IMG/VR virus record: IMGVR_UViG_3300028607_003036
Span: 4,039 to 68,038 of that record
Reading direction: 5' to 3' (one strand)
Length of the DNA stretch: 64,000 nt
DNA from: a virus
The notes beneath the pieces are model-generated. The model saw only the letters and a program-made list of their open reading frames with translations, did no database searches and was not told the origin of the DNA. Shown one piece after another: positions 1 through 64,000 of this stretch. Position numbers and translations under genes: made by a program. The first letter of the stretch is position 1, and every line of letters begins with the position of its first letter.

Positions 1-1552
1 TTCCTATTAACGATTGATCACTTAAATACAAGCCTCCAAAGCCTATCTGTTCTTGTCCATAATTTAAGTTTCTTGTCTGTTTTACAGCAAAATATCCAGA
101 AGTCTTATCAGGTCTTCCTAAAATATTCTCAATACACCACGTAACAAACTTTTCATTATCAGGAATATTAGGTATTTGAGATGGTGGTTGATGTAAATTT
201 ATTGGAGCGTCCCAGCTTGCATAAGGGGATTCATCAATTAATTTTTCCCATTTTTTAGAAACTTCATCCCAATTAAAATGTTTTAAAGCTCCTTGATGGG
301 CATCAAAACCTTTCTTTTTACGGATAGATTCTGGTAGTTGAAAAAATTTATATAATTTATTTGCAAAATCTTGATTATCAGGATATGCTCTATATGCACC
401 AGTTTCAGATTCTCTAAACATTTTTTGTACATCAATTAATGTACCCTTTAACTTAGGAATCACACTCTCCATCGCACTATAATTTGTCCCCATTACTGGA
501 ACACCACAACATGCAGACTCAATTTGTGGCATTCCTTGACCTTCACACATAGAATATTGTACATACAGATCCATACAGTTATAAATTTGAGCTAATACTT
601 GTGGAGGAATTTGTGTTTGTACATGTGGTAATCCACAAGAATCTGTTCCACATTTTTGACAAACTGTTCTAGCCCCGCTAAAATATGAGATAGATATGTG
701 GTTACATTTATCATTTCTACAAAAATAAGTAAATAATATTTTGTTTGAAATATCAAATTCTCTTACAAGTTTAGGTATATCCCATCCTATATCTGGATAG
801 CTTGTGTGACATAGTAGAAAAGATTTGTTGTATAATGTTTCGTTATTATTTTCTTTACATTTATCTAAATATAATCTAAATGCTTCAAATAAATCGGGAA
901 ACAGTTTACGTTTTTGATTACGCATTACTGTTCCCACTATTAATAGGTCAGGATCTAAATTGTAAAATTTGCGTAAATCCTTCTTTTGTGGGATTGGCTT
1001 GAATATATCATGATCTGCACACGGAGGAGCAATCCCTTTTAAATTAATTAATCCTCCTCCCTCTCTCTTTAACTGTTCTTGTGCCCAGTCAGTATAACTA
1101 AATACCATATCGCAATCATTAATCATCATATCAATCCATTCATCCATTTGTGGGATGGAATCACATGGGGCATTCCAAATCCATGAAAAATATTTTTTTA
1201 AGGGCGTCTCTGCAATATGAGCATCCATCCAATTATCACGCATTGATAAAACAATATCTGGTTTATAGTCTAATAAAACTTCTTCAAGTCTCCATTCTCC
1301 AAACTGATTACTAGGCTTTAACGCATATACTTTCTGACCTTTCTTATCGTTTGATTCTGGCAGATTACAATATATTTTCCATGGCACTGATTGTAGTCGA
1401 GGATCAGTAATATGGACATAGCTTGCAAACTCAGCAATTTCTATATTAGGATTTTTAGATAATCTTTGGAGTAGATTTTTCCCATACACAGAGTATCCTG
1501 TAGATAGTTCTGTAAATTCTCCACACCAGAGTATCCTTTTTTTTCTACTCAA
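1..1552 (-). CDS. Glycosyltransferase family 4 (GT-B), 3' end runs off the window
   Basis: Not in the ORF track. Translated by hand from a TTG at 1552 that overlaps the upstream TGA: MSRKKRILWCGEFTELSTGYSVYG...VMRNQKRK...EGQGMPQIESACCGVPV. The frame is open at position 2. Confidence 0.88.
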   Translation of the reverse strand, partial: MSRKKRILWCGEFTELSTGYSVYGKNLLQRLSKNPNIEIAEFASYVHITDPRLQSVPWKIYCNLPESNDKKGQKVYALKPSNQFGEWRLEEVLLDYKPDIVLSMRDNWMDAHIAETPLKKYFSWIWNAPCDSIPQMDEWIDMMINDCDMVFSYTDWAQEQLKREGGGLINLKGIAPPCADHDIFKPIPQKKDLRKFYNLDPDLLIVGTVMRNQKRKLFPDLFEAFRLYLDKCKENNNETLYNKSFLLCHTSYPDIGWDIPKLVREFDISNKILFTYFCRNDKCNHISISYFSGARTVCQKCGTDSCGLPHVQTQIPPQVLAQIYNCMDLYVQYSMCEGQGMPQIESACCGVPVMGTNYSAMESVIPKLKGTLIDVQKMFRESETGAYRAYPDNQDFANKLYKFFQLPESIRKKKGFDAHQGALKHFNWDEVSKKWEKLIDESPYASWDAPINLHQPPSQIPNIPDNEKFVTWCIENILGRPDKTSGYFAVKQTRNLNYGQEQIGFGGLYLSDQSLIG

Positions 1553-2436
1553 CTATTTGATCCTTCTTCTGTGACTACTTCTTCTGTTAATCTTAATCCA
1601 CGTGAATTCCACCAAACCATTGGTCCAACAATACTTCTCCTAATATAGGCGGATCTAATTCTATTTTTTAGTTGTTCATTTGTTTGATTTGGAGTTTGAT
1701 CACATGAAAAATAAACTGCATATCCTTTACTAAAGTAATTTGTATTTAAATTCCAGTAAGTCCATGGTGTTCCATATTGGTATTTAAATTCTTCGTTTGA
1801 TTGATATAAATTATTAGATGGAGTAATTTCTGGAAAAAAAAGACAATCTGGATACGTTTTTAAAAATAAACTTATGTATGATTCCATGTATTCTTGATTA
1901 CCTGGACTATCTAGATAGAAAAATCTCATCCCTAATGCATATGCCCAATCTATTCTAGGCTTAAGATAGTTAAAAACTAAATCTCTGTCTATTGGAACTT
2001 GACCTAGATAATATGGACATTCTCTAGTAAATACTCCACGTGGATAGCTAGTTGTTATTAAGCATCCTGGAATTAATCCTGCATCTAATAACATGTTCAT
2101 CATACGTTCAAATAATGGTTCTGGTGCATCAGTATCTCTCATACGATATTTTAAAGGTTCTGGTAACTGATCAGGATTTTGGTATTCAATTCTTTCTAAT
2201 TGTGGATAGTGCTTTGGAATAAATCTATTTGTTAAACTGTGTATATAAACACCCTGAGCATTAATTTTTTGGCAATTAGTAATTACTCTCTTTGTTTCAG
2301 TAATAGCATTTTTAATAAAACATTTTTCATCATCTACATTTGTTAATGAAAATAGACCATCAAGATTATTTTCAGTAACATTTCTAGCTATATGCCACAT
2401 TCCGATTGGCCGTCTATCATTCCATGTAAAATTCAT
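1549..2436 (-). CDS. Hypothetical protein, possible glycoside-hydrolase-like TIM barrel
   Basis: Segments NAQGVYIH, GLIPGCLI, AYALGMRFFYLDS and LFFPE resemble GH-like barrels; adjacent to GT4. Confidence 0.35.
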   Translation of the reverse strand: MNFTWNDRRPIGMWHIARNVTENNLDGLFSLTNVDDEKCFIKNAITETKRVITNCQKINAQGVYIHSLTNRFIPKHYPQLERIEYQNPDQLPEPLKYRMRDTDAPEPLFERMMNMLLDAGLIPGCLITTSYPRGVFTRECPYYLGQVPIDRDLVFNYLKPRIDWAYALGMRFFYLDSPGNQEYMESYISLFLKTYPDCLFFPEITPSNNLYQSNEEFKYQYGTPWTYWNLNTNYFSKGYAVYFSCDQTPNQTNEQLKNRIRSAYIRRSIVGPMVWWNSRGLRLTEEVVTEEGSNS

Positions 2437-2684
2437 AAACCCGTACCCATTATTTTTGTTGGTTCTGGATAACCATAAAAGGTTCCTGAAACTGGTATAT
2501 TATCTAAATTGTAACTTTTTCCCGTTGTTACTTCAAGTTTTAAAGAAAAATACTTATCTAATACCTTAGTGAGTACCCGTTCTAATTTTTCTTCAGAAGT
2601 TTCTGATAGACTTTTTTCTTCATCTTTACTAAAAGGAATTATAGGGGTTACTACCGCAGCCCCGAAGAAATGTCTACGATTCAT
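2433..2684 (-). CDS. Small protein with twin-arginine-like N-terminus (MNRRHFFGAAVV)
   Basis: The ATG at 2684 overlaps the ssb stop, so it is preferred over the 2741 start; RRxF motif. Confidence 0.6.
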   Translation of the reverse strand: MNRRHFFGAAVVTPIIPFSKDEEKSLSETSEEKLERVLTKVLDKYFSLKLEVTTGKSYNLDNIPVSGTFYGYPEPTKIMGTGL

Positions 2685-3051
2685 CGTTTGCATTCTCCGT
2701 TCTATTTTTATGAAGACGACGATATAGTTTATCGAACTCATTAACTCTAAATTTCATTTTTGATCGTTTCTCTCCAGTGTTACGATCTTCCCATTGATGA
2801 TTCTTCGCAGTACATTCCACTTCAATACGATCACCCTTATTAAAATTCTTTGCAATAAATTCCGCCCCTTCGGCCCAAACTTCTATTTCAATCCACGTTG
2901 TTTCACTACACTTTTCACCATTTTTCTTAGTATAGCTTCTATTAATAGCTAGAGGCATATTTAATACAGCTACATCATTTTCTCCAACACGCTTTAGTTC
3001 AGGATCACTACCTAAATTACCCTTAAAACGACAAGAATTTTCAAGTGACAT
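2674..3051 (-). CDS. ssb: Single-stranded DNA-binding protein
   Basis: GNLGSDPELK...LAINRSY...TTWIEIEVW...KGDRIEVE...WEDRNTGEKRS matches the SSB OB-fold. Confidence 0.95.
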   Translation of the reverse strand: MSLENSCRFKGNLGSDPELKRVGENDVAVLNMPLAINRSYTKKNGEKCSETTWIEIEVWAEGAEFIAKNFNKGDRIEVECTAKNHQWEDRNTGEKRSKMKFRVNEFDKLYRRLHKNRTENANDES

Positions 3052-3596
3052 TATACTTCTCCTTGTAAAATAGCTAACAAAATAACTGCCCCATCCACAA
3101 CATCTTTTTCTTCAGACAGTTCTATTAATTCATCTATATCAACTCCATTAATATAACCTAAAAATATTTCGTATAGATACATCTCCTTTAATTTTAGTTC
3201 ATTGTTTATATCTGGTATGATTTTAAATAATAATTCATATTTAGATGTGCTTTCTATATTTTTAGAATCAAAACATTTTATTAAATTAATATCATATCCA
3301 ATTGATAAACAATGTGCATAAATATCTGCCAAAATAATAAGTTTAGTTGAATAAGAAGAAATATTTATTTTAGCATTATATTCTGATATATTTGATATCA
3401 CTTCAATACTATGTGTTTCTTTGTTAATTACCGATATTTTATATTTAATTATTAATTTTTCTATCTGCTGTAATAGTAGTGAGTTTTGCGGAAAATGTAT
3501 CTCACATATATTTTCTCCACTTTTAAAATATGCATTTAGTGCATAATCATTATGTTCAAGGAAATCTTGCAATGGCTTTAGGTCAATTTGATACAT
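3051..3596 (-). CDS. Hypothetical protein, probably on a leaderless transcript
   Basis: 181-aa ORF; the ATG lies 6 nt after a consensus -10 box. Confidence 0.75.
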   Translation of the reverse strand: MYQIDLKPLQDFLEHNDYALNAYFKSGENICEIHFPQNSLLLQQIEKLIIKYKISVINKETHSIEVISNISEYNAKINISSYSTKLIILADIYAHCLSIGYDINLIKCFDSKNIESTSKYELLFKIIPDINNELKLKEMYLYEIFLGYINGVDIDELIELSEEKDVVDGAVILLAILQGEV

Positions 3597-3602
3597 TACT
3601 AT

Positions 3603-3630
3603 ATTATAACTCCTTATTCAATTTTGTCAA
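3603..3630 (-). promoter_or_regulatory. Sigma-70 promoter TTGACA-N16-TATAAT
   Basis: Minus strand reads TTGACA AAATTGAATAAGGAGT TATAAT ATAGTA ATG. Confidence 0.85.
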
Positions 3631-5268
3631 CTATCTGTTCCAAATTTTTGTAATAATAAATCCCCCCTTCTTACTAATCTGCACTTTCATTGTAACTACA
3701 GTATTTTCTTGTAATTCTAACTTATATTCTTCTAGTTGTGATGAAAAAATTACAAGTCCATCTAATGTGCAAGTTTTATCCGAAACTGTCACAAAAGCCA
3801 TTTTTGAACCTTTGTTTTTTCCATTTTTAATAATATAATCATTGATAGTTTGTATTTCTACACCAAGAATAATGTATTTAGATTGACATCCATCTAGTAA
3901 TTCCTTACATGTGTGTGTGACTCCTATAACATTATGTGTGTCTAATCTATCATAGGTGAGTGGTATACCTAATAAGTGATGTTCTTTATTAATAATCCAG
4001 TCTGGATCATCTTTTGTTGAACTTTCAGGATTTTTTAGTGATTGTACTTGACTTTTCACTATTTCAGAACGATTTTTATTATGTGTTCCACCGCCATTCT
4101 TTTTAGTAGGTAACAATTTTTCTAAAATATCAATAAATGACCCAATATCGAAATTTTCTTGAACCCATTCCTGCTCCTTTTTAGATAAGGATTTCCATAT
4201 TTTATATTCTGTCAACATTTGTGTTCTTGTTTTTTCAAAATAATCTAATGATCCTGATGAGATTAAAGCTTCTATTACTCTTGAACTCACTACATTAGAA
4301 TCATAAATTATAAATGATTCCCAATGAAAAAGCGAGTACTCGCATGTTTCTTGTATGGGATTACGTTGTAAACTTAGGGGAAGAGAAGAGATTGATAGGG
4401 CCATAGAATTAAAATATACTTCAGGCGATATCAATTTTTTAATAGATGATTCACCAACCCCTTTGATATGTGACAAGCCGTATGAAATTGTATTATCATG
4501 AATTTTAAAGTCAATATTTCCTTTAAGTAAATTTGGAGAATTAACTCTTATTCCTAAAAATTTAGCATCTTCAATTAATTCTCTAATTTCAGTATATTTA
4601 TCTTGCTTATTTTTTGCTCCGTTCAACCAAGAAACAAAGAACTCTATTTTTGAATGCGACTTAATATAAGCACACCAATAAGATTCTAATGCATAAGCTA
4701 TTGCGTGCGATTTATTAAAAGAGTAGCGTTGAGATTTTTCTATCCAATCAAAAAGTTCTTCTCCTTTCTCTTTTGATATTTTCCCAGATTTTTCACATCC
4801 ACTTATAAATTCTTCACGCAATACTGTCATATCCTTTGCTATCTTTTTACCAATTGCTTTTCTAAGTTTATCCGCTTGTTGAGCTGTGAAGTCAGCAATT
4901 TCCATAACAATTCTAATCGCCTGTTCTTGATAAGTGAGGATTCCATAAGTTTTCCTTAAAATAGAGTCTACTATAGGATGATATTCTGGTATTTCTTCTA
5001 GTCCATTTTTTCTATCTGAGAAATGGTGGGTTAAACTTTTTCCTTCCAGCTTAGATTTTAGAGTTCCTGGTCTAATTACACTTATGACGGCAGCAAGTTC
5101 TTCAATGGATCTTGGTTTAATATTTCGACACCACGTTTTACCTAAATTTGTCTCAAGTTGAAAAACTCCTTTCGTATATCCGCTACATAATAAATCCCAA
5201 ACTTTAGGACAATCAAGTGGAACCTTGGTTATATCTAATTTTGTTACATTGCAATAATCACAATTCAT
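3631..5268 (-). CDS. dnaE: DNA polymerase III alpha subunit, C-terminal half (fingers, HhH, OB fold)
   Basis: GVFQLE, IRPG, TYGILTYQEQ, LRKAIGKK, YSFNKSHAIAY, GLSHIKGVG, MAFVTVSD. Confidence 0.95.
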   Translation of the reverse strand: MNCDYCNVTKLDITKVPLDCPKVWDLLCSGYTKGVFQLETNLGKTWCRNIKPRSIEELAAVISVIRPGTLKSKLEGKSLTHHFSDRKNGLEEIPEYHPIVDSILRKTYGILTYQEQAIRIVMEIADFTAQQADKLRKAIGKKIAKDMTVLREEFISGCEKSGKISKEKGEELFDWIEKSQRYSFNKSHAIAYALESYWCAYIKSHSKIEFFVSWLNGAKNKQDKYTEIRELIEDAKFLGIRVNSPNLLKGNIDFKIHDNTISYGLSHIKGVGESSIKKLISPEVYFNSMALSISSLPLSLQRNPIQETCEYSLFHWESFIIYDSNVVSSRVIEALISSGSLDYFEKTRTQMLTEYKIWKSLSKKEQEWVQENFDIGSFIDILEKLLPTKKNGGGTHNKNRSEIVKSQVQSLKNPESSTKDDPDWIINKEHHLLGIPLTYDRLDTHNVIGVTHTCKELLDGCQSKYIILGVEIQTINDYIIKNGKNKGSKMAFVTVSDKTCTLDGLVIFSSQLEEYKLELQENTVVTMKVQISKKGGFIITKIWNR

Positions 5269-5740
5269 CTATCCAATCCTTATAAGCCGACCAAACTTTG
5301 GTATCATTTAATATTTCAGAACCCGTTTTGACGATTAGATCGTTGGGATAATGTAAGCGTCTATCTAAAAGATTTATAGCATTGTTTATTCCATTATATT
5401 TACATGCAATTAAAAATCCCATAGCTGATGACCGAGATACACCAGCCTGACAGCAAGAAACAAGTTCGTCCTTGTTTTCAGCCCAATCTAATGCGCTTTC
5501 TACATGAACTCTTGTTGGAAAAATTAAAGGTTTGCTAATGTGTCTAGATAAATAATCAAGTCTTCTTTTATAATTGTCTTTTATTCCATAGATATCATCA
5601 AACATCATATGAAAAATATTTGATTTATTAATATCTATAAAACGATCAGCATCATCTTCCCCTAAAAGAAGAGTTGGTAAATTAAGATTATTAAAATGTA
5701 ATATGTATGTAGCACGACTACATATATGTATAGTTTTCAT
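5258..5740 (-). CDS. Protein-tyrosine/dual-specificity phosphatase-like protein
   Basis: CX5R P-loop CQAGVSRSS; upstream FDDI general-acid loop. Confidence 0.8.
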   Translation of the reverse strand: MKTIHICSRATYILHFNNLNLPTLLLGEDDADRFIDINKSNIFHMMFDDIYGIKDNYKRRLDYLSRHISKPLIFPTRVHVESALDWAENKDELVSCCQAGVSRSSAMGFLIACKYNGINNAINLLDRRLHYPNDLIVKTGSEILNDTKVWSAYKDWIDEL

Positions 5741-6369
5741 TTATTTTTACCAAATTTTACATTAGCTGCACATCTCCTTGTTAACTTCATAAACTTTATA
5801 AATATCTCAGCAGTAACTTTTACATCATCAAGTGCCGAGTGATCTTTTCTCTTTTCCATTTCAAGTAATTCTATCATACTATCTAGTTTTAGATTTTTAA
5901 TAACTCCGGTGTCATAACACCAATGAAATATTAGAATCATAGTATCTAAATATTCGGGAATAAAAGAAAATAAAGATTGTCTATCATATTTTTTGTCCCA
6001 GGGACCGTATTTTTTACACAATATATTAAGAAATTTCAAGTCAAAAGCGACATTATGACCCATTATTATGGGAGCGGTCCAAGTAGTTCCTTTAGAATTA
6101 TATTTATTTACATAGGATACAAAACTTTCCCATGCAACCTTGGGATGGATTTTATCTTCTAAAGATTTTAATGTGATACCATGAACAGCTTCAGCTCCTT
6201 TTGACCAATTTGCTGGTTTTTGTGGTTTGATATAAACGTCAAAAGTATCATCTTTTATTTCCAGGGTTCGTGGATCTATTACACAGGCGGAAAGTTGAAT
6301 AATCTCATTATCTTTAATTGACAAGCCAGTAGTTTCTGTGTCTACACAAATTATATATTTATTATTCAT
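5737..6369 (-). CDS. dnaQ: DEDDh 3'-5' exonuclease (DnaQ/epsilon-like)
   Basis: VDTETTGL, GHNVAFDLKFL, HSALDDV. Confidence 0.92.
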   Translation of the reverse strand: MNNKYIICVDTETTGLSIKDNEIIQLSACVIDPRTLEIKDDTFDVYIKPQKPANWSKGAEAVHGITLKSLEDKIHPKVAWESFVSYVNKYNSKGTTWTAPIIMGHNVAFDLKFLNILCKKYGPWDKKYDRQSLFSFIPEYLDTMILIFHWCYDTGVIKNLKLDSMIELLEMEKRKDHSALDDVKVTAEIFIKFMKLTRRCAANVKFGKNK

Positions 6370-6447
6370 TATTTATTTTATCCAAAAATATTTCTAATAT
6401 TTGTTCTATATTTAAGCTCTGGATGTTTTATTGCTAGACAATTTTTT

Positions 6448-6678
6448 TTAATGACTTTGCCAATCGTACCATGGAGATAATTCTTGTAATGCTTCTAATT
6501 TGGATTTTGCAGATTCATAATTTTTAACTAATTCATTGGCACTTTCAACAATATCATTATGTTCTCCAATTCCGCATGGTGCGTCAATATAAACTAAAAA
6601 ATTTGTCTTAGCTTTTTGAGCCTCCGCTTCATATTGAGTTCTCAATGCATCAACTAGTCTTGTTTTATGTTCAGACAT
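6448..6678 (-). CDS. Hypothetical protein
   Basis: 76-aa ORF containing GIGEHNDIV, in operon orientation. Confidence 0.7.
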   Translation of the reverse strand: MSEHKTRLVDALRTQYEAEAQKAKTNFLVYIDAPCGIGEHNDIVESANELVKNYESAKSKLEALQELSPWYDWQSH

Positions 6679-6680
6679 TT

Positions 6681-6914
6681 TTAATCCTTTTCGTAATAAA
6701 TAAAGTATGTATTATTAACTTCTTGATATTTAATTTTTAGATGAGTTTTTCTTGTTTCCCAAATTACAGGAAATTCTTTTACTTTAGTAATTTCTCCTTT
6801 CCTATTATAAGTGAAGTAGTTATCACTTAATCCTTTTTCAATAAGAATTCGTTCTATACATTTAGCATCCTCTAGTTGTTGCTTTGTTAAAGATTTATCT
6901 ATTTCAATTTTCAT
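6681..6914 (-). CDS. Hypothetical protein
   Basis: 77-aa ORF, tightly packed with its neighbours. Confidence 0.6.
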   Translation of the reverse strand: MKIEIDKSLTKQQLEDAKCIERILIEKGLSDNYFTYNRKGEITKVKEFPVIWETRKTHLKIKYQEVNNTYFIYYEKD

Positions 6915-7116
6915 TGTCTACGACTACTAAATATGGATGTTCTACGAAAATTTCTACTTCTGGATTTATAACGAATATTACAACTTCTGCAAGTTCTCCA
7001 GCTTTTATATTCCATTCAACTTTTGAAATTCCTTCTATTAGTTCTCCAGTCTCTGCATTTACTATCTTTGTTCCTTCAGGACGCATTGATCCATCACTAA
7101 TAAGTTTAAGTTTCAT
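6904..7116 (-). CDS. Hypothetical protein
   Basis: 70-aa ORF overlapping the dnaE-N stop. Confidence 0.7.
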   Translation of the reverse strand: MKLKLISDGSMRPEGTKIVNAETGELIEGISKVEWNIKAGELAEVVIFVINPEVEIFVEHPYLVVVDNEN

Positions 7117-8872
7117 TAATTAGCTCTTGTGCATTTTTTAGTTTGTCTAGCGTATTTAGCCCAAGACAATCAAATTTAACTAATCCTACATCTTCACATT
7201 CGTTCATCTCAAATGATGTAATCATTTCATCACTTGATTTATCCTTAATCATTGGACAGATATCAGTAATTGGTTCGCTTGATACTATAACGCCGGCAGG
7301 ATGCTTTGACGAAGATTTGTATACTCCTTCTAGACGGTAAGCCTGTTCAAATCTTTTAGAATATTCTCCCTGATATTTACCATTCTCATCAAGATAACAC
7401 CACTCTTTTAAGTCGTTGCCTCTATGTTCAAGTGCCCACTGAATAATACTGGACTTTTTCCCATCTTGTCTCATAACTTCTAGCTCATCAGAAATGGAAG
7501 ATTCTTGTGGTAAGAATGATGTAATTTTGTTCATCTCGGCAAATCCACATGTATTATGTGCACGCAACACTTCTTTTAATGCTCCCCGTCCCATGAGACG
7601 ACCAAATGTGACCATCTGAGCTACATGATCGTGACCATATTTATCTCTTATATAAGTAATAGTTTTTTCCCGTTTGTCAACCTCAAAATCTATGTCAATA
7701 TCGGGAAGTGCCACCCTATCCTCTGTATTTCGCCCAGCATTATAAAATCTTTCAAAAATTAATCCATATTTTATTGGGTCAACATCCGTTATCTCTATTA
7801 AGTAGGCTACTAGACTTCCACCGACAGAACCTCTCGCTGTTCCCACTAATCCGTGTTTTTTAGCATCAATTACATAATCTTGAACAATAAGAAAATAACT
7901 AGCAAGATTAGCTCCCTCAATAATATTAAGTTCTTTTTTAACTCTATCGGCATATTCTATATTAGTGTTATCAATACCTTTTTCTTTCCAGCCATTTCTA
8001 CATAATTGTCGCAGATACTCATTGTCTGATTGATTATTAGGACACTTAAACTTAGGAAGCATAGGTCTATTTAGAATATCATACTCTTCACACATATCCG
8101 CAACAATTTGTGTATTATTAATCTCTTCATGAGTAAATCCCATGTTTTCTATTTCGTCCTGCGAATGCAGGTAATAATTTTTAGATGCGAAAAATCCTAT
8201 ATTTTCCATCTCTGACAATTTTTTACCTGCACTAAGTGCCAGTAATAGTCTATGATCATCAACATCTGTTCCGGGTGAGCAATAGTGAGGATTCGTAGTG
8301 GCTACACATTTTAAATCAAAAATCTCAGCCAGCTTTTTCATCATGTTTGATGCATATAGTTGTGCCGGCGTTTCTTCTATATCGTGTAGTTGGACTTCTA
8401 AGAAAACGTTCTCCTTACCAAATCTTTTGATGTATCCTTCAATATTTGTTGCAATATGTTCATCTGCATCTATATCAATATATTCTTTTATAGCATCTGC
8501 GTCTTTAAGATTATAGGCAATGGTTGGATTCGTAAACATCAAATCCGTAGTATGACAACCAATTCTACCTACAATACATATTAAGTTTTGTCCTAGTGGT
8601 TCTTCTAATCCTGATACAACTTTAATAAGTTTTTTCCAGCCATTTTTGTTTTTAGCAATTAGGACAAAGTCTTTAAACTTGGAACCGAGTAGGGGTTTAA
8701 TATTGGCTGCTTTCGCTGCCTTGAAAAACGGAACGGCTCCCGATATAGAAGTATCATCGGTTAAGGCTATTGAAGTATATCCTAATTCCTCAGCTCTTTC
8801 AACTATTTGTTTTGGTGTATTTAGACCCCGTAAAATACTGTAATGTGAATGAGAACATAGTAGATTAAACAT
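7106..8872 (-). CDS. dnaE: DNA polymerase III alpha subunit, N-terminal half (PHP and palm)
   Basis: HSHYSIL PHP motif, GTARGSVGGSLVAY, LPDIDIDF and KFDCLGL carry all three catalytic Asp; likely start MFNLL at 8872. Confidence 0.95.
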   Translation of the reverse strand: MFNLLCSHSHYSILRGLNTPKQIVERAEELGYTSIALTDDTSISGAVPFFKAAKAANIKPLLGSKFKDFVLIAKNKNGWKKLIKVVSGLEEPLGQNLICIVGRIGCHTTDLMFTNPTIAYNLKDADAIKEYIDIDADEHIATNIEGYIKRFGKENVFLEVQLHDIEETPAQLYASNMMKKLAEIFDLKCVATTNPHYCSPGTDVDDHRLLLALSAGKKLSEMENIGFFASKNYYLHSQDEIENMGFTHEEINNTQIVADMCEEYDILNRPMLPKFKCPNNQSDNEYLRQLCRNGWKEKGIDNTNIEYADRVKKELNIIEGANLASYFLIVQDYVIDAKKHGLVGTARGSVGGSLVAYLIEITDVDPIKYGLIFERFYNAGRNTEDRVALPDIDIDFEVDKREKTITYIRDKYGHDHVAQMVTFGRLMGRGALKEVLRAHNTCGFAEMNKITSFLPQESSISDELEVMRQDGKKSSIIQWALEHRGNDLKEWCYLDENGKYQGEYSKRFEQAYRLEGVYKSSSKHPAGVIVSSEPITDICPMIKDKSSDEMITSFEMNECEDVGLVKFDCLGLNTLDKLKNAQELINET

Positions 8873-9431
8873 TTTTACTTCTATCTTTTTGTAGGTATCT
8901 TTTAGCATTTTTAACAAAAGTCGCATCTTCTATGAAACCTAATCCTACATTACATCTATGACATAGCAATCCTCTCATATGACCTTTTTCATGACAATGG
9001 TCAACACGCCAATTCTCATGTTCAAATTCAATTTTACAAATATCACATGAATTATATTGGATAATAAGATATTTTTGTATAATTTGTCGTGCTAAAAATA
9101 CTTGATCCTTTGTCGTTAGTTGTTTATCTAGGTTGAAATAGCTATGTTTTATGTGTATATAAATTTTACAGTTTTTACACCGACCTTCCCTTCCATCTTT
9201 GTGCTCTTTGTGTATCACGAATTCCTTTATATCTTTTATTTTATTACAATACATACATTCTTTTGACCCCTCCATTTTTGGAGGATATTTTGGTGCTATA
9301 TTTCTAGCATATTCTTTCGCACAATTTTTACACGAATATTGAAATCCTGCACCTTTTTTATAAAAATATTCCGATGTTAAAAGAAATTCTTTTTTACACC
9401 CATAACATTTTCTAGTTTCCACTACTACCAA
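8865..9431 (-). CDS. Endonuclease VII-type HNH, probably a free-standing homing endonuclease
   Basis: CxxC repeats followed by CDIC...VDHCHEKGHMRGLLCHRCNVGLG. Confidence 0.9.
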   Translation of the reverse strand: MVVVETRKCYGCKKEFLLTSEYFYKKGAGFQYSCKNCAKEYARNIAPKYPPKMEGSKECMYCNKIKDIKEFVIHKEHKDGREGRCKNCKIYIHIKHSYFNLDKQLTTKDQVFLARQIIQKYLIIQYNSCDICKIEFEHENWRVDHCHEKGHMRGLLCHRCNVGLGFIEDATFVKNAKRYLQKDRSKNV

Positions 9432-9861
9432 AGCCTTTCCCCCCTCTGTTAGTATCAGTCAGTTCATCAACTTCTTCAATTATAGGTAATTCCACCTTCT
9501 GAATAATCATCTGTATAATTTTGTCACCTAAAAATATTTGCTTAATTTTGTCAGAATGGTTAAATAGGTATACTTTAATATCTCCCCTATAACTAGCATC
9601 AATTACACCAGCAAATCTGTGAATACCTTTACTACCCATTCCAGATCTATCCCAGAGAAGACCAACATACCCATCCCAAATCTCTACTGCGATACCTGTA
9701 GAGTATAACTTTCCAGTTCCAGGGTGTAATGACCAAGAAATATTTGAATAAAAATCCAAACCTGCATCCGTTGAATTAGTCCTAGTAGGAAGTTTTGCTG
9801 TTTCGGTTAATCTTTTAACCTTTAAACGTCTTATATAATCGTAATCATAATCAGACATCAC
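9412..9861 (-). CDS. dut: dUTP diphosphatase (trimeric)
   Basis: AGLDF, DRSG, GVIDASYRG, RGGKGFGSSG. Confidence 0.97.
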   Translation of the reverse strand: MMSDYDYDYIRRLKVKRLTETAKLPTRTNSTDAGLDFYSNISWSLHPGTGKLYSTGIAVEIWDGYVGLLWDRSGMGSKGIHRFAGVIDASYRGDIKVYLFNHSDKIKQIFLGDKIIQMIIQKVELPIIEEVDELTDTNRGGKGFGSSGN

Positions 9862-9884
9862 GTTCCTTTTACTTTAAATTAAGT

Positions 9885-10526
9885 TCAATTCCAGTTTTTC
9901 TTTTTATCATTTTTGATATACTTGATAGCATTTTTAATTTTTATTTTAAAGTCATCATTAACATTAGGAAATAATTTCCAATCAATTTTGTCATGTCCAG
10001 TATATACAAATAATTCTAAAATAGGTAATATATACATATTGCACGAATTACATAATATTCCTCTTACGTGACCATTACTATGACAATGGTCTATTTGACC
10101 TTTATTCTTAAAGACGTTTTTACAAATAGGACATATATTTTTTTGTTCTTTTCGTAACTTATTTACAATCTCTGAAACATAGTTTACCTTTTCTTTATTG
10201 GATTTAAATTGTATAGTTAAATGATTTAATGTTCTTTTTGCCGCTCCTAGATAATTACTACAATTTTTACAATATGATTGTCGTCCATCATTATTTGAAT
10301 AGTTTTTATTAAAAAGTGTTCTATGTTTTTTTTGTTCGCAATATATACATGTTTTATGTCCTGATGTTTGTGGTAAATGTCTAGGTTTACGTAGTTTGTT
10401 ATATCGTTTCCAACATTCTTTACATTTGTTATGAAATCCACACTTTTGACTTTTATCCCTATGATAGAAGGATATGGATAATGGAAATATTTTTTTGCAC
10501 TCAAAGCACTGTAAAGTTTGTGACAT
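9885..10526 (-). CDS. Endonuclease VII-type HNH
   Basis: CxxC repeats; CPIC...IDHCHSNGHVRGILCNSCN. Confidence 0.9.
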   Translation of the reverse strand: MSQTLQCFECKKIFPLSISFYHRDKSQKCGFHNKCKECWKRYNKLRKPRHLPQTSGHKTCIYCEQKKHRTLFNKNYSNNDGRQSYCKNCSNYLGAAKRTLNHLTIQFKSNKEKVNYVSEIVNKLRKEQKNICPICKNVFKNKGQIDHCHSNGHVRGILCNSCNMYILPILELFVYTGHDKIDWKLFPNVNDDFKIKIKNAIKYIKNDKKKNWN

Positions 10527-11475
10527 CTTTATGATACCTTTCTGTGGTTATGTTCATTCCTTCTTTTTTAATTTTTTCATGGACAGATTCACACATACAC
10601 TTGTTTTCATTAGGAAATGAGGTCTTAGCAAAAGAGCATAATTTTTTACAACGCCAATCTGTTCTATTATATGATAAGAGCTTTGGTTCCTCTATATCTC
10701 TAATTCTGTGAAACCTTTCTTTTAGTTTGTTCTCAACAAACTCTTTTTTCTGTTGATTGAACGGTTCTAAAGTAAAAGGGCCACCATCTTTAACATAGAA
10801 AATTGTTACAATAATTGTTTTGATATCAGGAAATAGGCGTGAAGCCGCATAACAATATATTAGAAGTTGCATATCTTTATTCAAATCGTCAATTGTTTTC
10901 TTTTTTCCTGTTTCCCAATTTTTTCGTTGTCCAGTTTTCCAGTCTACTATATGTATAACTCCTTTTTCAGGTATAGTAATCATATCAATAATACCACGCA
11001 TTCCGATATATCCAACTTCGCCTTCGTGTTCATATTTTGCCCAATCTTCCATGATTAGAAAATCAAAATATTTTTCCGTTTCAATTACATTGAGGTTTCT
11101 AGGGTCATACATTCCACAGTCAAGAACTTTATACATTAATCTTTTACATTCTTTTAAGTCTTTTTCATCATAATCATGGTGAGATAGAAATACACAGTGA
11201 GTATAGGCACGAAGAATTATATCATCTGGATCTACCGGAAGAACACATAAGCCAATATGGTCGTGTGTGAAAGATTTTTCCCCTTTAATTTGTGCAATTT
11301 TTTCTAGTCCTAGGCATTCTAATGCATCATGCACTATATTACCTATTTCTGCCTTTTTACCAGATGGTTCCCTATAGCCTAATCCATAAGATATATAGAA
11401 CTTTTGCTCACACCAAGATACCGCATTATAGGAACTAGGACTTAGTGATTTAACAATCATACTATCCAACCCCAT
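10501..11475 (-). CDS. PD-(D/E)XK exonuclease (RecB/AddB/Cas4-like)
   Basis: LSPSS...C, E...GIIDMI...IVDWKTG, QLLIY, terminal CxxxC. Confidence 0.88.
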   Translation of the reverse strand: MGLDSMIVKSLSPSSYNAVSWCEQKFYISYGLGYREPSGKKAEIGNIVHDALECLGLEKIAQIKGEKSFTHDHIGLCVLPVDPDDIILRAYTHCVFLSHHDYDEKDLKECKRLMYKVLDCGMYDPRNLNVIETEKYFDFLIMEDWAKYEHEGEVGYIGMRGIIDMITIPEKGVIHIVDWKTGQRKNWETGKKKTIDDLNKDMQLLIYCYAASRLFPDIKTIIVTIFYVKDGGPFTLEPFNQQKKEFVENKLKERFHRIRDIEEPKLLSYNRTDWRCKKLCSFAKTSFPNENKCMCESVHEKIKKEGMNITTERYHKDVTNFTVL

Positions 11476-12215
11476 TGAGTAAGAATTTCTTTAACATTCT
11501 GATTTTGTTGAGAAATAGTCATTTCGTGATTATCTATAATCCAATCAAAACTTTCGAAATCATCTAATGATATTTCACTAGCATGTGTATCTACGTGAAT
11601 ATTTCGTGCTAGTTTTATAACTTTTCCTCTAACTTTTTGAATACCAGTTACTTCATTTGGAAATCGACAATCGGTAATCAATGCTAGGGGCACCTGTTCA
11701 TATTTAATTTTATTCAGTGTTGACTGAATCCAGCAGTTATTAAATATTTTACGACACACATCTGTTCCCCACAGTTGAAGAAACTGTCTCGCCGTGATCT
11801 TTTTATTACCACATTCTTTTAGGTTTTTAAATCCAAACTTCTTTCTTATTTCTGGAAACATATCCTTCCAGTAATATTGTGTCTCACTATTTTTTTGTTC
11901 GTTTGTTCCGAAACATTGTTCTTCTGTTAATCCAAAAAGATTAATGCATATCTCCTTGAGAGTATCGGCAAAACTGTATAATTTAACAAAGGGCCAAATA
12001 TGCTCCTCTAACCACCTTTGCCACAGGGGATTACGTGATGTAAAATCTAAAACGCCCTCTTTATCAAATGTAGTTTCTGTTACTAGATTTCCATTGGCAT
12101 CTATGCGAAAATGTCTTAAAACTCCAAATGATATAAGTTCTTCACCGGCTATAAAATTAGCAGCGGTGTTCTTTCCAGACTGTTTTTTTCCAGCAAATGC
12201 TAGTATTCTTTGCAT
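11457..12215 (-). CDS. Deoxynucleoside monophosphate kinase
   Basis: GKKQSGKNT P-loop, SFADTLKE, RQFLQLWGTD, TDCRFPNE. Confidence 0.9.
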   Translation of the reverse strand: MQRILAFAGKKQSGKNTAANFIAGEELISFGVLRHFRIDANGNLVTETTFDKEGVLDFTSRNPLWQRWLEEHIWPFVKLYSFADTLKEICINLFGLTEEQCFGTNEQKNSETQYYWKDMFPEIRKKFGFKNLKECGNKKITARQFLQLWGTDVCRKIFNNCWIQSTLNKIKYEQVPLALITDCRFPNEVTGIQKVRGKVIKLARNIHVDTHASEISLDDFESFDWIIDNHEMTISQQNQNVKEILTQWGWIV

Positions 12216-13399
12216 TATTCACCTAACATTTCCTTATAAATATTTTTTATTAAATTAAATGATGGTGCTATATCTTTAGTAATTTCATCACTATTGAGCA
12301 GTCCTGGATCATTAGCATCAAATGTAGGAAAATATAGTCTATAAAGATTAGAATACTCTTTTCTAATTTTTTCGGATGCTATGCGTCCCGGTTCATCTTT
12401 ATCCAACATTATGATAAGTGTTAATACTCCTATTTTATTTAGCTTTACTAGCTGAGTATCGCTAAGAGTGGTGCCAAATATTCCAACAACATTTTTAATA
12501 CCATTTTCAACTAATCGTAAAACATCAGTTGGCCCCTCTGTTAGAACTGCACACTTTTTTTTCTTTATTTCTTCTTTGGCATACCAATAATTAAATAGAT
12601 GATCTTGTTTAAGAAATCCTTTGGAGTGTATCCACTTACTACTAATGAATTTATCATAATCATTTTGCGGGCAATTACCTTGATGATAATATTTACAATG
12701 ATTGCATAGTTTAAAAATGCTGCGCCCAGTGCATCCTAACATAAATTTACCATCATCATCATATACTGGTATTACTATACGATTATACATTGTGGGCTTA
12801 TGTTTATTTTTACAAAGCCCAATATCATATTTGTTAAGTAATTCGGCAGAAAATCCTCTATCAATATAGTACTGTGGCGGAATTGTTAACCTAGGCCTTA
12901 TCATTTCTCGTGTGATTCCAGTATTCTGTAAGCGTCCGTTATTTTCAAATGACGCAACCTGATTTATAAAGTTACGTTTTTCTAGTGCTTCTTCATCTAT
13001 TTTAAAAGTGTTATGATCTATTTTTAGTTTAGATTCAATATATTTTATTGTTTCAAAAAAGGAGGCTTTAGTGCCATTTATATTGGATAGAATGCCACGT
13101 ATAAGTCCTAATATACTTACTCCATATTCTTGGTGGCAAAGGTGTGTCCAACAAGCAAACGTTCCATAATATGGATCGTCTTTATCACACTTTACATTAC
13201 ACGCAGTTGGATTATCAGCTTCTTTATGTATAGGGCAAATTCCACGATACATTTTTCCAACTTTATGCATCTTAAAACCAAGTTCGTCCATGAATAGTTC
13301 AAAATTATCCATAGCCATATTTGACAATAGTATAAGTTTTTCTTTATCATAGTGATAATTTTTCGTCTGGTTTTTCAAATTTAAATTCTGATTGTACAT
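12215..13399 (-). CDS. dnaG: DNA primase (DnaG-like, Zn finger and TOPRIM)
   Basis: CPIH...ACW..C zinc finger, RIVIPV...GR, TEGPTDV, LDKDEPG. Confidence 0.92.
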   Translation of the reverse strand: MYNQNLNLKNQTKNYHYDKEKLILLSNMAMDNFELFMDELGFKMHKVGKMYRGICPIHKEADNPTACNVKCDKDDPYYGTFACWTHLCHQEYGVSILGLIRGILSNINGTKASFFETIKYIESKLKIDHNTFKIDEEALEKRNFINQVASFENNGRLQNTGITREMIRPRLTIPPQYYIDRGFSAELLNKYDIGLCKNKHKPTMYNRIVIPVYDDDGKFMLGCTGRSIFKLCNHCKYYHQGNCPQNDYDKFISSKWIHSKGFLKQDHLFNYWYAKEEIKKKKCAVLTEGPTDVLRLVENGIKNVVGIFGTTLSDTQLVKLNKIGVLTLIIMLDKDEPGRIASEKIRKEYSNLYRLYFPTFDANDPGLLNSDEITKDIAPSFNLIKNIYKEMLGE

Positions 13400-14765
13400 T
13401 CAGCTCACTTTTTGCTCCAACTTCCTGAATATCACAAATGTCACCACGAAAATTCATTGATACATAATCACCAAATGACATACCAGGACCGTGTCTCGTC
13501 ATCACTTGTACCATTTTTCTGTTTCCATTATTTGGCCCATCTTCTGCTAGTTCTTCTGGTGTCTTAGGTTTAAAAATACTAAACGAAGTACAAAACCACG
13601 AAAGCCTATCTGACATACCTATAACCGAGCTAGATTCTTCATTGATTCCATCTCTATTTAGTTGTAAAAATGATAGGCATGGTAATTTATACTGGATACA
13701 TAAATCATTTAATTCAGTTAGCTGAAATCCTAATACTTGATGTTCTTGTAGGGATGATGATATTCCTTTGGCATTCATTAATTTAAAATAATCGTATATT
13801 AATAATCCATTATTCCCCATTCCAACATTACGCATAAACCATCTACGAACAATGGATAATATGTCTTTAAAATCACGACCAGCAACACTAATATATTTAT
13901 ACGGTAAGGATTTTAATTCGCTGCCCGCATCTTTTATTAAGAGTTTTTTTCTAGAATCTTTTACATATTGTCCAGTTTCTATCTCATCTTTTGAAATCCT
14001 CGATAATTTAGCTAACATTCTATTCCAGTGTTCTTCAATTTCCATTTCTGTATCTAGTAAAAGAACTGGTATATTCAAGTTTTTTGATACATAGATTGCG
14101 GTATTATCTGCAATACTACTCTTTCCAACTTTTGCTCTTGCTCCTATTAGAGTAACGCCCGTTCTTACTCCACCACCAATTGATTGGTCATATCTTGGAT
14201 ATCCAGTGGGTATTCCCATTGATTGGGTTGGATTTTCTTCTAAATATTTTATATAATCTTCTATTCCATTGCCAAAAGTTACTGGTTCATTACTATTATC
14301 TGTCAAAGAATTACTAATCTCATAGATATTATTTTCTGCTATTCCTATAATATCTGATAACGATTCATCACCCCGAATTTGTGATATTTTACTTTTAGAA
14401 TCTTCTAATTTTATTAAAAGTTTTCGAGCAATTTCTAATCGTTTTATTCTTTTAGCAAAGTCTCTAACATTAGATAGTTCTACCTGTGTAGAAATTATTG
14501 CTTTGAGATGTTTTTTTTCTAAGGACTTTTCAAAGAATGATTTGAACCCAAGGGAGTTAGCAACTGATATAATAGTTAAAATATCTATAGTTTTAGGTTG
14601 ACTATCTTTATAGATATGGTTTAAACAGGTAAATAAATATTGATTAGACTCTATTGTGAAAGATTGACTATTTAGAAGATCGCTACAATCAATGTATCCA
14701 TCTAATCCGTGCTGAATTATTCCAGCTAAAACGCCCCTCTCTGAAGCAGCATCACTTAAAAGCAT
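13347..14765 (-). CDS. dnaB: Replicative DNA helicase DnaB-like
   Basis: AERGVLAGI N-domain, GARAKVGKS, DTEM, IYDYFKLM, QLNR; no intein seen. Confidence 0.95.
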   Translation of the reverse strand: MLLSDAASERGVLAGIIQHGLDGYIDCSDLLNSQSFTIESNQYLFTCLNHIYKDSQPKTIDILTIISVANSLGFKSFFEKSLEKKHLKAIISTQVELSNVRDFAKRIKRLEIARKLLIKLEDSKSKISQIRGDESLSDIIGIAENNIYEISNSLTDNSNEPVTFGNGIEDYIKYLEENPTQSMGIPTGYPRYDQSIGGGVRTGVTLIGARAKVGKSSIADNTAIYVSKNLNIPVLLLDTEMEIEEHWNRMLAKLSRISKDEIETGQYVKDSRKKLLIKDAGSELKSLPYKYISVAGRDFKDILSIVRRWFMRNVGMGNNGLLIYDYFKLMNAKGISSSLQEHQVLGFQLTELNDLCIQYKLPCLSFLQLNRDGINEESSSVIGMSDRLSWFCTSFSIFKPKTPEELAEDGPNNGNRKMVQVMTRHGPGMSFGDYVSMNFRGDICDIQEVGAKSELNVQSEFKFEKPDEKLSL

Positions 14766-14768
14766 AAT

Positions 14769-15254
14769 TTACCCCTGTCCACAACAACTACTGCAACGAT
14801 ATTTTACTTTATCTCCATAATATAATGTAGATGCAATTACTTCTTTTTTAGAACACACCCCGCATGTTACTTTAACAAATCCAGCCTTTGGTCTATGATG
14901 AATATTTCCAGGGGCACCAAGATGGGGTTTTATAGAAACTCTTAGCTCTGGAGAAATACTGAAATCATCATTAAACTTATTTTGCCTTGGTTTTGCTACA
15001 AATAGCTCTTTTCTTCCATAATTTTTTTCTTTTTCTTCAACTAGTTGTTTGCCAGTTTTGAGCTCTTCTGTCGTCACATTTCCCGGTGGCGGCATTTTAA
15101 CAATATTTTTTATATACGGTTCTAAATCTGGCTTAGGTTCCGGCGGTGGTGGAGGAAGAGTTGCTGTTTGCTGCTGTTTAATCAAATCTATTAAAATATC
15201 CAGTTTTTCTTCTACGTCGTTTTGCCGCTGTGTTAGTGTTTTTTTCTTAGTCAT
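14769..15254 (-). CDS. Hypothetical protein with polyproline tract and C-terminal Zn ribbon
   Basis: PPPPPEP; CGVC...CSSC. Confidence 0.7.
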   Translation of the reverse strand: MTKKKTLTQRQNDVEEKLDILIDLIKQQQTATLPPPPPEPKPDLEPYIKNIVKMPPPGNVTTEELKTGKQLVEEKEKNYGRKELFVAKPRQNKFNDDFSISPELRVSIKPHLGAPGNIHHRPKAGFVKVTCGVCSKKEVIASTLYYGDKVKYRCSSCCGQG

Positions 15255-15304
15255 TTATTTCTTCTTTATATTTATATGCGACTAATATTTTTGTAAAACT
15301 TCTT

Positions 15305-15796
15305 CTATCCATTTCTTACTCCCATAATTCCCGAATAAATCTTAGAATGAAACGATACACGTGTCGATAAAAAATCTATCGTGTTTAGTTTTGCCCTTGC
15401 CACCCCTTGTATCTGATATAGTTTTCTGGTATAGTCATTTGCTTTTATTGCCTTCATTTTCCGTTCTTGATATGAGTATCCCTGATATTGGTCTACTTGA
15501 TCTGCTATAGTTATATTAATTAAACTTTCAGCCCAGTCAATCGTTGATTTTTGTGTATTTTGTTCACTTTGTAAAAACATAGCAAATCTACTCAAAATAA
15601 CGGCAGCTTCTGCATTTTCATCTCTAGAAAGCTTCTTAATCTTTCCCGCTTCTATATTCAGGTAGAAATCTACTTTAGACTCTTTTTTGTAAGTTGGTAG
15701 ATTGAGTGAATTCTTATAATCCTGTAACATCTTATCCACACGAGACTTATGCTCTTCAGCTAGTGAGGATTGCTCCCCATTCTTTTTGTCTATCAT
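15305..15796 (-). CDS. Hypothetical helical protein, possibly a UvsY-like recombination mediator
   Basis: Helical; lies between recA and dnaB. The function is inferred from context only. Confidence 0.35.
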   Translation of the reverse strand: MIDKKNGEQSSLAEEHKSRVDKMLQDYKNSLNLPTYKKESKVDFYLNIEAGKIKKLSRDENAEAAVILSRFAMFLQSEQNTQKSTIDWAESLINITIADQVDQYQGYSYQERKMKAIKANDYTRKLYQIQGVARAKLNTIDFLSTRVSFHSKIYSGIMGVRNG

Positions 15797-16157
15797 AGGG
15801 AAATACCACTAAACGAATTTTGTTTAAATTGCACCACTGCTCCTTCTTCAGATCTCGATTCTGTGATTTATAATATGCTAGTTTGTCATTAAAGAAATGA
15901 GGGTTGAACTTATAGTGTTGTTCACCATGGACCTCGATTGCTAAATTTTTATTACAAATATAAAAATCTATATATAAGCTTTCACCGGGAATTGGAACTT
16001 CTTCGGCAATTAGATACATAGAAAATTGTAACTTCAACAGTGCTCTAGCTTTAAGGTGAAGTTGTGATCTAGGTCTTTCATCATTGGATTTTGGTAGATA
16101 TTTTGATAGATTTAAAAAATGTTGTTTACCGCTAAGATCTTTTACAAACATTATCAT
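15756..16157 (-). CDS. Vsr/DUF559-like PD-(D/E)XK endonuclease
   Basis: IDFY...LAIEVHGEQHY...RDLKKEQWC...IRL. Confidence 0.85.
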   Translation of the reverse strand: MIMFVKDLSGKQHFLNLSKYLPKSNDERPRSQLHLKARALLKLQFSMYLIAEEVPIPGESLYIDFYICNKNLAIEVHGEQHYKFNPHFFNDKLAYYKSQNRDLKKEQWCNLNKIRLVVFPYDRQKEWGAILTS

Positions 16158-16249
16158 TCTATATTTTTTGATTTTATCCAGAATAAAAATTTTTGTTTAT
16201 TATATTTATCTTTTTTACTAAGATTCTCTAATTTACATGGAACTTTCAC
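16154..16249 (-). CDS. 31-aa coupled ORF (MKVPCKLENLSKKDKYNKQKFLFWIKSKNIE), possible HNH tail remnant
   Basis: The GTG overlaps the recA stop and the TGA overlaps the next ATG. Confidence 0.4.
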   Translation of the reverse strand: MKVPCKLENLSKKDKYNKQKFLFWIKSKNIE

Positions 16250-17289
16250 ATCAATATCTCCTTAATTTTAGTTTCTAAAAGCATATAAGCCTCTGAATTT
16301 TTTAGTAGGAACTGATACATCTTCTCTTTTCCCTGTATTATAAATTCTTTCTTATCTTCAGATAATTTATCTAAAAATGGAGAAGTGATCCATGCACCCT
16401 TTTGTACTAAGATTCCACAATCAAGACCAATATTCATAACTTCATACATCTTATCTAATCCAATGCCATATCTTATAAATCCCGTAATTTCATTTCCTGG
16501 GCCACAAAGCGGGGAGCACTCACAAATCCAAGTAAGTTCTTGACCAACTGGTTTATCACTATTTTTAACAAAGGAGAATTTCTTAATCTTAAGTTTAGTA
16601 TCAGTAATATACCGAATCGCATTTCCAGATTTTTCTACCATGCTAGCACCATATCCGGAAGGATTCGCTTGTAATTGTAAGATACAGATAAATATAACAT
16701 CTTGGACCGGCAATAAATTAGAAATCTTACGACAGAATTTTGCTAATAACTTAGGACCATCCGCCCGTTGCATTTCATCCATTCCAGCGGTTAGTTCCGC
16801 ATTGGTACAAATAGCACCGGCACTATCTAAGATGATTACGCATCCAGGATGACTCTTAATTAGATGTTCAGCAATAGCTAGATATTTTTCGCCCGTTAGA
16901 AGATTTCCTTTTTGAGACTCAATAATTGTAAATCTCTTTGGATCTAATCCTTTAATTCCAAGGAGGTCTCTACTACGGAGCCTAGCCTCTACATTTAAAT
17001 AATAAACCCATCTATTACCATATTCGGATTTTTGACAGTTGGATGCTATAGATAAAGAGGTCAAGCTTTTTCCAGCTTTTGGGGGACCAGATAATGTGAT
17101 GAAAGACCCACTAATAATACCCCCTGTAATTAGGTCAAGTGCGGGTGAAATTGGAATGACTTCCTGTTTCTTACTTACTAAGTCAAATCCTGTTGTGAGT
17201 TTAACTCCATAATCTTTTGATATTTCTTTTTTAATTTTTTCCAGTGGATCAATAATAGGTTCAGGCTCTACCGTTTTAGTTTGACTCAT
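16246..17289 (-). CDS. recA: RecA/UvsX recombinase
   Basis: GPPKAGKS Walker A, IILDSAGA, QLQ, GNAIRY...LKI. Confidence 0.95.
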   Translation of the reverse strand: MSQTKTVEPEPIIDPLEKIKKEISKDYGVKLTTGFDLVSKKQEVIPISPALDLITGGIISGSFITLSGPPKAGKSLTSLSIASNCQKSEYGNRWVYYLNVEARLRSRDLLGIKGLDPKRFTIIESQKGNLLTGEKYLAIAEHLIKSHPGCVIILDSAGAICTNAELTAGMDEMQRADGPKLLAKFCRKISNLLPVQDVIFICILQLQANPSGYGASMVEKSGNAIRYITDTKLKIKKFSFVKNSDKPVGQELTWICECSPLCGPGNEITGFIRYGIGLDKMYEVMNIGLDCGILVQKGAWITSPFLDKLSEDKKEFIIQGKEKMYQFLLKNSEAYMLLETKIKEILM

Positions 17290-17714
17290 AATTCATCCTT
17301 AATACTATGCTTAGCAAATCTTTTACGGGGCTTCGTATCTTTAGATACAGGCTTTTTATTCCAAGTTTTTGACAGAGATTTCAGTGTTTCATCATATTTC
17401 TTCTGCTCAATTTTAATAAGTGGTTCTAATATAAAATTAGCCCCTAATGAATACACGTTTCTCGTTTCACGTTTATTGAGAGATTTAACAATGGGGGCAA
17501 TATCGTATTTTTTTAGTAGCCTATTAGCATGTAAGATTTGAAGCTTAAACGTCTTCTTCCATTCCGGAAGATTCCAGAATTTATTAGGCAAGGCTTTTTT
17601 ATCTTTTTTCGCTACTTTTTCACAAACAAGTTCTACTAAATATGCGGCAGGAGTTATCCAACCTCCACCATGACGAGATTCAAAACAGCACTTATCCGTT
17701 CTTTTTGTAGCCAT
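17286..17714 (-). CDS. Hypothetical protein
   Basis: 142-aa basic ORF coupled to recA. Confidence 0.75.
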   Translation of the reverse strand: MATKRTDKCCFESRHGGGWITPAAYLVELVCEKVAKKDKKALPNKFWNLPEWKKTFKLQILHANRLLKKYDIAPIVKSLNKRETRNVYSLGANFILEPLIKIEQKKYDETLKSLSKTWNKKPVSKDTKPRKRFAKHSIKDEL

Positions 17715-17786
17715 AATTTTTAAAATATTCTCCTATGTCAAATAAATCTTTAGAAGTTAATGACTCATTCTAGGAAATTTCTTCTA

Positions 17787-18176
17787 TCATTCATGATAAT
17801 TCCTTATTAAAAGTTTCTCGTACCTAGAAACGGGACGCACTTCTTTTCTTTCGGGAATATGTGTTAATCCCGGTAATCTCCACCAATTTACATGAACAAG
17901 GTTGCCACGTAATTTGCCTACCACATAATAATTATGAGGAGTTTCCCCAGGATGGGCGGATAAACCCTTAGAAAATGTATATCCATCAGCGGAACCGCTG
18001 ATTTTTATGGTATTGTTATTATAATTGAAAGATAGTTTTACAATTGACAGGTTGTTACTTTCAACGTAGTTTTTGAGGTCTAACCATATATGACCATTAT
18101 TAAGGTTAAGATGATTCCAAAGTTGATCGTCTTCATGAAATACTGAGTTATCTGAAAGTTTTACTGTCCAACACAA
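17787..18176 (-). CDS. Hypothetical protein
   Basis: TTG start preceded by GGGGA. Confidence 0.7.
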   Translation of the reverse strand: MCWTVKLSDNSVFHEDDQLWNHLNLNNGHIWLDLKNYVESNNLSIVKLSFNYNNNTIKISGSADGYTFSKGLSAHPGETPHNYYVVGKLRGNLVHVNWWRLPGLTHIPERKEVRPVSRYEKLLIRNYHE

Positions 18177-18233
18177 GATAATCCCCTAATTAAATATCAT
18201 CATTTATAATATTCATCACACATAATTCCTTGA

Positions 18234-18581
18234 TTATTTTATTTTATGAATATTATTTTTATATTTAGTTTCTAGGGATGTTTGTTCTTTTCTTCTAAGA
18301 TCACTATATTCTGATGCCCCTTCTGTTAAAATCGTTACACCTTCAATATGTTCTTTATTTTCAAGACTCATCATCTTTTCCATACGACTTTTCTCCGTAG
18401 CATTCTTAACCTTGGTGATTTCATCCTTTCTCTTATCACTCAATGTTTCTAAATACTTGTTTATTTGTGGAACGGTCCTATGTATATCATCTGCTATAAC
18501 TTCAATAGATAATATTTTAATTTGACTATCAATATAGAATTTTTCGGATTTTGAGAGTGGACCTCTTCGTCTTTCAGCCAT
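18234..18581 (-). CDS. Hypothetical protein, possible HTH
   Basis: LSKSEKFYI...IADDIHRTVPQINKYL. Confidence 0.55.
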   Translation of the reverse strand: MAERRRGPLSKSEKFYIDSQIKILSIEVIADDIHRTVPQINKYLETLSDKRKDEITKVKNATEKSRMEKMMSLENKEHIEGVTILTEGASEYSDLRRKEQTSLETKYKNNIHKIK

Positions 18582-18592
18582 TGATATTTCTC

Positions 18593-19057
18593 CTATTTAA
18601 TTTTGTGGATGTCACTATTATATTTTGTATCTAATGATAATTCTGCTTTTGTAGGATTTACATTCTCATAGGCATTAATATTTTTCCTTTGTTCTACAGC
18701 ACGTAGAAATCTAGGATTTTTAGTTTTAAGAAACTTAATATAGATATCAAAAGTAGGCCGAGAAACTTCTCTAAATTTCCAGTATTTATCTCCCATTCGC
18801 CTATTTTTACTTGCCATACCCGTTTCTTTATTTGTTGGATCAAATACTTCACCACGCTTTCCAACCATGATATGAAAGAAATATTTATCGTTTAAAATAG
18901 ATAGGACAGCATGAATATCTTTAGGAGGATCTAATATTTCACCCATAGGAAGAAACTCTGTCATCACAGAAGTTCCACAACTATTAAAATAAGTTCTAGA
19001 AATTGATTCTTCTTCGATCTCGGTTAGTCTTCCGGTTTTTGGATTAATAAAACTCAT
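18593..19057 (-). CDS. Hypothetical protein
   Basis: 154-aa ORF in operon. Confidence 0.7.
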   Translation of the reverse strand: MSFINPKTGRLTEIEEESISRTYFNSCGTSVMTEFLPMGEILDPPKDIHAVLSILNDKYFFHIMVGKRGEVFDPTNKETGMASKNRRMGDKYWKFREVSRPTFDIYIKFLKTKNPRFLRAVEQRKNINAYENVNPTKAELSLDTKYNSDIHKIK

Positions 19058-19452
19058 TATATTCTTCCCGTCTTAATATAATTTTCTTTTTCTTTTTTCG
19101 TAGCTCGTTGTAGCTTCTTTTTTGGTTTGTCGTCTCTATACCATGGACGCTTAGTACTTAGTTCAACTCTTTCCATTCCAGAAGGTAGTTCCGATGGATG
19201 TTTATATGATTTATCATTTTGAGCCCTCTTTTTATCTTCAAGCTCATATGTTCCCATCTTATCAGTATTTCTTGCTGCATGTAGTCCCAGCGTTTTAGCA
19301 TCGTTATAGACATAAACATGTGGTGCAAATATTACCCTATGAAGCTTGGGCAACTTACATTCTGGACATTTACGCTTAGCTCTAGCGTGATAATCTTGTT
19401 TTAGCTCAAAATTGTATTTACAGTTATCACATTGATATTCATATATGGGAAT
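19057..19452 (-). CDS. FmdB-family zinc-ribbon protein with ATT start codon
   Basis: In-frame extension gives (M)PIYEYQCDNC...F...CPEC..LHRVIFAP. There is an in-frame TGA upstream and no ATG/GTG/TTG; a GGAAGG SD-like sequence precedes the ATT. Confidence 0.8.
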   Translation of the reverse strand: MPIYEYQCDNCKYNFELKQDYHARAKRKCPECKLPKLHRVIFAPHVYVYNDAKTLGLHAARNTDKMGTYELEDKKRAQNDKSYKHPSELPSGMERVELSTKRPWYRDDKPKKKLQRATKKEKENYIKTGRI

Positions 19453-19514
19453 TTTATTTATCCTTCCACACTTTATTATTACTAATCATTTACTGATTCT
19501 TCTTTCATAATACT

Positions 19515-20039
19515 TTATACCCCGGAAAATAACCTACGTCCCGTTTTTGAGACTAACGTCCAATTTTCCTGTTTATGTTTTGTAGCAAATCTCATATTTT
19601 TAACTGGAACTCCAAAAAACGTTTCATTCTTTGTGTATATGGTATTTTTCTTGTAAGTATCATATTCAATAAGTTGTTTCCGTAAGATAAATGCTGCTGT
19701 ATCGTAGGTTGCATTAAACATTAATACAAATTCAGCTTTACTATCTATATACTTAATAGCTGGGAAATCTATAGTTTTCCATTGGGGCTGCCAAGATCCA
19801 GATTTCTTCCAGCCCCGCTTACATTCTACCTCTATTGCAAGAAGTCCGGGACCACCAAGAGGATTTTTTAGTTGAAGAGGGTCTAGTATCATTACTTCAA
19901 TGTCAAAGTTTTTAAAATTTTCTTTTTTAGGTAGATGAGCATCTGCAACGCAAAGCGTTGTTATAAAGTCTATAGCGGCAAGTTTGCCTTTTTCATCGTA
20001 TTTATTGTATAATTTTTGACTAAACGCTTTTCGTTTCAT
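19515..20039 (-). CDS. PD-(D/E)XK restriction-endonuclease-like protein
   Basis: FDIEV...AIEVECKRGW. Confidence 0.6.
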   Translation of the reverse strand: MKRKAFSQKLYNKYDEKGKLAAIDFITTLCVADAHLPKKENFKNFDIEVMILDPLQLKNPLGGPGLLAIEVECKRGWKKSGSWQPQWKTIDFPAIKYIDSKAEFVLMFNATYDTAAFILRKQLIEYDTYKKNTIYTKNETFFGVPVKNMRFATKHKQENWTLVSKTGRRLFSGV

Positions 20040-20383
20040 ACTTCTTTATGCTCTATTGAAAGTGGAGAGAAGAACGTTGTTACAAAATCTATACACTTAA
20101 ATGGTGTAAATGATTTGCACGTATAAATATCTATTGTAATAAATTTTTGTTTTTCGTAAGTATAAAACATCACACCCGAAGTTACCCAGTTACCCCATCC
20201 ACACCATCCCCAATCTAAGTGGTGTTCAATAATAGGATCTCTGATAAGAATCATATCTAGTTCAACAGATAAATCTTTTAGAAATTCATATATTTCAGTA
20301 GGTCCAGGATTATGATCTAGATTCGCTTCGATTATTAATCTTTGACGAAAAATATCTGGTTGTAAGTCTTTCATTTTATGCAC
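20036..20383 (-). CDS. speD: S-adenosylmethionine decarboxylase-like proenzyme
   Basis: RQRLIIE, GWCGWGNWVTSGVMFYTY, IDIYTCKSF; Ser retained at the ESH-equivalent site. Confidence 0.75.
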   Translation of the reverse strand: MHKMKDLQPDIFRQRLIIEANLDHNPGPTEIYEFLKDLSVELDMILIRDPIIEHHLDWGWCGWGNWVTSGVMFYTYEKQKFITIDIYTCKSFTPFKCIDFVTTFFSPLSIEHKEV

Positions 20384-20434
20384 TTGTGTTCATAATAATT
20401 GACTGAGGAACATGGACTAGTGGATAACATCTAC

Positions 20435-20989
20435 TTAAACTTTCACTGAAATTACAGTCCACTTATCGTTTATACGCATAACCCGAACATATGATCCAGG
20501 ATTAACGTGTATTCCTTCTGAGACATCAACATTCATATAGTGAAAAACTTCTATATCATCTCTGTCTTCTTTAAGTGTTGCTTTTACCTCTAAGTTGTTA
20601 TTTGCATTATTTACTGTATATGAAACTGAACTTAGAGTTCCATAAATCGCTTTATTATTGCATACCTGATTAGGAATAGTATATGCCGTAAAATCGTTGC
20701 CAGCAGTTAAAAGAACATGCCAACCATTGTCGTTCATCTTTTTAGTAAATCCGCCTTCTAGTACTTCCATAGATATATACTTTTGTTTTTCACCAAAACT
20801 AGTCCATACACCACGCCTTTCGTTCCAGCGTAAATAATGTCCATTTACTACCATCGTGGGTATTGGTACAGTTGGTGCTGGAGGCATTGATGATATAAGT
20901 GGTCCAGTCTTCCAAACTGTTTCACCCCTAAAAAGAAATAATCCAGCTAGTGATGCAACTGCTGACTTAAAAAAGTTTCGTCGTTCCAT
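20435..20989 (-). CDS. Protein with twin-arginine-like signal (MERRNFFKSAVASLAGLFLF)
   Basis: GGAG SD before the ATG at 20989; RRxFF followed by a hydrophobic stretch. Confidence 0.7.
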   Translation of the reverse strand: MERRNFFKSAVASLAGLFLFRGETVWKTGPLISSMPPAPTVPIPTMVVNGHYLRWNERRGVWTSFGEKQKYISMEVLEGGFTKKMNDNGWHVLLTAGNDFTAYTIPNQVCNNKAIYGTLSSVSYTVNNANNNLEVKATLKEDRDDIEVFHYMNVDVSEGIHVNPGSYVRVMRINDKWTVISVKV

Positions 20990-21009
20990 TTTATTTCTCC
21001 TGCGTAATA

Positions 21010-23439
21010 CTATGAACACTTAGTCCAGCCACACGAACATGAAATACAGCCCGAATCTCTTATTAAATCTTCTGTCCCACATTCAGGACAGGACTCTCCA
21101 GTTACTTTTTCTCCATTTCCAATGTATTTTTTAAGTGCACGAGAAATTGATCTCGCAAATCCAGATAAATCTCCCGTTGTCTTTTCTAGTTGATGTACAA
21201 TATACTTAATATGCACGCCGTGACGAAGACTCGTAGAAATCAAACGTGTTACAGCTTCTTCCTCAGCATCACATAAATCGGTAATACTATCTATAAGCGT
21301 TTCTTGATTATCTGAAGATAATAATTTATAAAATCCCCTTTTTACTTTAAGAATTTTACCAGAAATAACGTTGTTAAATTTAGAGGTATCTCCATTTGGA
21401 CCTGCAAGTACTTCATATGGATCACCATCTATAAGTCCAACAATTACAAAATACTTTTTTCTTTGTACAGAGATATGATATACATCACAGGGGATTTCTC
21501 TTGGTCTAGAAACACCTTCCGTCTTATGTATTTTAGCTGTATTTTTCGATTTGTCAATCAAAACTCCTGTGCGACAGTTTTTTCTGTAGATTGTTATCCC
21601 CTTGCATCCAGACTCCCATGCAGTTTCATAAATTTTTGCAACTTCTTCTACAGTAACATCTTCGGGTAAATTTAGGGTAGAACTAATAGAATGGTCTACA
21701 TGTTTCTGTACCTTGGATTGTAATTTTATTCTTTGTTGCCAGTCTAAATCTTCGGCACAACTTCCAAACCACGGTGATTCTTCAAGTTTAGTATTATTAG
21801 TTACATCCATCCACATCTTAATTTTTGGATGGTAAACCTCAAACTCCTGCCATTTATCTCCTAAATTATCAACAAAATCTACTCTGGCATTTTTATCATT
21901 AGGATTAATTTTTTTTCTTCTAGTATAAGATAACATAAAGACGGGTTCTATACCAGATGTTGTTTGGGTTAAGATACTTACAGAACCGGCGGGAGCCGTA
22001 GTTAATAATGATATGTTTCGTCTTCCATATTTTTGCATATCTTTATATAATTGTTCATCTTCTTCTTTTATTCTTAGTAGGAATTCACAATTCTTTTCCT
22101 TGTTTTTATTCCAAACTGGAAATGCTCCTAGTTCTTTAGCTATATCGACTGAAGATCGATAGCAGGCAAGCTTAAGTGTTTTATATATCTTTTCTGATAG
22201 ATTAATTCCTTTATTTGAGGAGTATGGTATATTCAGTGCTGCAAGCGTATCTCCAAGGGCAGTATTTCCGGTGCCGGTTCTTCTACCGTTTTCACAAGTT
22301 GTTTTTATATCTTGCCACATCATTTTTTCTTGAAGTTTAATTATCTTATCTTCTGGATCAGATGAAATCTTTTTTATGATTTTCTCTATTGATTCAAGTT
22401 CTAGATCTACTAAATCATCCATTAGTCTCTGAGCAATTTTACAATCTTCATAATATTTTTCAAAATTAAATAATGCTTTACTTGTGAAATGATTTTCTAC
22501 ATAATAAAATAGATTAAGAAGTAAAAGTCTACAAGAGTCATTTTCACAAAGAGGAAGTTCACTACATGGGTTTGTACAGGTTGTTTCAAATCCATCATCT
22601 GCATAACAATCTGCGGGACTTTCTGAAATAATAATATCCCAAAATAATAAACCTGGTTCTGCCATAGAGTGAGCGTTTTTAATAATCTCTTTCCAGATAG
22701 TAGTAGCATCTACCATATTAGATATGGTTGGAGACTCTGAATCTACTGGAAATCTTTGCTCATATTCTTTATTCTTCTTTACTGCTGTTAGAAACTCGTT
22801 AGTTAGTCTGATAGATATATTAGCGCCGGTTACCTTTGTTAGATCATTCTTTACTTTTATGAAATCTAAAATTTGTGGATGGTGTACAGAAATGGTGATC
22901 ATAAGTGCGCCACGACGACCATTCTGACCAACTTCTCTAATCGAGTTAGAGAATCGTTCCATAAATGGAATTATACCGGTGCTAGTTTGTGAGGCGTTAG
23001 TTGTTATACTATTAGCGGGGCGAAGCTTTGAGATATCTAATCCAATTCCACCACGACGTTTACTAATTTGAACTAGTTTTTGATCGGTATCTAAAATTCC
23101 CCCATAGCTATCTTCGGGGGCTGTAATTACATAACAATTGCTAAGAGAAATATATTGATATGGATTTCCTATACCAAACATAGGAGATCCTTGTGGAATA
23201 ATTCTTTTGAAATGGTCTAAATATTCAAAAATTTCTTTTTCTGAGAGGGGATTTTTAAACTTTTTCTTTTCTATTCTAGCAAATTCAGACGCTATCCTAT
23301 GGTGCATATCTTCTGGAGTTTTTTCCAATAGATTGTTATTATTATCACGCAAAGCATATTTGTCAAGAAAAACTTTTGTTGCTAAATCATCTCCGTCGAA
23401 ATATTCCATAGAAGCATTAAAAGCTTCTTTGTAGCTCAT
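21010..23439 (-). CDS. nrdJ: Class II (adenosylcobalamin) ribonucleotide reductase
   Basis: QGSP, LSNCY, RRGA, TNPCSE, TAPAGSVS, KGITIYR, C-terminal TSCPD-like region and CPEC...CISC; no beta subunit nearby. Confidence 0.92.
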   Translation of the reverse strand: MSYKEAFNASMEYFDGDDLATKVFLDKYALRDNNNNLLEKTPEDMHHRIASEFARIEKKKFKNPLSEKEIFEYLDHFKRIIPQGSPMFGIGNPYQYISLSNCYVITAPEDSYGGILDTDQKLVQISKRRGGIGLDISKLRPANSITTNASQTSTGIIPFMERFSNSIREVGQNGRRGALMITISVHHPQILDFIKVKNDLTKVTGANISIRLTNEFLTAVKKNKEYEQRFPVDSESPTISNMVDATTIWKEIIKNAHSMAEPGLLFWDIIISESPADCYADDGFETTCTNPCSELPLCENDSCRLLLLNLFYYVENHFTSKALFNFEKYYEDCKIAQRLMDDLVDLELESIEKIIKKISSDPEDKIIKLQEKMMWQDIKTTCENGRRTGTGNTALGDTLAALNIPYSSNKGINLSEKIYKTLKLACYRSSVDIAKELGAFPVWNKNKEKNCEFLLRIKEEDEQLYKDMQKYGRRNISLLTTAPAGSVSILTQTTSGIEPVFMLSYTRRKKINPNDKNARVDFVDNLGDKWQEFEVYHPKIKMWMDVTNNTKLEESPWFGSCAEDLDWQQRIKLQSKVQKHVDHSISSTLNLPEDVTVEEVAKIYETAWESGCKGITIYRKNCRTGVLIDKSKNTAKIHKTEGVSRPREIPCDVYHISVQRKKYFVIVGLIDGDPYEVLAGPNGDTSKFNNVISGKILKVKRGFYKLLSSDNQETLIDSITDLCDAEEEAVTRLISTSLRHGVHIKYIVHQLEKTTGDLSGFARSISRALKKYIGNGEKVTGESCPECGTEDLIRDSGCISCSCGWTKCS

Positions 23440-23454
23440 TAACTATCTTAAATC

Positions 23455-25818
23455 CTAAAGAGTAATAGTTTGTTCGTTCTTAACATTATCATCAGCATCA
23501 TAAAATTTAAAAGTATAATCTCCTGGAGGAAGTGCATATCCAAACCAATTTTCATATACATCCTTACCGAACAATAAATTATATCTTGCTATTTGATTTT
23601 GCATGGAGAAAAATCCATTAAACGGTATGCCGTGTAATCCTGCTGCTCGTTGTCCTTCTGATTTATCTACTGGGGTAATGGAAACAGTAATAGCACGGAA
23701 TCCAGGTTTTAATTCAAAGAAAACGGCTTTAGGTGGTTTACCATCTAATATTTTCCACACCTCTGATTTGCTCATAGTATTAACACTTTCGGGCAAATCT
23801 GTTCCTTCAAATCCGTTAAAATCACTATTCGTTGACGAATAGGCGGTATATGTTCCTAGAGTAGTTACTGATTCTCCATCAGCAGCAGCTATTTGTCCTG
23901 AGCAGTTGACAAATTCTATTAGGGATGGGAATGCATTAACGGCAAAGTTACCTGCACTTCGTCCTGCGAAACTCCAGAATCCTTCTACATTACAATTTTC
24001 AAAAATATAATGAAATTGCATTGGAAGGGCACTAAACCCATGAACCACTGCTGTCTTGATGGTTGAATTTCTTACATATCCAACACAATTTCTACCCAAA
24101 TTAACAATTAAATGTTCTGTTAAGAACAAGCAGTTATCAACAACGTGTTCAAATCCACCCCAAGTTGTAATTCCTCCTCCAATTAGTACAAACTTACATC
24201 CTGTTATATGTACATCTCTTTGTAATGGACTTCTTCGGAAAACTGGAGGGAAAGTGGTGATAAATGCATGATTAGAATAAACCACTACACAATCTTCAAG
24301 AATTCCCCGTGCAGAAGTCCACAATCCATATGAAACATTTGGTTGATAGCGGTCTCGTGTTCCCATAACGACATGTCTTGTAATTTTAAGTTGTCTACTA
24401 AAATCGGTAGTTTCAGGACGATGTTGTAATGCTATTCCATTCTGGCATCCGTGAGATACATTATCTTCTGCTATAGCCGTATCCCATAACCAAAATCCTG
24501 CACTTGTTCCATCAATATAACTAATTAATCCTTTTACTGGAATATCTTCAAATCGTATACATTTAGAAGAAATATTTCTTTTATATATGTTGCGTTCTTC
24601 TGCACCATCTTCTTCAAAATATCCCATTCCTTTGGATAGATATCCAACATTATCGGTAATGATCATGTCATTACTACGATGAATAACAACAAATCTATTT
24701 CCTGGATCTTTACAATCTTGCCAAATAGAATTTCCTATGAATGAATCTTCGTGGAAAGCGGAGGCATGATGTCTATGGAGAGGGTATCTTCCTAGTTTTT
24801 TACGAGGTCCACAATTTCTAACTTCACAATAGTCAATATGTCCATGGGCACCCTTCATAAATATTGTATGTGCACGATGATTTGGATCACCTTCGACTGC
24901 TAGAGTGGATATAATTTTAATAGAACGAGTTAGATTAACAACAATAGGTGATACTATATGCTCTATTACATCATCATTGTTCATCCAAAACAGAGATGGT
25001 GCATCGAAAGTAACATTGTTGAATGTTATATTATTCCCATCTATAGAAAGCAATTTAGCGATAACTTCTGAACCATCTAATTTCAATAGTAAAAGGTTAT
25101 CACCAACCCACCAATTATTTGGAATATTACTTAATGTTGCTTGTCCATTTTGGATGGCAGATTGGGTGTGAGTACCAAGCGGAGATAAATCAAGTTTATC
25201 ACCTCGTTGGAAATTTTTAGATAACTGAAACTCTGTAACAAGGTTAAAATCTCCAGCCGATGTTACATAGTCCCAACTGGTTTTTTTAATTCCTTGTAGC
25301 TTTGTTGTACCCGCTGGCATGGTCCATAAGCCAATATCTTCTGGATGATAATCCGGCATCATAATATTTGGTCCGGGTTCAACATTACCAATAAATTTTG
25401 TATCGTCTGGAACAAAGAAGTGAATATTGGCGTTTACTTGTTGTCCTAATAAAGTAGACCTTACAACTATAGAACCATAAGTATTCCATACTGAATTATT
25501 CGTTAATACTGTAATTCCAGAATTAATGTGAGCTTCTTTAGATGTTAATGTATCTATATTTAAATTATGTTCTATAATTATATTAGTACTTGCGTGTGGA
25601 ACTGAGCCATTTTCCCATACTGTCGGATCAGATGCTAATCCCGATTTAACCGTTTTTATAAATTCTTTTGGTAAAACTGGACCTCCAGAAGGAGGTGGTG
25701 GTGGATCATTACCGCTTGGAGGAGTGTCGTCTATTGGTGCTATATTTATTTCTATATGAATAGTTTCTGGACCATCTACAACAAATTCTTGTTTCGGAAC
25801 AGTGATTTTATTAGACAT
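23455..25818 (-). CDS. G8/CEMIP-like parallel beta-helix protein
   Basis: VVNLTRSIKI, LGRYPLHRH, GNSIW...NRFVVIHRSN...DNVGY...YFEEDGAEERN. Confidence 0.8.
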   Translation of the reverse strand: MSNKITVPKQEFVVDGPETIHIEINIAPIDDTPPSGNDPPPPPSGGPVLPKEFIKTVKSGLASDPTVWENGSVPHASTNIIIEHNLNIDTLTSKEAHINSGITVLTNNSVWNTYGSIVVRSTLLGQQVNANIHFFVPDDTKFIGNVEPGPNIMMPDYHPEDIGLWTMPAGTTKLQGIKKTSWDYVTSAGDFNLVTEFQLSKNFQRGDKLDLSPLGTHTQSAIQNGQATLSNIPNNWWVGDNLLLLKLDGSEVIAKLLSIDGNNITFNNVTFDAPSLFWMNNDDVIEHIVSPIVVNLTRSIKIISTLAVEGDPNHRAHTIFMKGAHGHIDYCEVRNCGPRKKLGRYPLHRHHASAFHEDSFIGNSIWQDCKDPGNRFVVIHRSNDMIITDNVGYLSKGMGYFEEDGAEERNIYKRNISSKCIRFEDIPVKGLISYIDGTSAGFWLWDTAIAEDNVSHGCQNGIALQHRPETTDFSRQLKITRHVVMGTRDRYQPNVSYGLWTSARGILEDCVVVYSNHAFITTFPPVFRRSPLQRDVHITGCKFVLIGGGITTWGGFEHVVDNCLFLTEHLIVNLGRNCVGYVRNSTIKTAVVHGFSALPMQFHYIFENCNVEGFWSFAGRSAGNFAVNAFPSLIEFVNCSGQIAAADGESVTTLGTYTAYSSTNSDFNGFEGTDLPESVNTMSKSEVWKILDGKPPKAVFFELKPGFRAITVSITPVDKSEGQRAAGLHGIPFNGFFSMQNQIARYNLLFGKDVYENWFGYALPPGDYTFKFYDADDNVKNEQTITL
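24898..24966. repeat. 69-bp segment identical to the reverse complement of 41634-41702
   Basis: Base-by-base comparison; the flanking bases mismatch on both sides. Confidence 0.95.
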
Positions 25819-25871
25819 TTGAATTCTTTTTATTATTTTGTATTATGAATATCTTAAAAGGCCCATATCGT

Positions 25872-25881
25872 ATTATACACC
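25872..25881 (-). promoter_or_regulatory. GGTGTATAAT motif, putative phage promoter
   Basis: About 53 nt upstream of the G8 gene; also at 31132 and 32590. Confidence 0.55.
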
Positions 25882-26577
25882 ATAATATTTAGAAGAATGT
25901 TCTATAATTTCAACGTCTGCGACGTTTAACATGGGTCTGGATTGTGGTGATTGTGGCGAATAATCCTCTCCCTCTACAGATAGACAATAGATTCTTTTGA
26001 TTCTTGAATTAATTATAGCCTTACTACAATCCATACATGGAAGACAACAATAGCAAAATATATAGCAGTTTTGTGTAGATGTTTGAGAGTTGTAAATTGC
26101 GTTGCGTTCAGAATGCTCACACGTGCAAAGTTCTGTTCGTTCTCCGCTAGGTATATTTAGCAATCTCCTTGGACATTTATTTTTATAAAAATCAGTTTTA
26201 CATATTTTTTCTTTTAAAGTATCTTTTTCAGCTATTTGTCCAAATTCTATCTTTAATTTTTCACAATCTTTTGTGTTGAATAAATGGGAAGATATGCACC
26301 GTTTAATATCTAAAAATTCTTCAAAACTGAGTGGATGTAGACCCAAGATGAGAGACTTTTCTATTCTTGAAATGTTGTCCCATACTATATTTTTAATATG
26401 CCATTCACTATCACAATGAGGAACCCCTTTGGGTGGACTATTATAACCAGTTCCAACAATAGAATTTGTTTCAGGATTTACAATAACACTACCAATTTTT
26501 CTACTAAAGCATGGATTTTCACATTCTCCAACTACTTTAGCAATATTCATATATTTCCGTATAAATTTATCTTTCAT
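25873..26577 (-). CDS. dCMP deaminase with long insertion
   Basis: CFSRKIGSVIV, TGYNSPP, HSERNAI, LPCMDCSKAII. Confidence 0.92.
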   Translation of the reverse strand: MKDKFIRKYMNIAKVVGECENPCFSRKIGSVIVNPETNSIVGTGYNSPPKGVPHCDSEWHIKNIVWDNISRIEKSLILGLHPLSFEEFLDIKRCISSHLFNTKDCEKLKIEFGQIAEKDTLKEKICKTDFYKNKCPRRLLNIPSGERTELCTCEHSERNAIYNSQTSTQNCYIFCYCCLPCMDCSKAIINSRIKRIYCLSVEGEDYSPQSPQSRPMLNVADVEIIEHSSKYYGV

Positions 26578-27080
26578 TTAAACGGCTCCTCTAGTAATAG
26601 TCCTAGAAATCTTTTGATTTCCTGATATTTCTTTGTCTTCTTAGATAACTTAAACTTCTTTAAGCCTTTGCTGTCAACCCACTTATGAATATCATTACCA
26701 AATTCATTACTACGGGCATACCAATCACAAACAAGTTCTGCTATGTATACAGAGGGCATATTTGCAATGCCATTCCAATACTCCGGATGATGATAATTTG
26801 TATTGATATGTTGTTCTACTGCGGCTTTCCATTCAATGGGGTGTTCTTCATATGAACTTTGTCGTAAATATTTCCATTCACAACCAAAAAACTTGGAGTA
26901 ATCATGTATACGACCGTTAGCTATTAGTTGTATTCCTAGTTTTTCTTTTTTTTGAAGAATTAATCGTTGTCCTAATAATTCACATGATTCAGATACATTT
27001 TTTACATGTCTTAATAATGATTGTAAGTGTTGATCATTACCGTTGGGCATCTTTTCGCATCCTTTTAATGACACATGCAC
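26574..27080 (-). CDS. HD-like DUF5662-type protein
   Basis: HDYSKF, H...NYHHPEYW, ELVCDWYA. Confidence 0.8.
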   Translation of the reverse strand: MHVSLKGCEKMPNGNDQHLQSLLRHVKNVSESCELLGQRLILQKKEKLGIQLIANGRIHDYSKFFGCEWKYLRQSSYEEHPIEWKAAVEQHINTNYHHPEYWNGIANMPSVYIAELVCDWYARSNEFGNDIHKWVDSKGLKKFKLSKKTKKYQEIKRFLGLLLEEPFK

Positions 27081-27204
27081 AATATTTTATTTTTTCTATA
27101 ATTTCTAATCTAGTAGGTTTACTATATATTTGAAACCCTTTCCCGTTACATTTCCTGCATCCTGGCTTAGCATAGTACCGTGCTTTATTTTCATCAAATG
27201 CCAT
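27037..27204 (-). CDS. Small Cys-rich protein
   Basis: AAGGA SD and ATG at 27204; CRKCNGKG...CAC. Confidence 0.7.
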   Translation of the reverse strand: MAFDENKARYYAKPGCRKCNGKGFQIYSKPTRLEIIEKIKYCACVIKRMRKDAQR

Positions 27205-27225
27205 AATAATCCTTGTATACAGGAT

Positions 27226-27262
27226 AAAAAAGTTCCCCAACCTGTAATACAGGTTGAGGAAC
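27226..27262 (-). terminator. Rho-independent terminator
   Basis: GTTCCTCAACCTG-TATTA-CAGGTTGGGGAAC followed by T6. Confidence 0.85.
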
Positions 27263-27290
27263 TGTGAGCGGAAGTACTCCAAGACAGTCT

Positions 27291-27318
27291 ATTATAGTAG
27301 ATTTTTTAGTTTTGTCAA
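27291..27318 (-). promoter_or_regulatory. Sigma-70 promoter TTGACA-N16-TATAAT
   Basis: Minus strand reads TTGACA AAACTAAAAAATCTAC TATAAT. Confidence 0.85.
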
Positions 27319-27608
27319 TCTCTCCAAGGGTCTTTTTTCACATCTGGAACTACTGGAGTAACAGATATATTTCCTTCTTTTTCAACTATATGTACTTCAG
27401 GATCTCCAAGAAATTCAAATTTTCCATCTGCGACTGAACGTAGAATTCCCATATGGACGGGAATATCAAAAGTTTCTTCATCTTCATAATATGTCACAGT
27501 GTCTGTTATTGTAATTAGATCACCACGATGAAACTTGAAATCTAAAATATCTCCATCAACATCTTCTAATTCACAATTATACGGTAAAATAAATTGTACT
27601 CTAGCCAT
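27315..27608 (-). CDS. Hypothetical acidic protein
   Basis: 97-aa ORF. Confidence 0.75.
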   Translation of the reverse strand: MARVQFILPYNCELEDVDGDILDFKFHRGDLITITDTVTYYEDEETFDIPVHMGILRSVADGKFEFLGDPEVHIVEKEGNISVTPVVPDVKKDPWRD

Positions 27609-27620
27609 TATAGTTTCCTT

Positions 27621-28442
27621 TTAAAGGATAGTTTCACGAGCACGACGTTCATGAGTTTCTCCTGGAGATTCTGTGCTATGTCCACCCCCAACTAGAGGAG
27701 ATTCAACACCTTTGCCCACAGGAATTGTAACAGTGGTTATTGGACGCATACGATCTTCTGTAAAGAATGCAGTATAAGGATGTTCAATTTCTTCAATTTG
27801 AGGAATATGAATAGGATTATATGCATCAACTTCAGCTTGGGTTAATCGAAAATCAACTTTTGCAGCTACTTCTGCTTTAACCAAGAAAAGTTCTACAGCC
27901 ATTAAGCGATAGGCTTCTCTAGGAAGCAATTTCATTAAATCTGCTGAACTTTCTAAAAAGTCATTAGTCCAAGTATTAGCTTCGTCCATTTGAACCCACT
28001 GACCTAATGCATAAAGGTATAACTCTGTCCATCGACGAGTAAATCGATTTTGTTGATCAAAATATCTAATAGGATAGAGTTTAAATTTACGACGATTAGG
28101 TGTGATATGTGGAACATCTAGTCGTGGCTGTTGATAATTTTTAGTTCTAGCATCAATAAATGCTATTAATTGTACATAACAATTGTGATGTCGTTTAATC
28201 ATATCAATAGTTGGAGGACCAGGAGTAAAACAATCTCTTAGGTTGGACATACCTTGTACATAACGACAGGTCATTTCAAATAGTTCTGCCATACCAGCAT
28301 TTTCTGTTTCTGTATTGTCTCCTAAATTAGGTACAGCCCATCTTACACCTTCAAAATCGAAAGGTAAAATAGCATCATGTACGGGAACAATAGAGGTAAC
28401 ATCTACTTCAAGATTACTACTATATTCGGTGTCTTCAAGCAT
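27621..28442 (-). CDS. Hypothetical protein
   Basis: 273-aa ORF coupled to the protease gene. Confidence 0.8.
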   Translation of the reverse strand: MLEDTEYSSNLEVDVTSIVPVHDAILPFDFEGVRWAVPNLGDNTETENAGMAELFEMTCRYVQGMSNLRDCFTPGPPTIDMIKRHHNCYVQLIAFIDARTKNYQQPRLDVPHITPNRRKFKLYPIRYFDQQNRFTRRWTELYLYALGQWVQMDEANTWTNDFLESSADLMKLLPREAYRLMAVELFLVKAEVAAKVDFRLTQAEVDAYNPIHIPQIEEIEHPYTAFFTEDRMRPITTVTIPVGKGVESPLVGGGHSTESPGETHERRARETIL

Positions 28443-30270
28443 CTTTTTTTCTCCCTCTAAATGGTGCTTCTAAAAAGTTTTTTAGTAACGAAGGTAATGT
28501 GTTTAAATTAATTTCTAATGGATGTTGACGAGCAATTTCATCTATTGCATTTAATATATCATGTTTTTGATATTTGTGCAAAGGGTGATTAGGTGGTACT
28601 GGGCCATATCCAGTTGGAAGTTTCGGAACATTTACTGTTTTATAAGTATTTGGTCTAACCATTGGTGGTGGCACTTTAGCGTCAGTAGCCCCTGTTTCAA
28701 CAACTGATTGTGTTTTTTCACCTAATACTTGATCAACATATCTAACAATCTTTGGCCAAAGAATTCTATCAATAATTATATCGTCTATTGGACCAGGAAT
28801 ATTGTCTGTTATTCTATCTACTATCTTTCCTAGACCTTTTTTGCTTTTGTTCCATAACATCAGTAAAACTCCCCCTAAAATTCCAAATCCTAAAAAGATC
28901 GCACGTTCTAACAATACACCATTTCCGTTAGTAATTGTATCAAGTGGATGAATTAACTTTTCCTTTAATCTAGATATTATAGATATTTTACCTTTTATAT
29001 TTTCATTTATCAAACCTAGTTTTCCTAGTAGCCCTTTATTATTTTCGTCTAAATGTTCATTTCTTTCAGCCAATGCTTTGTTTTCAACCGATTTATCGGT
29101 TAGATATTGTGCTAGACCTCCGTTAGCATTTTTTTCTATATCAAGTAATTCTTTTAATGAGACTATATCTTCTATTAGTTTATTTTTTTCAATAATAGAA
29201 ACGTCAAGATCATTCTTAATATGATTATATTCTTCAGTAAGTTCTTTTATTTTAGCTTCCAGCTCAGTTATTTTATCATTAGGTACTGGTTCAGTAGGAT
29301 CTTCTCCCCCAGGAGGAGTAGGCCATGGAGCAGGATTTTGTTCACCACCATTATCGGGTGGCTTTTGCCTACCTCCACCACCAAACCACTCAAATGGATT
29401 ACAACTTCCTCCAGGACAAGGACCGGCATGAGGACAGTAATATTGCCCGTTTTTTTTGGTGTGCTGTCTAAATGAATGCCCACATGTTCCACAATTAGGT
29501 AGTTTCGTTGGTTTATTAGCACGTGTAGATGGTAATGGTTTTATAACTCTTTGATAATAGCTGGGTAAGTTTATATTACTTATTACTTGTCCCAGTCTAA
29601 TCTTATGAATTAATTTGTTAGATAAGCCAGCCCCCCTATCTTGCGTACTCCATGCTAAAAGTATAGCTACTCTTGTTTGCATTTCTCCATTTTTATCAGG
29701 TATATCTACAACAATACCCGTTCCAGATTCCCCTCCTATAGTTTTTGGGAAAAATTCAGTAGCTCCACTACTTTCATAAGCTGTAGTAATATGTCCTGTC
29801 CAACCCCTTGCCCAACCACCATTTGCACATCCAACAGCCCTAATTATTTGTCCATTTTTTAACTCATAATCGGCAGGGGCTAATGGAATTACACGAGGAT
29901 GATTTATATTATTGAATATAGATTGAGGAATCCAAAGTAAAGCAATATCTATTGATGTATTCCCATTAAATCTTCTCCAAATTACTTTAGCTGAAATGGG
30001 GTTAGAAATACGTCCATTACGGAAAAATTCTATAGATACTGTATTATCATTTCCGACTACATGATAATTTGTCTGACAGAAAAATCCAGGAGGATAATTC
30101 ACGCCTTTATAGGTAAAGGGCAGCGTTTTTTTGATTACTGTAGCAGTTCCACGCCCATTTGATGAAGAAACTCTTGCTGTTGCCTCAGATATTTGTTCTA
30201 AAGTTAATGATTTACCATAACCTATTGCTGGCATTAACAATATTATGAGGGATATAGTTATGTTTCTCAT
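28435..30270 (-). CDS. Exported trypsin-like serine protease with Cys/Pro linker, coiled coil and TM helix
   Basis: Signal peptide; TNYHVV, DIALL, GESG catalytic triad; TM AIFLGFGILGGVLLMLW. Confidence 0.8.
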   Translation of the reverse strand: MRNITISLIILLMPAIGYGKSLTLEQISEATARVSSSNGRGTATVIKKTLPFTYKGVNYPPGFFCQTNYHVVGNDNTVSIEFFRNGRISNPISAKVIWRRFNGNTSIDIALLWIPQSIFNNINHPRVIPLAPADYELKNGQIIRAVGCANGGWARGWTGHITTAYESSGATEFFPKTIGGESGTGIVVDIPDKNGEMQTRVAILLAWSTQDRGAGLSNKLIHKIRLGQVISNINLPSYYQRVIKPLPSTRANKPTKLPNCGTCGHSFRQHTKKNGQYYCPHAGPCPGGSCNPFEWFGGGGRQKPPDNGGEQNPAPWPTPPGGEDPTEPVPNDKITELEAKIKELTEEYNHIKNDLDVSIIEKNKLIEDIVSLKELLDIEKNANGGLAQYLTDKSVENKALAERNEHLDENNKGLLGKLGLINENIKGKISIISRLKEKLIHPLDTITNGNGVLLERAIFLGFGILGGVLLMLWNKSKKGLGKIVDRITDNIPGPIDDIIIDRILWPKIVRYVDQVLGEKTQSVVETGATDAKVPPPMVRPNTYKTVNVPKLPTGYGPVPPNHPLHKYQKHDILNAIDEIARQHPLEINLNTLPSLLKNFLEAPFRGRKKDA

Positions 30271-30271
30271 T

Positions 30272-31030
30272 TTATATCTCTTTATTTATATCTGATTTGA
30301 AGCTATTGCCAAAATATTCCTCCATGCGTTGTTCTCCTAAAAATAGGCCTATATCATAAAGAAGTGCACTTTTGCCCATATATGGGATGGGCATTCCATT
30401 CCATGTTACTATTTGGACATTAATTCCTATTAGTTCATAATCTTTATTAAACAGAGGTCCACCAGAATTTCCATAAAAAATATGAGTATCGTGTTGCAGA
30501 TAAATACTTTTATTTGGCAATCTGGTTATATGACCAACACCAATTCTTAGATCTCCTAGTGGATATCCTATCGAATAAACCTTATCGAATAGGGCTATTT
30601 GATTAGTAAAATATGACTTAGCAACTGGAAACAAGTTTTTTCCCGTTTGTATCTTAAAAATTGCTATATCTAATTCAACGTCCGAAACTACTAAATGTCC
30701 CACCGTTGTTATTCGTTTGATTGGATGACCAAGTTCATCATAATTATACCATCTGCAAGGTAGTATCTTTTTGGTTCTAGATCTCAGTTGATAACCTGTG
30801 TAAACATGATTTGCCGTTATAGCATATGCAAAATTTTTTGTTCTTTTTGTTCCATCACGAATGATAATTTCCTCATTCCATGACTTGATAACTATACCCG
30901 AACCACCCATAAACTGAACTGTAGGATAAAGCATATCCTGATGTTTATGATGGGTGTTTGGATCAATTGCGTAAATAGGCGTACAAAATAAAGCTATTAA
31001 AGTCAATAGTAGTAAAGTCTTATGTCGCAT
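30272..31030 (-). CDS. Exported trypsin-like serine protease
   Basis: Signal peptide; TANHV, DIAIF, GNSGGPL. Confidence 0.92.
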   Translation of the reverse strand: MRHKTLLLLTLIALFCTPIYAIDPNTHHKHQDMLYPTVQFMGGSGIVIKSWNEEIIIRDGTKRTKNFAYAITANHVYTGYQLRSRTKKILPCRWYNYDELGHPIKRITTVGHLVVSDVELDIAIFKIQTGKNLFPVAKSYFTNQIALFDKVYSIGYPLGDLRIGVGHITRLPNKSIYLQHDTHIFYGNSGGPLFNKDYELIGINVQIVTWNGMPIPYMGKSALLYDIGLFLGEQRMEEYFGNSFKSDINKEI

Positions 31031-31048
31031 TATGTTCTCAGTTAAAAG

Positions 31049-31122
31049 TGGCAGATGCAGGAATCGAACCTACTTCAACTCTAGCTTATGAAGCCTGAGA
31101 GATAACCAACCTTCCACCTGCG
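31049..31122 (-). tRNA. tRNA with CAT anticodon (Met, initiator-like), CCA not encoded
   Basis: CGCAGGT/ATCTGCC acceptor stem with a 1:72 mismatch, TTCATAA loop, GTAGG-TTCGATT-CCTGC T arm. Confidence 0.85.
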
Positions 31123-31131
31123 ATACTCTAT

Positions 31132-31141
31132 ATTATACACC
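31132..31141 (-). promoter_or_regulatory. GGTGTATAAT motif upstream of the tRNA
   Basis: TATAAT ends 9 nt before the tRNA 5' end; no TTGACA at -35. Confidence 0.6.
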
Positions 31142-31192
31142 GAAATTAGTACTCATAATGAAAATATCTAGCATATTAGAATTGGATTTTCT

Positions 31193-31834
31193 TCATCCAT
31201 CTTTTAAAATTGTAAAAAGATAATTGGTTAATGGGGAACGGGATATATCTGCGGGAGACGTTCTTTTATCTGGAGCAAAATGAACCAAATCTGTAAAATT
31301 ATCTCTAACACAGTAAGAAATAGCACTTGAACATATAGGGTATACTTTCCTATTTTCCTCAAAGTCCCAAGGCATAAAAAATCTTAAAATTGGAATGTGA
31401 CGTGCCCAAATTTCACAAATCCTTTTGTAACCATAATTTATACCACTAAGATTTCTCAAACAATTAGATACTAATCTACCATCGTATTCTAGTTTTATCT
31501 TTTCTATTTGTAAAATGTAGTTTTCATCTATCTTTGATTTATATTTATAAACAGGTGAACTTATTCTATAAACGTCTATACCATTAGTATTAGAATTAAC
31601 TGCATTTTTTAGTACTATTGTCCTACCACCGTACCATTCACGAATTTCTGTTAACTCTAATATATCTTCTCCATTATAACTCCAAGTCGCCATGCCAATA
31701 TGAGAATATTTTCCATTTGTAAGCGTTTGAATAATAAATGCAATAATTCCTTTATTTCTAAATAAAAGAATATCACCCTCTTTAATTAATTTTTTTTCTA
31801 AAATTTTAGAAAATGGTATATAAATGTATTTCAT
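31193..31834 (-). CDS. Permuted papain-like amidase (YiiX/YaeF, C92, NlpC/P60 superfamily)
   Basis: GDILLFR, YSHIGM, YGY, ICSSAISY. Confidence 0.85.
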   Translation of the reverse strand: MKYIYIPFSKILEKKLIKEGDILLFRNKGIIAFIIQTLTNGKYSHIGMATWSYNGEDILELTEIREWYGGRTIVLKNAVNSNTNGIDVYRISSPVYKYKSKIDENYILQIEKIKLEYDGRLVSNCLRNLSGINYGYKRICEIWARHIPILRFFMPWDFEENRKVYPICSSAISYCVRDNFTDLVHFAPDKRTSPADISRSPLTNYLFTILKDG

Positions 31835-31876
31835 TAGTTGTTTTGTGCTATGAGTTTACAAAGACTCAGTGGCCAT

Positions 31877-31906
31877 AAAAAAATACTCCCCATAAAAATG
31901 GGGAGT
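31877..31906 (-). terminator. Rho-independent terminator
   Basis: ACTCCCCA-TTTTTA-TGGGGAGT then A and T7, just after the 31917 stop. Confidence 0.85.
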
Positions 31907-31916
31907 TTTAAAAAGA

Positions 31917-32528
31917 TTATCTAGTTGTTTTAACCTCATAGTCACCTGACGCTGGCAAAGGTCCGCCTTCCAAAAAGGCAAGTTCTCCTGGAATAAAACT
32001 TACAGAACTAGAACCGGCTCTTGCCGCATCATCATTTCCGAATGCATCATTAGTATTAAATATACTAGGATGAGTCAAATCTGACAAAGGTTTTCCAGTT
32101 GAATAAGAATAACCGGCAGTTACGACATGAGTTGATCTAATAGTTTCAACAAAGTTGACGCCTCTTCTTTTCCCACTATCAGCACCCGTAGTATTTAGTA
32201 CATCATCAGTAGCACCAGCAACGGACATTCCGCCCTGACCCATCATGATATAATTTCCTTCAACTTGATCGTTGAAAGTTCTACTAGAAATTGCTGCGTG
32301 AGCTAGGTTATTAGCCAAATCTCCACTAGCAGTTGTAGATTGAGTTTGAACTTTATTGTCTGGATTTCTATCCAGTGACGCAAGAGTAGCATTACTTGGA
32401 GCTACGGTTACAACGTCAGTTGAATCAATCGCTCCTCCACGAGCGACGGTTGCTCCATTCAAGCGGATGTTATTAGCTGAAATTACTTTACGTGTACCAT
32501 CGGAAGCATTACTCATAATTTTATCCAC
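31917..32528 (-). CDS. Gly/Ala/Ser/Thr-rich protein, possibly a virion component
   Basis: Composition, plus its own promoter-like motif and terminator. Confidence 0.55.
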   Translation of the reverse strand: MDKIMSNASDGTRKVISANNIRLNGATVARGGAIDSTDVVTVAPSNATLASLDRNPDNKVQTQSTTASGDLANNLAHAAISSRTFNDQVEGNYIMMGQGGMSVAGATDDVLNTTGADSGKRRGVNFVETIRSTHVVTAGYSYSTGKPLSDLTHPSIFNTNDAFGNDDAARAGSSSVSFIPGELAFLEGGPLPASGDYEVKTTR

Positions 32529-32577
32529 GCATATGTGTTATTTTTATCTCCTTGTTAAGTTCCTTTACTTAAAATCC

Positions 32578-33129
32578 TTATTCCTTATAATTATACACCA
32601 AATCTTTGATTTTGTAATCCCATATACCATCAATAAGTTTTAAACTTTTAGCTTTATCTGCAATCATGTATTCACCACTATTGCGAATATCTTTTAATTT
32701 TTGAATAGAAATTTTTATTCTTTTAGATAAGGATTTAATATATTTTGATTCTTGTATGTTTATATGTTTAGATAAGCTTTGATATTCTTTTCTTGGACCT
32801 TCTAAACCCATTGAGACTTCATGAAACATAATAGTACTATTTGATGATGCATATCTATAATCTCCAGCAAGTAAGATCTCTGCCCCCATTGAGCAAGCTT
32901 CGCCTAAAACTATAGTATATATTACAGATTTACAATTCCTTATACAGTCAATAATTGAAAATCCATCGTAAATATTGCCACCATCACTATTTATATAGAT
33001 AAAGATGGGCAATTCGGAATTTTTATAATCTAATAAATGTAAAGATTTATTTATACTAAGTGCTAATTCTGTCTCAATTTCACCATAAATAAATATTTCT
33101 CTATATTTTAGAAGATGATCATCTTTCAT
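32578..33129 (-). CDS. clpP: ClpP-like protease
   Basis: YINSDGG, ACSMGA (Ser), IMFHEV (His). Confidence 0.92.
   Translation of the reverse strand: MKDDHLLKYREIFIYGEIETELALSINKSLHLLDYKNSELPIFIYINSDGGNIYDGFSIIDCIRNCKSVIYTIVLGEACSMGAEILLAGDYRYASSNSTIMFHEVSMGLEGPRKEYQSLSKHINIQESKYIKSLSKRIKISIQKLKDIRNSGEYMIADKAKSLKLIDGIWDYKIKDLVYNYKE
32590..32599 (-). promoter_or_regulatory. GGTGTATAAT motif
   Basis: Within the last codons of clpP, about 62 nt upstream of 32528. Confidence 0.5.
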
Positions 33130-33785
33130 TTTTTATTATCCAGATATGATTGTAAAACTCCTCCCACATTAAGGATTGCTAAATTATAGATTGAAATTTT
33201 GTTTGTGAAATCGTCAGATAGTGTATTATCTCCAATAAAGTCTATTTTTTCATTTGGTAGTACTAATATTGCCCAATATTTATACTTTTTAGATAATTTA
33301 TTTCTAGTACGTGTAACTTTTGCTTTTAGCTTTCCTTTGATTTCTATATTATATTGATCAACTACTTCTAAATCATGTGTTAATTCATTATGTAATCCAC
33401 ACAACTTATTTTCAATACCAATCCTTATTTTTCTGAATTCAGAAGCATTTTCCCATAACTTTCCAATAATAATACGAAACTCATATTTTGAAACTCTTTC
33501 AACCACATCCACACCAGGAACGCTGTGTATTTTTTGTATAGAGTAAGGAGTAATCTCAAAATTAGTATGTCCAATCCACATATCTGGATCTATAAATTTA
33601 GAATTTTCAACACGTTGTTGCATCATCATAGGAATCATAAAGTCCATGGGTGGGTGAATCATTATTTCATTGTCTTCAGACCATTCTTCTTCATTTGTTT
33701 CTTTAAATTTATTATCATTTTCCATTTTTTCTATCATTTGTTTGAATGGGTCTATCCAATGAACCCAGGAAACCTGTTTATTCAT
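33126..33785 (-). CDS. Hypothetical protein
   Basis: 219-aa ORF with an acidic, Met-rich N-terminus. Confidence 0.75.
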   Translation of the reverse strand: MNKQVSWVHWIDPFKQMIEKMENDNKFKETNEEEWSEDNEIMIHPPMDFMIPMMMQQRVENSKFIDPDMWIGHTNFEITPYSIQKIHSVPGVDVVERVSKYEFRIIIGKLWENASEFRKIRIGIENKLCGLHNELTHDLEVVDQYNIEIKGKLKAKVTRTRNKLSKKYKYWAILVLPNEKIDFIGDNTLSDDFTNKISIYNLAILNVGGVLQSYLDNKK

Positions 33786-34669
33786 GAATTTTCCTTTATT
33801 AGTTGTTCGAAGTAAGAGGAATCTTTCGCATCTGCAAGATTTAGAGTGTAGTCTTTTATTTCTGGTTCTTCTAGTTTATTCTGAAACTCAGTTCTTTCTC
33901 TTTTACTTAAATTTGTACTTTCACTACTCTTTATTTCACACAATGAAGCCAACAACTTTCTCTCTTCCCTACTATAAGATACACCGTAAAGAACATAGTC
34001 TTCAAACGCTTCCCAAGCAAGAGGACAAATTTCTTTAACCATTACTGCTATTTTTTCAGCATATTGTCTAATTTCCCATTGTGCATGTTTGTCTAATCGT
34101 AACATCAAAAAGTTAAATAAGCTGCGAAGATTAATTTGCCAATAAAAGTAGGTATAAGTAGTTAATGGAAGATCCATTCTTGCTAATTCTCGTGTTACAC
34201 CCTTGTCTAACATACATTTGTATAAATCTGTCGTATCTTGTCGTTGCATTTCTAAATTTGTAATAATATTTCGATATTCATCATCATCTAATTTTTCTAC
34301 ATCCTGTCCCTGCTTATTAGATTTCGACTGTTTCTTTAGGTTTTCCTGTTTAGGAGTATAATATAGTTGTGGCATGATAGAATATCTACCACTGTATTCG
34401 TTCACCGAACTTATTCTATGACGGATTAATTGTCGCATTACAAGAATTGGACATGCAATGTGAAATTTAAACATCGGCATTTCTAGTGGAGAACCGTGGT
34501 TGTGTCGTATTAAATATCTAATTAATCCACGATCATCGCTTCTCTTTTTGGTTCCGGCCCCGTATGATACTCTTGCCGCTTGTACTATAGAATCATCGCC
34601 ACCCATATAATCTTTGAGAGCTATAAATCCATGATCTAATACTGGAAAGTATTTATCAAGTATATCCAT
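33782..34669 (-). CDS. thyX: FAD-dependent thymidylate synthase
   Basis: HGSPLE, RQLIRHRISSVNEYSGRY, RELARMDLP, HAQWEIR; AGGAG SD before 34669. Confidence 0.97.
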   Translation of the reverse strand: MDILDKYFPVLDHGFIALKDYMGGDDSIVQAARVSYGAGTKKRSDDRGLIRYLIRHNHGSPLEMPMFKFHIACPILVMRQLIRHRISSVNEYSGRYSIMPQLYYTPKQENLKKQSKSNKQGQDVEKLDDDEYRNIITNLEMQRQDTTDLYKCMLDKGVTRELARMDLPLTTYTYFYWQINLRSLFNFLMLRLDKHAQWEIRQYAEKIAVMVKEICPLAWEAFEDYVLYGVSYSREERKLLASLCEIKSSESTNLSKRERTEFQNKLEEPEIKDYTLNLADAKDSSYFEQLIKENS

Positions 34670-34670
34670 T

Positions 34671-34904
34671 TTACTCCTTTTGATATATATGTTCTGTTTT
34701 AAAATGAATACATCCAAAATTCTCCCCTGTTATAAAACTAGCATCATAACATTCATTATCACAATAAAGAAGACTGTCTTTTGGTTGATCATCAATTAAG
34801 CAAAACATGAAGTTGTTGTCATATATAAATTTTTTATTACTACATATTCCAAAACAAGATTCATCCTGTCTTTCCCAAAACTTACAAATGTTACATTTGT
34901 TCAT
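34671..34904 (-). CDS. Cys-rich hypothetical protein, paralog of 37359-37772
   Basis: CxxCKFW...FGICSNKK...YCDNE...TGENFGCIHF. Confidence 0.75.
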   Translation of the reverse strand: MNKCNICKFWERQDESCFGICSNKKFIYDNNFMFCLIDDQPKDSLLYCDNECYDASFITGENFGCIHFKTEHIYQKE

Positions 34905-35320
34905 AATATTTGACCCACTTCATTAATAATTTCTAATTCATACTTATCAAATTTTTCATCTTCTAATATCTCGGTAAATGATATCCACTTGAATGGTTCT
35001 TGTGGTTTGGCATCTACTAAAATTATAGTTCCGTACACTATATTAATCTCTTTTTCTAAACTTTCTGAACAGTCCAGTCCAGTTATCATTCTATCTTTTA
35101 CTTTTTTAAGTGGAATTTGACTTTTACCCAACCATTTTGTTTTAAAATTAAAAATATTAAAAATTAGTTCATTAACTAAATCCTCTATAGATATTTTATA
35201 ATCACGCAGATTAGCAAATGGGAGTTTATTTATTTCACTATTTATTAAATACATCGGTTCATTAGGATGACCCATATCTATTTTAGCTAATAGCAACACT
35301 AGATGAGCATCAATCTGCAT
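34901..35320 (-). CDS. Hypothetical protein
   Basis: 139-aa ORF. Confidence 0.65.
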   Translation of the reverse strand: MQIDAHLVLLLAKIDMGHPNEPMYLINSEINKLPFANLRDYKISIEDLVNELIFNIFNFKTKWLGKSQIPLKKVKDRMITGLDCSESLEKEINIVYGTIILVDAKPQEPFKWISFTEILEDEKFDKYELEIINEVGQIL

Positions 35321-35927
35321 TTTTCTTTAGCCTTTCTACTATCCGATTATACATTTGATGAGCATTTTGTCTAGTCTTATTTTGTATTTTCCCTATTTCT
35401 TTAAAAGTTTTACCTTCTACACGATATTTTATACAGAGTTTTTGACTATCTGTTAGTTTACTTTTATCTATCATAATTTCATTTAATTCATTTTCTTCTT
35501 GAATAATTAGATTTTCAAGTGGTTCTAATTCTCCGCTAGCTACCGTATCATATAGTCTAAAATTGTCTTTCATAGCAAAGTCTAGGCTTTTATTTTTTTT
35601 ATTTTTTAACTTATAAGCACTAGTAAAATAACTCTTAATAGAAAGTTGAGCACAATACATACGATAACTACTTTTATTCCTATGTTTTCCTGGACGATCC
35701 GGCGACCATCTCCAATCAGCCATCATAATATCATGGGCTACTTTTGATATAGCGTCTTCACTTTTTAACATTTTAGAAATTAAATCATATTTATTATTTT
35801 GAACACCATAATACTTGATATTTTTTTCTGCTAATTCTAAATACTCTGATAAATCAAGAAACTTGATATCTTTAGGATCTTGATACTTAATTCGTTGACT
35901 ATTAATATTTTGAATGTCGTAGTGCAT
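35310..35927 (-). CDS. Sigma-70-family RNA polymerase sigma factor
   Basis: Region-2-like EDAIS...ADWRWSPDR...SSYRMY; region-4 HTH LTDSQK...GKTFKEIGKIQNKTRQNAHQ. Confidence 0.75.
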   Translation of the reverse strand: MHYDIQNINSQRIKYQDPKDIKFLDLSEYLELAEKNIKYYGVQNNKYDLISKMLKSEDAISKVAHDIMMADWRWSPDRPGKHRNKSSYRMYCAQLSIKSYFTSAYKLKNKKNKSLDFAMKDNFRLYDTVASGELEPLENLIIQEENELNEIMIDKSKLTDSQKLCIKYRVEGKTFKEIGKIQNKTRQNAHQMYNRIVERLKKNAD

Positions 35928-35936
35928 TTTTACTCC

Positions 35937-37028
35937 TTATGATATGGCTTCTATGAGTTTCTCCGCCGTATTTTTCCATGAAAACTCCTTTGCCGTTTGA
36001 ATGCTACCAGTGTTGGAGATTAGCTCATCTTTATTATTATATGCATATCTCATATGAAAAATCAACTGTTCTTTTTGCGAATCATCAAATTTAGCCCAGT
36101 TTCCCACGTCACCATGAAACCACACCCCATCAAAAGCTGGTTCCATTTCATCTATTTGAATTAAAAGAGCGTTTCCTTCATTTACAAACTCCGTATGTCC
36201 TGAGAAATCAGTAGCAATTACATGCTTTCCACACGACATCATTTCAAGTAGTTCAAGATTCCACGCCTCAGCCTTAGCAGGAAATACTCCGCAGTCAGAT
36301 TCTTTCATTACTGCCGCAACTTCTTGCTGCGTCTGTACATATGGCAACAACTTGATTTTATCGGCAAGCTTAGAATTTTCTACCATTATTTTCCACTCTG
36401 GTAGTTGCTCCTGAATTTTAGGATGAGGACTTTCCCACATCATCCAGAGCTCAACATTATCAGTGGTTTCAAATGTATCGTTAAAACATTCTATGATTAT
36501 ATCCGACGATTTCCTTAACTCGATTTTCCCAACATTTAAAAACACATATGGCTTATCATTTTGTTTTTTGTTTATTGGAATGATATTTTTGTGTTCATTG
36601 AATATAGTTCGATCAACTCCCAATGGAACAACATGAATTTCATCGGGGGCTAAGCTTGTTTCTCTTTGCACTATCCATTTTGCCCATCCAGATGATACTA
36701 TAATTTCGTCACAGGATTCCATATGATTTTTTTCATTGGGACGAAATTTATCCAACTCAAAAAATGTAAAACCATATCTTTTTCCTCTTCCTACGTGTTG
36801 AGCTAGGTCAAATTGGTGCCATAACCTTATAGACGGTGCATTTGCATCAAATGTTTCTTGGTTCTTAATTAATTTTTGTAATAATTCGTGATGACAATTA
36901 TCAGCATCAATGCCAGCTATAGGCCACCAAGAAACTTTGTGTCCTAATTTATCTAGAGACAGAAGAATATTTAAGCCTGAAACACCGAATCCTGTTCGAT
37001 TACATGGTCCTGTGAAGTTTATATTCAT
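35937..37028 (-). CDS. Glycosyltransferase family 4
   Basis: NRTGFG, LNVGKIELRK, EAWNLELLEMMSCGK..IATDFSGHTE. Confidence 0.9.
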   Translation of the reverse strand: MNINFTGPCNRTGFGVSGLNILLSLDKLGHKVSWWPIAGIDADNCHHELLQKLIKNQETFDANAPSIRLWHQFDLAQHVGRGKRYGFTFFELDKFRPNEKNHMESCDEIIVSSGWAKWIVQRETSLAPDEIHVVPLGVDRTIFNEHKNIIPINKKQNDKPYVFLNVGKIELRKSSDIIIECFNDTFETTDNVELWMMWESPHPKIQEQLPEWKIMVENSKLADKIKLLPYVQTQQEVAAVMKESDCGVFPAKAEAWNLELLEMMSCGKHVIATDFSGHTEFVNEGNALLIQIDEMEPAFDGVWFHGDVGNWAKFDDSQKEQLIFHMRYAYNNKDELISNTGSIQTAKEFSWKNTAEKLIEAIS

Positions 37029-37126
37029 TATAAATTTTCCATTTTCTTTCTAATCTCGTTAATTTGTAGTTACTTTGTCTCTGAAATATTTTGTTCCACA
37101 CTAAATCTGTCTTTAAGCATTATATT

Positions 37127-37336
37127 CTACCCTTCCCCTCCGCAACACGCAGCCGTGCATAAGTCGGGGTTTTCCAATGGATCACAGCAGACCTGCTGCT
37201 TTTGAAGTTCGATTAGTCGGTCAAGGCGAACAACAACCAAAGAAGTTGAATATGCGATACCAATTAGTGCACCAAGAACAACACCCAAAATTATAAGAAT
37301 ATAGAAAAAAAGTAAAATATTACTGAAAAGTTTCAT
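37127..37336 (-). CDS. Small membrane protein
   Basis: Hydrophobic N-terminus and a Cys-rich tail. Confidence 0.65.
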   Translation of the reverse strand: MKLFSNILLFFYILIILGVVLGALIGIAYSTSLVVVRLDRLIELQKQQVCCDPLENPDLCTAACCGGEG

Positions 37337-37358
37337 CTACTCACCTCATTTTTTGATG

Positions 37359-37772
37359 TTATATTTTTTTATCAGTTTTAATTAAAACCGTCCCGTACCA
37401 TAGTTCCATTTGCTTCTCAAAATGTACACATCCAAATTCTTCGCCTGTATAATGGTATGCTCCATAAGCTTCGTTATCTGAATAAATTAACATATCAGTA
37501 GTAACAAGCTCAGATAAATCATCATCTTCTATATGTCCACCCGCACTAGTATAATGTATCTTTTCATTGCTACATTCACCAAAACTTGTAGGAATTTTTT
37601 CTGATTTTATTAATTTGGCTGATCCATTACGAGGTTTAGAAGTTCTATCATAATCTTTATATTTATGTATAGTTGTTTTATCTTTCCAACCCAAAATTTC
37701 TACTGTATTAAGAAATATCTTATTTCTTTTCCAGAATTTACAGTTCTTACACACCTCTTTCATGATGGTCAA
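37359..37772 (-). CDS. Cys-rich hypothetical protein, paralog of 34671-34904
   Basis: CxxCKFW...FGECSNEK...YSDNE...TGEEFGCVHF. Confidence 0.75.
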   Translation of the reverse strand: MTIMKEVCKNCKFWKRNKIFLNTVEILGWKDKTTIHKYKDYDRTSKPRNGSAKLIKSEKIPTSFGECSNEKIHYTSAGGHIEDDDLSELVTTDMLIYSDNEAYGAYHYTGEEFGCVHFEKQMELWYGTVLIKTDKKI

Positions 37773-37793
37773 TCGCTTTCCAGACTTTCGTCT

Positions 37794-38378
37794 TCAAGTG
37801 AATAAATAATCTATTGGTATTCTTAAATCTAGAGTATCAGCTAAAAATTTATAATCCCAGTGTGATAGTTCAACTTCTTTATTAAAAATTGAGAGTAGTA
37901 TTAAATCTATCCGTTTATAAAATACATAAGTATATCTTTTATCAAAGAACTCTAAATCTTTTTTGGGTATTGCCATATAGAATAAATCATGCCACGTTTT
38001 TTCTGATTCATTTACTTTTCCATCACCAAAACTACCACGAGTATTAATTTGCCATTCGTCATTCCAGTAATATAATAGAATTAGAGATTCGTCGTGCTTT
38101 TCTTGGCATTCAAATGCCAACCAATTAAACTTTTTAAAATGTTGGCGAACCTCTCCCACATTGAAAAATCGTGAAAATGCACGTGCTACTAGATCTCCAG
38201 TCTGTTTATTTAATACAAGCCCTCTACATTCTTTTACTATTGGACTTAGCTTCGGAGAATCTTTAGTATAGTTTAAGATGACCCTGTCATCAGTTGGATG
38301 GTAGCACGCACGAAGCGTGTATTTGTCTATGATCTTTTCAAGAGGAGCTTTTTTTAACATTCTTTGTATTTTTAACAT
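37794..38378 (-). pseudogene. Truncated or degenerate T4 Rnl1-like RNA ligase
   Basis: ECRGLVL, RAFSRFFN, TRGSF are present; motif I reads EKHDES; motif III Glu and motifs IV/V are absent; 194 aa. Confidence 0.65.
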
Positions 38379-39040
38379 TTTGGAAATAAATCCTCCATTA
38401 AACTTTTGTTTCTAGGATGTTTTCCTATTTTAAACCAACTACCTATATACTCTGAATACTTCGGAGGTACAGCCTCCGCAATAGAATGTTTGTTCTTAGT
38501 CCAGTGGATTTCCATAGCATCTTGCCACACAGATAGTTTATTAGAGCCGTTTCCACCATGACCGGCACATGTTATGTAATATTTTTCTTTAACTGTACCT
38601 GCATGTTTTATATGTTTAGGTTGTGGAACTTTAAATCCTTCAATTTCAAAGTGTCTATGTCTGATTACTCTGATTTTAAACATTTCTCCACACAACATCA
38701 AGTCTCGGCGGATTGGTGCTCGTGGTACATTCTCTATAACCCATGGTTTTCTAGACTTCAATAATAGTTGTCGTGTAGGATCTACAAGATCAGGATAAAC
38801 TTTACCACACCTAATATGTTTTATTGAACCAAAACTATAAAGTTGACATGGTGGTGATGCCCAAATAAAATCGAATTTCTGAAGAAATTCTGTAGTTAAT
38901 TCTAATACATCCCCCTTGATGAAGTTAAACGGATAATCTGGTTGATCTTCTTTATCTATTCCGGTAATATCAGTTAGGCCAGCGTTTTTTAATCCTGTTG
39001 CCGCACCACCGGCACCACAATATAGGTCTAATATTTTCAT
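38372..39040 (-). CDS. C5 cytosine DNA methyltransferase (short phage type)
   Basis: LDLYCGAGG, ASPPCQ, IENV, terminal EAVPP. Confidence 0.9.
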   Translation of the reverse strand: MKILDLYCGAGGAATGLKNAGLTDITGIDKEDQPDYPFNFIKGDVLELTTEFLQKFDFIWASPPCQLYSFGSIKHIRCGKVYPDLVDPTRQLLLKSRKPWVIENVPRAPIRRDLMLCGEMFKIRVIRHRHFEIEGFKVPQPKHIKHAGTVKEKYYITCAGHGGNGSNKLSVWQDAMEIHWTKNKHSIAEAVPPKYSEYIGSWFKIGKHPRNKSLMEDLFPKC

Positions 39041-39053
39041 AATATTTTTTAAT

Positions 39054-39179
39054 CTATTTTTTATTTAATAATTTTGAAAATCTATTAGATAAACTAGATT
39101 TATATTGTCTTCTCCAACATCTACTAGCTTTACGTCGTGTTTTTTTAGCACTTATCTTATATTGATGTTTTTTACTCAT
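39054..39179 (-). CDS. 41-aa highly basic peptide
   Basis: MSKKHQYKISAKKTRRKASRCWRRQYKSSLSNRFSKLLNKK; the start overlaps the upstream gene end. Confidence 0.5.
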   Translation of the reverse strand: MSKKHQYKISAKKTRRKASRCWRRQYKSSLSNRFSKLLNKK

Positions 39180-39591
39180 TCCAGGGAACCTTTCCAATTA
39201 GTTTTTTATAGTGGTCACTCCATCTTAATTTTCCAAGTTCTATCATAAGGCGAAATTTGGGTATTGCGAACGACATCCAAGTTACTGCCCAAACAGTTCC
39301 TAATTCTATTGGCTTAATACCAAAATTAACTAAAGAAATATATGACGCTAATGTATATATTATAAATCTAGTTGGTGCTACTCCAAATGTTACAATATAT
39401 AGTGTGATTTGATCTTTGTCACATCCATACCAAAATCCTAACATCCAAGTTAAATTAGCAAAAAATGTTGCGGCCCCCATTATTAATAAAGATGTTTCAC
39501 CCAGTGAAACTACTATAATTATCCAAATAAAAACTATAAAAGTTAATTCAATTATACATTTACGAAGTATTATATTTTTATTAATATTCAA
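39172..39591 (-). CDS. Multi-pass membrane protein
   Basis: About four hydrophobic segments. Confidence 0.7.
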   Translation of the reverse strand: MNINKNIILRKCIIELTFIVFIWIIIVVSLGETSLLIMGAATFFANLTWMLGFWYGCDKDQITLYIVTFGVAPTRFIIYTLASYISLVNFGIKPIELGTVWAVTWMSFAIPKFRLMIELGKLRWSDHYKKLIGKVPWNE

Positions 39592-39872
39592 TTTTTCAAT
39601 TTCCTAATACTAACTACTGCATCGGTGCAAAAGATTCCTAATCTTGTCATATGCCTCATTATTTGGATAGGATATCCCACCGTTATATATCCTACTTTAA
39701 CTATTTTTTCTTCAATCAGTGCTCCATTAATAGTTACTGTTTCATTTATTAGTACTGATATTGTGCCCGTTTTACTTTTGTTTCCTATTGTAGTTATTAT
39801 AAATTCAGTTGTTTTCGTCTTTACTTTTAATTTAAGGGGTCTTTTGTGTTCCGCTAGATTTATTTCTTTCAT
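39588..39872 (-). CDS. Hypothetical protein
   Basis: 94-aa coupled ORF. Confidence 0.6.
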   Translation of the reverse strand: MKEINLAEHKRPLKLKVKTKTTEFIITTIGNKSKTGTISVLINETVTINGALIEEKIVKVGYITVGYPIQIMRHMTRLGIFCTDAVVSIRKLKN

Positions 39873-40059
39873 TTTGTAACCATTTCCAGTCTACTCTTTT
39901 TATAGAATTTAATAGAAAATATTTTATAATATGTAAAGGATATGCATTTTGCAATGAATTTGCTACTTGTTCTATATCTGATTTTAACTTTATGGGGCTT
40001 ACATCACAATGTTCGAGATAAGTTTTGATTAGACTGGTTTCTAAATTTGGTTCTTTCAA
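39832..40059 (-). CDS. Hypothetical protein
   Basis: 75-aa ORF. Confidence 0.55.
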   Translation of the reverse strand: MKEPNLETSLIKTYLEHCDVSPIKLKSDIEQVANSLQNAYPLHIIKYFLLNSIKRVDWKWLQNERNKSSGTQKTP

Positions 40060-40082
40060 TTCGTTTCACTCACTTTCAATAT

Positions 40083-40110
40083 AAAAAGAGGAGGAGAATC
40101 CTTTCCCCTC
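40083..40110 (-). terminator. Probable Rho-independent terminator
   Basis: GAGGGGA-AAGGAT-TCTCCTC then CTC and T5, after the 40124 stop. Confidence 0.6.
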
Positions 40111-40123
40111 CCGTATTTCTAAG

Positions 40124-40333
40124 TTACACTGGTTGCAACTTATTTTGCTTAGCCGCACACTTTAGGGCACGGGTTAGATTACGCTTATTAACTCGTGAAA
40201 ATACACGACGACTTCCGTCACGTACCATTTGGACTCGTTCCACACTAAAATCACCATTAACATCCTGGGTAACAGTGACATTAAATTCCTTCTTACTAGT
40301 GCTGGAACTACAACGTGGTTGACTATTAGACAT
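40124..40333 (-). CDS. Small basic protein in a stand-alone unit
   Basis: AGGAG SD, long upstream spacer, downstream terminator. Confidence 0.8.
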   Translation of the reverse strand: MSNSQPRCSSSTSKKEFNVTVTQDVNGDFSVERVQMVRDGSRRVFSRVNKRNLTRALKCAAKQNKLQPV

Positions 40334-40512
40334 AATAAAAATCTCCTAAAAAGTTATCCTAGTAAATACGACTCACTCAAGTCAGATTGTGTTATGCTTC
40401 AACATTTTCTCCTTTGTTTTCGAACGTTTGGGGAATTGTACTGGTCCGCTTAGTTGTCCTATATTTGCGACAATATTCAATATAATCTTTTAGACTACCT
40501 AATAAGTTTCGT

Positions 40513-41409
40513 CTATTCATAGATAAACTCCAGTGTTCTTTCTAATCCGAGCCCCTTAAAATTAGTATCAGAAAAATGTCGTATAGTAATCATAGAGGGA
40601 TTAATAAAGTGTTTTGTAAATTTACGTCTTTGCATCTTAATATTTAATGAAATATGTTCGCTTTGAGGGTCATTAGGACCACCCCACCCCTCATATCTAC
40701 CAATTAAATGAGCAATCTTATAAATTCCAATGCCCCCAAAGCAAGAGCGGACTGGAATTGGTGATTTACCCCTTTGTAATTCCGAGACCAAATCCCCTTT
40801 CTTATCTAGAAAGTGATAAAATTTTCTTCTCTCATTATTAGGCATAATCACAGGAAAACAGTCATAAAAAACTGGTTTATCATTTACAAATTGTAATCCG
40901 TTAGATCCAATCATTGAGAAATCTGGTATAGCAAAACTATTAGCAACACCATCAATACTCCAACCGCCATGAAGATCAGGATCAACCACCACCATATAAT
41001 CAAAATTACTGTATTGACTATAGACTTTATCAAGGTATTTATTTCTATACTTCGCCATAAGTTGAACACGTTGTAAATCCTCACCCCTAATATTAGGATT
41101 ATTTAGATCTTCCATTTCTAAATCTAAATTTGGATCTTGCTTTTCCCAACTACTTAAAAACTGTTTTGTATCATCAGTTGAATCACTTTCGTAGATTATA
41201 ATTTTGTAATTTTTAAAGTACGATGCAAGCTTTTCAATACGTGCTTTAGAATAAGGAAATATCTCTGCAATATTTCTAATGCAACAACATATTACGGCAG
41301 ACGATGATTTCATACAGCTATAACCATTTTGTACATCTGCATAGTAAGATTCGTTGCTACCATCAACTGGAAACTTTAATTCTGGAAAAAAAGATAAATC
41401 TCTACTCAT
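40513..41409 (-). CDS. GT-A glycosyltransferase (CAP59/GT69-like)
   Basis: IYESDSTDDT, MAKYRNKYL, VVDPDL, PVRSCFGGIGIY. Confidence 0.8.
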   Translation of the reverse strand: MSRDLSFFPELKFPVDGSNESYYADVQNGYSCMKSSSAVICCCIRNIAEIFPYSKARIEKLASYFKNYKIIIYESDSTDDTKQFLSSWEKQDPNLDLEMEDLNNPNIRGEDLQRVQLMAKYRNKYLDKVYSQYSNFDYMVVVDPDLHGGWSIDGVANSFAIPDFSMIGSNGLQFVNDKPVFYDCFPVIMPNNERRKFYHFLDKKGDLVSELQRGKSPIPVRSCFGGIGIYKIAHLIGRYEGWGGPNDPQSEHISLNIKMQRRKFTKHFINPSMITIRHFSDTNFKGLGLERTLEFIYE

Positions 41410-41606
41410 TTTTTAGTACCCATAAGTGTATTGAAAAAGGATCTCTGTGATTTACCATCCATATCATATACTAGAGCCTGGAAAAATGCAAACATACATG
41501 ACTCACACATATCTACAACGTCTGGTACATTTTGAAAAGACATTTGTCTAGTTGAGGTAGAATAAACCTTATTCTTTATACATATATCACATACTGTTAT
41601 TTTCAT
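41406..41606 (-). CDS. Small Cys-containing hypothetical protein
   Basis: Start at 41606 after AGGAG; CDIC...CESC. Confidence 0.65.
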   Translation of the reverse strand: MKITVCDICIKNKVYSTSTRQMSFQNVPDVVDMCESCMFAFFQALVYDMDGKSQRSFFNTLMGTKK

Positions 41607-41633
41607 TTTTCCTTTTCTCCTACTACTATGTTC

Positions 41634-41702
41634 ATAGAGCATATAGTATCACCTATTGTTGTTAATCTAACTCGTTCTATTAAAATTATATCCACTCTAG
41701 CA
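41634..41702. repeat. Intergenic 69-bp inverted copy of a G8 gene segment
   Basis: Exact reverse complement of 24898-24966. Confidence 0.95.
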
Positions 41703-41713
41703 AGTGTCTTCAA
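41685..41713 (-). promoter_or_regulatory. Hybrid sigma-70-like promoter TTGAAG-N17-TATAAT
   Basis: The -35 comes from the neuA stop region and the -10 from the duplicated 69-bp piece. Confidence 0.45.
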
Positions 41714-42411
41714 GAATCTTTTTTTCTCCATATAATAGCTTCTGCAATCCAAAAATCGTCTTCGTTATCTATATCATGTGCTTCAATTTTATCAATATAA
41801 AATGGATATATATAATCTGTAAAAAAGTGTTGACATTTAATAAAATCTTCAAATTTTGCACCATATAATCCTGTAGGTCTTAATGGGAAATAATGATCCT
41901 GCCTCCTTGTATTTTTTTTGTGAAAGTTTTCATGATCTAAATATGGTATTAAACATTTATTATCGTTTGAAAGTGATAGTGTTGGTGGAAAGTCTACTTC
42001 TGTTACGGCTATTATTGATGTATAAGCTAGATCTAAAGTGATTAATTGATTAAACGATTTAACAAATTTATTCACTGTTTCATTTTTAATCATTACATAT
42101 GGTGGTAGAATCCAATAAATTTGATCAAACTTTTCGTAAAGTTTACTTTTTGCAACACTACATACCATATCTACAGCAGTTTTTTCAGATAATCTTTTAG
42201 AAGTTTCCGGGTATGATGAATGTTGCTTAGCTACATCTAAAATATCCTGTGAATCAGATGCGACTATTACTTCTGTAAAATTATTTTGTGCTGCGTCTAA
42301 ACAATAATATATAAGTGGTTGTCCACATAGATCTCGTATATTCTTGTCTTTGACACCAACAGAACCGCCACGTGTTGGAATAACGCAAAGGGATTTTATA
42401 ATATTATCCAT
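41710..42411 (-). CDS. neuA: Acylneuraminate cytidylyltransferase (NeuA/PseF/LegF type)
   Basis: IPTRGGSVGVKDKNIR.L.G.PLIYY, ASDS, DIDNEDDF. Confidence 0.88.
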   Translation of the reverse strand: MDNIIKSLCVIPTRGGSVGVKDKNIRDLCGQPLIYYCLDAAQNNFTEVIVASDSQDILDVAKQHSSYPETSKRLSEKTAVDMVCSVAKSKLYEKFDQIYWILPPYVMIKNETVNKFVKSFNQLITLDLAYTSIIAVTEVDFPPTLSLSNDNKCLIPYLDHENFHKKNTRRQDHYFPLRPTGLYGAKFEDFIKCQHFFTDYIYPFYIDKIEAHDIDNEDDFWIAEAIIWRKKDS

Positions 42412-43027
42412 GGAAAATTATTTTCCTTTCTTGTTCCATTTTGATTAACAAGTTTCTTTCTAAATTATAGTCGTGGCAAGCTGGTTTTGCTTTGGGCTTG
42501 TTCCAGTGATAGTGCCCCGTTAAAACATTCTTATCTTTTTTTGACCCGAATCCAAAAACGTGTGGAGAGATACCCGATTGAACCAGTAACGATATGATAA
42601 ATGCTCCCATAGACATATGTATGGAAATATTGTATTTAAAAAGATTTTGGTGGACCCATCTATTTGAGTGAAATACTTCTAATGACTCATCTAAATTTTC
42701 ACCATATTCTGCTAAAATTTTTGGCTCACAATCAACCAATACTTTAGTACCTCGCAGTTCTTTAATAAAATTTTTACCCGGCTGTTCTATACCATTTCTT
42801 ATGTCGGGAGAAGCTTTTAGAACATGAAGGTTGACACATCTTAAAGTAACTTTTTTACCAACATCTTTCTCAAATCCTAGAGTCGTAGCTCTATTAAATC
42901 TAACGACTTCGTCGTGTGAATCTATTTCCATACCTTGGCCAGCATGTAATAAACTATCAGCAGATCCAATAATAGCTACATCTTCATTAAGATATAAATC
43001 TGGCTTTATAAATAATATTCTTATCAT
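42404..43027 (-). CDS. GT29 sialyltransferase-like
   Basis: Sialylmotif L VAIIGS...G.EIDSHDEVVRFN.A...GFEKDVG.K.T; S-like SMGAFII; HY; VS-like HDYNLE. Confidence 0.88.
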   Translation of the reverse strand: MIRILFIKPDLYLNEDVAIIGSADSLLHAGQGMEIDSHDEVVRFNRATTLGFEKDVGKKVTLRCVNLHVLKASPDIRNGIEQPGKNFIKELRGTKVLVDCEPKILAEYGENLDESLEVFHSNRWVHQNLFKYNISIHMSMGAFIISLLVQSGISPHVFGFGSKKDKNVLTGHYHWNKPKAKPACHDYNLERNLLIKMEQERKIIFHG

Positions 43028-43485
43028 TGTTTTATTCTTTTTATTACTATTATTCTATCTTCAATCCAGCTAACATTAAAACCTTTTTGTTCTACATAAG
43101 GTAGAATTTTACAATCATCGCTTTTAGCGTTATCTATACATACAATTGCATGAGGATATAAAAATCTTTCTATCAGAAGATATTCTTGTAAACTATAATC
43201 TGTATTAAGTAGGACAAAGTCAAGTGGTGAATGTAAGAGTTTTAAGAGATTTAGACTATCTCCTCCTGATAAATAAACATAATCAAGGAGACTCTTGGTT
43301 TCCAGATATTCTTCACATACTAATGTATCTATACTTATTGCTACATAATCATGTTCATATTTAGAATTTTTAATAAAATTACAAATGTGTTCTGTTGAAT
43401 GTGCGGTACATCCAGTTTCTAAGATTATTAAGTCTCGTTGTAGTTTATCTTCTAACTCTTGAAGAAGGGGTATTAACCTCTGCAT
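43024..43485 (-). CDS. Class I SAM methyltransferase-like
   Basis: ILETG, GDSL..L, LDFVLL, IVCIDN. Confidence 0.55.
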   Translation of the reverse strand: MQRLIPLLQELEDKLQRDLIILETGCTAHSTEHICNFIKNSKYEHDYVAISIDTLVCEEYLETKSLLDYVYLSGGDSLNLLKLLHSPLDFVLLNTDYSLQEYLLIERFLYPHAIVCIDNAKSDDCKILPYVEQKGFNVSWIEDRIIVIKRIKQ

Positions 43486-44516
43486 GCTGTCCTCATAAAT
43501 GAAAGTTCTTGTTCGGGGGTTAGTTCAAAAGGGGGTTGTGCTGTGATTGGATCTTGTTGCTTTGGATTAATGTTATTTAAAGTGTCTTCGATATCATCAA
43601 ATAATTTTATATTTAATTCACGAGCAAAAAATGCAGCTTCTTCTAGTCGTGGTTTAATAATATTATTCATTTCTGGATTCTTAATAAGATATGAGTCACA
43701 AAATGAATTTTGTCCATCTCTTATAGAGATACTATCATTCCAAGATATACATGCTCCTATAGCAACAATCATTTTTTTAAAATTTTCTATCCAATGATCT
43801 GATTTCACCCATTCATGCTTGTCTCCAAAATACTGTGCACCTATTCCTGGAGAATTAGACTGGTGTAACATATATGGATAATCGTCTCGGTTACTATTGC
43901 CAGATACAGAATTTAAAAATCCATAAATTTGCTCGGTGAATCTAAAACAGGATGGATTAACCACGTTTGTTATTTTAGCTGTGCACTGTAAGTCTTTGGT
44001 ACGTATAACATTATGCCATGCCCCGTGCCACAACTTTGATTGCTCGGCAATTCTTGCTGTGGCTGTGTCTCCAATTATACTTGGTCGCTTGTACAACTTT
44101 CCTTTTTGAGTTACTTCACCATAGCATCCACCAGAAACAATAAACTTGTCAACACTGCCCCTTGAAGAAACGTAAGTCGGATGGGTTCTTAGGAATTCTA
44201 TATCTCTAGCCACTCCAGATAAGAAAAAGAAATCATCATTATCTACACAAAGTGTCAGCGGAGTACCAATATAATCAACTATGGTTGCAATTTTGTGATG
44301 AAATTCTGTTAAAGTTTTGTCTGGACCAAAATAGTGATATTCATACTCAAGATTTGGTAGTGTATCAAGTTGTGTCAACCAAGATATTTCTTCTTGACCC
44401 CCGTCTGCTACAATTATTTTCCACGGACATTGCACCATATCCATATAATGGAAGAACCGTTTGGTGTATTGTTGCCTCCCACAAAGAATCAATAAAATAG
44501 TTAGGTTACTTTTCAT
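43473..44516 (-). CDS. TIGR00180-like glycosyltransferase
   Basis: R..YTKRFF.Y, IIVADGG, TPLTLCVDNDDF. Confidence 0.75.
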   Translation of the reverse strand: MKSNLTILLILCGRQQYTKRFFHYMDMVQCPWKIIVADGGQEEISWLTQLDTLPNLEYEYHYFGPDKTLTEFHHKIATIVDYIGTPLTLCVDNDDFFFLSGVARDIEFLRTHPTYVSSRGSVDKFIVSGGCYGEVTQKGKLYKRPSIIGDTATARIAEQSKLWHGAWHNVIRTKDLQCTAKITNVVNPSCFRFTEQIYGFLNSVSGNSNRDDYPYMLHQSNSPGIGAQYFGDKHEWVKSDHWIENFKKMIVAIGACISWNDSISIRDGQNSFCDSYLIKNPEMNNIIKPRLEEAAFFARELNIKLFDDIEDTLNNINPKQQDPITAQPPFELTPEQELSFMRTACRG

Positions 44517-44629
44517 CTTAACATCCGTCCAAATAATATTAAAATATAACCTGATATATAGTACATAATGCTTATAAAAACTATTGTATAAATTGTGACA
44601 GAGACTATATCTTTAATTAGATTCCACAC
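44513..44629 (-). CDS. 38-aa membrane peptide
   Basis: MWNLIKDIVSVTIYTIVFISIMYYISGYILILFGRMLR; the TGA overlaps the next ATG. Confidence 0.5.
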   Translation of the reverse strand: MWNLIKDIVSVTIYTIVFISIMYYISGYILILFGRMLR

Positions 44630-44665
44630 GGCTTATAATTTTATATCTTCTACAAAGTATCATGG

Positions 44666-45547
44666 TTAATTAATATTTTCTTGATTTTTAACTTGTTCTA
44701 TACTTAATGCGTATTCTCTGTCAAGATTTGAATGTGGTTCTGGTGAGAAAAGGGCAATTTGAAATCTTCCTAGGTTTATATTATTCCACATATCGGTTTC
44801 AATAGAAGTTTGCGACGTTGTAAGAAATGTTGGTATATCCACACCGTGGTACATACTTGTAGTGAATATTATCATACATGTGCCCATTGCGTATTCATCT
44901 AAATACACTTTTTCTTCTCTTGAATTCAAAACATAGAATCCGCCATTTTCATAGTTACCTTTTGGATGTTTATCGGTTAATGTAATTCCACCAATAATTT
45001 TTTGGTTTTTAGGACTGTCCACGTGTGTTGAAATTTTCCCTGCAAATAAAGGGTAGTGTATGGCTCTAATACGATCAATCGTACCATCACTTGGAATATT
45101 GCTTTTAAACTCATCTGGTTTAAATCCACTAATCACTTTTAATTGACTCCAAGCTTCATCAACATATGGAAATATATTTACCTCATCTTTGTTCCATCTG
45201 AAAAAGTAATACGCATGATCAATAGATTCATAGCCTCCAGCGGGTCCAATGGGTGAATCTACAATAATATGATGATTAGGACATTCATCTAGAATTTTAT
45301 GGCTTTGTGGAGGAATAGATTTTCCCCAATTAAAAATTCGTTTTCTTAAACTTGTTGCTTCATCTTTAGTTAAAACATTTTGGATGATATAAATATCACC
45401 AGAATAAAAATTATCAATCATATCTAAGATTTCAGAAGGTAATAAATTAATATATCTTTCAAACTCCATCACATGGAGGTCTCTTACAAACCTCGGATAT
45501 GATACTATGCTTTCTAAATAATTCCATCTTTCTTTACATGGGTTCAT
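44666..45547 (-). CDS. 2OG-Fe(II) oxygenase
   Basis: HYP...THVD...NGGF...YHGV...RF (HxD...H...R). Confidence 0.8.
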   Translation of the reverse strand: MNPCKERWNYLESIVSYPRFVRDLHVMEFERYINLLPSEILDMIDNFYSGDIYIIQNVLTKDEATSLRKRIFNWGKSIPPQSHKILDECPNHHIIVDSPIGPAGGYESIDHAYYFFRWNKDEVNIFPYVDEAWSQLKVISGFKPDEFKSNIPSDGTIDRIRAIHYPLFAGKISTHVDSPKNQKIIGGITLTDKHPKGNYENGGFYVLNSREEKVYLDEYAMGTCMIIFTTSMYHGVDIPTFLTTSQTSIETDMWNNINLGRFQIALFSPEPHSNLDREYALSIEQVKNQENIN

Positions 45548-46566
45548 TTAAATCTCTTTACTATCTTGAGAATTTTTGCTATTTCGTCCTGAGACTCTTG
45601 TTTAAAAATAGGAAACAAATCTTGTGGGTTTTCACATCGTGCAAACTGTTTCATTTTATTTAGGCGTTGTGACTGTATGATATATCCTTCTATCTTTAGA
45701 TTTTTACATCTTAGCGATGCATCAGTATAATGCTCTTTGAATATAGAATTTTTATGACTACCGATATTTAAAGCCAATTCTTTTAGGTCTTTAGACTTAA
45801 AATCATCCTCATTAATTAAATTGATTAGTGGGGCCAAGTCAAGATCTAAAAAGTTAGGTTTAAATGGAATATCATTAGCTGTTTTGTCTGCTGTAAAATT
45901 AACTTTGGTAGATTGTTCTAAACTTCTAATCTGAAAGAATTCTGGTAATATATGTATCTTACCACGAAGTGCAAGAATTAATCCTAATACTTTGTCAAAG
46001 TAACGAAGTCCCCAAATCTCAGGATACTTGAGATGAAACTTATGTATCTTTTTTTGAACATCCGTCCTAATTATATTATGATTTTTAGCTGAAAATGTAT
46101 TCCAATGATGTTTTATTCTTTCTAGAGGATCGTCGTGATCTATCATCTCTACGAGATATTCAACTGTTTCATAGTCAAGACTGTCTTCATAGAGTGCGGC
46201 GCCATGACCACCTACAGCCACACATTCTGGGTGTTTATCTAAATATTTCAAACACTTAGGAATTGCCGGAAGTAATGTAAAATCGTCATCACAAGTGATT
46301 AACGTGTAGTCTGTGTCTACCATGTCTAACATCATATCAATTTTTTTGCAGTAGCTCCAGTTACAATTCCAATTATATTCAATATTATATTCATCTACAA
46401 TATTATCATTGTTAGAAATTATTAGTGGTTTTTCTGGAGTAGAATCAGCAACTATAATCTTACCAGGAAAATCTTTGTAATATTCAAGACAACGTCTCAA
46501 TGTTTTCCACCTATATTTTATTGGAATTATTATTGTTAAGTTCATTGCATCATATACTCTACACAT
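45544..46566 (-). CDS. TIGR00180-like glycosyltransferase
   Basis: IIPIKYR...RRCLEYY, IVADST, TDY.LITCDDDF, CLKYLDKHP. Confidence 0.85.
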   Translation of the reverse strand: MCRVYDAMNLTIIIPIKYRWKTLRRCLEYYKDFPGKIIVADSTPEKPLIISNNDNIVDEYNIEYNWNCNWSYCKKIDMMLDMVDTDYTLITCDDDFTLLPAIPKCLKYLDKHPECVAVGGHGAALYEDSLDYETVEYLVEMIDHDDPLERIKHHWNTFSAKNHNIIRTDVQKKIHKFHLKYPEIWGLRYFDKVLGLILALRGKIHILPEFFQIRSLEQSTKVNFTADKTANDIPFKPNFLDLDLAPLINLINEDDFKSKDLKELALNIGSHKNSIFKEHYTDASLRCKNLKIEGYIIQSQRLNKMKQFARCENPQDLFPIFKQESQDEIAKILKIVKRFK

Positions 46567-47510
46567 TCTTGTAGTTCAGATTTATATTCACTTTGTTTGA
46601 CTGAATTGTTAGAAAAAATAGAATATGGAAAATTATACGATAGATCAATCTTTGATGTAAAATTTTCTGTTTCAAAGTGATTCTTAATTAGATTATATAA
46701 TGTATTTTTGGATATATCACAATAATTGGCTAACGAGAGTAGATCTTCAGCTTCTAATAATCTTAAAGGAGTTGTATTTTTCATTTCTTCTTTAATTTTT
46801 GGTTGATTTATCACTCTTGATTGTGTGCTTCTAATTTGATATAAGATTGGTAACGTTTTTACATTTCCCAGTTTAGATAATATTACTAATAATAATCTCT
46901 CCAAATAATTAATTTTTGCTAAAGACTTGTTCTCTTGAAAAAATTTAAAACACTTTAATATTATGTCACTCCTAAAACAGGCGTGGTTTCTAGCATAGAA
47001 TGATTTATTTAAAATATTTTCTATTCTTCCAAGAGTATTATCTGAATAGAACTGTTCATTTGTACAACTAATATATGCTTCTGGATATTTAACTTTTACA
47101 TCTACCCCGTCGTGTGATAAATTGTTCTTAAACTCATCTGGTTGAAATCCACTTTGTGGAACATGAATATATAAATCAGAATATTGACCATCAACACATA
47201 CATAATCTAAATTTTTATCTAAAAACTCTACACATTTTGATATAGCTGATTTTATAACTAAATCGTCATCAGCACATTCTATTGTATATTTAGTGTCTAT
47301 GGTTTTGTAAACATTATACATTTTATCAAAGTAATTCATTTTTGGATAATATTGATATTCAATCCAGTTGCACCGTTCTATTCCTTTAATTGGTTCATCT
47401 GAAGATTCTGCTAAGATTATTTTAAATGACTCGTTTTTATAAAAATGAAGTATACGATTTACATTTTCTTTTCTATTTTTTACAGTTATTATTAATGTTA
47501 AGTCTAGCAT
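46542..47510 (-). CDS. TIGR00180-like glycosyltransferase
   Basis: ITVKNR...RILHFY, LAESS, TKY.IECADDD, CVEFLDKNLDY. Confidence 0.85.
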   Translation of the reverse strand: MLDLTLIITVKNRKENVNRILHFYKNESFKIILAESSDEPIKGIERCNWIEYQYYPKMNYFDKMYNVYKTIDTKYTIECADDDLVIKSAISKCVEFLDKNLDYVCVDGQYSDLYIHVPQSGFQPDEFKNNLSHDGVDVKVKYPEAYISCTNEQFYSDNTLGRIENILNKSFYARNHACFRSDIILKCFKFFQENKSLAKINYLERLLLVILSKLGNVKTLPILYQIRSTQSRVINQPKIKEEMKNTTPLRLLEAEDLLSLANYCDISKNTLYNLIKNHFETENFTSKIDLSYNFPYSIFSNNSVKQSEYKSELQECVEYMMQ

Positions 47511-47537
47511 AATTCACATTTAGTTACAAATATCCAA

Positions 47538-48464
47538 TTATTCATAATCTTTTACCAATTTAATTATTTTCTTAATATCTTCACTTGAAAGTTTATGATG
47601 TAGTGGCAAGCTTACAGTCTTGCTTGATTCTCTCTCAGATTTCTGAAACTGATATAATTGAATTTGATTCTTAAATGATGGGTGGTATATCTTATTTTTA
47701 TGAAGGCATGGGTAGTGAATTCCGCATGTAATACCATTTTCTTTCATATACTTAACAAATTTTTCATTGTTGTCAACCTGAATCCTATAGAGATGATCAC
47801 TTTTATTTTGATAATTTAATGCATCATTATATATGGTACGTACTTCCGCAATTTTCTCTTTTCGTTCGTCAAGTGTTTTTAATTGCTGAAACGCTGCATA
47901 CACTTGAGGAACAATCATATAATTGTTATATCCAATCATCAATTGGCGACCATGACTAAAATCTAAACCACTCATAGCCTTTTGACGAAACCAATCTATA
48001 CGACCTTTATCGTTGGACACGACGGCAGCACCACATAATGCTCCACATATTTTTGTGGGATAAAAACTGTATATAATAATATCACTACTATGTTTGACTT
48101 CGTCAAACTGATTTCTATCCAATCGGTGTGCCGAGTCAATGATACCGGGATATAATTGGTAAGACCACCCTACCCATTCAGTATCTTCTACAAAATTAAG
48201 AAAGTTATCCGAATTTATAATTGCATTAGCTACAACATATGGAAGTATTGTTGGTACACTTATTGATTTTTTATATACATATTTTTGTTGTAGTGCTAAG
48301 GTGATGGCTGTGGTGGCGTTACTGATTAATGCCACGTATTTAGCGTTGGTATATTTGCAGAAAGCTTCTTCAAACTCAGGGACTACATCGTCGTATATTA
48401 AGTTTTTAAACTTAGAGCAATCTATGTTTCCATCGTATACTGGAAAAAGATTAATCACTAGCAT
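47538..48464 (-). CDS. DegT/DnrJ/EryC1/StrS sugar aminotransferase (compact)
   Basis: SNATTAI.LAL, IDSAH, SFYPTKI (PLP Lys), GIHYP, VSLPLH. Confidence 0.88.
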   Translation of the reverse strand: MLVINLFPVYDGNIDCSKFKNLIYDDVVPEFEEAFCKYTNAKYVALISNATTAITLALQQKYVYKKSISVPTILPYVVANAIINSDNFLNFVEDTEWVGWSYQLYPGIIDSAHRLDRNQFDEVKHSSDIIIYSFYPTKICGALCGAAVVSNDKGRIDWFRQKAMSGLDFSHGRQLMIGYNNYMIVPQVYAAFQQLKTLDERKEKIAEVRTIYNDALNYQNKSDHLYRIQVDNNEKFVKYMKENGITCGIHYPCLHKNKIYHPSFKNQIQLYQFQKSERESSKTVSLPLHHKLSSEDIKKIIKLVKDYE

Positions 48465-48735
48465 TCTCCGAGTACATCAATCTTCTAAGAGCATGAACTG
48501 CTTTACCAGTTTTACAATCTTCATAATGACCACGCTCATCTGTTAAGTCTGCTTCGCATTCTATACAAAGATTAGTAGGATTTGTTAATAAATAACCACC
48601 TTGTAATAGTTCATCAAATTTTTCAGCAATTTTCCAGAGATCTTCTAGTTCTTTTACAGCCGAATCTATACATGGTTCATCTTCTCTTCTACAAAATCCT
48701 GCAAGTGTTAGTTTACTACTATCTAAATCAAACAT
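48451..48735 (-). CDS. Hypothetical protein
   Basis: C..C...H..C motif. Confidence 0.6.
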   Translation of the reverse strand: MFDLDSSKLTLAGFCRREDEPCIDSAVKELEDLWKIAEKFDELLQGGYLLTNPTNLCIECEADLTDERGHYEDCKTGKAVHALRRLMYSENASD

Positions 48736-49201
48736 TATGATTTCTCCGTATAATTATCGTATAAATATTTACCAATATATCTCATTTCCTCTATTGAAAT
48801 TTTCTGGTCTAGTCTTGACTGATTAGGATCTGTGAAATCTGATTTAAATAGATTATCATACCAATCTGCTACACTAAATAATATGCTTTTATTATAATCA
48901 TTATATTGTATTGCATATACAGAAAATCCTGTTGGCCTGTAATAACATGAATAATTTAGAGTTATAGAATGGTTATGTATACATATATCTTTACCAATGG
49001 GGCCAATATTCATATTTATGAAATATTCTTGTGGAAAATACGAACCTATAAAAGTTTCTATTCCTATTTCATGATCAGGTTCAAAAAACTTTATTCCTTC
49101 TTGTAAAATCTCTTGAGCGTGTTGCCCTAATTTAAATTCTGGCTTAGGTAATTTTACAAATGGAATTAAACTAAGCGACGCTAGGAAACCTCTTCTAATC
49201 A

Positions 49202-49202
<1 letters not shown>
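48735..49202 (-). CDS. Protein with twin-arginine-like N-terminus (MIRRGFLASLSLIPF)
   Basis: RRxFL motif. Confidence 0.7.
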
Positions 49203-51179
<1,977 letters not shown>

Positions 51180-51186
<7 letters not shown>

Positions 51187-51467
51187 TATTCTCCCGTAAT
51201 AGTAGTTCCATTTGATTTAACAGCAAGGTAGTGATTTCTATCTACAAATATTTTAGACTCATTTATAGGAATGTCAAATATTATAGCGTCGTCTATCCCA
51301 TCTGCTAATCCAAAATCTTTTCCGTAATAGTTTAATGAAACCTCTGAGAATCTTTTAATATCATCTACATAAATTATTTCTATTTGCCACTCCATATGTT
51401 CAATGATATCTAGAAAGATAACAAATTTTGATTTATTATAAGTTTTACCATTTGTTTTATAGCTCAT
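51180..51467 (-). CDS. Hypothetical protein
   Basis: 95-aa ORF. Confidence 0.6.
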
Positions 51468-52105
51468 ATTTTTTTAAGGAATCTGGCCGGATTCCCCACC
51501 CAAATTTCGTTATCTGGTACATCATGTAAAACGACACTGCCGGCACCTACTATTGAATTTTCTCCTATTGTAACGCCGGGAATTACTGTTGCTCCAGCAC
51601 ATATCCAGGCATTTTCTTTAACAGTAACACATCCACATAGTGTAGCATTTGGAGCGATTTCTACACCATCTTCTAATATACACTCGTGATCTATAGAACA
51701 ACACTGATTTAGTATGACCCAGTTACCTATCTTAACTTTGGTTCCTATTGTTACACGGGGTGATATTTGTAATCCTTTTCCAAGTTTTAGATCATAGTTA
51801 GTAACGGTACTTTTATGTGCAAGAAGATGTGGTTTTAATCCCCATTTTTCTAGTCTTTCTGATATTAGTCTGCGTTCTTTTGCATATGGATTTCCAATAG
51901 TTACACAGAAATAATCAACCCCATCTTTATCTAGTCGTTTTTGTAATCCACAACATTTATCACTAAATACTTCTTGCCCCTCGTATTCTCTTTTATATCT
52001 ATCTATCATATGAGATATGGTTAAATCATAATTGTAGAGAGCTATAGGTTTCATTATTTCAAACTGACCACCTATCCCGTAAAATACAATATATTTCATA
52101 ACCAA
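51464..52105 (-). CDS. NeuD/PglD/PerB-family sugar acetyltransferase
   Basis: TIGNP..K..I, hexapeptide repeats, SIDHEC, VGNPAR. Confidence 0.92.
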   Translation of the reverse strand: MVMKYIVFYGIGGQFEIMKPIALYNYDLTISHMIDRYKREYEGQEVFSDKCCGLQKRLDKDGVDYFCVTIGNPYAKERRLISERLEKWGLKPHLLAHKSTVTNYDLKLGKGLQISPRVTIGTKVKIGNWVILNQCCSIDHECILEDGVEIAPNATLCGCVTVKENAWICAGATVIPGVTIGENSIVGAGSVVLHDVPDNEIWVGNPARFLKKI

Positions 52106-52133
52106 TCTACTGTGTCTGACATTGGTATTAACA

Positions 52134-53102
52134 TCATAGATTAATATTTCTTAAAGCTTTTAGGGTTTCTTCTATACATTCATATACTGAGCCTTGGGGA
52201 AGAAGTCTTTTATGATATATACGTGGATCATAATAATCCTTTGCACCAAAGTTGGGAAATGCAAATAGTTTTCTCATTTTTGAGCTGGAAACTTTGTAAT
52301 TATATTGATTTATTAATGGAGAATCAACCCACTCTATATCAAAGTATTTTTGTACAGATAACATTGATAAAATCCGCTTAAGAGTATAATTTTTTGTTAA
52401 AATATTTAAAGTTTCATTTTTATATTTACTATATGTGGCACATATATGAACAACTTCTAAACAATCAGTCAAACAAAGATAAGGTCTATAAAAATTGAGA
52501 GCTTCGGTCCAGACTGGAAGTGGCTTTCGCATTATTGAATTAAAACAAAATTTGTTGACGGCTGTCTGATTTCTCCACCCCGGCGACCACCCACAAATAG
52601 TTCCAAATCTAAGTATCATATAATCCATATCTCTTTGAATATCTTTTCTTAAATATTTTTCAACTTCAAACTTACCGTCAGCATAGGGTGATTGAGGATT
52701 AATTGTTCCTTCGTCAAATTCTTTAATTGGAGTATCATCTTGAGATAAACCATAAATACTTGTGCTTGAGGGGAAGATAAATTTTTGAACCTTTGCTAAT
52801 GTACACTTATCTATAAAATCAATAGTATCATCAACATTAACCTGTTTTACCAAAACTTCGTTATCAAATGATTTAGACGCATCTACAATAGCTGCTAGAT
52901 GAATAACTGTATCGAATTGTCTCAAAAAATCTATAGATAGATCTTGAAAGGATGACTCTACAAAATTTATACTGCGTGGCAGATTAAATAAAGAACAATA
53001 TCTTTGAGTATGAAAATTATCAACGGCGGTTATATCTGTTTTCCAATTATGGAGAAGATAGCTACCAATGTAGCCTGCGGCTCCAGTTAAAAGAGTTCTC
53101 AT
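52134..53102 (-). CDS. NAD-dependent epimerase/dehydratase (extended SDR)
   Basis: TGAAGYIG, HLAA, PSSTSIYG, YADGK, LRFGT. Confidence 0.93.
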   Translation of the reverse strand: MRTLLTGAAGYIGSYLLHNWKTDITAVDNFHTQRYCSLFNLPRSINFVESSFQDLSIDFLRQFDTVIHLAAIVDASKSFDNEVLVKQVNVDDTIDFIDKCTLAKVQKFIFPSSTSIYGLSQDDTPIKEFDEGTINPQSPYADGKFEVEKYLRKDIQRDMDYMILRFGTICGWSPGWRNQTAVNKFCFNSIMRKPLPVWTEALNFYRPYLCLTDCLEVVHICATYSKYKNETLNILTKNYTLKRILSMLSVQKYFDIEWVDSPLINQYNYKVSSSKMRKLFAFPNFGAKDYYDPRIYHKRLLPQGSVYECIEETLKALRNINL

Positions 53103-53545
53103 TTTAATTCCTCAATAATATATAAAAGGTATTCTTGCCAGCTATTAATATAATCTTCTTTACTATACTTTCGATCCCAAAATACTAACAAAGACGTATC
53201 TCTTGTATAATATATCTCCTCACTCCAAACCATATATGGAACTAAAATAGAATCTCCCGGTTTTAATATATATTTAGTAAATTTTTCATATAAATCTCTA
53301 CATGTTACTTGAATAGTTCCATTTAAACATATCATTAATTGAGAAGTATTAAGATGAGCGTGTTTTCCCCGTATTTCTCCGGGATCTACTCTTACTACTG
53401 AAAAACAATGTATAGGTTTAAATGGCATAGTGGAAAAATCATAAGCAGTTAATGTTCCTCCACCACTTGAAAATCCAGGAAAACCACTTAATTGTACATC
53501 ATTTATAGTGGGATATTGTTTTTGTTTTTTCATAAATCTTTTCAT
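53099..53545 (-). CDS. FdtA/QdtA/WxcM-like sugar 3,4-ketoisomerase (cupin)
   Basis: RGKHAH...Q..ICLNG, YMVWSEE, DYI. Confidence 0.88.
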   Translation of the reverse strand: MKRFMKKQKQYPTINDVQLSGFPGFSSGGGTLTAYDFSTMPFKPIHCFSVVRVDPGEIRGKHAHLNTSQLMICLNGTIQVTCRDLYEKFTKYILKPGDSILVPYMVWSEEIYYTRDTSLLVFWDRKYSKEDYINSWQEYLLYIIEELK

Positions 53546-53572
53546 TGTTTTTTTTTGGATATTGATCTATAT

Positions 53573-54028
53573 TTATCTATTTTCTAGACTCCAATTTTCA
53601 CCAAAGCTTCCAACAGGAAGTTTAAAATCATCATTTGGTGTCCACTTTTTATCTAACCAATAAAGCAAAATAGCTTCCTCGCTGCCAATATTCATATAAC
53701 CATGGTAAGAATGGTATGGTAGTTCAAGAACTTGTGGGTTTTTATCTGATAGATAATGAAATTTCATTTCATATAAATCTGAACACCAACCTCCTATACT
53801 TTTTGATATTACTTCTTTACATGCAAAAATTGTACTTTCTGGATGTATGGACTCAGCAATTCCAACTTTTAACTGTCCCTTAATTAAAAACCAATAATCT
53901 AAATATTCATGAGCGTGCCATGCAGAAATAGATCCATTAGCAGGAATGTAGGACACATTAACTTGTCCATGATCCATAGGAAATATATCCATGAGAGATT
54001 GTTTTCTATCATCTTGAAAAAATTTCAT
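53573..54028 (-). CDS. RmlC-like cupin (sugar epimerase-like)
   Basis: DDR, AWHAH, GQLKVG, YHGYMN. Confidence 0.75.
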   Translation of the reverse strand: MKFFQDDRKQSLMDIFPMDHGQVNVSYIPANGSISAWHAHEYLDYWFLIKGQLKVGIAESIHPESTIFACKEVISKSIGGWCSDLYEMKFHYLSDKNPQVLELPYHSYHGYMNIGSEEAILLYWLDKKWTPNDDFKLPVGSFGENWSLENR

Positions 54029-54035
54029 AGTTTCG

Positions 54036-54122
54036 CTACTTCAGCCATTTAATACAGGCGGCAACTCCAAGGGTAACTGCGAAAACGATTAAACATATCA
54101 TACCTATTGCTAAAAAATCCAT
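54036..54122 (-). CDS. 28-aa membrane peptide
   Basis: MDFLAIGMICLIVFAVTLGVAACIKWLK; the ATG abuts the upstream stop. Confidence 0.5.
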   Translation of the reverse strand: MDFLAIGMICLIVFAVTLGVAACIKWLK

Positions 54123-54829
54123 TATAATACCTCGTTCTTATCTACAGAATATTTAATAATACTAGGATCTAACACAAATCTCGAAATAATACCGTCCCAA
54201 TCATATCCAAATAATTGACATTCTCTATCACAACATAGAGAGACAAGCTGTTTCGTATTATAGTTATAGAATGATTTATAATCTGTTTTATTAGTAGAAG
54301 CGTTAATTTTTTCTTTTTTCCCAACTTTAATATCAATACTATCACAAAGATTGTATAACTCTTCACTTAGATTCTCGGTACGAAGTATAAAATCTGGTAC
54401 ACAATCTCCTTTCACATTGAATAGATTATAGTATAAGAAGTTTTTTTGATAATATTGGAAGCTGTCATTATTAAACCGCTGAGAATAGAAATTTTTAACA
54501 AATTGAGGAAATGTTTCTCCATATACATTCTCATGTTCTTTTGGTCCGGACATAATCCAGCGGAATGCTACAAGTTTTCCACGTGCAGGATTAGATTGGT
54601 GTTTCTTGGTCCACCAACTTACCAACAAATCATAGGGGTTTCTTATCGTCGTAAAACAAACGGCTTTCCCTTGATCTTTTTCTCTATAAAATTGCTCATA
54701 TAACTTAATACGATCTTCTAGTTTTTCACTTTCATCAAAATAAAAAAATCTGTGGCCTTTTTCGTGTTCAAGAACCTTTTTACAATATGTACTGCCGGTT
54801 CTTGGTATGGCTAGATAATAGAGATTCAT
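54122..54829 (-). CDS. Sulfotransferase family 2 (carbohydrate sulfotransferase-like)
   Basis: 5'-PSB IPRTGST, 3'-PB RNPYDLLVSW, DFILRTENL, INAS...DYKSFY. Confidence 0.88.
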   Translation of the reverse strand: MNLYYLAIPRTGSTYCKKVLEHEKGHRFFYFDESEKLEDRIKLYEQFYREKDQGKAVCFTTIRNPYDLLVSWWTKKHQSNPARGKLVAFRWIMSGPKEHENVYGETFPQFVKNFYSQRFNNDSFQYYQKNFLYYNLFNVKGDCVPDFILRTENLSEELYNLCDSIDIKVGKKEKINASTNKTDYKSFYNYNTKQLVSLCCDRECQLFGYDWDGIISRFVLDPSIIKYSVDKNEVL

Positions 54830-55039
54830 TTAATCTTCTCCAAACACTCTGTCCTGACATTTCTGACACATCTTAGATATATTCCATTCCTTGCGAGAGA
54901 TTTTATTTCTAAATCCATCTTCAGATTGTTTTTTTCCACATTGAGAGCAGTGATTTTGATGATTATCATAACCATGTGGAGCTATCTTGTTTAGAAATGC
55001 TTCCATTTCAGGTGATTTCATTTTTAACCTCATGTACAT
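54830..55039 (-). CDS. Small Zn-binding phage protein
   Basis: CSQC...FRNKISRKEW.IS.MCQKCQD. Confidence 0.75.
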   Translation of the reverse strand: MYMRLKMKSPEMEAFLNKIAPHGYDNHQNHCSQCGKKQSEDGFRNKISRKEWNISKMCQKCQDRVFGED

Positions 55040-56264
55040 AGGGCTGTGTGGTTATCCAAGTTCCCTTAAAATTATTGTGTTTCTTAAGGATCTCATCCTG
55101 ATAGTTAGGAGCGGCAAGATAAATAACATCTGCTACTTCATTTAAATCTTCTGGTTCCTTTACGATGGGAATATGTGTTAGTGAAGTAAATTTACCAATT
55201 TTTTCTAAAGTTGTATCTGTAATACATTCAATCAGATCTCGTGAATAATTCATATCCATTTTTGTTTTATCAGCATCTTCATGACCGTTTATTACATAAT
55301 TTAAATATGAATAGATAGTACTAGATTTACTTGTTGCACCAAAAGCCATTTTTCTTTTACCAAAATTATTTTCTAAATATTCATAGAATTTTTCTATATT
55401 CCCTCTTACCTGTTCAGCAAATCTAAAATATGTTTCCAGTTCTTGTAATTTTGCGGTACTTTCTTCATATCCGAGCAATCCATTCATATCATCATCATAA
55501 GGAATATTAAAATTTCCTTTTTCAAAGAAGTATCGTTGAGAACCCATATGAATATCTGGTAATTCCTGTATCTTTACTAATCTTAACCCATGGTTATATG
55601 AGATTTTCTCTAATGCTATTCCTGAAAATATATAATGATGTTCATCATAAAATTGAGAATATGCACAACTCTTGATTGTATGTGATAATGATGGATCTTC
55701 AGTAATTAAAACTCCGCCATCTTTTAATGCTATGAAACACGCTTCAAAGAATTCATCTATATCTGAAACATGACACGCACAATTAGTCGCATAAATTAAA
55801 TCAAATTGACCACACTCTTCTTTTACTATCTTTGCATTTGATATATTCCAGAAAAATGGATAACACCTGTATCCTTCATTGTTTAGCTGATCGCAAAAGT
55901 TTTCACATGGTTCTACAGAAACTGCCTGATTTGTTAGAAAATTCTTTAGGAAAGTTCCATCGTTGCTACCAATTTCTAGTATTTTTTCACATTCAAAATT
56001 CTGTTTGATATAATCGGCAGCACTTTTAAAATGTCGTCTCATTGTTTGAGAACCACCAGTACGGTACGGGTAGTCTTTATTAAACATTAGCTTTGCATCA
56101 GGTTGCTCAACTAGTGAGACTAAGTAGTTCTCGGTATTAAATTGAACTTTAAGAGGAAAAGAATATTCAGTTGCTTTACCACTTTCGTAGGAGTCTTTCT
56201 CTTCTTTTGTAATGAACTTGTTTGAAAGGGGTTGAATTCCTAGGTCCAAAAATGTATGTTTCAT
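55008..56264 (-). CDS. NDP-sugar C-methyltransferase family
   Basis: LG.QPLSN, EIGSNDGTFL, NCACH, YDEH..IFS, FGATSK. Confidence 0.9.
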   Translation of the reverse strand: MKHTFLDLGIQPLSNKFITKEEKDSYESGKATEYSFPLKVQFNTENYLVSLVEQPDAKLMFNKDYPYRTGGSQTMRRHFKSAADYIKQNFECEKILEIGSNDGTFLKNFLTNQAVSVEPCENFCDQLNNEGYRCYPFFWNISNAKIVKEECGQFDLIYATNCACHVSDIDEFFEACFIALKDGGVLITEDPSLSHTIKSCAYSQFYDEHHYIFSGIALEKISYNHGLRLVKIQELPDIHMGSQRYFFEKGNFNIPYDDDMNGLLGYEESTAKLQELETYFRFAEQVRGNIEKFYEYLENNFGKRKMAFGATSKSSTIYSYLNYVINGHEDADKTKMDMNYSRDLIECITDTTLEKIGKFTSLTHIPIVKEPEDLNEVADVIYLAAPNYQDEILKKHNNFKGTWITTQPYVHEVKNEIT

Positions 56265-56265
56265 T

Positions 56266-56577
56266 TTATTTTTCCTTCAAGTTATGACTTTGTAATTCTT
56301 GATGTTGTTTATATGCATGATCAAACATTTCTTTATAAGCCCTGTTTAATAATTTTAGTTCCCTCTTTTGGTTTCTGACCTTATGTTCTAAATGTCCAAT
56401 ATACTCTATACGATTTATATTTGGTTCATTCGTAGTTGCCAGTAACATTTCTACTAACACTTCTTTGTTTTTATATTTTTGGCACAGCCTATCATATTCA
56501 TAGTTGACACGATCATTCCAGCACAGCTTTTGGTTGTGATTCCATCTTAGATATTTTCCTATTAACCATTTAATCAT
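56266..56577 (-). CDS. Hypothetical protein
   Basis: 103-aa ORF. Confidence 0.6.
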   Translation of the reverse strand: MIKWLIGKYLRWNHNQKLCWNDRVNYEYDRLCQKYKNKEVLVEMLLATTNEPNINRIEYIGHLEHKVRNQKRELKLLNRAYKEMFDHAYKQHQELQSHNLKEK

Positions 56578-56619
56578 TGTTTGTTTGTAGTTTGTGATAA
56601 TAATTTATCTTTTTTAGGA

Positions 56620-57453
56620 TTAAATAATTTTGAAGTCATGTAAATGTTCATCCTCTTTAAAAATAAATGGAAGCTGTTCACCGAATTTATTCTTGTTATA
56701 AAACGATTCTGTAAAATGCATGCCTTCTTTTCCAATATATATAGCACGATTCATACAGAAACGATAGCGTTTCATGTCATTTTGAGCTATTGCCCATTCT
56801 TTTCCACAATCTTGCCCTGTGACGTTAGACTTCCAATGACCCATTTTTTTAAAGAACTCAGAAATTTTAGCATGTGGTCGCTGTCTATATTCTACGTTAC
56901 GCACAAGATCATAATATTGATCAAATAGAGGGCGTATTCTTACGTGGTTGGATGATATGAATATCTCTGCAAAATGATGGTGATTATCGGATACTAAAGT
57001 GTCTAATTCTCTTGATTCATTATCCATCTTTCGGAAACCGGGGCTGAATGAGAAAATCGTTTCCTCATGCTCATCAAGATAGGGGATTAGTTCTAGTGCC
57101 AGCTTAAACCAGTGTGGACTTAATACTACATCATCTTCTAATAACATTACATAATCATAGTGGTTAGTGAGATAACAGAGTCCTTCATATTGATTAACTG
57201 CAAGACCTACATTATCTTTATCTCTTGAGTGAACTTCTTTATTTGGAATAGAAGATTCTTCAAATATTAGTGTGCAATTTATACAATCCATTGGTTTTGC
57301 TACAAGAACTCCAAGAGTTTTAGACATGTGACCATCTTGGAAGAGATGAAATTCAAAGTTATCAAGGTGTGAAGCACTTTCTATTGATTTAATCTGTTGT
57401 TTTAAATAGTTTGGTCTGTTGAAACTAAATATTCCTACTCCAATTTTTACCAT
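56620..57453 (-). CDS. GT-A glycosyltransferase (GT2-like)
   Basis: FSFNRPNYL, FQDG, MLLEDDVV. Confidence 0.85.
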   Translation of the reverse strand: MVKIGVGIFSFNRPNYLKQQIKSIESASHLDNFEFHLFQDGHMSKTLGVLVAKPMDCINCTLIFEESSIPNKEVHSRDKDNVGLAVNQYEGLCYLTNHYDYVMLLEDDVVLSPHWFKLALELIPYLDEHEETIFSFSPGFRKMDNESRELDTLVSDNHHHFAEIFISSNHVRIRPLFDQYYDLVRNVEYRQRPHAKISEFFKKMGHWKSNVTGQDCGKEWAIAQNDMKRYRFCMNRAIYIGKEGMHFTESFYNKNKFGEQLPFIFKEDEHLHDFKII

Positions 57454-57527
57454 TTACTTATCCACCTCTTTTTCTCTATCAACTCCAGCCACTGAATTGT
57501 TAAGACTAGATTCCATCAATATATTTC

Positions 57528-58244
57528 CTATCTAGAATGACTTCTAGCAATAACTCTTTTAGTACCTTCCTCTTTAAGAAAGCCTCCAAAATGAAACATA
57601 GAACTGTGAAAGAAAAACATAGAACCGGCACTTCCTTCAATAGGAATTAGTTTATCTTCTATGGGGGCAAGTTCGGGATAATCCTTAACCTTATTTCTTA
57701 TCTTTGCATAATCAGACGTTTCCTTTAATGCATTCTGCCTGACTCTTTCTCCTAGGACTTGAGAACCTGGAATACAATGAAACGCACCATTTTCTACAGT
57801 TACATCATTAACATATATAAACGATTTACAGGTGGGGGTTTTGTCTACATGTGTAAACATATTAGGACTCCATTCATCTTCTGGAATCACATTTGTTTCT
57901 TCTGTGAGAAATATTTCTTCTGCAAAAGAAAAATTAGAACGATCTATCCACTCTCTATAAATATCATATTGCCAATCTGAACAAAATGTTTTATAAATCA
58001 TCGGATATTTTAGTCTTATATCTGTTTTATCTTTAGTTTTCATCCTACATGCACGACCAGGACTATAACTGGCTGCCAACTTTTCATACTCAAAACACTG
58101 AAAGACTTCCTGCTGAAATCCTGCTAAGTCTTCTCCTTCTAAAAAGGATGGAATAAAACAGATTCCAAATTCTCGTATAATATCTACAACTTTATTTGGA
58201 TTTTCTAGTGCTAATTGTTTATCTATAGTAAATTTATAATTCAT
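57528..58244 (-). CDS. PhyH-family 2OG-Fe(II) dioxygenase
   Basis: THVD, IYVNDVTVENGAFHCIPGSQ, GSAGS.FFF.S..FH.G. Confidence 0.88.
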   Translation of the reverse strand: MNYKFTIDKQLALENPNKVVDIIREFGICFIPSFLEGEDLAGFQQEVFQCFEYEKLAASYSPGRACRMKTKDKTDIRLKYPMIYKTFCSDWQYDIYREWIDRSNFSFAEEIFLTEETNVIPEDEWSPNMFTHVDKTPTCKSFIYVNDVTVENGAFHCIPGSQVLGERVRQNALKETSDYAKIRNKVKDYPELAPIEDKLIPIEGSAGSMFFFHSSMFHFGGFLKEEGTKRVIARSHSR

Positions 58245-58606
58245 TAGCGTTTATCCCATATTATTTTGTTTATCTTGTAATATGATTTTGGTATAGTTCG
58301 TTCGTATATTTTTTGTCTTTTTACTAAGTGAGAAATATCTATTTGCCATTTATTATCTTTTAAACGTTTTATTTCTATCATATCTTCTCTAGCTTTTTGT
58401 GGTACAAACATTTCTATTGCAGCTTCAGAATCTATCCAACAGTGTAAATCTTTGTCTATAACCATTTGCCAATGAGGAATCCATGCAGCTTCAAGAACGT
58501 CTAAATCTTTTACATGTCTATTTAATTTTTCAATAGGGAATTTATCATGAGCAAAAGTAGTACTAGCAATTATACAAATAATAAGTGGGGCTAGAACTTT
58601 TCTCAT
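58244..58606 (-). CDS. Exported hypothetical protein
   Basis: Signal peptide MRKVLAPLIICIIASTTFA. Confidence 0.7.
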   Translation of the reverse strand: MRKVLAPLIICIIASTTFAHDKFPIEKLNRHVKDLDVLEAAWIPHWQMVIDKDLHCWIDSEAAIEMFVPQKAREDMIEIKRLKDNKWQIDISHLVKRQKIYERTIPKSYYKINKIIWDKR

Positions 58607-59391
58607 GATGTCACCTTCTGGATTAGTTGTTGTTTCTCAATCAGACCTCTCATCTGAGATAACTCTATCTGACAATCAGCATCTGAAATAGCTTCACTTG
58701 GATTAGGATGACACTCAGCAAAAATACCGTCAAAATCGAAAATACTCGATGCTAAGAAGTATTTCTTAGCAAGTTCTCTGTTGCCCCCGGTAAAACCATC
58801 TCTTGTGTATTGCGTGGAGTGGGTGCAATCAATTATGACCTTATCCCAGTGTTTCCGCATATGTTCAACACCACCTAAATCTAGAACAAGTCTATCATAT
58901 CCAAAAAATGTTCCACGATCTGTAATCCACGCTTCACAATGGGGATTTGTCTTTTTAATCTTATCTATCCATTTGCAGGATTGAGTAGGACTAGCCCACT
59001 GGCCTTTTTTAACATTGACTTTATTAAAATACTTTGCTGCTTCAATTAACATGTCTGTTTGACGACATAAAAATGCTGGTATTTGTATTAAATCTATTAC
59101 TGGTGCTAAGTCTACTGCCTGCCAAGGCTCGTGAAAATCTGTTGTTAATTGTATCTCTGGCAATTCTTTTTTAATTGCTTTAAAGCATTCTATGCCATAT
59201 TCTAAATTGAAGTCAGTATCTTGTGATATACCTCTTCTACCCTTTATAGAAGTTCTATTAGCTTTACAAAATGATATTTTATAAAACCATGTTTTAATTC
59301 CAAGATCATTCATTAATGATGAAAGATATTTACCTGTTTCTAAATAAGATTGTTTGGATTCTAATCCACACATACCTAATATATAATGCAT
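58603..59391 (-). CDS. kdsA: KdsA-like 3-deoxy-ulosonate phosphate synthase
   Basis: KANRTS, TTDFHE, QIPAFLCRQTD, NVKKGQW, DRG, DCTHS, ECHPNP..A.SDA. Confidence 0.9.
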   Translation of the reverse strand: MHYILGMCGLESKQSYLETGKYLSSLMNDLGIKTWFYKISFCKANRTSIKGRRGISQDTDFNLEYGIECFKAIKKELPEIQLTTDFHEPWQAVDLAPVIDLIQIPAFLCRQTDMLIEAAKYFNKVNVKKGQWASPTQSCKWIDKIKKTNPHCEAWITDRGTFFGYDRLVLDLGGVEHMRKHWDKVIIDCTHSTQYTRDGFTGGNRELAKKYFLASSIFDFDGIFAECHPNPSEAISDADCQIELSQMRGLIEKQQLIQKVTS

Positions 59392-59392
59392 A

Positions 59393-59535
59393 TTACACCT
59401 TATTTAATCTAGAGTATTCACCAAATATTTCAGTGGCTTTATTGTTGTAAACTATTGCTGCTTCTTTTGGATCTTTAAAATATTCTAGATAGTAGTTTTG
59501 TTCTTTGGTTCTTAATTCTGCTGTATATCCTCTAA
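59393..59535 (-). pseudogene. AP2-domain remnant of an HNH-AP2 endonuclease
   Basis: Frame without a start codon: RGYTAELRTKEQNYYLEYFKDPKEAAIVYNNKATEIFGEYSRLNKV*. Confidence 0.75.
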
Positions 59536-60156
59536 TTTCTCCATATGTATAGAAGGAGCGATTGGTCCTAAATCATAACCATCTTCACTAAGAGAAAAAC
59601 TTCCAAACCCTTTACCTTCTTGACCATTTTTACCAGTTGATTCATTTCCGTCACCACTTCCGTTACCTCTACCGAAACCATTTCCATTACCTTTTCCGTT
59701 TCCTTGACCTTTTTTAGATCCCTTTTTACCCTTTTTAGTTCCCACTACAATTTCGCCATTCTTTAATCTTTTAATTATATCTTCCATTAACTCATGTAGC
59801 TTTCTTTCATATGGAACTTTATATGTTCGTGGCTCATTGCTTTCGTAATCAAGAATACCAGATTTTGATTTAACTAGTGGTGTAACCCATAAAAATATAG
59901 CTCCGGGATTACCAATCTGTTTATTTTCCTCGTGTACGATAACCCAGTGAATTAAGAATTTATCTGGTAGTGATTGTTCTGTAGCAAATCCCTTGTATGA
60001 ATCTATTGAGTGCCATACGATAAATCCAATCCAAGTAGAAAATGCTATAGTTAGGATTTTTAAAGTCCAGTGACCCTTGCCTCCGATAATAAAATATAGT
60101 AGTAAAACTACTAAACATGTTATTACAAAGGGAATACTTAAAGATGTTAATTCCAT
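59512..60156 (-). CDS. Membrane protein (2 TM, exported domain, Gly/Lys-rich tail), partner of the ExbBD-like pair
   Basis: Hydrophobic N-terminus; GKKGKKGSKKGQGNGKGNG tract. Confidence 0.75.
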   Translation of the reverse strand: MELTSLSIPFVITCLVVLLLYFIIGGKGHWTLKILTIAFSTWIGFIVWHSIDSYKGFATEQSLPDKFLIHWVIVHEENKQIGNPGAIFLWVTPLVKSKSGILDYESNEPRTYKVPYERKLHELMEDIIKRLKNGEIVVGTKKGKKGSKKGQGNGKGNGNGFGRGNGSGDGNESTGKNGQEGKGFGSFSLSEDGYDLGPIAPSIHMEKLEDIQQN

Positions 60157-60800
60157 TAATGAAACTCCCTTGGAGTAGATCCAGGTCTTTGTGTAGCTAA
60201 TAATTTTTGCAATTCGTTAATTCCGTGTACTTTGCCTTCCATATCCACCGAAAATCTAAAAGCAGTTTGTTCTTCTCCGTGATGAGTAAACTTCATCTTC
60301 TTAATATGTACCAAGCTATAACTATTCATCTTTTCAAGTTTTATAATTACTTCTAGCGGCTTTGTTTCTCTCCATGTCCAAGCATGAGCATTAATTGTAA
60401 ATTCAGTAGGCAGAATGCCACGTATATATACGTGTTCTACATTTTTTGTAATTGTGAATATTTCACCCTGTTCTGTCGTGAATGTATCAGAATATTTGCC
60501 AGTATCATCCTGTTCTAGGTGTAGAAATCCTTGTTCTCTTCTTCTAAATCCAACTAAATTACCATATCCATCCTCAACCCATAGATCCATATCAGTTTCA
60601 CTATCGTCATACCAACTCATGGTAATGATAAATTCAGCTTTACTTTCTGTGTTTTGTGACTTCTTATCTTCAACTGTGATAAGTAGAAAAGATAAGATGA
60701 ATAGTACCATTAATCCTAGTACTAGACTAAATAACATATCCAAAAAAGATGTATCAGCACTATATTTATTTTGCATTTTTTTATCTAATGAAATATCCAT
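60156..60800 (-). CDS. ExbD/MotB-like single-TM protein with a YfaP/DUF2135-like exported domain
   Basis: FLDMLF at the TM start (conserved Asp); DMDLWV...G...HLEQDD...E. Confidence 0.65.
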   Translation of the reverse strand: MDISLDKKMQNKYSADTSFLDMLFSLVLGLMVLFILSFLLITVEDKKSQNTESKAEFIITMSWYDDSETDMDLWVEDGYGNLVGFRRREQGFLHLEQDDTGKYSDTFTTEQGEIFTITKNVEHVYIRGILPTEFTINAHAWTWRETKPLEVIIKLEKMNSYSLVHIKKMKFTHHGEEQTAFRFSVDMEGKVHGINELQKLLATQRPGSTPREFH

Positions 60801-60879
60801 ATATTAGAAAAAATATAATTTCAATCCAAGCCGCCATCTCAGAATCAATCAGAAAACTTAGAAGTGAATCTATTTTCAT
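60781..60879 (-). CDS. 32-aa membrane peptide between the motA-like and exbD-like genes
   Basis: MKIDSLLSFLIDSEMAAWIEIIFFLIYGYFIR; ATGA overlap with the motA-like stop. Confidence 0.45.
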   Translation of the reverse strand: MKIDSLLSFLIDSEMAAWIEIIFFLIYGYFIR

Positions 60880-61382
60880 TTTTTATTCTTTTCTAAGAAA
60901 TTATTTCTAATGAATCGAACCTCATTTTCCAACATAAAATATTCTAAACGAAGTAATAAAGAACAAATAATTCCTGTGATGGTAGTGATTAAGGCGGTTG
61001 ATATACCACCGGCAATTTGTTGAATTAGCATTTTCATCTCTAGTGGATTAGATACATCCATGTTTTCAAAGCCACTGAAACTTAACATTAATCCTATCAC
61101 GGTTCCTAACAATCCTAGGCTGATAACTTGAGCAGATACAAACCATCCCCATTCGCATAATCGTTCAGCACGATTACATGAGTACTCTGTATGATCTATT
61201 GCCCAGCATTTAAATCCACACCATATTGACATAAAATAGAACAATAACATTATTATGTAACTAATATGTGTTGAATCCCCTTCCCATATCGCTCCGTATA
61301 TCCCTAGTCTATAGAGAACTAGTGAAGATACAGAAATTAATGATATCAGAAGGAACCAGTAGAGAAATATTTTATGTTTCAT
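60876..61382 (-). CDS. MotA/TolQ/ExbB proton-channel family
   Basis: LGLLGTVIGL...F and GISTALITTITG helices. Confidence 0.9.
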   Translation of the reverse strand: MKHKIFLYWFLLISLISVSSLVLYRLGIYGAIWEGDSTHISYIIMLLFYFMSIWCGFKCWAIDHTEYSCNRAERLCEWGWFVSAQVISLGLLGTVIGLMLSFSGFENMDVSNPLEMKMLIQQIAGGISTALITTITGIICSLLLRLEYFMLENEVRFIRNNFLEKNKK

Positions 61383-61420
61383 TTTATTTTACCAGATATG
61401 TTATATATTATAGTTGATCA

Positions 61421-62335
61421 TTAATTTCCATAACTTTCCTTCATTTCTAAAATCATATCTTCTATTTCTAGATAATCTGCTTTTCGTAATTCTGGAAATG
61501 GTTTCTTATTACCTATTTCGAATCCTAAAGCTTTAATTGCATATCTTAAAGATATGTGCCATCCATATTTAGACATTACATCAAAAAATTTATCTTCAAG
61601 TTTTAACATCATATCAGGATGGTCGCTAGGTTTAGAAGAAAAAATTTGTTCTCCATTATAAATACATTCATATAAAGCGTTTTCTAATTTAGGAAATACA
61701 CTACCCAATCCAGAAAGATACGTATTTGCCCCGGCGTTTATACATAAAGAGAATCGTCTACCAGAACCACCAGCAACACAGATAGTAAAGTTATCATTAG
61801 CTAATCGAGATACCTGATAAGCTGTTTCATAGTGAAGTGACTCTTCTTTTAATCCCGTAATGTTAGGGTGCTCGCTCAACTTTTGAATAACATCTAGAGG
61901 ATAGTCTACCCATTTTAGTCCGTATCCAGAACGTAGTGGTTGTGCGTGTATCCATATTGGACATGGTGAATCATCGGCAACTTCAAAGAAGAAATCAATA
62001 ATAGTTTGTTCATCGTAAAGTCTATCTGGATAAAGAATTAAAGCAATATCATCATTTTTTACAGATCCTTTTATACATCTTAATAGACGTTTTGTTTCCG
62101 TTAAAGGCGCCGGAGATATACCTGATATTAGCTGTTTATCAAAATAATCATAACACCGCCAGTTAAAATTTATAATTTCGGCATTTGATAATAAATTATA
62201 CTGACTTGTTCCAGCCGTAGTCATTATTGTTTCAACGCCTTCACTACTAAGATATTTAAGATATCTTCCTAGTTCTTTATTGTTTAGACTTTCGTCTTCG
62301 TTATAGAACGGTGGTATGGGGACTATAGGACTCAT
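61421..62335 (-). CDS. DapA/NanA-family class I aldolase
   Basis: PIPPF, TAGTSQYNLLS..E, ITGLKEE Schiff-base Lys. Confidence 0.85.
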   Translation of the reverse strand: MSPIVPIPPFYNEDESLNNKELGRYLKYLSSEGVETIMTTAGTSQYNLLSNAEIINFNWRCYDYFDKQLISGISPAPLTETKRLLRCIKGSVKNDDIALILYPDRLYDEQTIIDFFFEVADDSPCPIWIHAQPLRSGYGLKWVDYPLDVIQKLSEHPNITGLKEESLHYETAYQVSRLANDNFTICVAGGSGRRFSLCINAGANTYLSGLGSVFPKLENALYECIYNGEQIFSSKPSDHPDMMLKLEDKFFDVMSKYGWHISLRYAIKALGFEIGNKKPFPELRKADYLEIEDMILEMKESYGN

Positions 62336-62349
62336 GAGATGAAAACCTT

Positions 62350-62394
62350 TTAATTGGGAAAATTAAGATAAGCAAATTTACTAAATAATTCTTT
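62350..62394 (-). pseudogene. Second AP2-domain tail remnant
   Basis: KELFSKFAYLNFPN* in an intergenic gap, with stop codons upstream. Confidence 0.55.
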
Positions 62395-62400
62395 TTAACA

Positions 62401-62598
62401 TTATTCATAATACTCCACTTCTATAGTAGCTCCGATTCTATCAACCGTAGACATAAATACGGATGTTCTAAATCTCATATTTTGGGGTTTTAAATCCTTG
62501 TATGCTATGCATGCTTTTGACGCAATTTTTTTGAGAATACTATCTAAAGTTTCTCCTGCGTCTATGTTTACCGAAGCTAATAATCGTCTCTTAACCAT
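62401..62598 (-). CDS. Hypothetical protein
   Basis: 65-aa ORF. Confidence 0.55.
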   Translation of the reverse strand: MVKRRLLASVNIDAGETLDSILKKIASKACIAYKDLKPQNMRFRTSVFMSTVDRIGATIEVEYYE

Positions 62599-62640
62599 TT
62601 ATAAATCTTATGGGAACCCATTCATTCATAGTATATTTGT

Positions 62641-63111
62641 TTATTTTTCCATCTCATGTTTATTCTCCCAGGGAAACGGAGTGTTTGGTTGCTCACATCC
62701 TAAAAAACTGCATAGAGTAGGCCAACTATGGAAATCTGAACATATATTCATTATTAGAAGACTATCACTTCTTTGAAAGAAGTATTGACTAACTTCACTT
62801 TCATATTTATGAATATTAAAATTTTCATTTGGACAAAATTTTTTTAACGACTTATTCCAGTTTTCTTTATCTCTTGTCGTAATAATAAATTTACTATTTG
62901 GATATGTGTAATCTAATCTCTTGTAGAAAAAAGATAAGATAGAACTAACTATTCCATCATATTTTTCTATATCATTACAAATACTACTCCAGGTATAATT
63001 TCCGCTTTGAATTGAACAATGATGAAATGTTTTATATCCTAAAATGTTTAGGGCGGAAGATAGTGAGGTAGTTCCCGTCCTTGAATATCCTATGCCGAAA
63101 ATTTTATTCAT
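62641..63111 (-). CDS. Sulfotransferase family 4-like
   Basis: KIFGIGYSRTGTTSL..AL..LGY, IITTRD..W..S, WPTLCSFLG...P..PFP..N. Confidence 0.88.
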   Translation of the reverse strand: MNKIFGIGYSRTGTTSLSSALNILGYKTFHHCSIQSGNYTWSSICNDIEKYDGIVSSILSFFYKRLDYTYPNSKFIITTRDKENWNKSLKKFCPNENFNIHKYESEVSQYFFQRSDSLLIMNICSDFHSWPTLCSFLGCEQPNTPFPWENKHEMEK

Positions 63112-63114
63112 TAA

Positions 63115-63546
63115 TTATTCTTCTGTTATAGGTTTAGAAATAAGTTTATAAAACTCATTTACACTCATATATCCAGGACTAGGAGAGATTTTAACTACCT
63201 TTTTTGAATAGGGATTAATCCACGAATAATCAGGAATGCCACGTTTCGGATATTTATCTCCGTGCGGTTTTACTCTAACAAAAATATAGTGCTTTTTTAG
63301 AAAAGATCGTATCTTTATATTGGGTAACACGTTCCTTTCCATCATTACACATGGTTTACAGTAACTTGGGTCGGTCCACATGACAAGAACATACTTTTTT
63401 TGTTTTTGTCCAGCTTGAATGCCAAGTTCAATGTTTGAAAATTCCCACTTTGGTTCAGCGGTTTGCTCATAGGATACTGGTATTCTTGTTTTAGAATTAC
63501 ATCCTATAAAAAATAGGCTGAGTAGAATGAGTAATATGCGAAACAC
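63115..63546 (-). CDS. Thioredoxin-fold lipoprotein
   Basis: Lipobox-like FIGC; YCKPC. Confidence 0.8.
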   Translation of the reverse strand: MFRILLILLSLFFIGCNSKTRIPVSYEQTAEPKWEFSNIELGIQAGQKQKKYVLVMWTDPSYCKPCVMMERNVLPNIKIRSFLKKHYIFVRVKPHGDKYPKRGIPDYSWINPYSKKVVKISPSPGYMSVNEFYKLISKPITEE

Positions 63547-63577
63547 TTTTCACCCCTAAAATAATTGCTTCTATTAC

Positions 63578-63605
63578 ATTATAGCTATATATGTTGACTT
63601 GTCAA
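63578..63605 (-). promoter_or_regulatory. Sigma-70 promoter TTGACA-N16-TATAAT with an inverted repeat over the -35
   Basis: TTGACA AGTCAACATATATAGC TATAAT; GTTGAC-AA-GTCAAC. Confidence 0.85.
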
Positions 63606-63608
63606 CTT

Positions 63609-64000
63609 TTAGAAAGAAATTTCTTCTTCATCATCTAACCACAGATTTATTATAGGCTTACCTATTTTTTTTGCGTATTGAATACAGGAAAAGGTTCCTC
63701 CAGATTGAAGTTCTGGATTCCAAATTGCAAGCAGGGTATCACATGTATTACACATTTCTTCATTTCTTAAAAACATTTTCTTAGGTGAAAATCCCCCATC
63801 CGAAACAACTTTTGTAAATCTACATTGACGTAAAATTTTATGGTATCTTTCTTGTGAATGTGACGGCCATTTCTTTTCTGAACCTGCAAAAGGTAGGTAT
63901 GCGTGTAAATCAATACCGAGAGATAGTGTAGCTTCTGCTAGCCAAAAGTCGTAACCTATAGACATGCCGGTAATAACATAATCTATATCTTTTTTATTTT
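63609..64000 (-). CDS. SLOG/YspA (DUF1273)-like protein, 5' end outside the window
   Basis: The frame extends upstream of the track start: DIDYVITGMSIGYDFW...RNEEM...LLAIW...GGT..C..YA. Confidence 0.85.
   Translation of the reverse strand, partial: NKKDIDYVITGMSIGYDFWLAEATLSLGIDLHAYLPFAGSEKKWPSHSQERYHKILRQCRFTKVVSDGGFSPKKMFLRNEEMCNTCDTLLAIWNPELQSGGTFSCIQYAKKIGKPIINLWLDDEEEISF

Follow-up and report, generated by a model that had tools for sequence, protein, structure and literature searches.

Ion-driven 5:2 motors are known as the power source of flagella and gliding, of nutrient import and outer-membrane upkeep, and of Zorya defense. The Tol-Pal and Ton motors have been described as "generic ion transporters" (PMC12505986), and the solved Ton and Tol complexes follow the same three-part logic as the gene trio analyzed here (PMC12215075). 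Our literature searches found no description of this trio or of its function, and no paper that named DUF2135 or that joined the terms bacteriophage, MotA TolQ ExbB and auxiliary; a paper on the diversity of MotAB does not mention the partner type represented by the B subunit of the trio.

The analyzed DNA is a stretch of 64,000 nucleotides (hereafter the window) from the virus record IMGVR_UViG_3300028607_003036, of marine origin. The contig carries replication genes of phage type, which together with its origin in a virus record bears out the description of the locus as phage-encoded. All four open reading frames of the locus, namely the genes for subunits A, B and C and a small hydrophobic frame, are present on the minus strand where the original prediction had placed them (Table 1). 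None of the four was assigned to a family in the PHROGs search, and a nucleotide search against isolated phages left the window unmatched. A promoter and terminator scan near the trio gave fewer promoter-like sites than shuffled sequences and no terminator on the minus strand, and was thus uninformative. The contigs recovered from sequencing runs are the same as the window or fragments of it only, and show no variation by which the small frame could be judged.

Table 1. Coordinates of the trio genes and adjoining open reading frames in the window
Feature	Position	Strand	Basis
A subunit, miniature MotA/TolQ/ExbB-family protein, 168 aa	60876-61382	minus	PF01618 match
Small hydrophobic ORF, 32 aa, optional, translationally coupled between A and B	60781-60879	minus	ORF layout
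B subunit, 214 aa, single-pass, with membrane Asp and predicted exported TerD/DUF2135-like beta-sandwich	60156-60800	minus	
C subunit, 214 aa, two-helix membrane protein with Gly/Lys-rich tail	59512-60156	minus	
AP2-like open frame	59396-59572		no Pfam hit

Judged by its sequence, A is a true member of the MotA/TolQ/ExbB family. The Pfam profile PF01618 (MotA_ExbB) matches residues 88-156 with a score of 45.8 bits (cut-off 22.9, E 6.3e-12); this region is the C-terminal helix pair, and the match of A to known family members is limited to these last two of its four predicted helices. The predicted cytoplasmic loop comprises only ~17 residues and the predicted cytoplasmic tail ~22. Among 36 relatives, D36, G90, G93, G97, T134 and G137 are invariant, while T94 (in GLLGTV) and T133, the first residue of the T133/T134 pair, are at least 90% conserved. 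The original prediction of a compact family member with conserved Thr helices therefore holds. The Thr motifs align with the GTV (GTVWG) and ATA (ATAIGL) motifs of solved TolQ, and a search of the A family profile against solved structures retrieved TolQ (E 4e-5) and MotA (2e-3), as well as ExbB, PomA and ZorA, in each case over the last helix pair. The NCBIfam models for TolQ, ExbB, MotA and ZorA score A far under all of their cut-offs; for the equivalogs TIGR02796, TIGR02797 and TIGR02805 the scores are 31 bits against 221 for TolQ, 16.1 against 206 for ExbB and 17.7 against 135 for exbB2. The assignment of A as TolQ or ExbB proper was rejected on these values.

The B subunit had been described as a single-pass partner with a conserved membrane Asp in the motif FLDMLF, and both features were recovered. 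The AlphaFold2 model (pLDDT 89.7) consists of one N-terminal helix (residues 16-47) followed by a sandwich (55-195), and the Asp (D21 in the numbering of the open reading frame) lies within this helix, five residues from its N-terminal end, which would face the cytoplasm. D21 does not vary among 11 close homologs, and its conservation across 80 representatives is at least 90%; in the latter set W63, D70, D72, D98, G101 and E122 are invariant. By comparison with an 85%-identical relative, the true start of B is probably M9, at position 60776.

For the exported domain of B, we are confident from the model that it is a TerD/DUF2135-like all-beta sandwich at the level of fold. In a Foldseek search against AlphaFold DB clusters the top matches are DUF2135 proteins (E 4.7e-10). 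Among solved structures, TerD homologs stand out with Z scores of 10.4 (133 residues, rmsd 3.9) and 9.7 (137 residues), compared with 6.3 for the next row, and Foldseek matches to solved TerD homologs range from E 1.5e-4 to 4e-3. Invariant acidic residues in this head are as expected for Ca2+ sites, and the head probably binds Ca2+, the TerD match being one of shared fold only. The family search detected no OmpA-like peptidoglycan-binding domain, and the fold is a beta-sandwich. The original prediction had called the domain YfaP-like; PF09906 (DUF2135) is the family of E. coli YfaP. That description stands as far as the domain is neither OmpA nor ExbD and resembles DUF2135 in fold, but for the window protein it has no counterpart in profile searches, which match it to none of the DUF2135, ExbD and OmpA families; with PF09906, E 2e-3 is reached by 2 of the 80 relatives.

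Profile comparison gives no statistical support for homology between B and ExbD/TolR. PF02472 gave no hit to the window protein even at E 10, and only 2 of 80 relatives reached E 1e-3. Alignment of the B profile with one from an ExbD/TolR alignment assembled for this analysis brings the two Asp residues into register, and hhalign assigns this comparison a probability of 1.6% over 18 columns, which is not significant. Five trio-bearing bacterial genomes searched with PF02472 contain 4-10 ExbD genes each, and none of these is the B gene of the trio. PADLOC and NCBIfam returned nothing for B, its profile gave only weak matches to PPC-domain-like motifs among solved structures at the sequence level, and the longer relatives (257-327 aa) carry no extra Pfam domain.

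In the third protein, C, two N-terminal helices precede a small conserved domain and the Gly/Lys-rich tail noted in the original prediction. Its invariant residues are K33, G56, P64, E76, W90, P109, R110, Y116 and K207, and its C-terminus is a conserved Pro-rich motif ending in EK. The structural model is of moderate quality (pLDDT 66.9) and predicts a helix hairpin (3-54), a beta-beta-beta-alpha-beta domain (66-141, pLDDT 82-89) and a disordered segment (144-186). Since the loop between the helices carries basic residues, the soluble part of C would lie outside the membrane. No Pfam, PHROG, NCBIfam or PADLOC family was found for C. Foldseek against the PDB gave nothing at E<=1e-3, and the AlphaFold DB clusters contain uncharacterized relatives only. 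A wide VIA-align search of solved folds gave no clear match, with a list dominated by the helix hairpin, so that the small domain was barely probed.

The 32-aa frame between A and B had been proposed to encode a translationally coupled membrane peptide, and the layout agrees with this: its ATG overlaps the stop codon of A (ATGA), and its own stop lies 4 nt before the probable start of B. In the 85%-identical relative (L010) the same place is taken by a 31-aa hydrophobic frame whose sequence is not conserved with that of the window. In two other phage lineages (L024 and L034) unrelated hydrophobic frames of 59 and 68 aa fill the junction, and in ~83 of 93 loci it holds no such frame. The small frame is lineage-specific, with analogs in these two lineages. 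Its interpretation as a frameshift product of A or B was rejected, as both proteins align end to end with their relatives.

A neighborhood survey, which the original prediction had suggested as a check, demonstrated that the trio is conserved as a unit. The A-B-C order, usually with overlapping stops and starts, occurs in 28-29 of the 29 viral loci and in most of the 58 chromosomal loci of Proteobacteria, and it is retained in nearly all of the 93 loci; the gene for C follows that for B directly in 28 of the viral loci and in most bacterial ones. Such an arrangement is far beyond chance. No other neighbor recurs in more than five of the 29 viral loci, and the cassette is thus autonomous, with neighbors that vary. 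It is kept together in many phages and in ~3% of sampled Proteobacteria. The B family comprises 2046 clusters at 50% identity (E<=1e-3); the partners of A, previously termed novel, are indeed unclassified, yet the trio to which they belong is widespread. In the phylogenetic tree, the bacterial copies group in a single clade (support 100/98), which tracks taxonomy, and the copy from the window falls within a viral clade of 19 members (95/82). Phage and bacterial copies are therefore separate lineages, which argues that the window copy is not a recent capture from a host.

Among described systems, the trio compares best with TolQ-TolR-TolA and ExbB-ExbD-TonB. In each case there are three co-transcribed inner-membrane proteins, and the PF01618 protein of the trio has solved TolQ as its best match. 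The B subunit crosses the membrane once, bears an Asp close to the inner end of that helix and has a predicted exported domain. The third protein is likewise anchored and has a flexible arm, and a cytoplasmic torque interface is lacking. The differences concern all three subunits. A has four helices in 168 aa, whereas TolQ and ExbB have three helices in ~230-245 aa and equivalog cut-offs that A does not approach. The head of B is a predicted TerD/DUF2135-like beta-sandwich, in contrast to the alpha/beta domain of ExbD/TolR. C has two helices instead of a single N-terminal anchor, a Gly-rich arm instead of a Pro-rich or helical one, and neither an SHLS-type motif nor a TonB_C or TolA domain in its sequence; the defining features of TonB or TolA were not recognized in C, whose small domain the fold searches barely probed. 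We know of no outer-membrane partner of the trio.

With MotAB and PomAB the trio shares the four helices of A, the conserved last helix pair and an Asp-bearing partner, but it has no cytoplasmic torque-generating domain, no OmpA-like domain in B and no flagellar genes. The TerD structures (PDB 2kxt, 2qz7) and DUF2135 (PF09906) resemble the exported domain of B in fold. TerD proteins, however, are soluble and cytoplasmic, whereas B is a single-pass protein whose domain would be exported, and DUF2135 is usually the terminal part of large VIT/VWA or TPR proteins. To our knowledge, neither TerD nor DUF2135 has been described as the partner of a MotA-family channel.

On balance, we slightly favor the reading that the trio constitutes a self-contained inner-membrane ion-driven motor of the 5:2 type and of the MotA/ExbB kind, working in the manner of Ton and Tol. 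Five copies of the miniature A would ring the membrane helices of two B subunits, and proton flow via the conserved Asp of B and the Thr residues of A would produce a relative movement. As A has almost no cytoplasmic part, its output would be on the side of the periplasm and would probably be carried by the head of B and by the C subunit. The latter may be an analog of TonB or TolA in view of its membrane hairpin, small domain, flexible Gly-rich arm and conserved C-terminal peptide. The phage copy would represent an old, miniaturized phage lineage of the cassette that most likely runs or maintains an envelope process in a Gram-negative marine host during infection. More broadly, and with confidence that stays just short of even, we propose that the cassette represents an undescribed class of Ton/Tol-like envelope motors, built from a MotA-type channel, an Asp-bearing partner with a TerD-like head and a transducer with a Gly-rich arm. 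On this view, many unrelated phages would carry a miniaturized version that energizes some envelope process for their own use during infection, and small membrane peptides would optionally join at the A/B junction.

If true, this would add a further conserved motor class, different both in its periplasmic head and in its third subunit, and would widen the known functions of such motors. The class would count thousands of sequence clusters, carried by phages as well as by bacteria. That a phage should supply a proton-powered envelope machine of its own would be unexpected, and it would raise a testable question of phage-host biology, namely which envelope step needs energy supplied by the phage.

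The trio could instead be a passive membrane complex that handles ions or Ca2+, or a scaffold, with a likeness to MotA/ExbB that is structural only. The A subunit is minimal and a passive channel role is conceivable for such a small protein; the head of B resembles the Ca2+-binding TerD fold, and the stoichiometry and proton coupling of the trio are putative. Against this, the Asp of B and the Thr/Gly motifs of A, which define the proton-coupled members of the family, are the most conserved positions in the two proteins, and we regard a non-motor complex as improbable.

As to the output of the proposed motor, it had been suggested that the cassette energizes the export of the glycan encoded by the surrounding island. 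In a fuller form of this reading, LPS, capsule or KDO-containing material would be exported or assembled at the surface, as Tol-Pal and Ton power outer-membrane processes. The window trio does lie between a DHDPS/NanA-like aldolase and KDO-8-P synthase, inside a sugar island with sulfotransferases, an FdtA isomerase, an epimerase, aminotransferases, methyltransferases and glycosyltransferases. In several marine relatives a GT1, GT9 or epimerase gene directly adjoins the trio, and the 139 viral neighbor genes include five hits to the group-1 glycosyltransferase family and three to the epimerase/dehydratase family. Glycan genes are, however, near the trio in only a minority of loci: none adjoins it in most of the viral loci or in the bacterial loci examined, and no neighbor family exceeds the limit of five viral loci given above. 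The bacterial flanks examined encode a wax-ester synthase, cytochrome c and an ABC transporter, and the trios of Rhizobium phages stand amid nuclease and replication-type genes. Large sugar islands occur in the variable regions of these phages, where proximity may reflect nothing but sites of accessory-gene accumulation. The survey thus gave the suggestion no support, and we consider glycan export unlikely to be the task of the cassette.

We attach equally little probability to a role in cell-wall remodeling or lysis, such as the positioning or timing of a periplasmic muralytic or proteolytic activity. It is suggested by an ESM Atlas cluster of viral 297-aa proteins that is a structural neighbor of C and in which every member has a Phage_lysozyme domain, by two cell-wall hydrolases among the 139 viral neighbors and by a trypsin-like periplasmic protease that Rhizobium phages 16-3 and RHph_N3_19 encode near the trio. 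The Atlas match, however, is at the level of structure and at the threshold (TM 0.50). The 120 best homologs of C contain no Pfam domain, and lysozyme-fused forms are absent among them. No lysis gene was identified beside the window trio, and copies on bacterial chromosomes would be odd for a lysis device.

Finally, superinfection exclusion and interference with host TonB/Tol or Zorya systems had been suggested. As such a conflict device, the cassette might exclude superinfecting phages or colicins through disturbance of the Ton/Tol systems of the host, or act as a decoy or poison of Zorya-type motors. The trio is carried in variable regions of phages, and Ton and Tol are entry routes of phages and colicins (PMC10424213, PMC7391070). 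The pairing of a MotA-family channel and an Asp-bearing protein in a setting related to phages also recalls ZorAB, and A matches the PADLOC ZorA models weakly (E 9e-8 to 1e-6, over 60-100 residues of the shared helices). These matches are no better than those to TolQ or MotA and reflect common channel helices only; PADLOC gave no hit for B, including ZorB, and nothing meaningful for C. The identification of the trio with ZorAB was rejected, as A has 168 aa, lacks the ZorA cytoplasmic tail of several hundred residues and scores far below the NCBIfam cut-offs, ZorC, ZorD and ZorE are absent, and the module is on the phage side. Furthermore, A comes with B and C partners of its own, neither of which a poison subunit would need. 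Chromosomal copies occur in ordinary gene contexts of Proteobacteria and form a clade that follows taxonomy, which argues against a purely phage-conflict role, and those of β- and γ-proteobacteria have a lipoprotein partner of their own. Neither superinfection exclusion nor interference with Ton/Tol or Zorya is supported by these observations, and a conflict device is, in our opinion, quite improbable.

Returning to the trio as a putative envelope motor, its relatives in isolated phages are found in Rhizobium phages (16-3, p039-p042; RHph_N3_19, EVB99_065-067, and others). Homologs of B with 23-35% identity occur in 26 records of isolated phages, where they adjoin small genes resembling those of A and C. 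These trios differ from that of the window in an A subunit that is smaller still (96-113 aa), in the protease mentioned above and in their hosts, which are soil Alphaproteobacteria; all of their genes are annotated as hypothetical. Phage 16-3 and its relatives, together with cultured Ideonella, Sphaerotilus and Noviherbaspirillum, are tractable carriers of the cassette.

The trio of larger minus-strand genes A, B and C is a real, conserved variant of the MotA/ExbB motor kind that is carried by a marine phage, and it is apparently undescribed. All four ORFs of the original prediction, including a small hydrophobic ORF between A and B, were found where it had placed them. The parent virus record is 77.5 kb. 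The window is AT-rich (32% GC), has nearly all its genes on the minus strand and contains phage-type replication genes (a split DnaE-type polymerase, DnaB helicase, primase, a UvsX-like recombinase and ribonucleotide reductase), in agreement with the trio being phage-encoded. The trio is embedded in a sugar-modification island (window 49202-57453 and 61421-63111, minus strand). It is flanked on one side by a DHDPS/NanA-like aldolase and on the other by KDO-8-P synthase, PhyH dioxygenase, GT2 and C-methyltransferase genes; further out, the island encodes two sulfotransferases of different families, FdtA, an epimerase, a hexapeptide acyltransferase, a DegT aminotransferase and a CmcI methyltransferase.

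Coordinates of the trio and associated ORFs in the window and in fetched loci holding B homologs
Feature	Sequence	Coordinates	Strand	Product
A	window	60876-61382	-	168 aa
Small hydrophobic ORF	window	60781-60879	-	32 aa
B	window	60156-60800	-	214 aa; likely start 60776
C	window	59512-60156	-	214 aa
Hydrophobic ORF in A-B junction	L024	5832-6011		59 aa
Hydrophobic ORF in A-B junction	L034	3490-3696		68 aa
Lipoprotein-like gene 3' of C	L043	7111-7893		~240 aa
Lipoprotein-like gene 3' of C	L044	7131-7862		~240 aa
Lipoprotein-like gene 3' of C	L064	7112-7822		~240 aa

The A protein scores above the Pfam MotA_ExbB cut-off (45.8 bits against 22.9) but far under the cut-offs of the TolQ, ExbB, MotA and ZorA equivalog models, so that by sequence it is a member of the MotA/ExbB family and of none of the named systems. 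Among solved structures, a profile of 36 A relatives matched TolQ best (E 4e-5), followed by MotA, ExbB, PomA and ZorA, with the matches confined to the last helix pair. The GLLGTV motif and the TT pair of A, which line up with TolQ motifs GTV and ATA, are kept throughout the 36 relatives, as expected from the conserved Thr helices predicted for A; D36, an Asp of the first outer loop, is also invariant in this set. Read from sequence and charge pattern, A would have four helices, a cytoplasmic loop of ~17 residues and a tail of ~22, which would leave nothing to engage a cytoplasmic rotor.

A 32-aa peptide had been described as coupled between A and B, and the gene layout bears this out: the ORF opens with an ATG that overlaps the stop codon of A and closes shortly ahead of the probable start of B. 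In locus L010, whose B is 85% identical, a 31-aa hydrophobic ORF occupies the same place, and the DNA there is barely alignable whereas the flanking proteins are 81-85% identical. Since this relative of B begins at the position equivalent to M9, and an M9-type start lies 4-6 nt after the stop of the small ORF in both genomes, B likely begins at 60776. The A-B gap exceeds 45 nt in 10 of 93 loci holding both genes. It is filled by unrelated hydrophobic ORFs in three independent viral lineages (31-32 aa in that of the window, 59 aa in L024 and 68 aa in L034), and in two bacterial loci the gap holds no hydrophobic ORF. We read the junction as a recurrent, optional accessory slot for predicted peptides, outside the core.

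Close homologs of B occur in marine metagenomes (n = 18), and an exhaustive profile search returned 2046 clusters at E<=1e-3 and 543 at E<=1e-30. The FLDMLF Asp proposed as the conserved residue of this single-pass partner does not vary among close relatives, and across 80 representatives its conservation is at least 90%. The AlphaFold2 model of B (80 sequences; pLDDT 89.7) consists of a helix (16-47) and an all-beta sandwich (55-195). Foldseek placed DUF2135 proteins at the top among AlphaFold DB clusters (E 4.7e-10) and TerD homologs at the top in the PDB (E 1.5e-4); TerD homologs also led with an independent structural aligner (Z 10.4 and 9.7; next row 6.3), and the ESM Atlas again gave DUF2135. 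At the HMM level, the B protein of the window matches neither DUF2135 nor ExbD nor OmpA, and among its 80 relatives two each reach ~E 1e-3 for PPC, ExbD and DUF2135. Thus, the proposed YfaP-like exported domain holds at the level of fold but not of HMMs, and its distinction from OmpA and ExbD domains stands. When B was compared by hhalign with an ExbD/TolR alignment built from five trio-bearing bacterial genomes, the two Asp residues fell in register, at a probability of 1.6% and without statistical support; B resembles ExbD, TolR or MotB in anatomy but cannot be filed in their families. Acidic residues D70, D72, D98 and E122 are invariant in the 80 representatives and D99 and D105 nearly so, and by analogy they would be compatible with TerD-type Ca2+ sites.

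C matched no family in any library scanned, and its best 120 homologs are all unnamed, with a Pfam domain in none of them. Its alignment contains two N-terminal helices, then a conserved GWP...LP.KF segment, a small domain and the predicted Gly-rich stretch, long in the phage proteins and short in the bacterial ones; at or near the C-terminal end lies a conserved Pro-rich peptide with EK last. Because the loop between the helices is basic, the positive-inside rule suggests that the soluble part of C is periplasmic. The model of C is moderate (pLDDT 66.9; beta-beta-beta-alpha-beta domain, 82-89), its Gly-rich arm is disordered, and fold searches against solved structures gave no match. In its closest relatives C ends in ...PEK, and the C protein of the window extends 7 residues past that terminus. 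An open frame of 59 codons that lacks a start codon (window 59396-59572, minus strand) overlaps the 3' end of C and stops just short of the gene for KDO-8-P synthase; to the eye, the end of this frame looks like the AP2-type DNA-binding domain of homing endonucleases, but Pfam gave no match.

Of the 98 fetched loci scanned with HMMs of A, B and C, nearly all of the 26 from IMG/VR and most of the 58 bacterial-genome ones contained the trio. The order is A-B-C, mostly with 4-nt overlaps, and the neighbors differ between contexts (a sigma factor, split polymerase, GT1, epimerase, or terminase and capsid genes). In 29 non-identical viral loci, A and B were found in all and C in 28, and any other gene cluster in at most five. 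The neighborhood survey suggested in the original prediction therefore found the trio kept together, and the cassette is autonomous. Four alphaproteobacterial loci (L079, L082, L088, L089) form their own B clade, and the A and C profiles match nothing beside B in them; either their partners are very divergent or B stands alone.

The 139 flanking viral genes hold a scatter of Pfam domains, including sigma-70 (6), GT1 (5), epimerase/GDP-mannose dehydratase (3), cell-wall hydrolase (2) and Clp protease (2). A role of the trio in powering export of the island's glycan, as had been proposed, agrees with the surroundings in the window and in some marine relatives but does not fit the family as a whole. 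Isolated phages with B are Rhizobium phages only (26 records, all annotated 'hypothetical'), including the temperate phage 16-3 (genes p039-p042). Proteases near the trio in these phages, the two hydrolases among viral neighbors and one threshold structural match to lysozyme-fused proteins would fit a link to lysis or wall remodeling, against which no lysis gene was found adjoining the trio in the window.

B was detected at E<=1e-10 in 13 of 401 Pseudomonadota genomes (even sample), and chromosomal homologs lie on large contigs of Ideonella, Rubrivivax, Sphaerotilus, Limnobacter, Noviherbaspirillum, Thiodiazotropha, Xanthobacteraceae and Devosia. The bacterial flanks are mutually unrelated (PQQ-type ABC transporter genes, by reading ORFs; wax-ester synthase; cytochrome c). 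Bacterial A proteins are mostly ~170-270 aa, whereas those of most phages are 146-177 aa, and the added length is a larger cytoplasmic loop. Directly 3' of C, 37 of the 58 bacterial loci, all beta- or gammaproteobacterial, carry a conserved lipoprotein-like gene with only a weak DUF3108-like match; the alphaproteobacterial and viral loci lack it. The encoded protein may be the system's outer partner in bacteria.

A maximum-likelihood tree was built from 84 B proteins. In it, 55 bacterial rows form one clade (support 100/98) whose branching tracks taxonomy; the viral rows fall outside this clade and show greater diversity. The B protein of the window falls inside a 19-row viral clade (95/82). 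A single 'bacterial' row falls among the viruses. It comes from L046, a contig of 3.2 kb placed in a Nanoarchaeia MAG, and pairs with a viral sequence (97/95); the contig is probably a mis-binned phage fragment. The tree is unrooted and its loci were retrieved through peptide patterns; we therefore claim only that the phage copy is no recent capture from the sampled bacteria. For the predicted conflict roles, such as superinfection exclusion, no positive evidence was found; that the chromosomal copies follow taxonomy and that the cassette supplies its own partners both sit poorly with such roles.

The conserved positions of A and B are exactly those defining the proton-coupled members of the MotA/ExbB family, and the trio has the same gene order and coupling as ExbB-ExbD-TonB and TolQ-TolR-TolA, whose solved complexes comprise a pentamer, a dimer and a third helix at the periphery (PMC12215075). 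On these two grounds we consider it on balance probable that the trio forms a proton-driven 5:2-type motor with periplasmic output. Proton flow would power the A-B complex, and output would be delivered in the periplasm by C, the putative TonB/TolA analog, together with the TerD-like head of B. In a survey of MotAB relatives, the non-flagellar members are classed as 'generic ion transporters'; unknown appendages are mentioned there, but not the partner type of the trio (PMC12505986). Our literature search found no paper mentioning DUF2135.

Several other features of the phage were observed. The DnaE-type polymerase is encoded in two pieces on the minus strand of the window (PHP and NTPase, 7106-8926; finger/HhH, 3631-5268), with ORFs 5258-5740 and 5737-6369 between them. 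The same division is seen in relatives (e.g. locus L001, 2988-7323), where an RNase T-like gene and an ORF of 48 aa separate the pieces; the architecture is thus conserved in this phage group. Also on the minus strand are a 787-aa protein with a CEMIP-type beta-helix, possibly a fiber or depolymerase (23455-25818), a single tRNA-Met (31048-31122), and a thioredoxin-like protein whose N terminus resembles that of a lipoprotein, together with a YpsA/SLOG-family protein (63115-63965). Near-identical copies of window 59400-61500 are present in seawater, marine and marine-sediment metagenomes of several studies from 2018-2024, some runs of which may underlie the record itself; thus, the phage has been sampled repeatedly.
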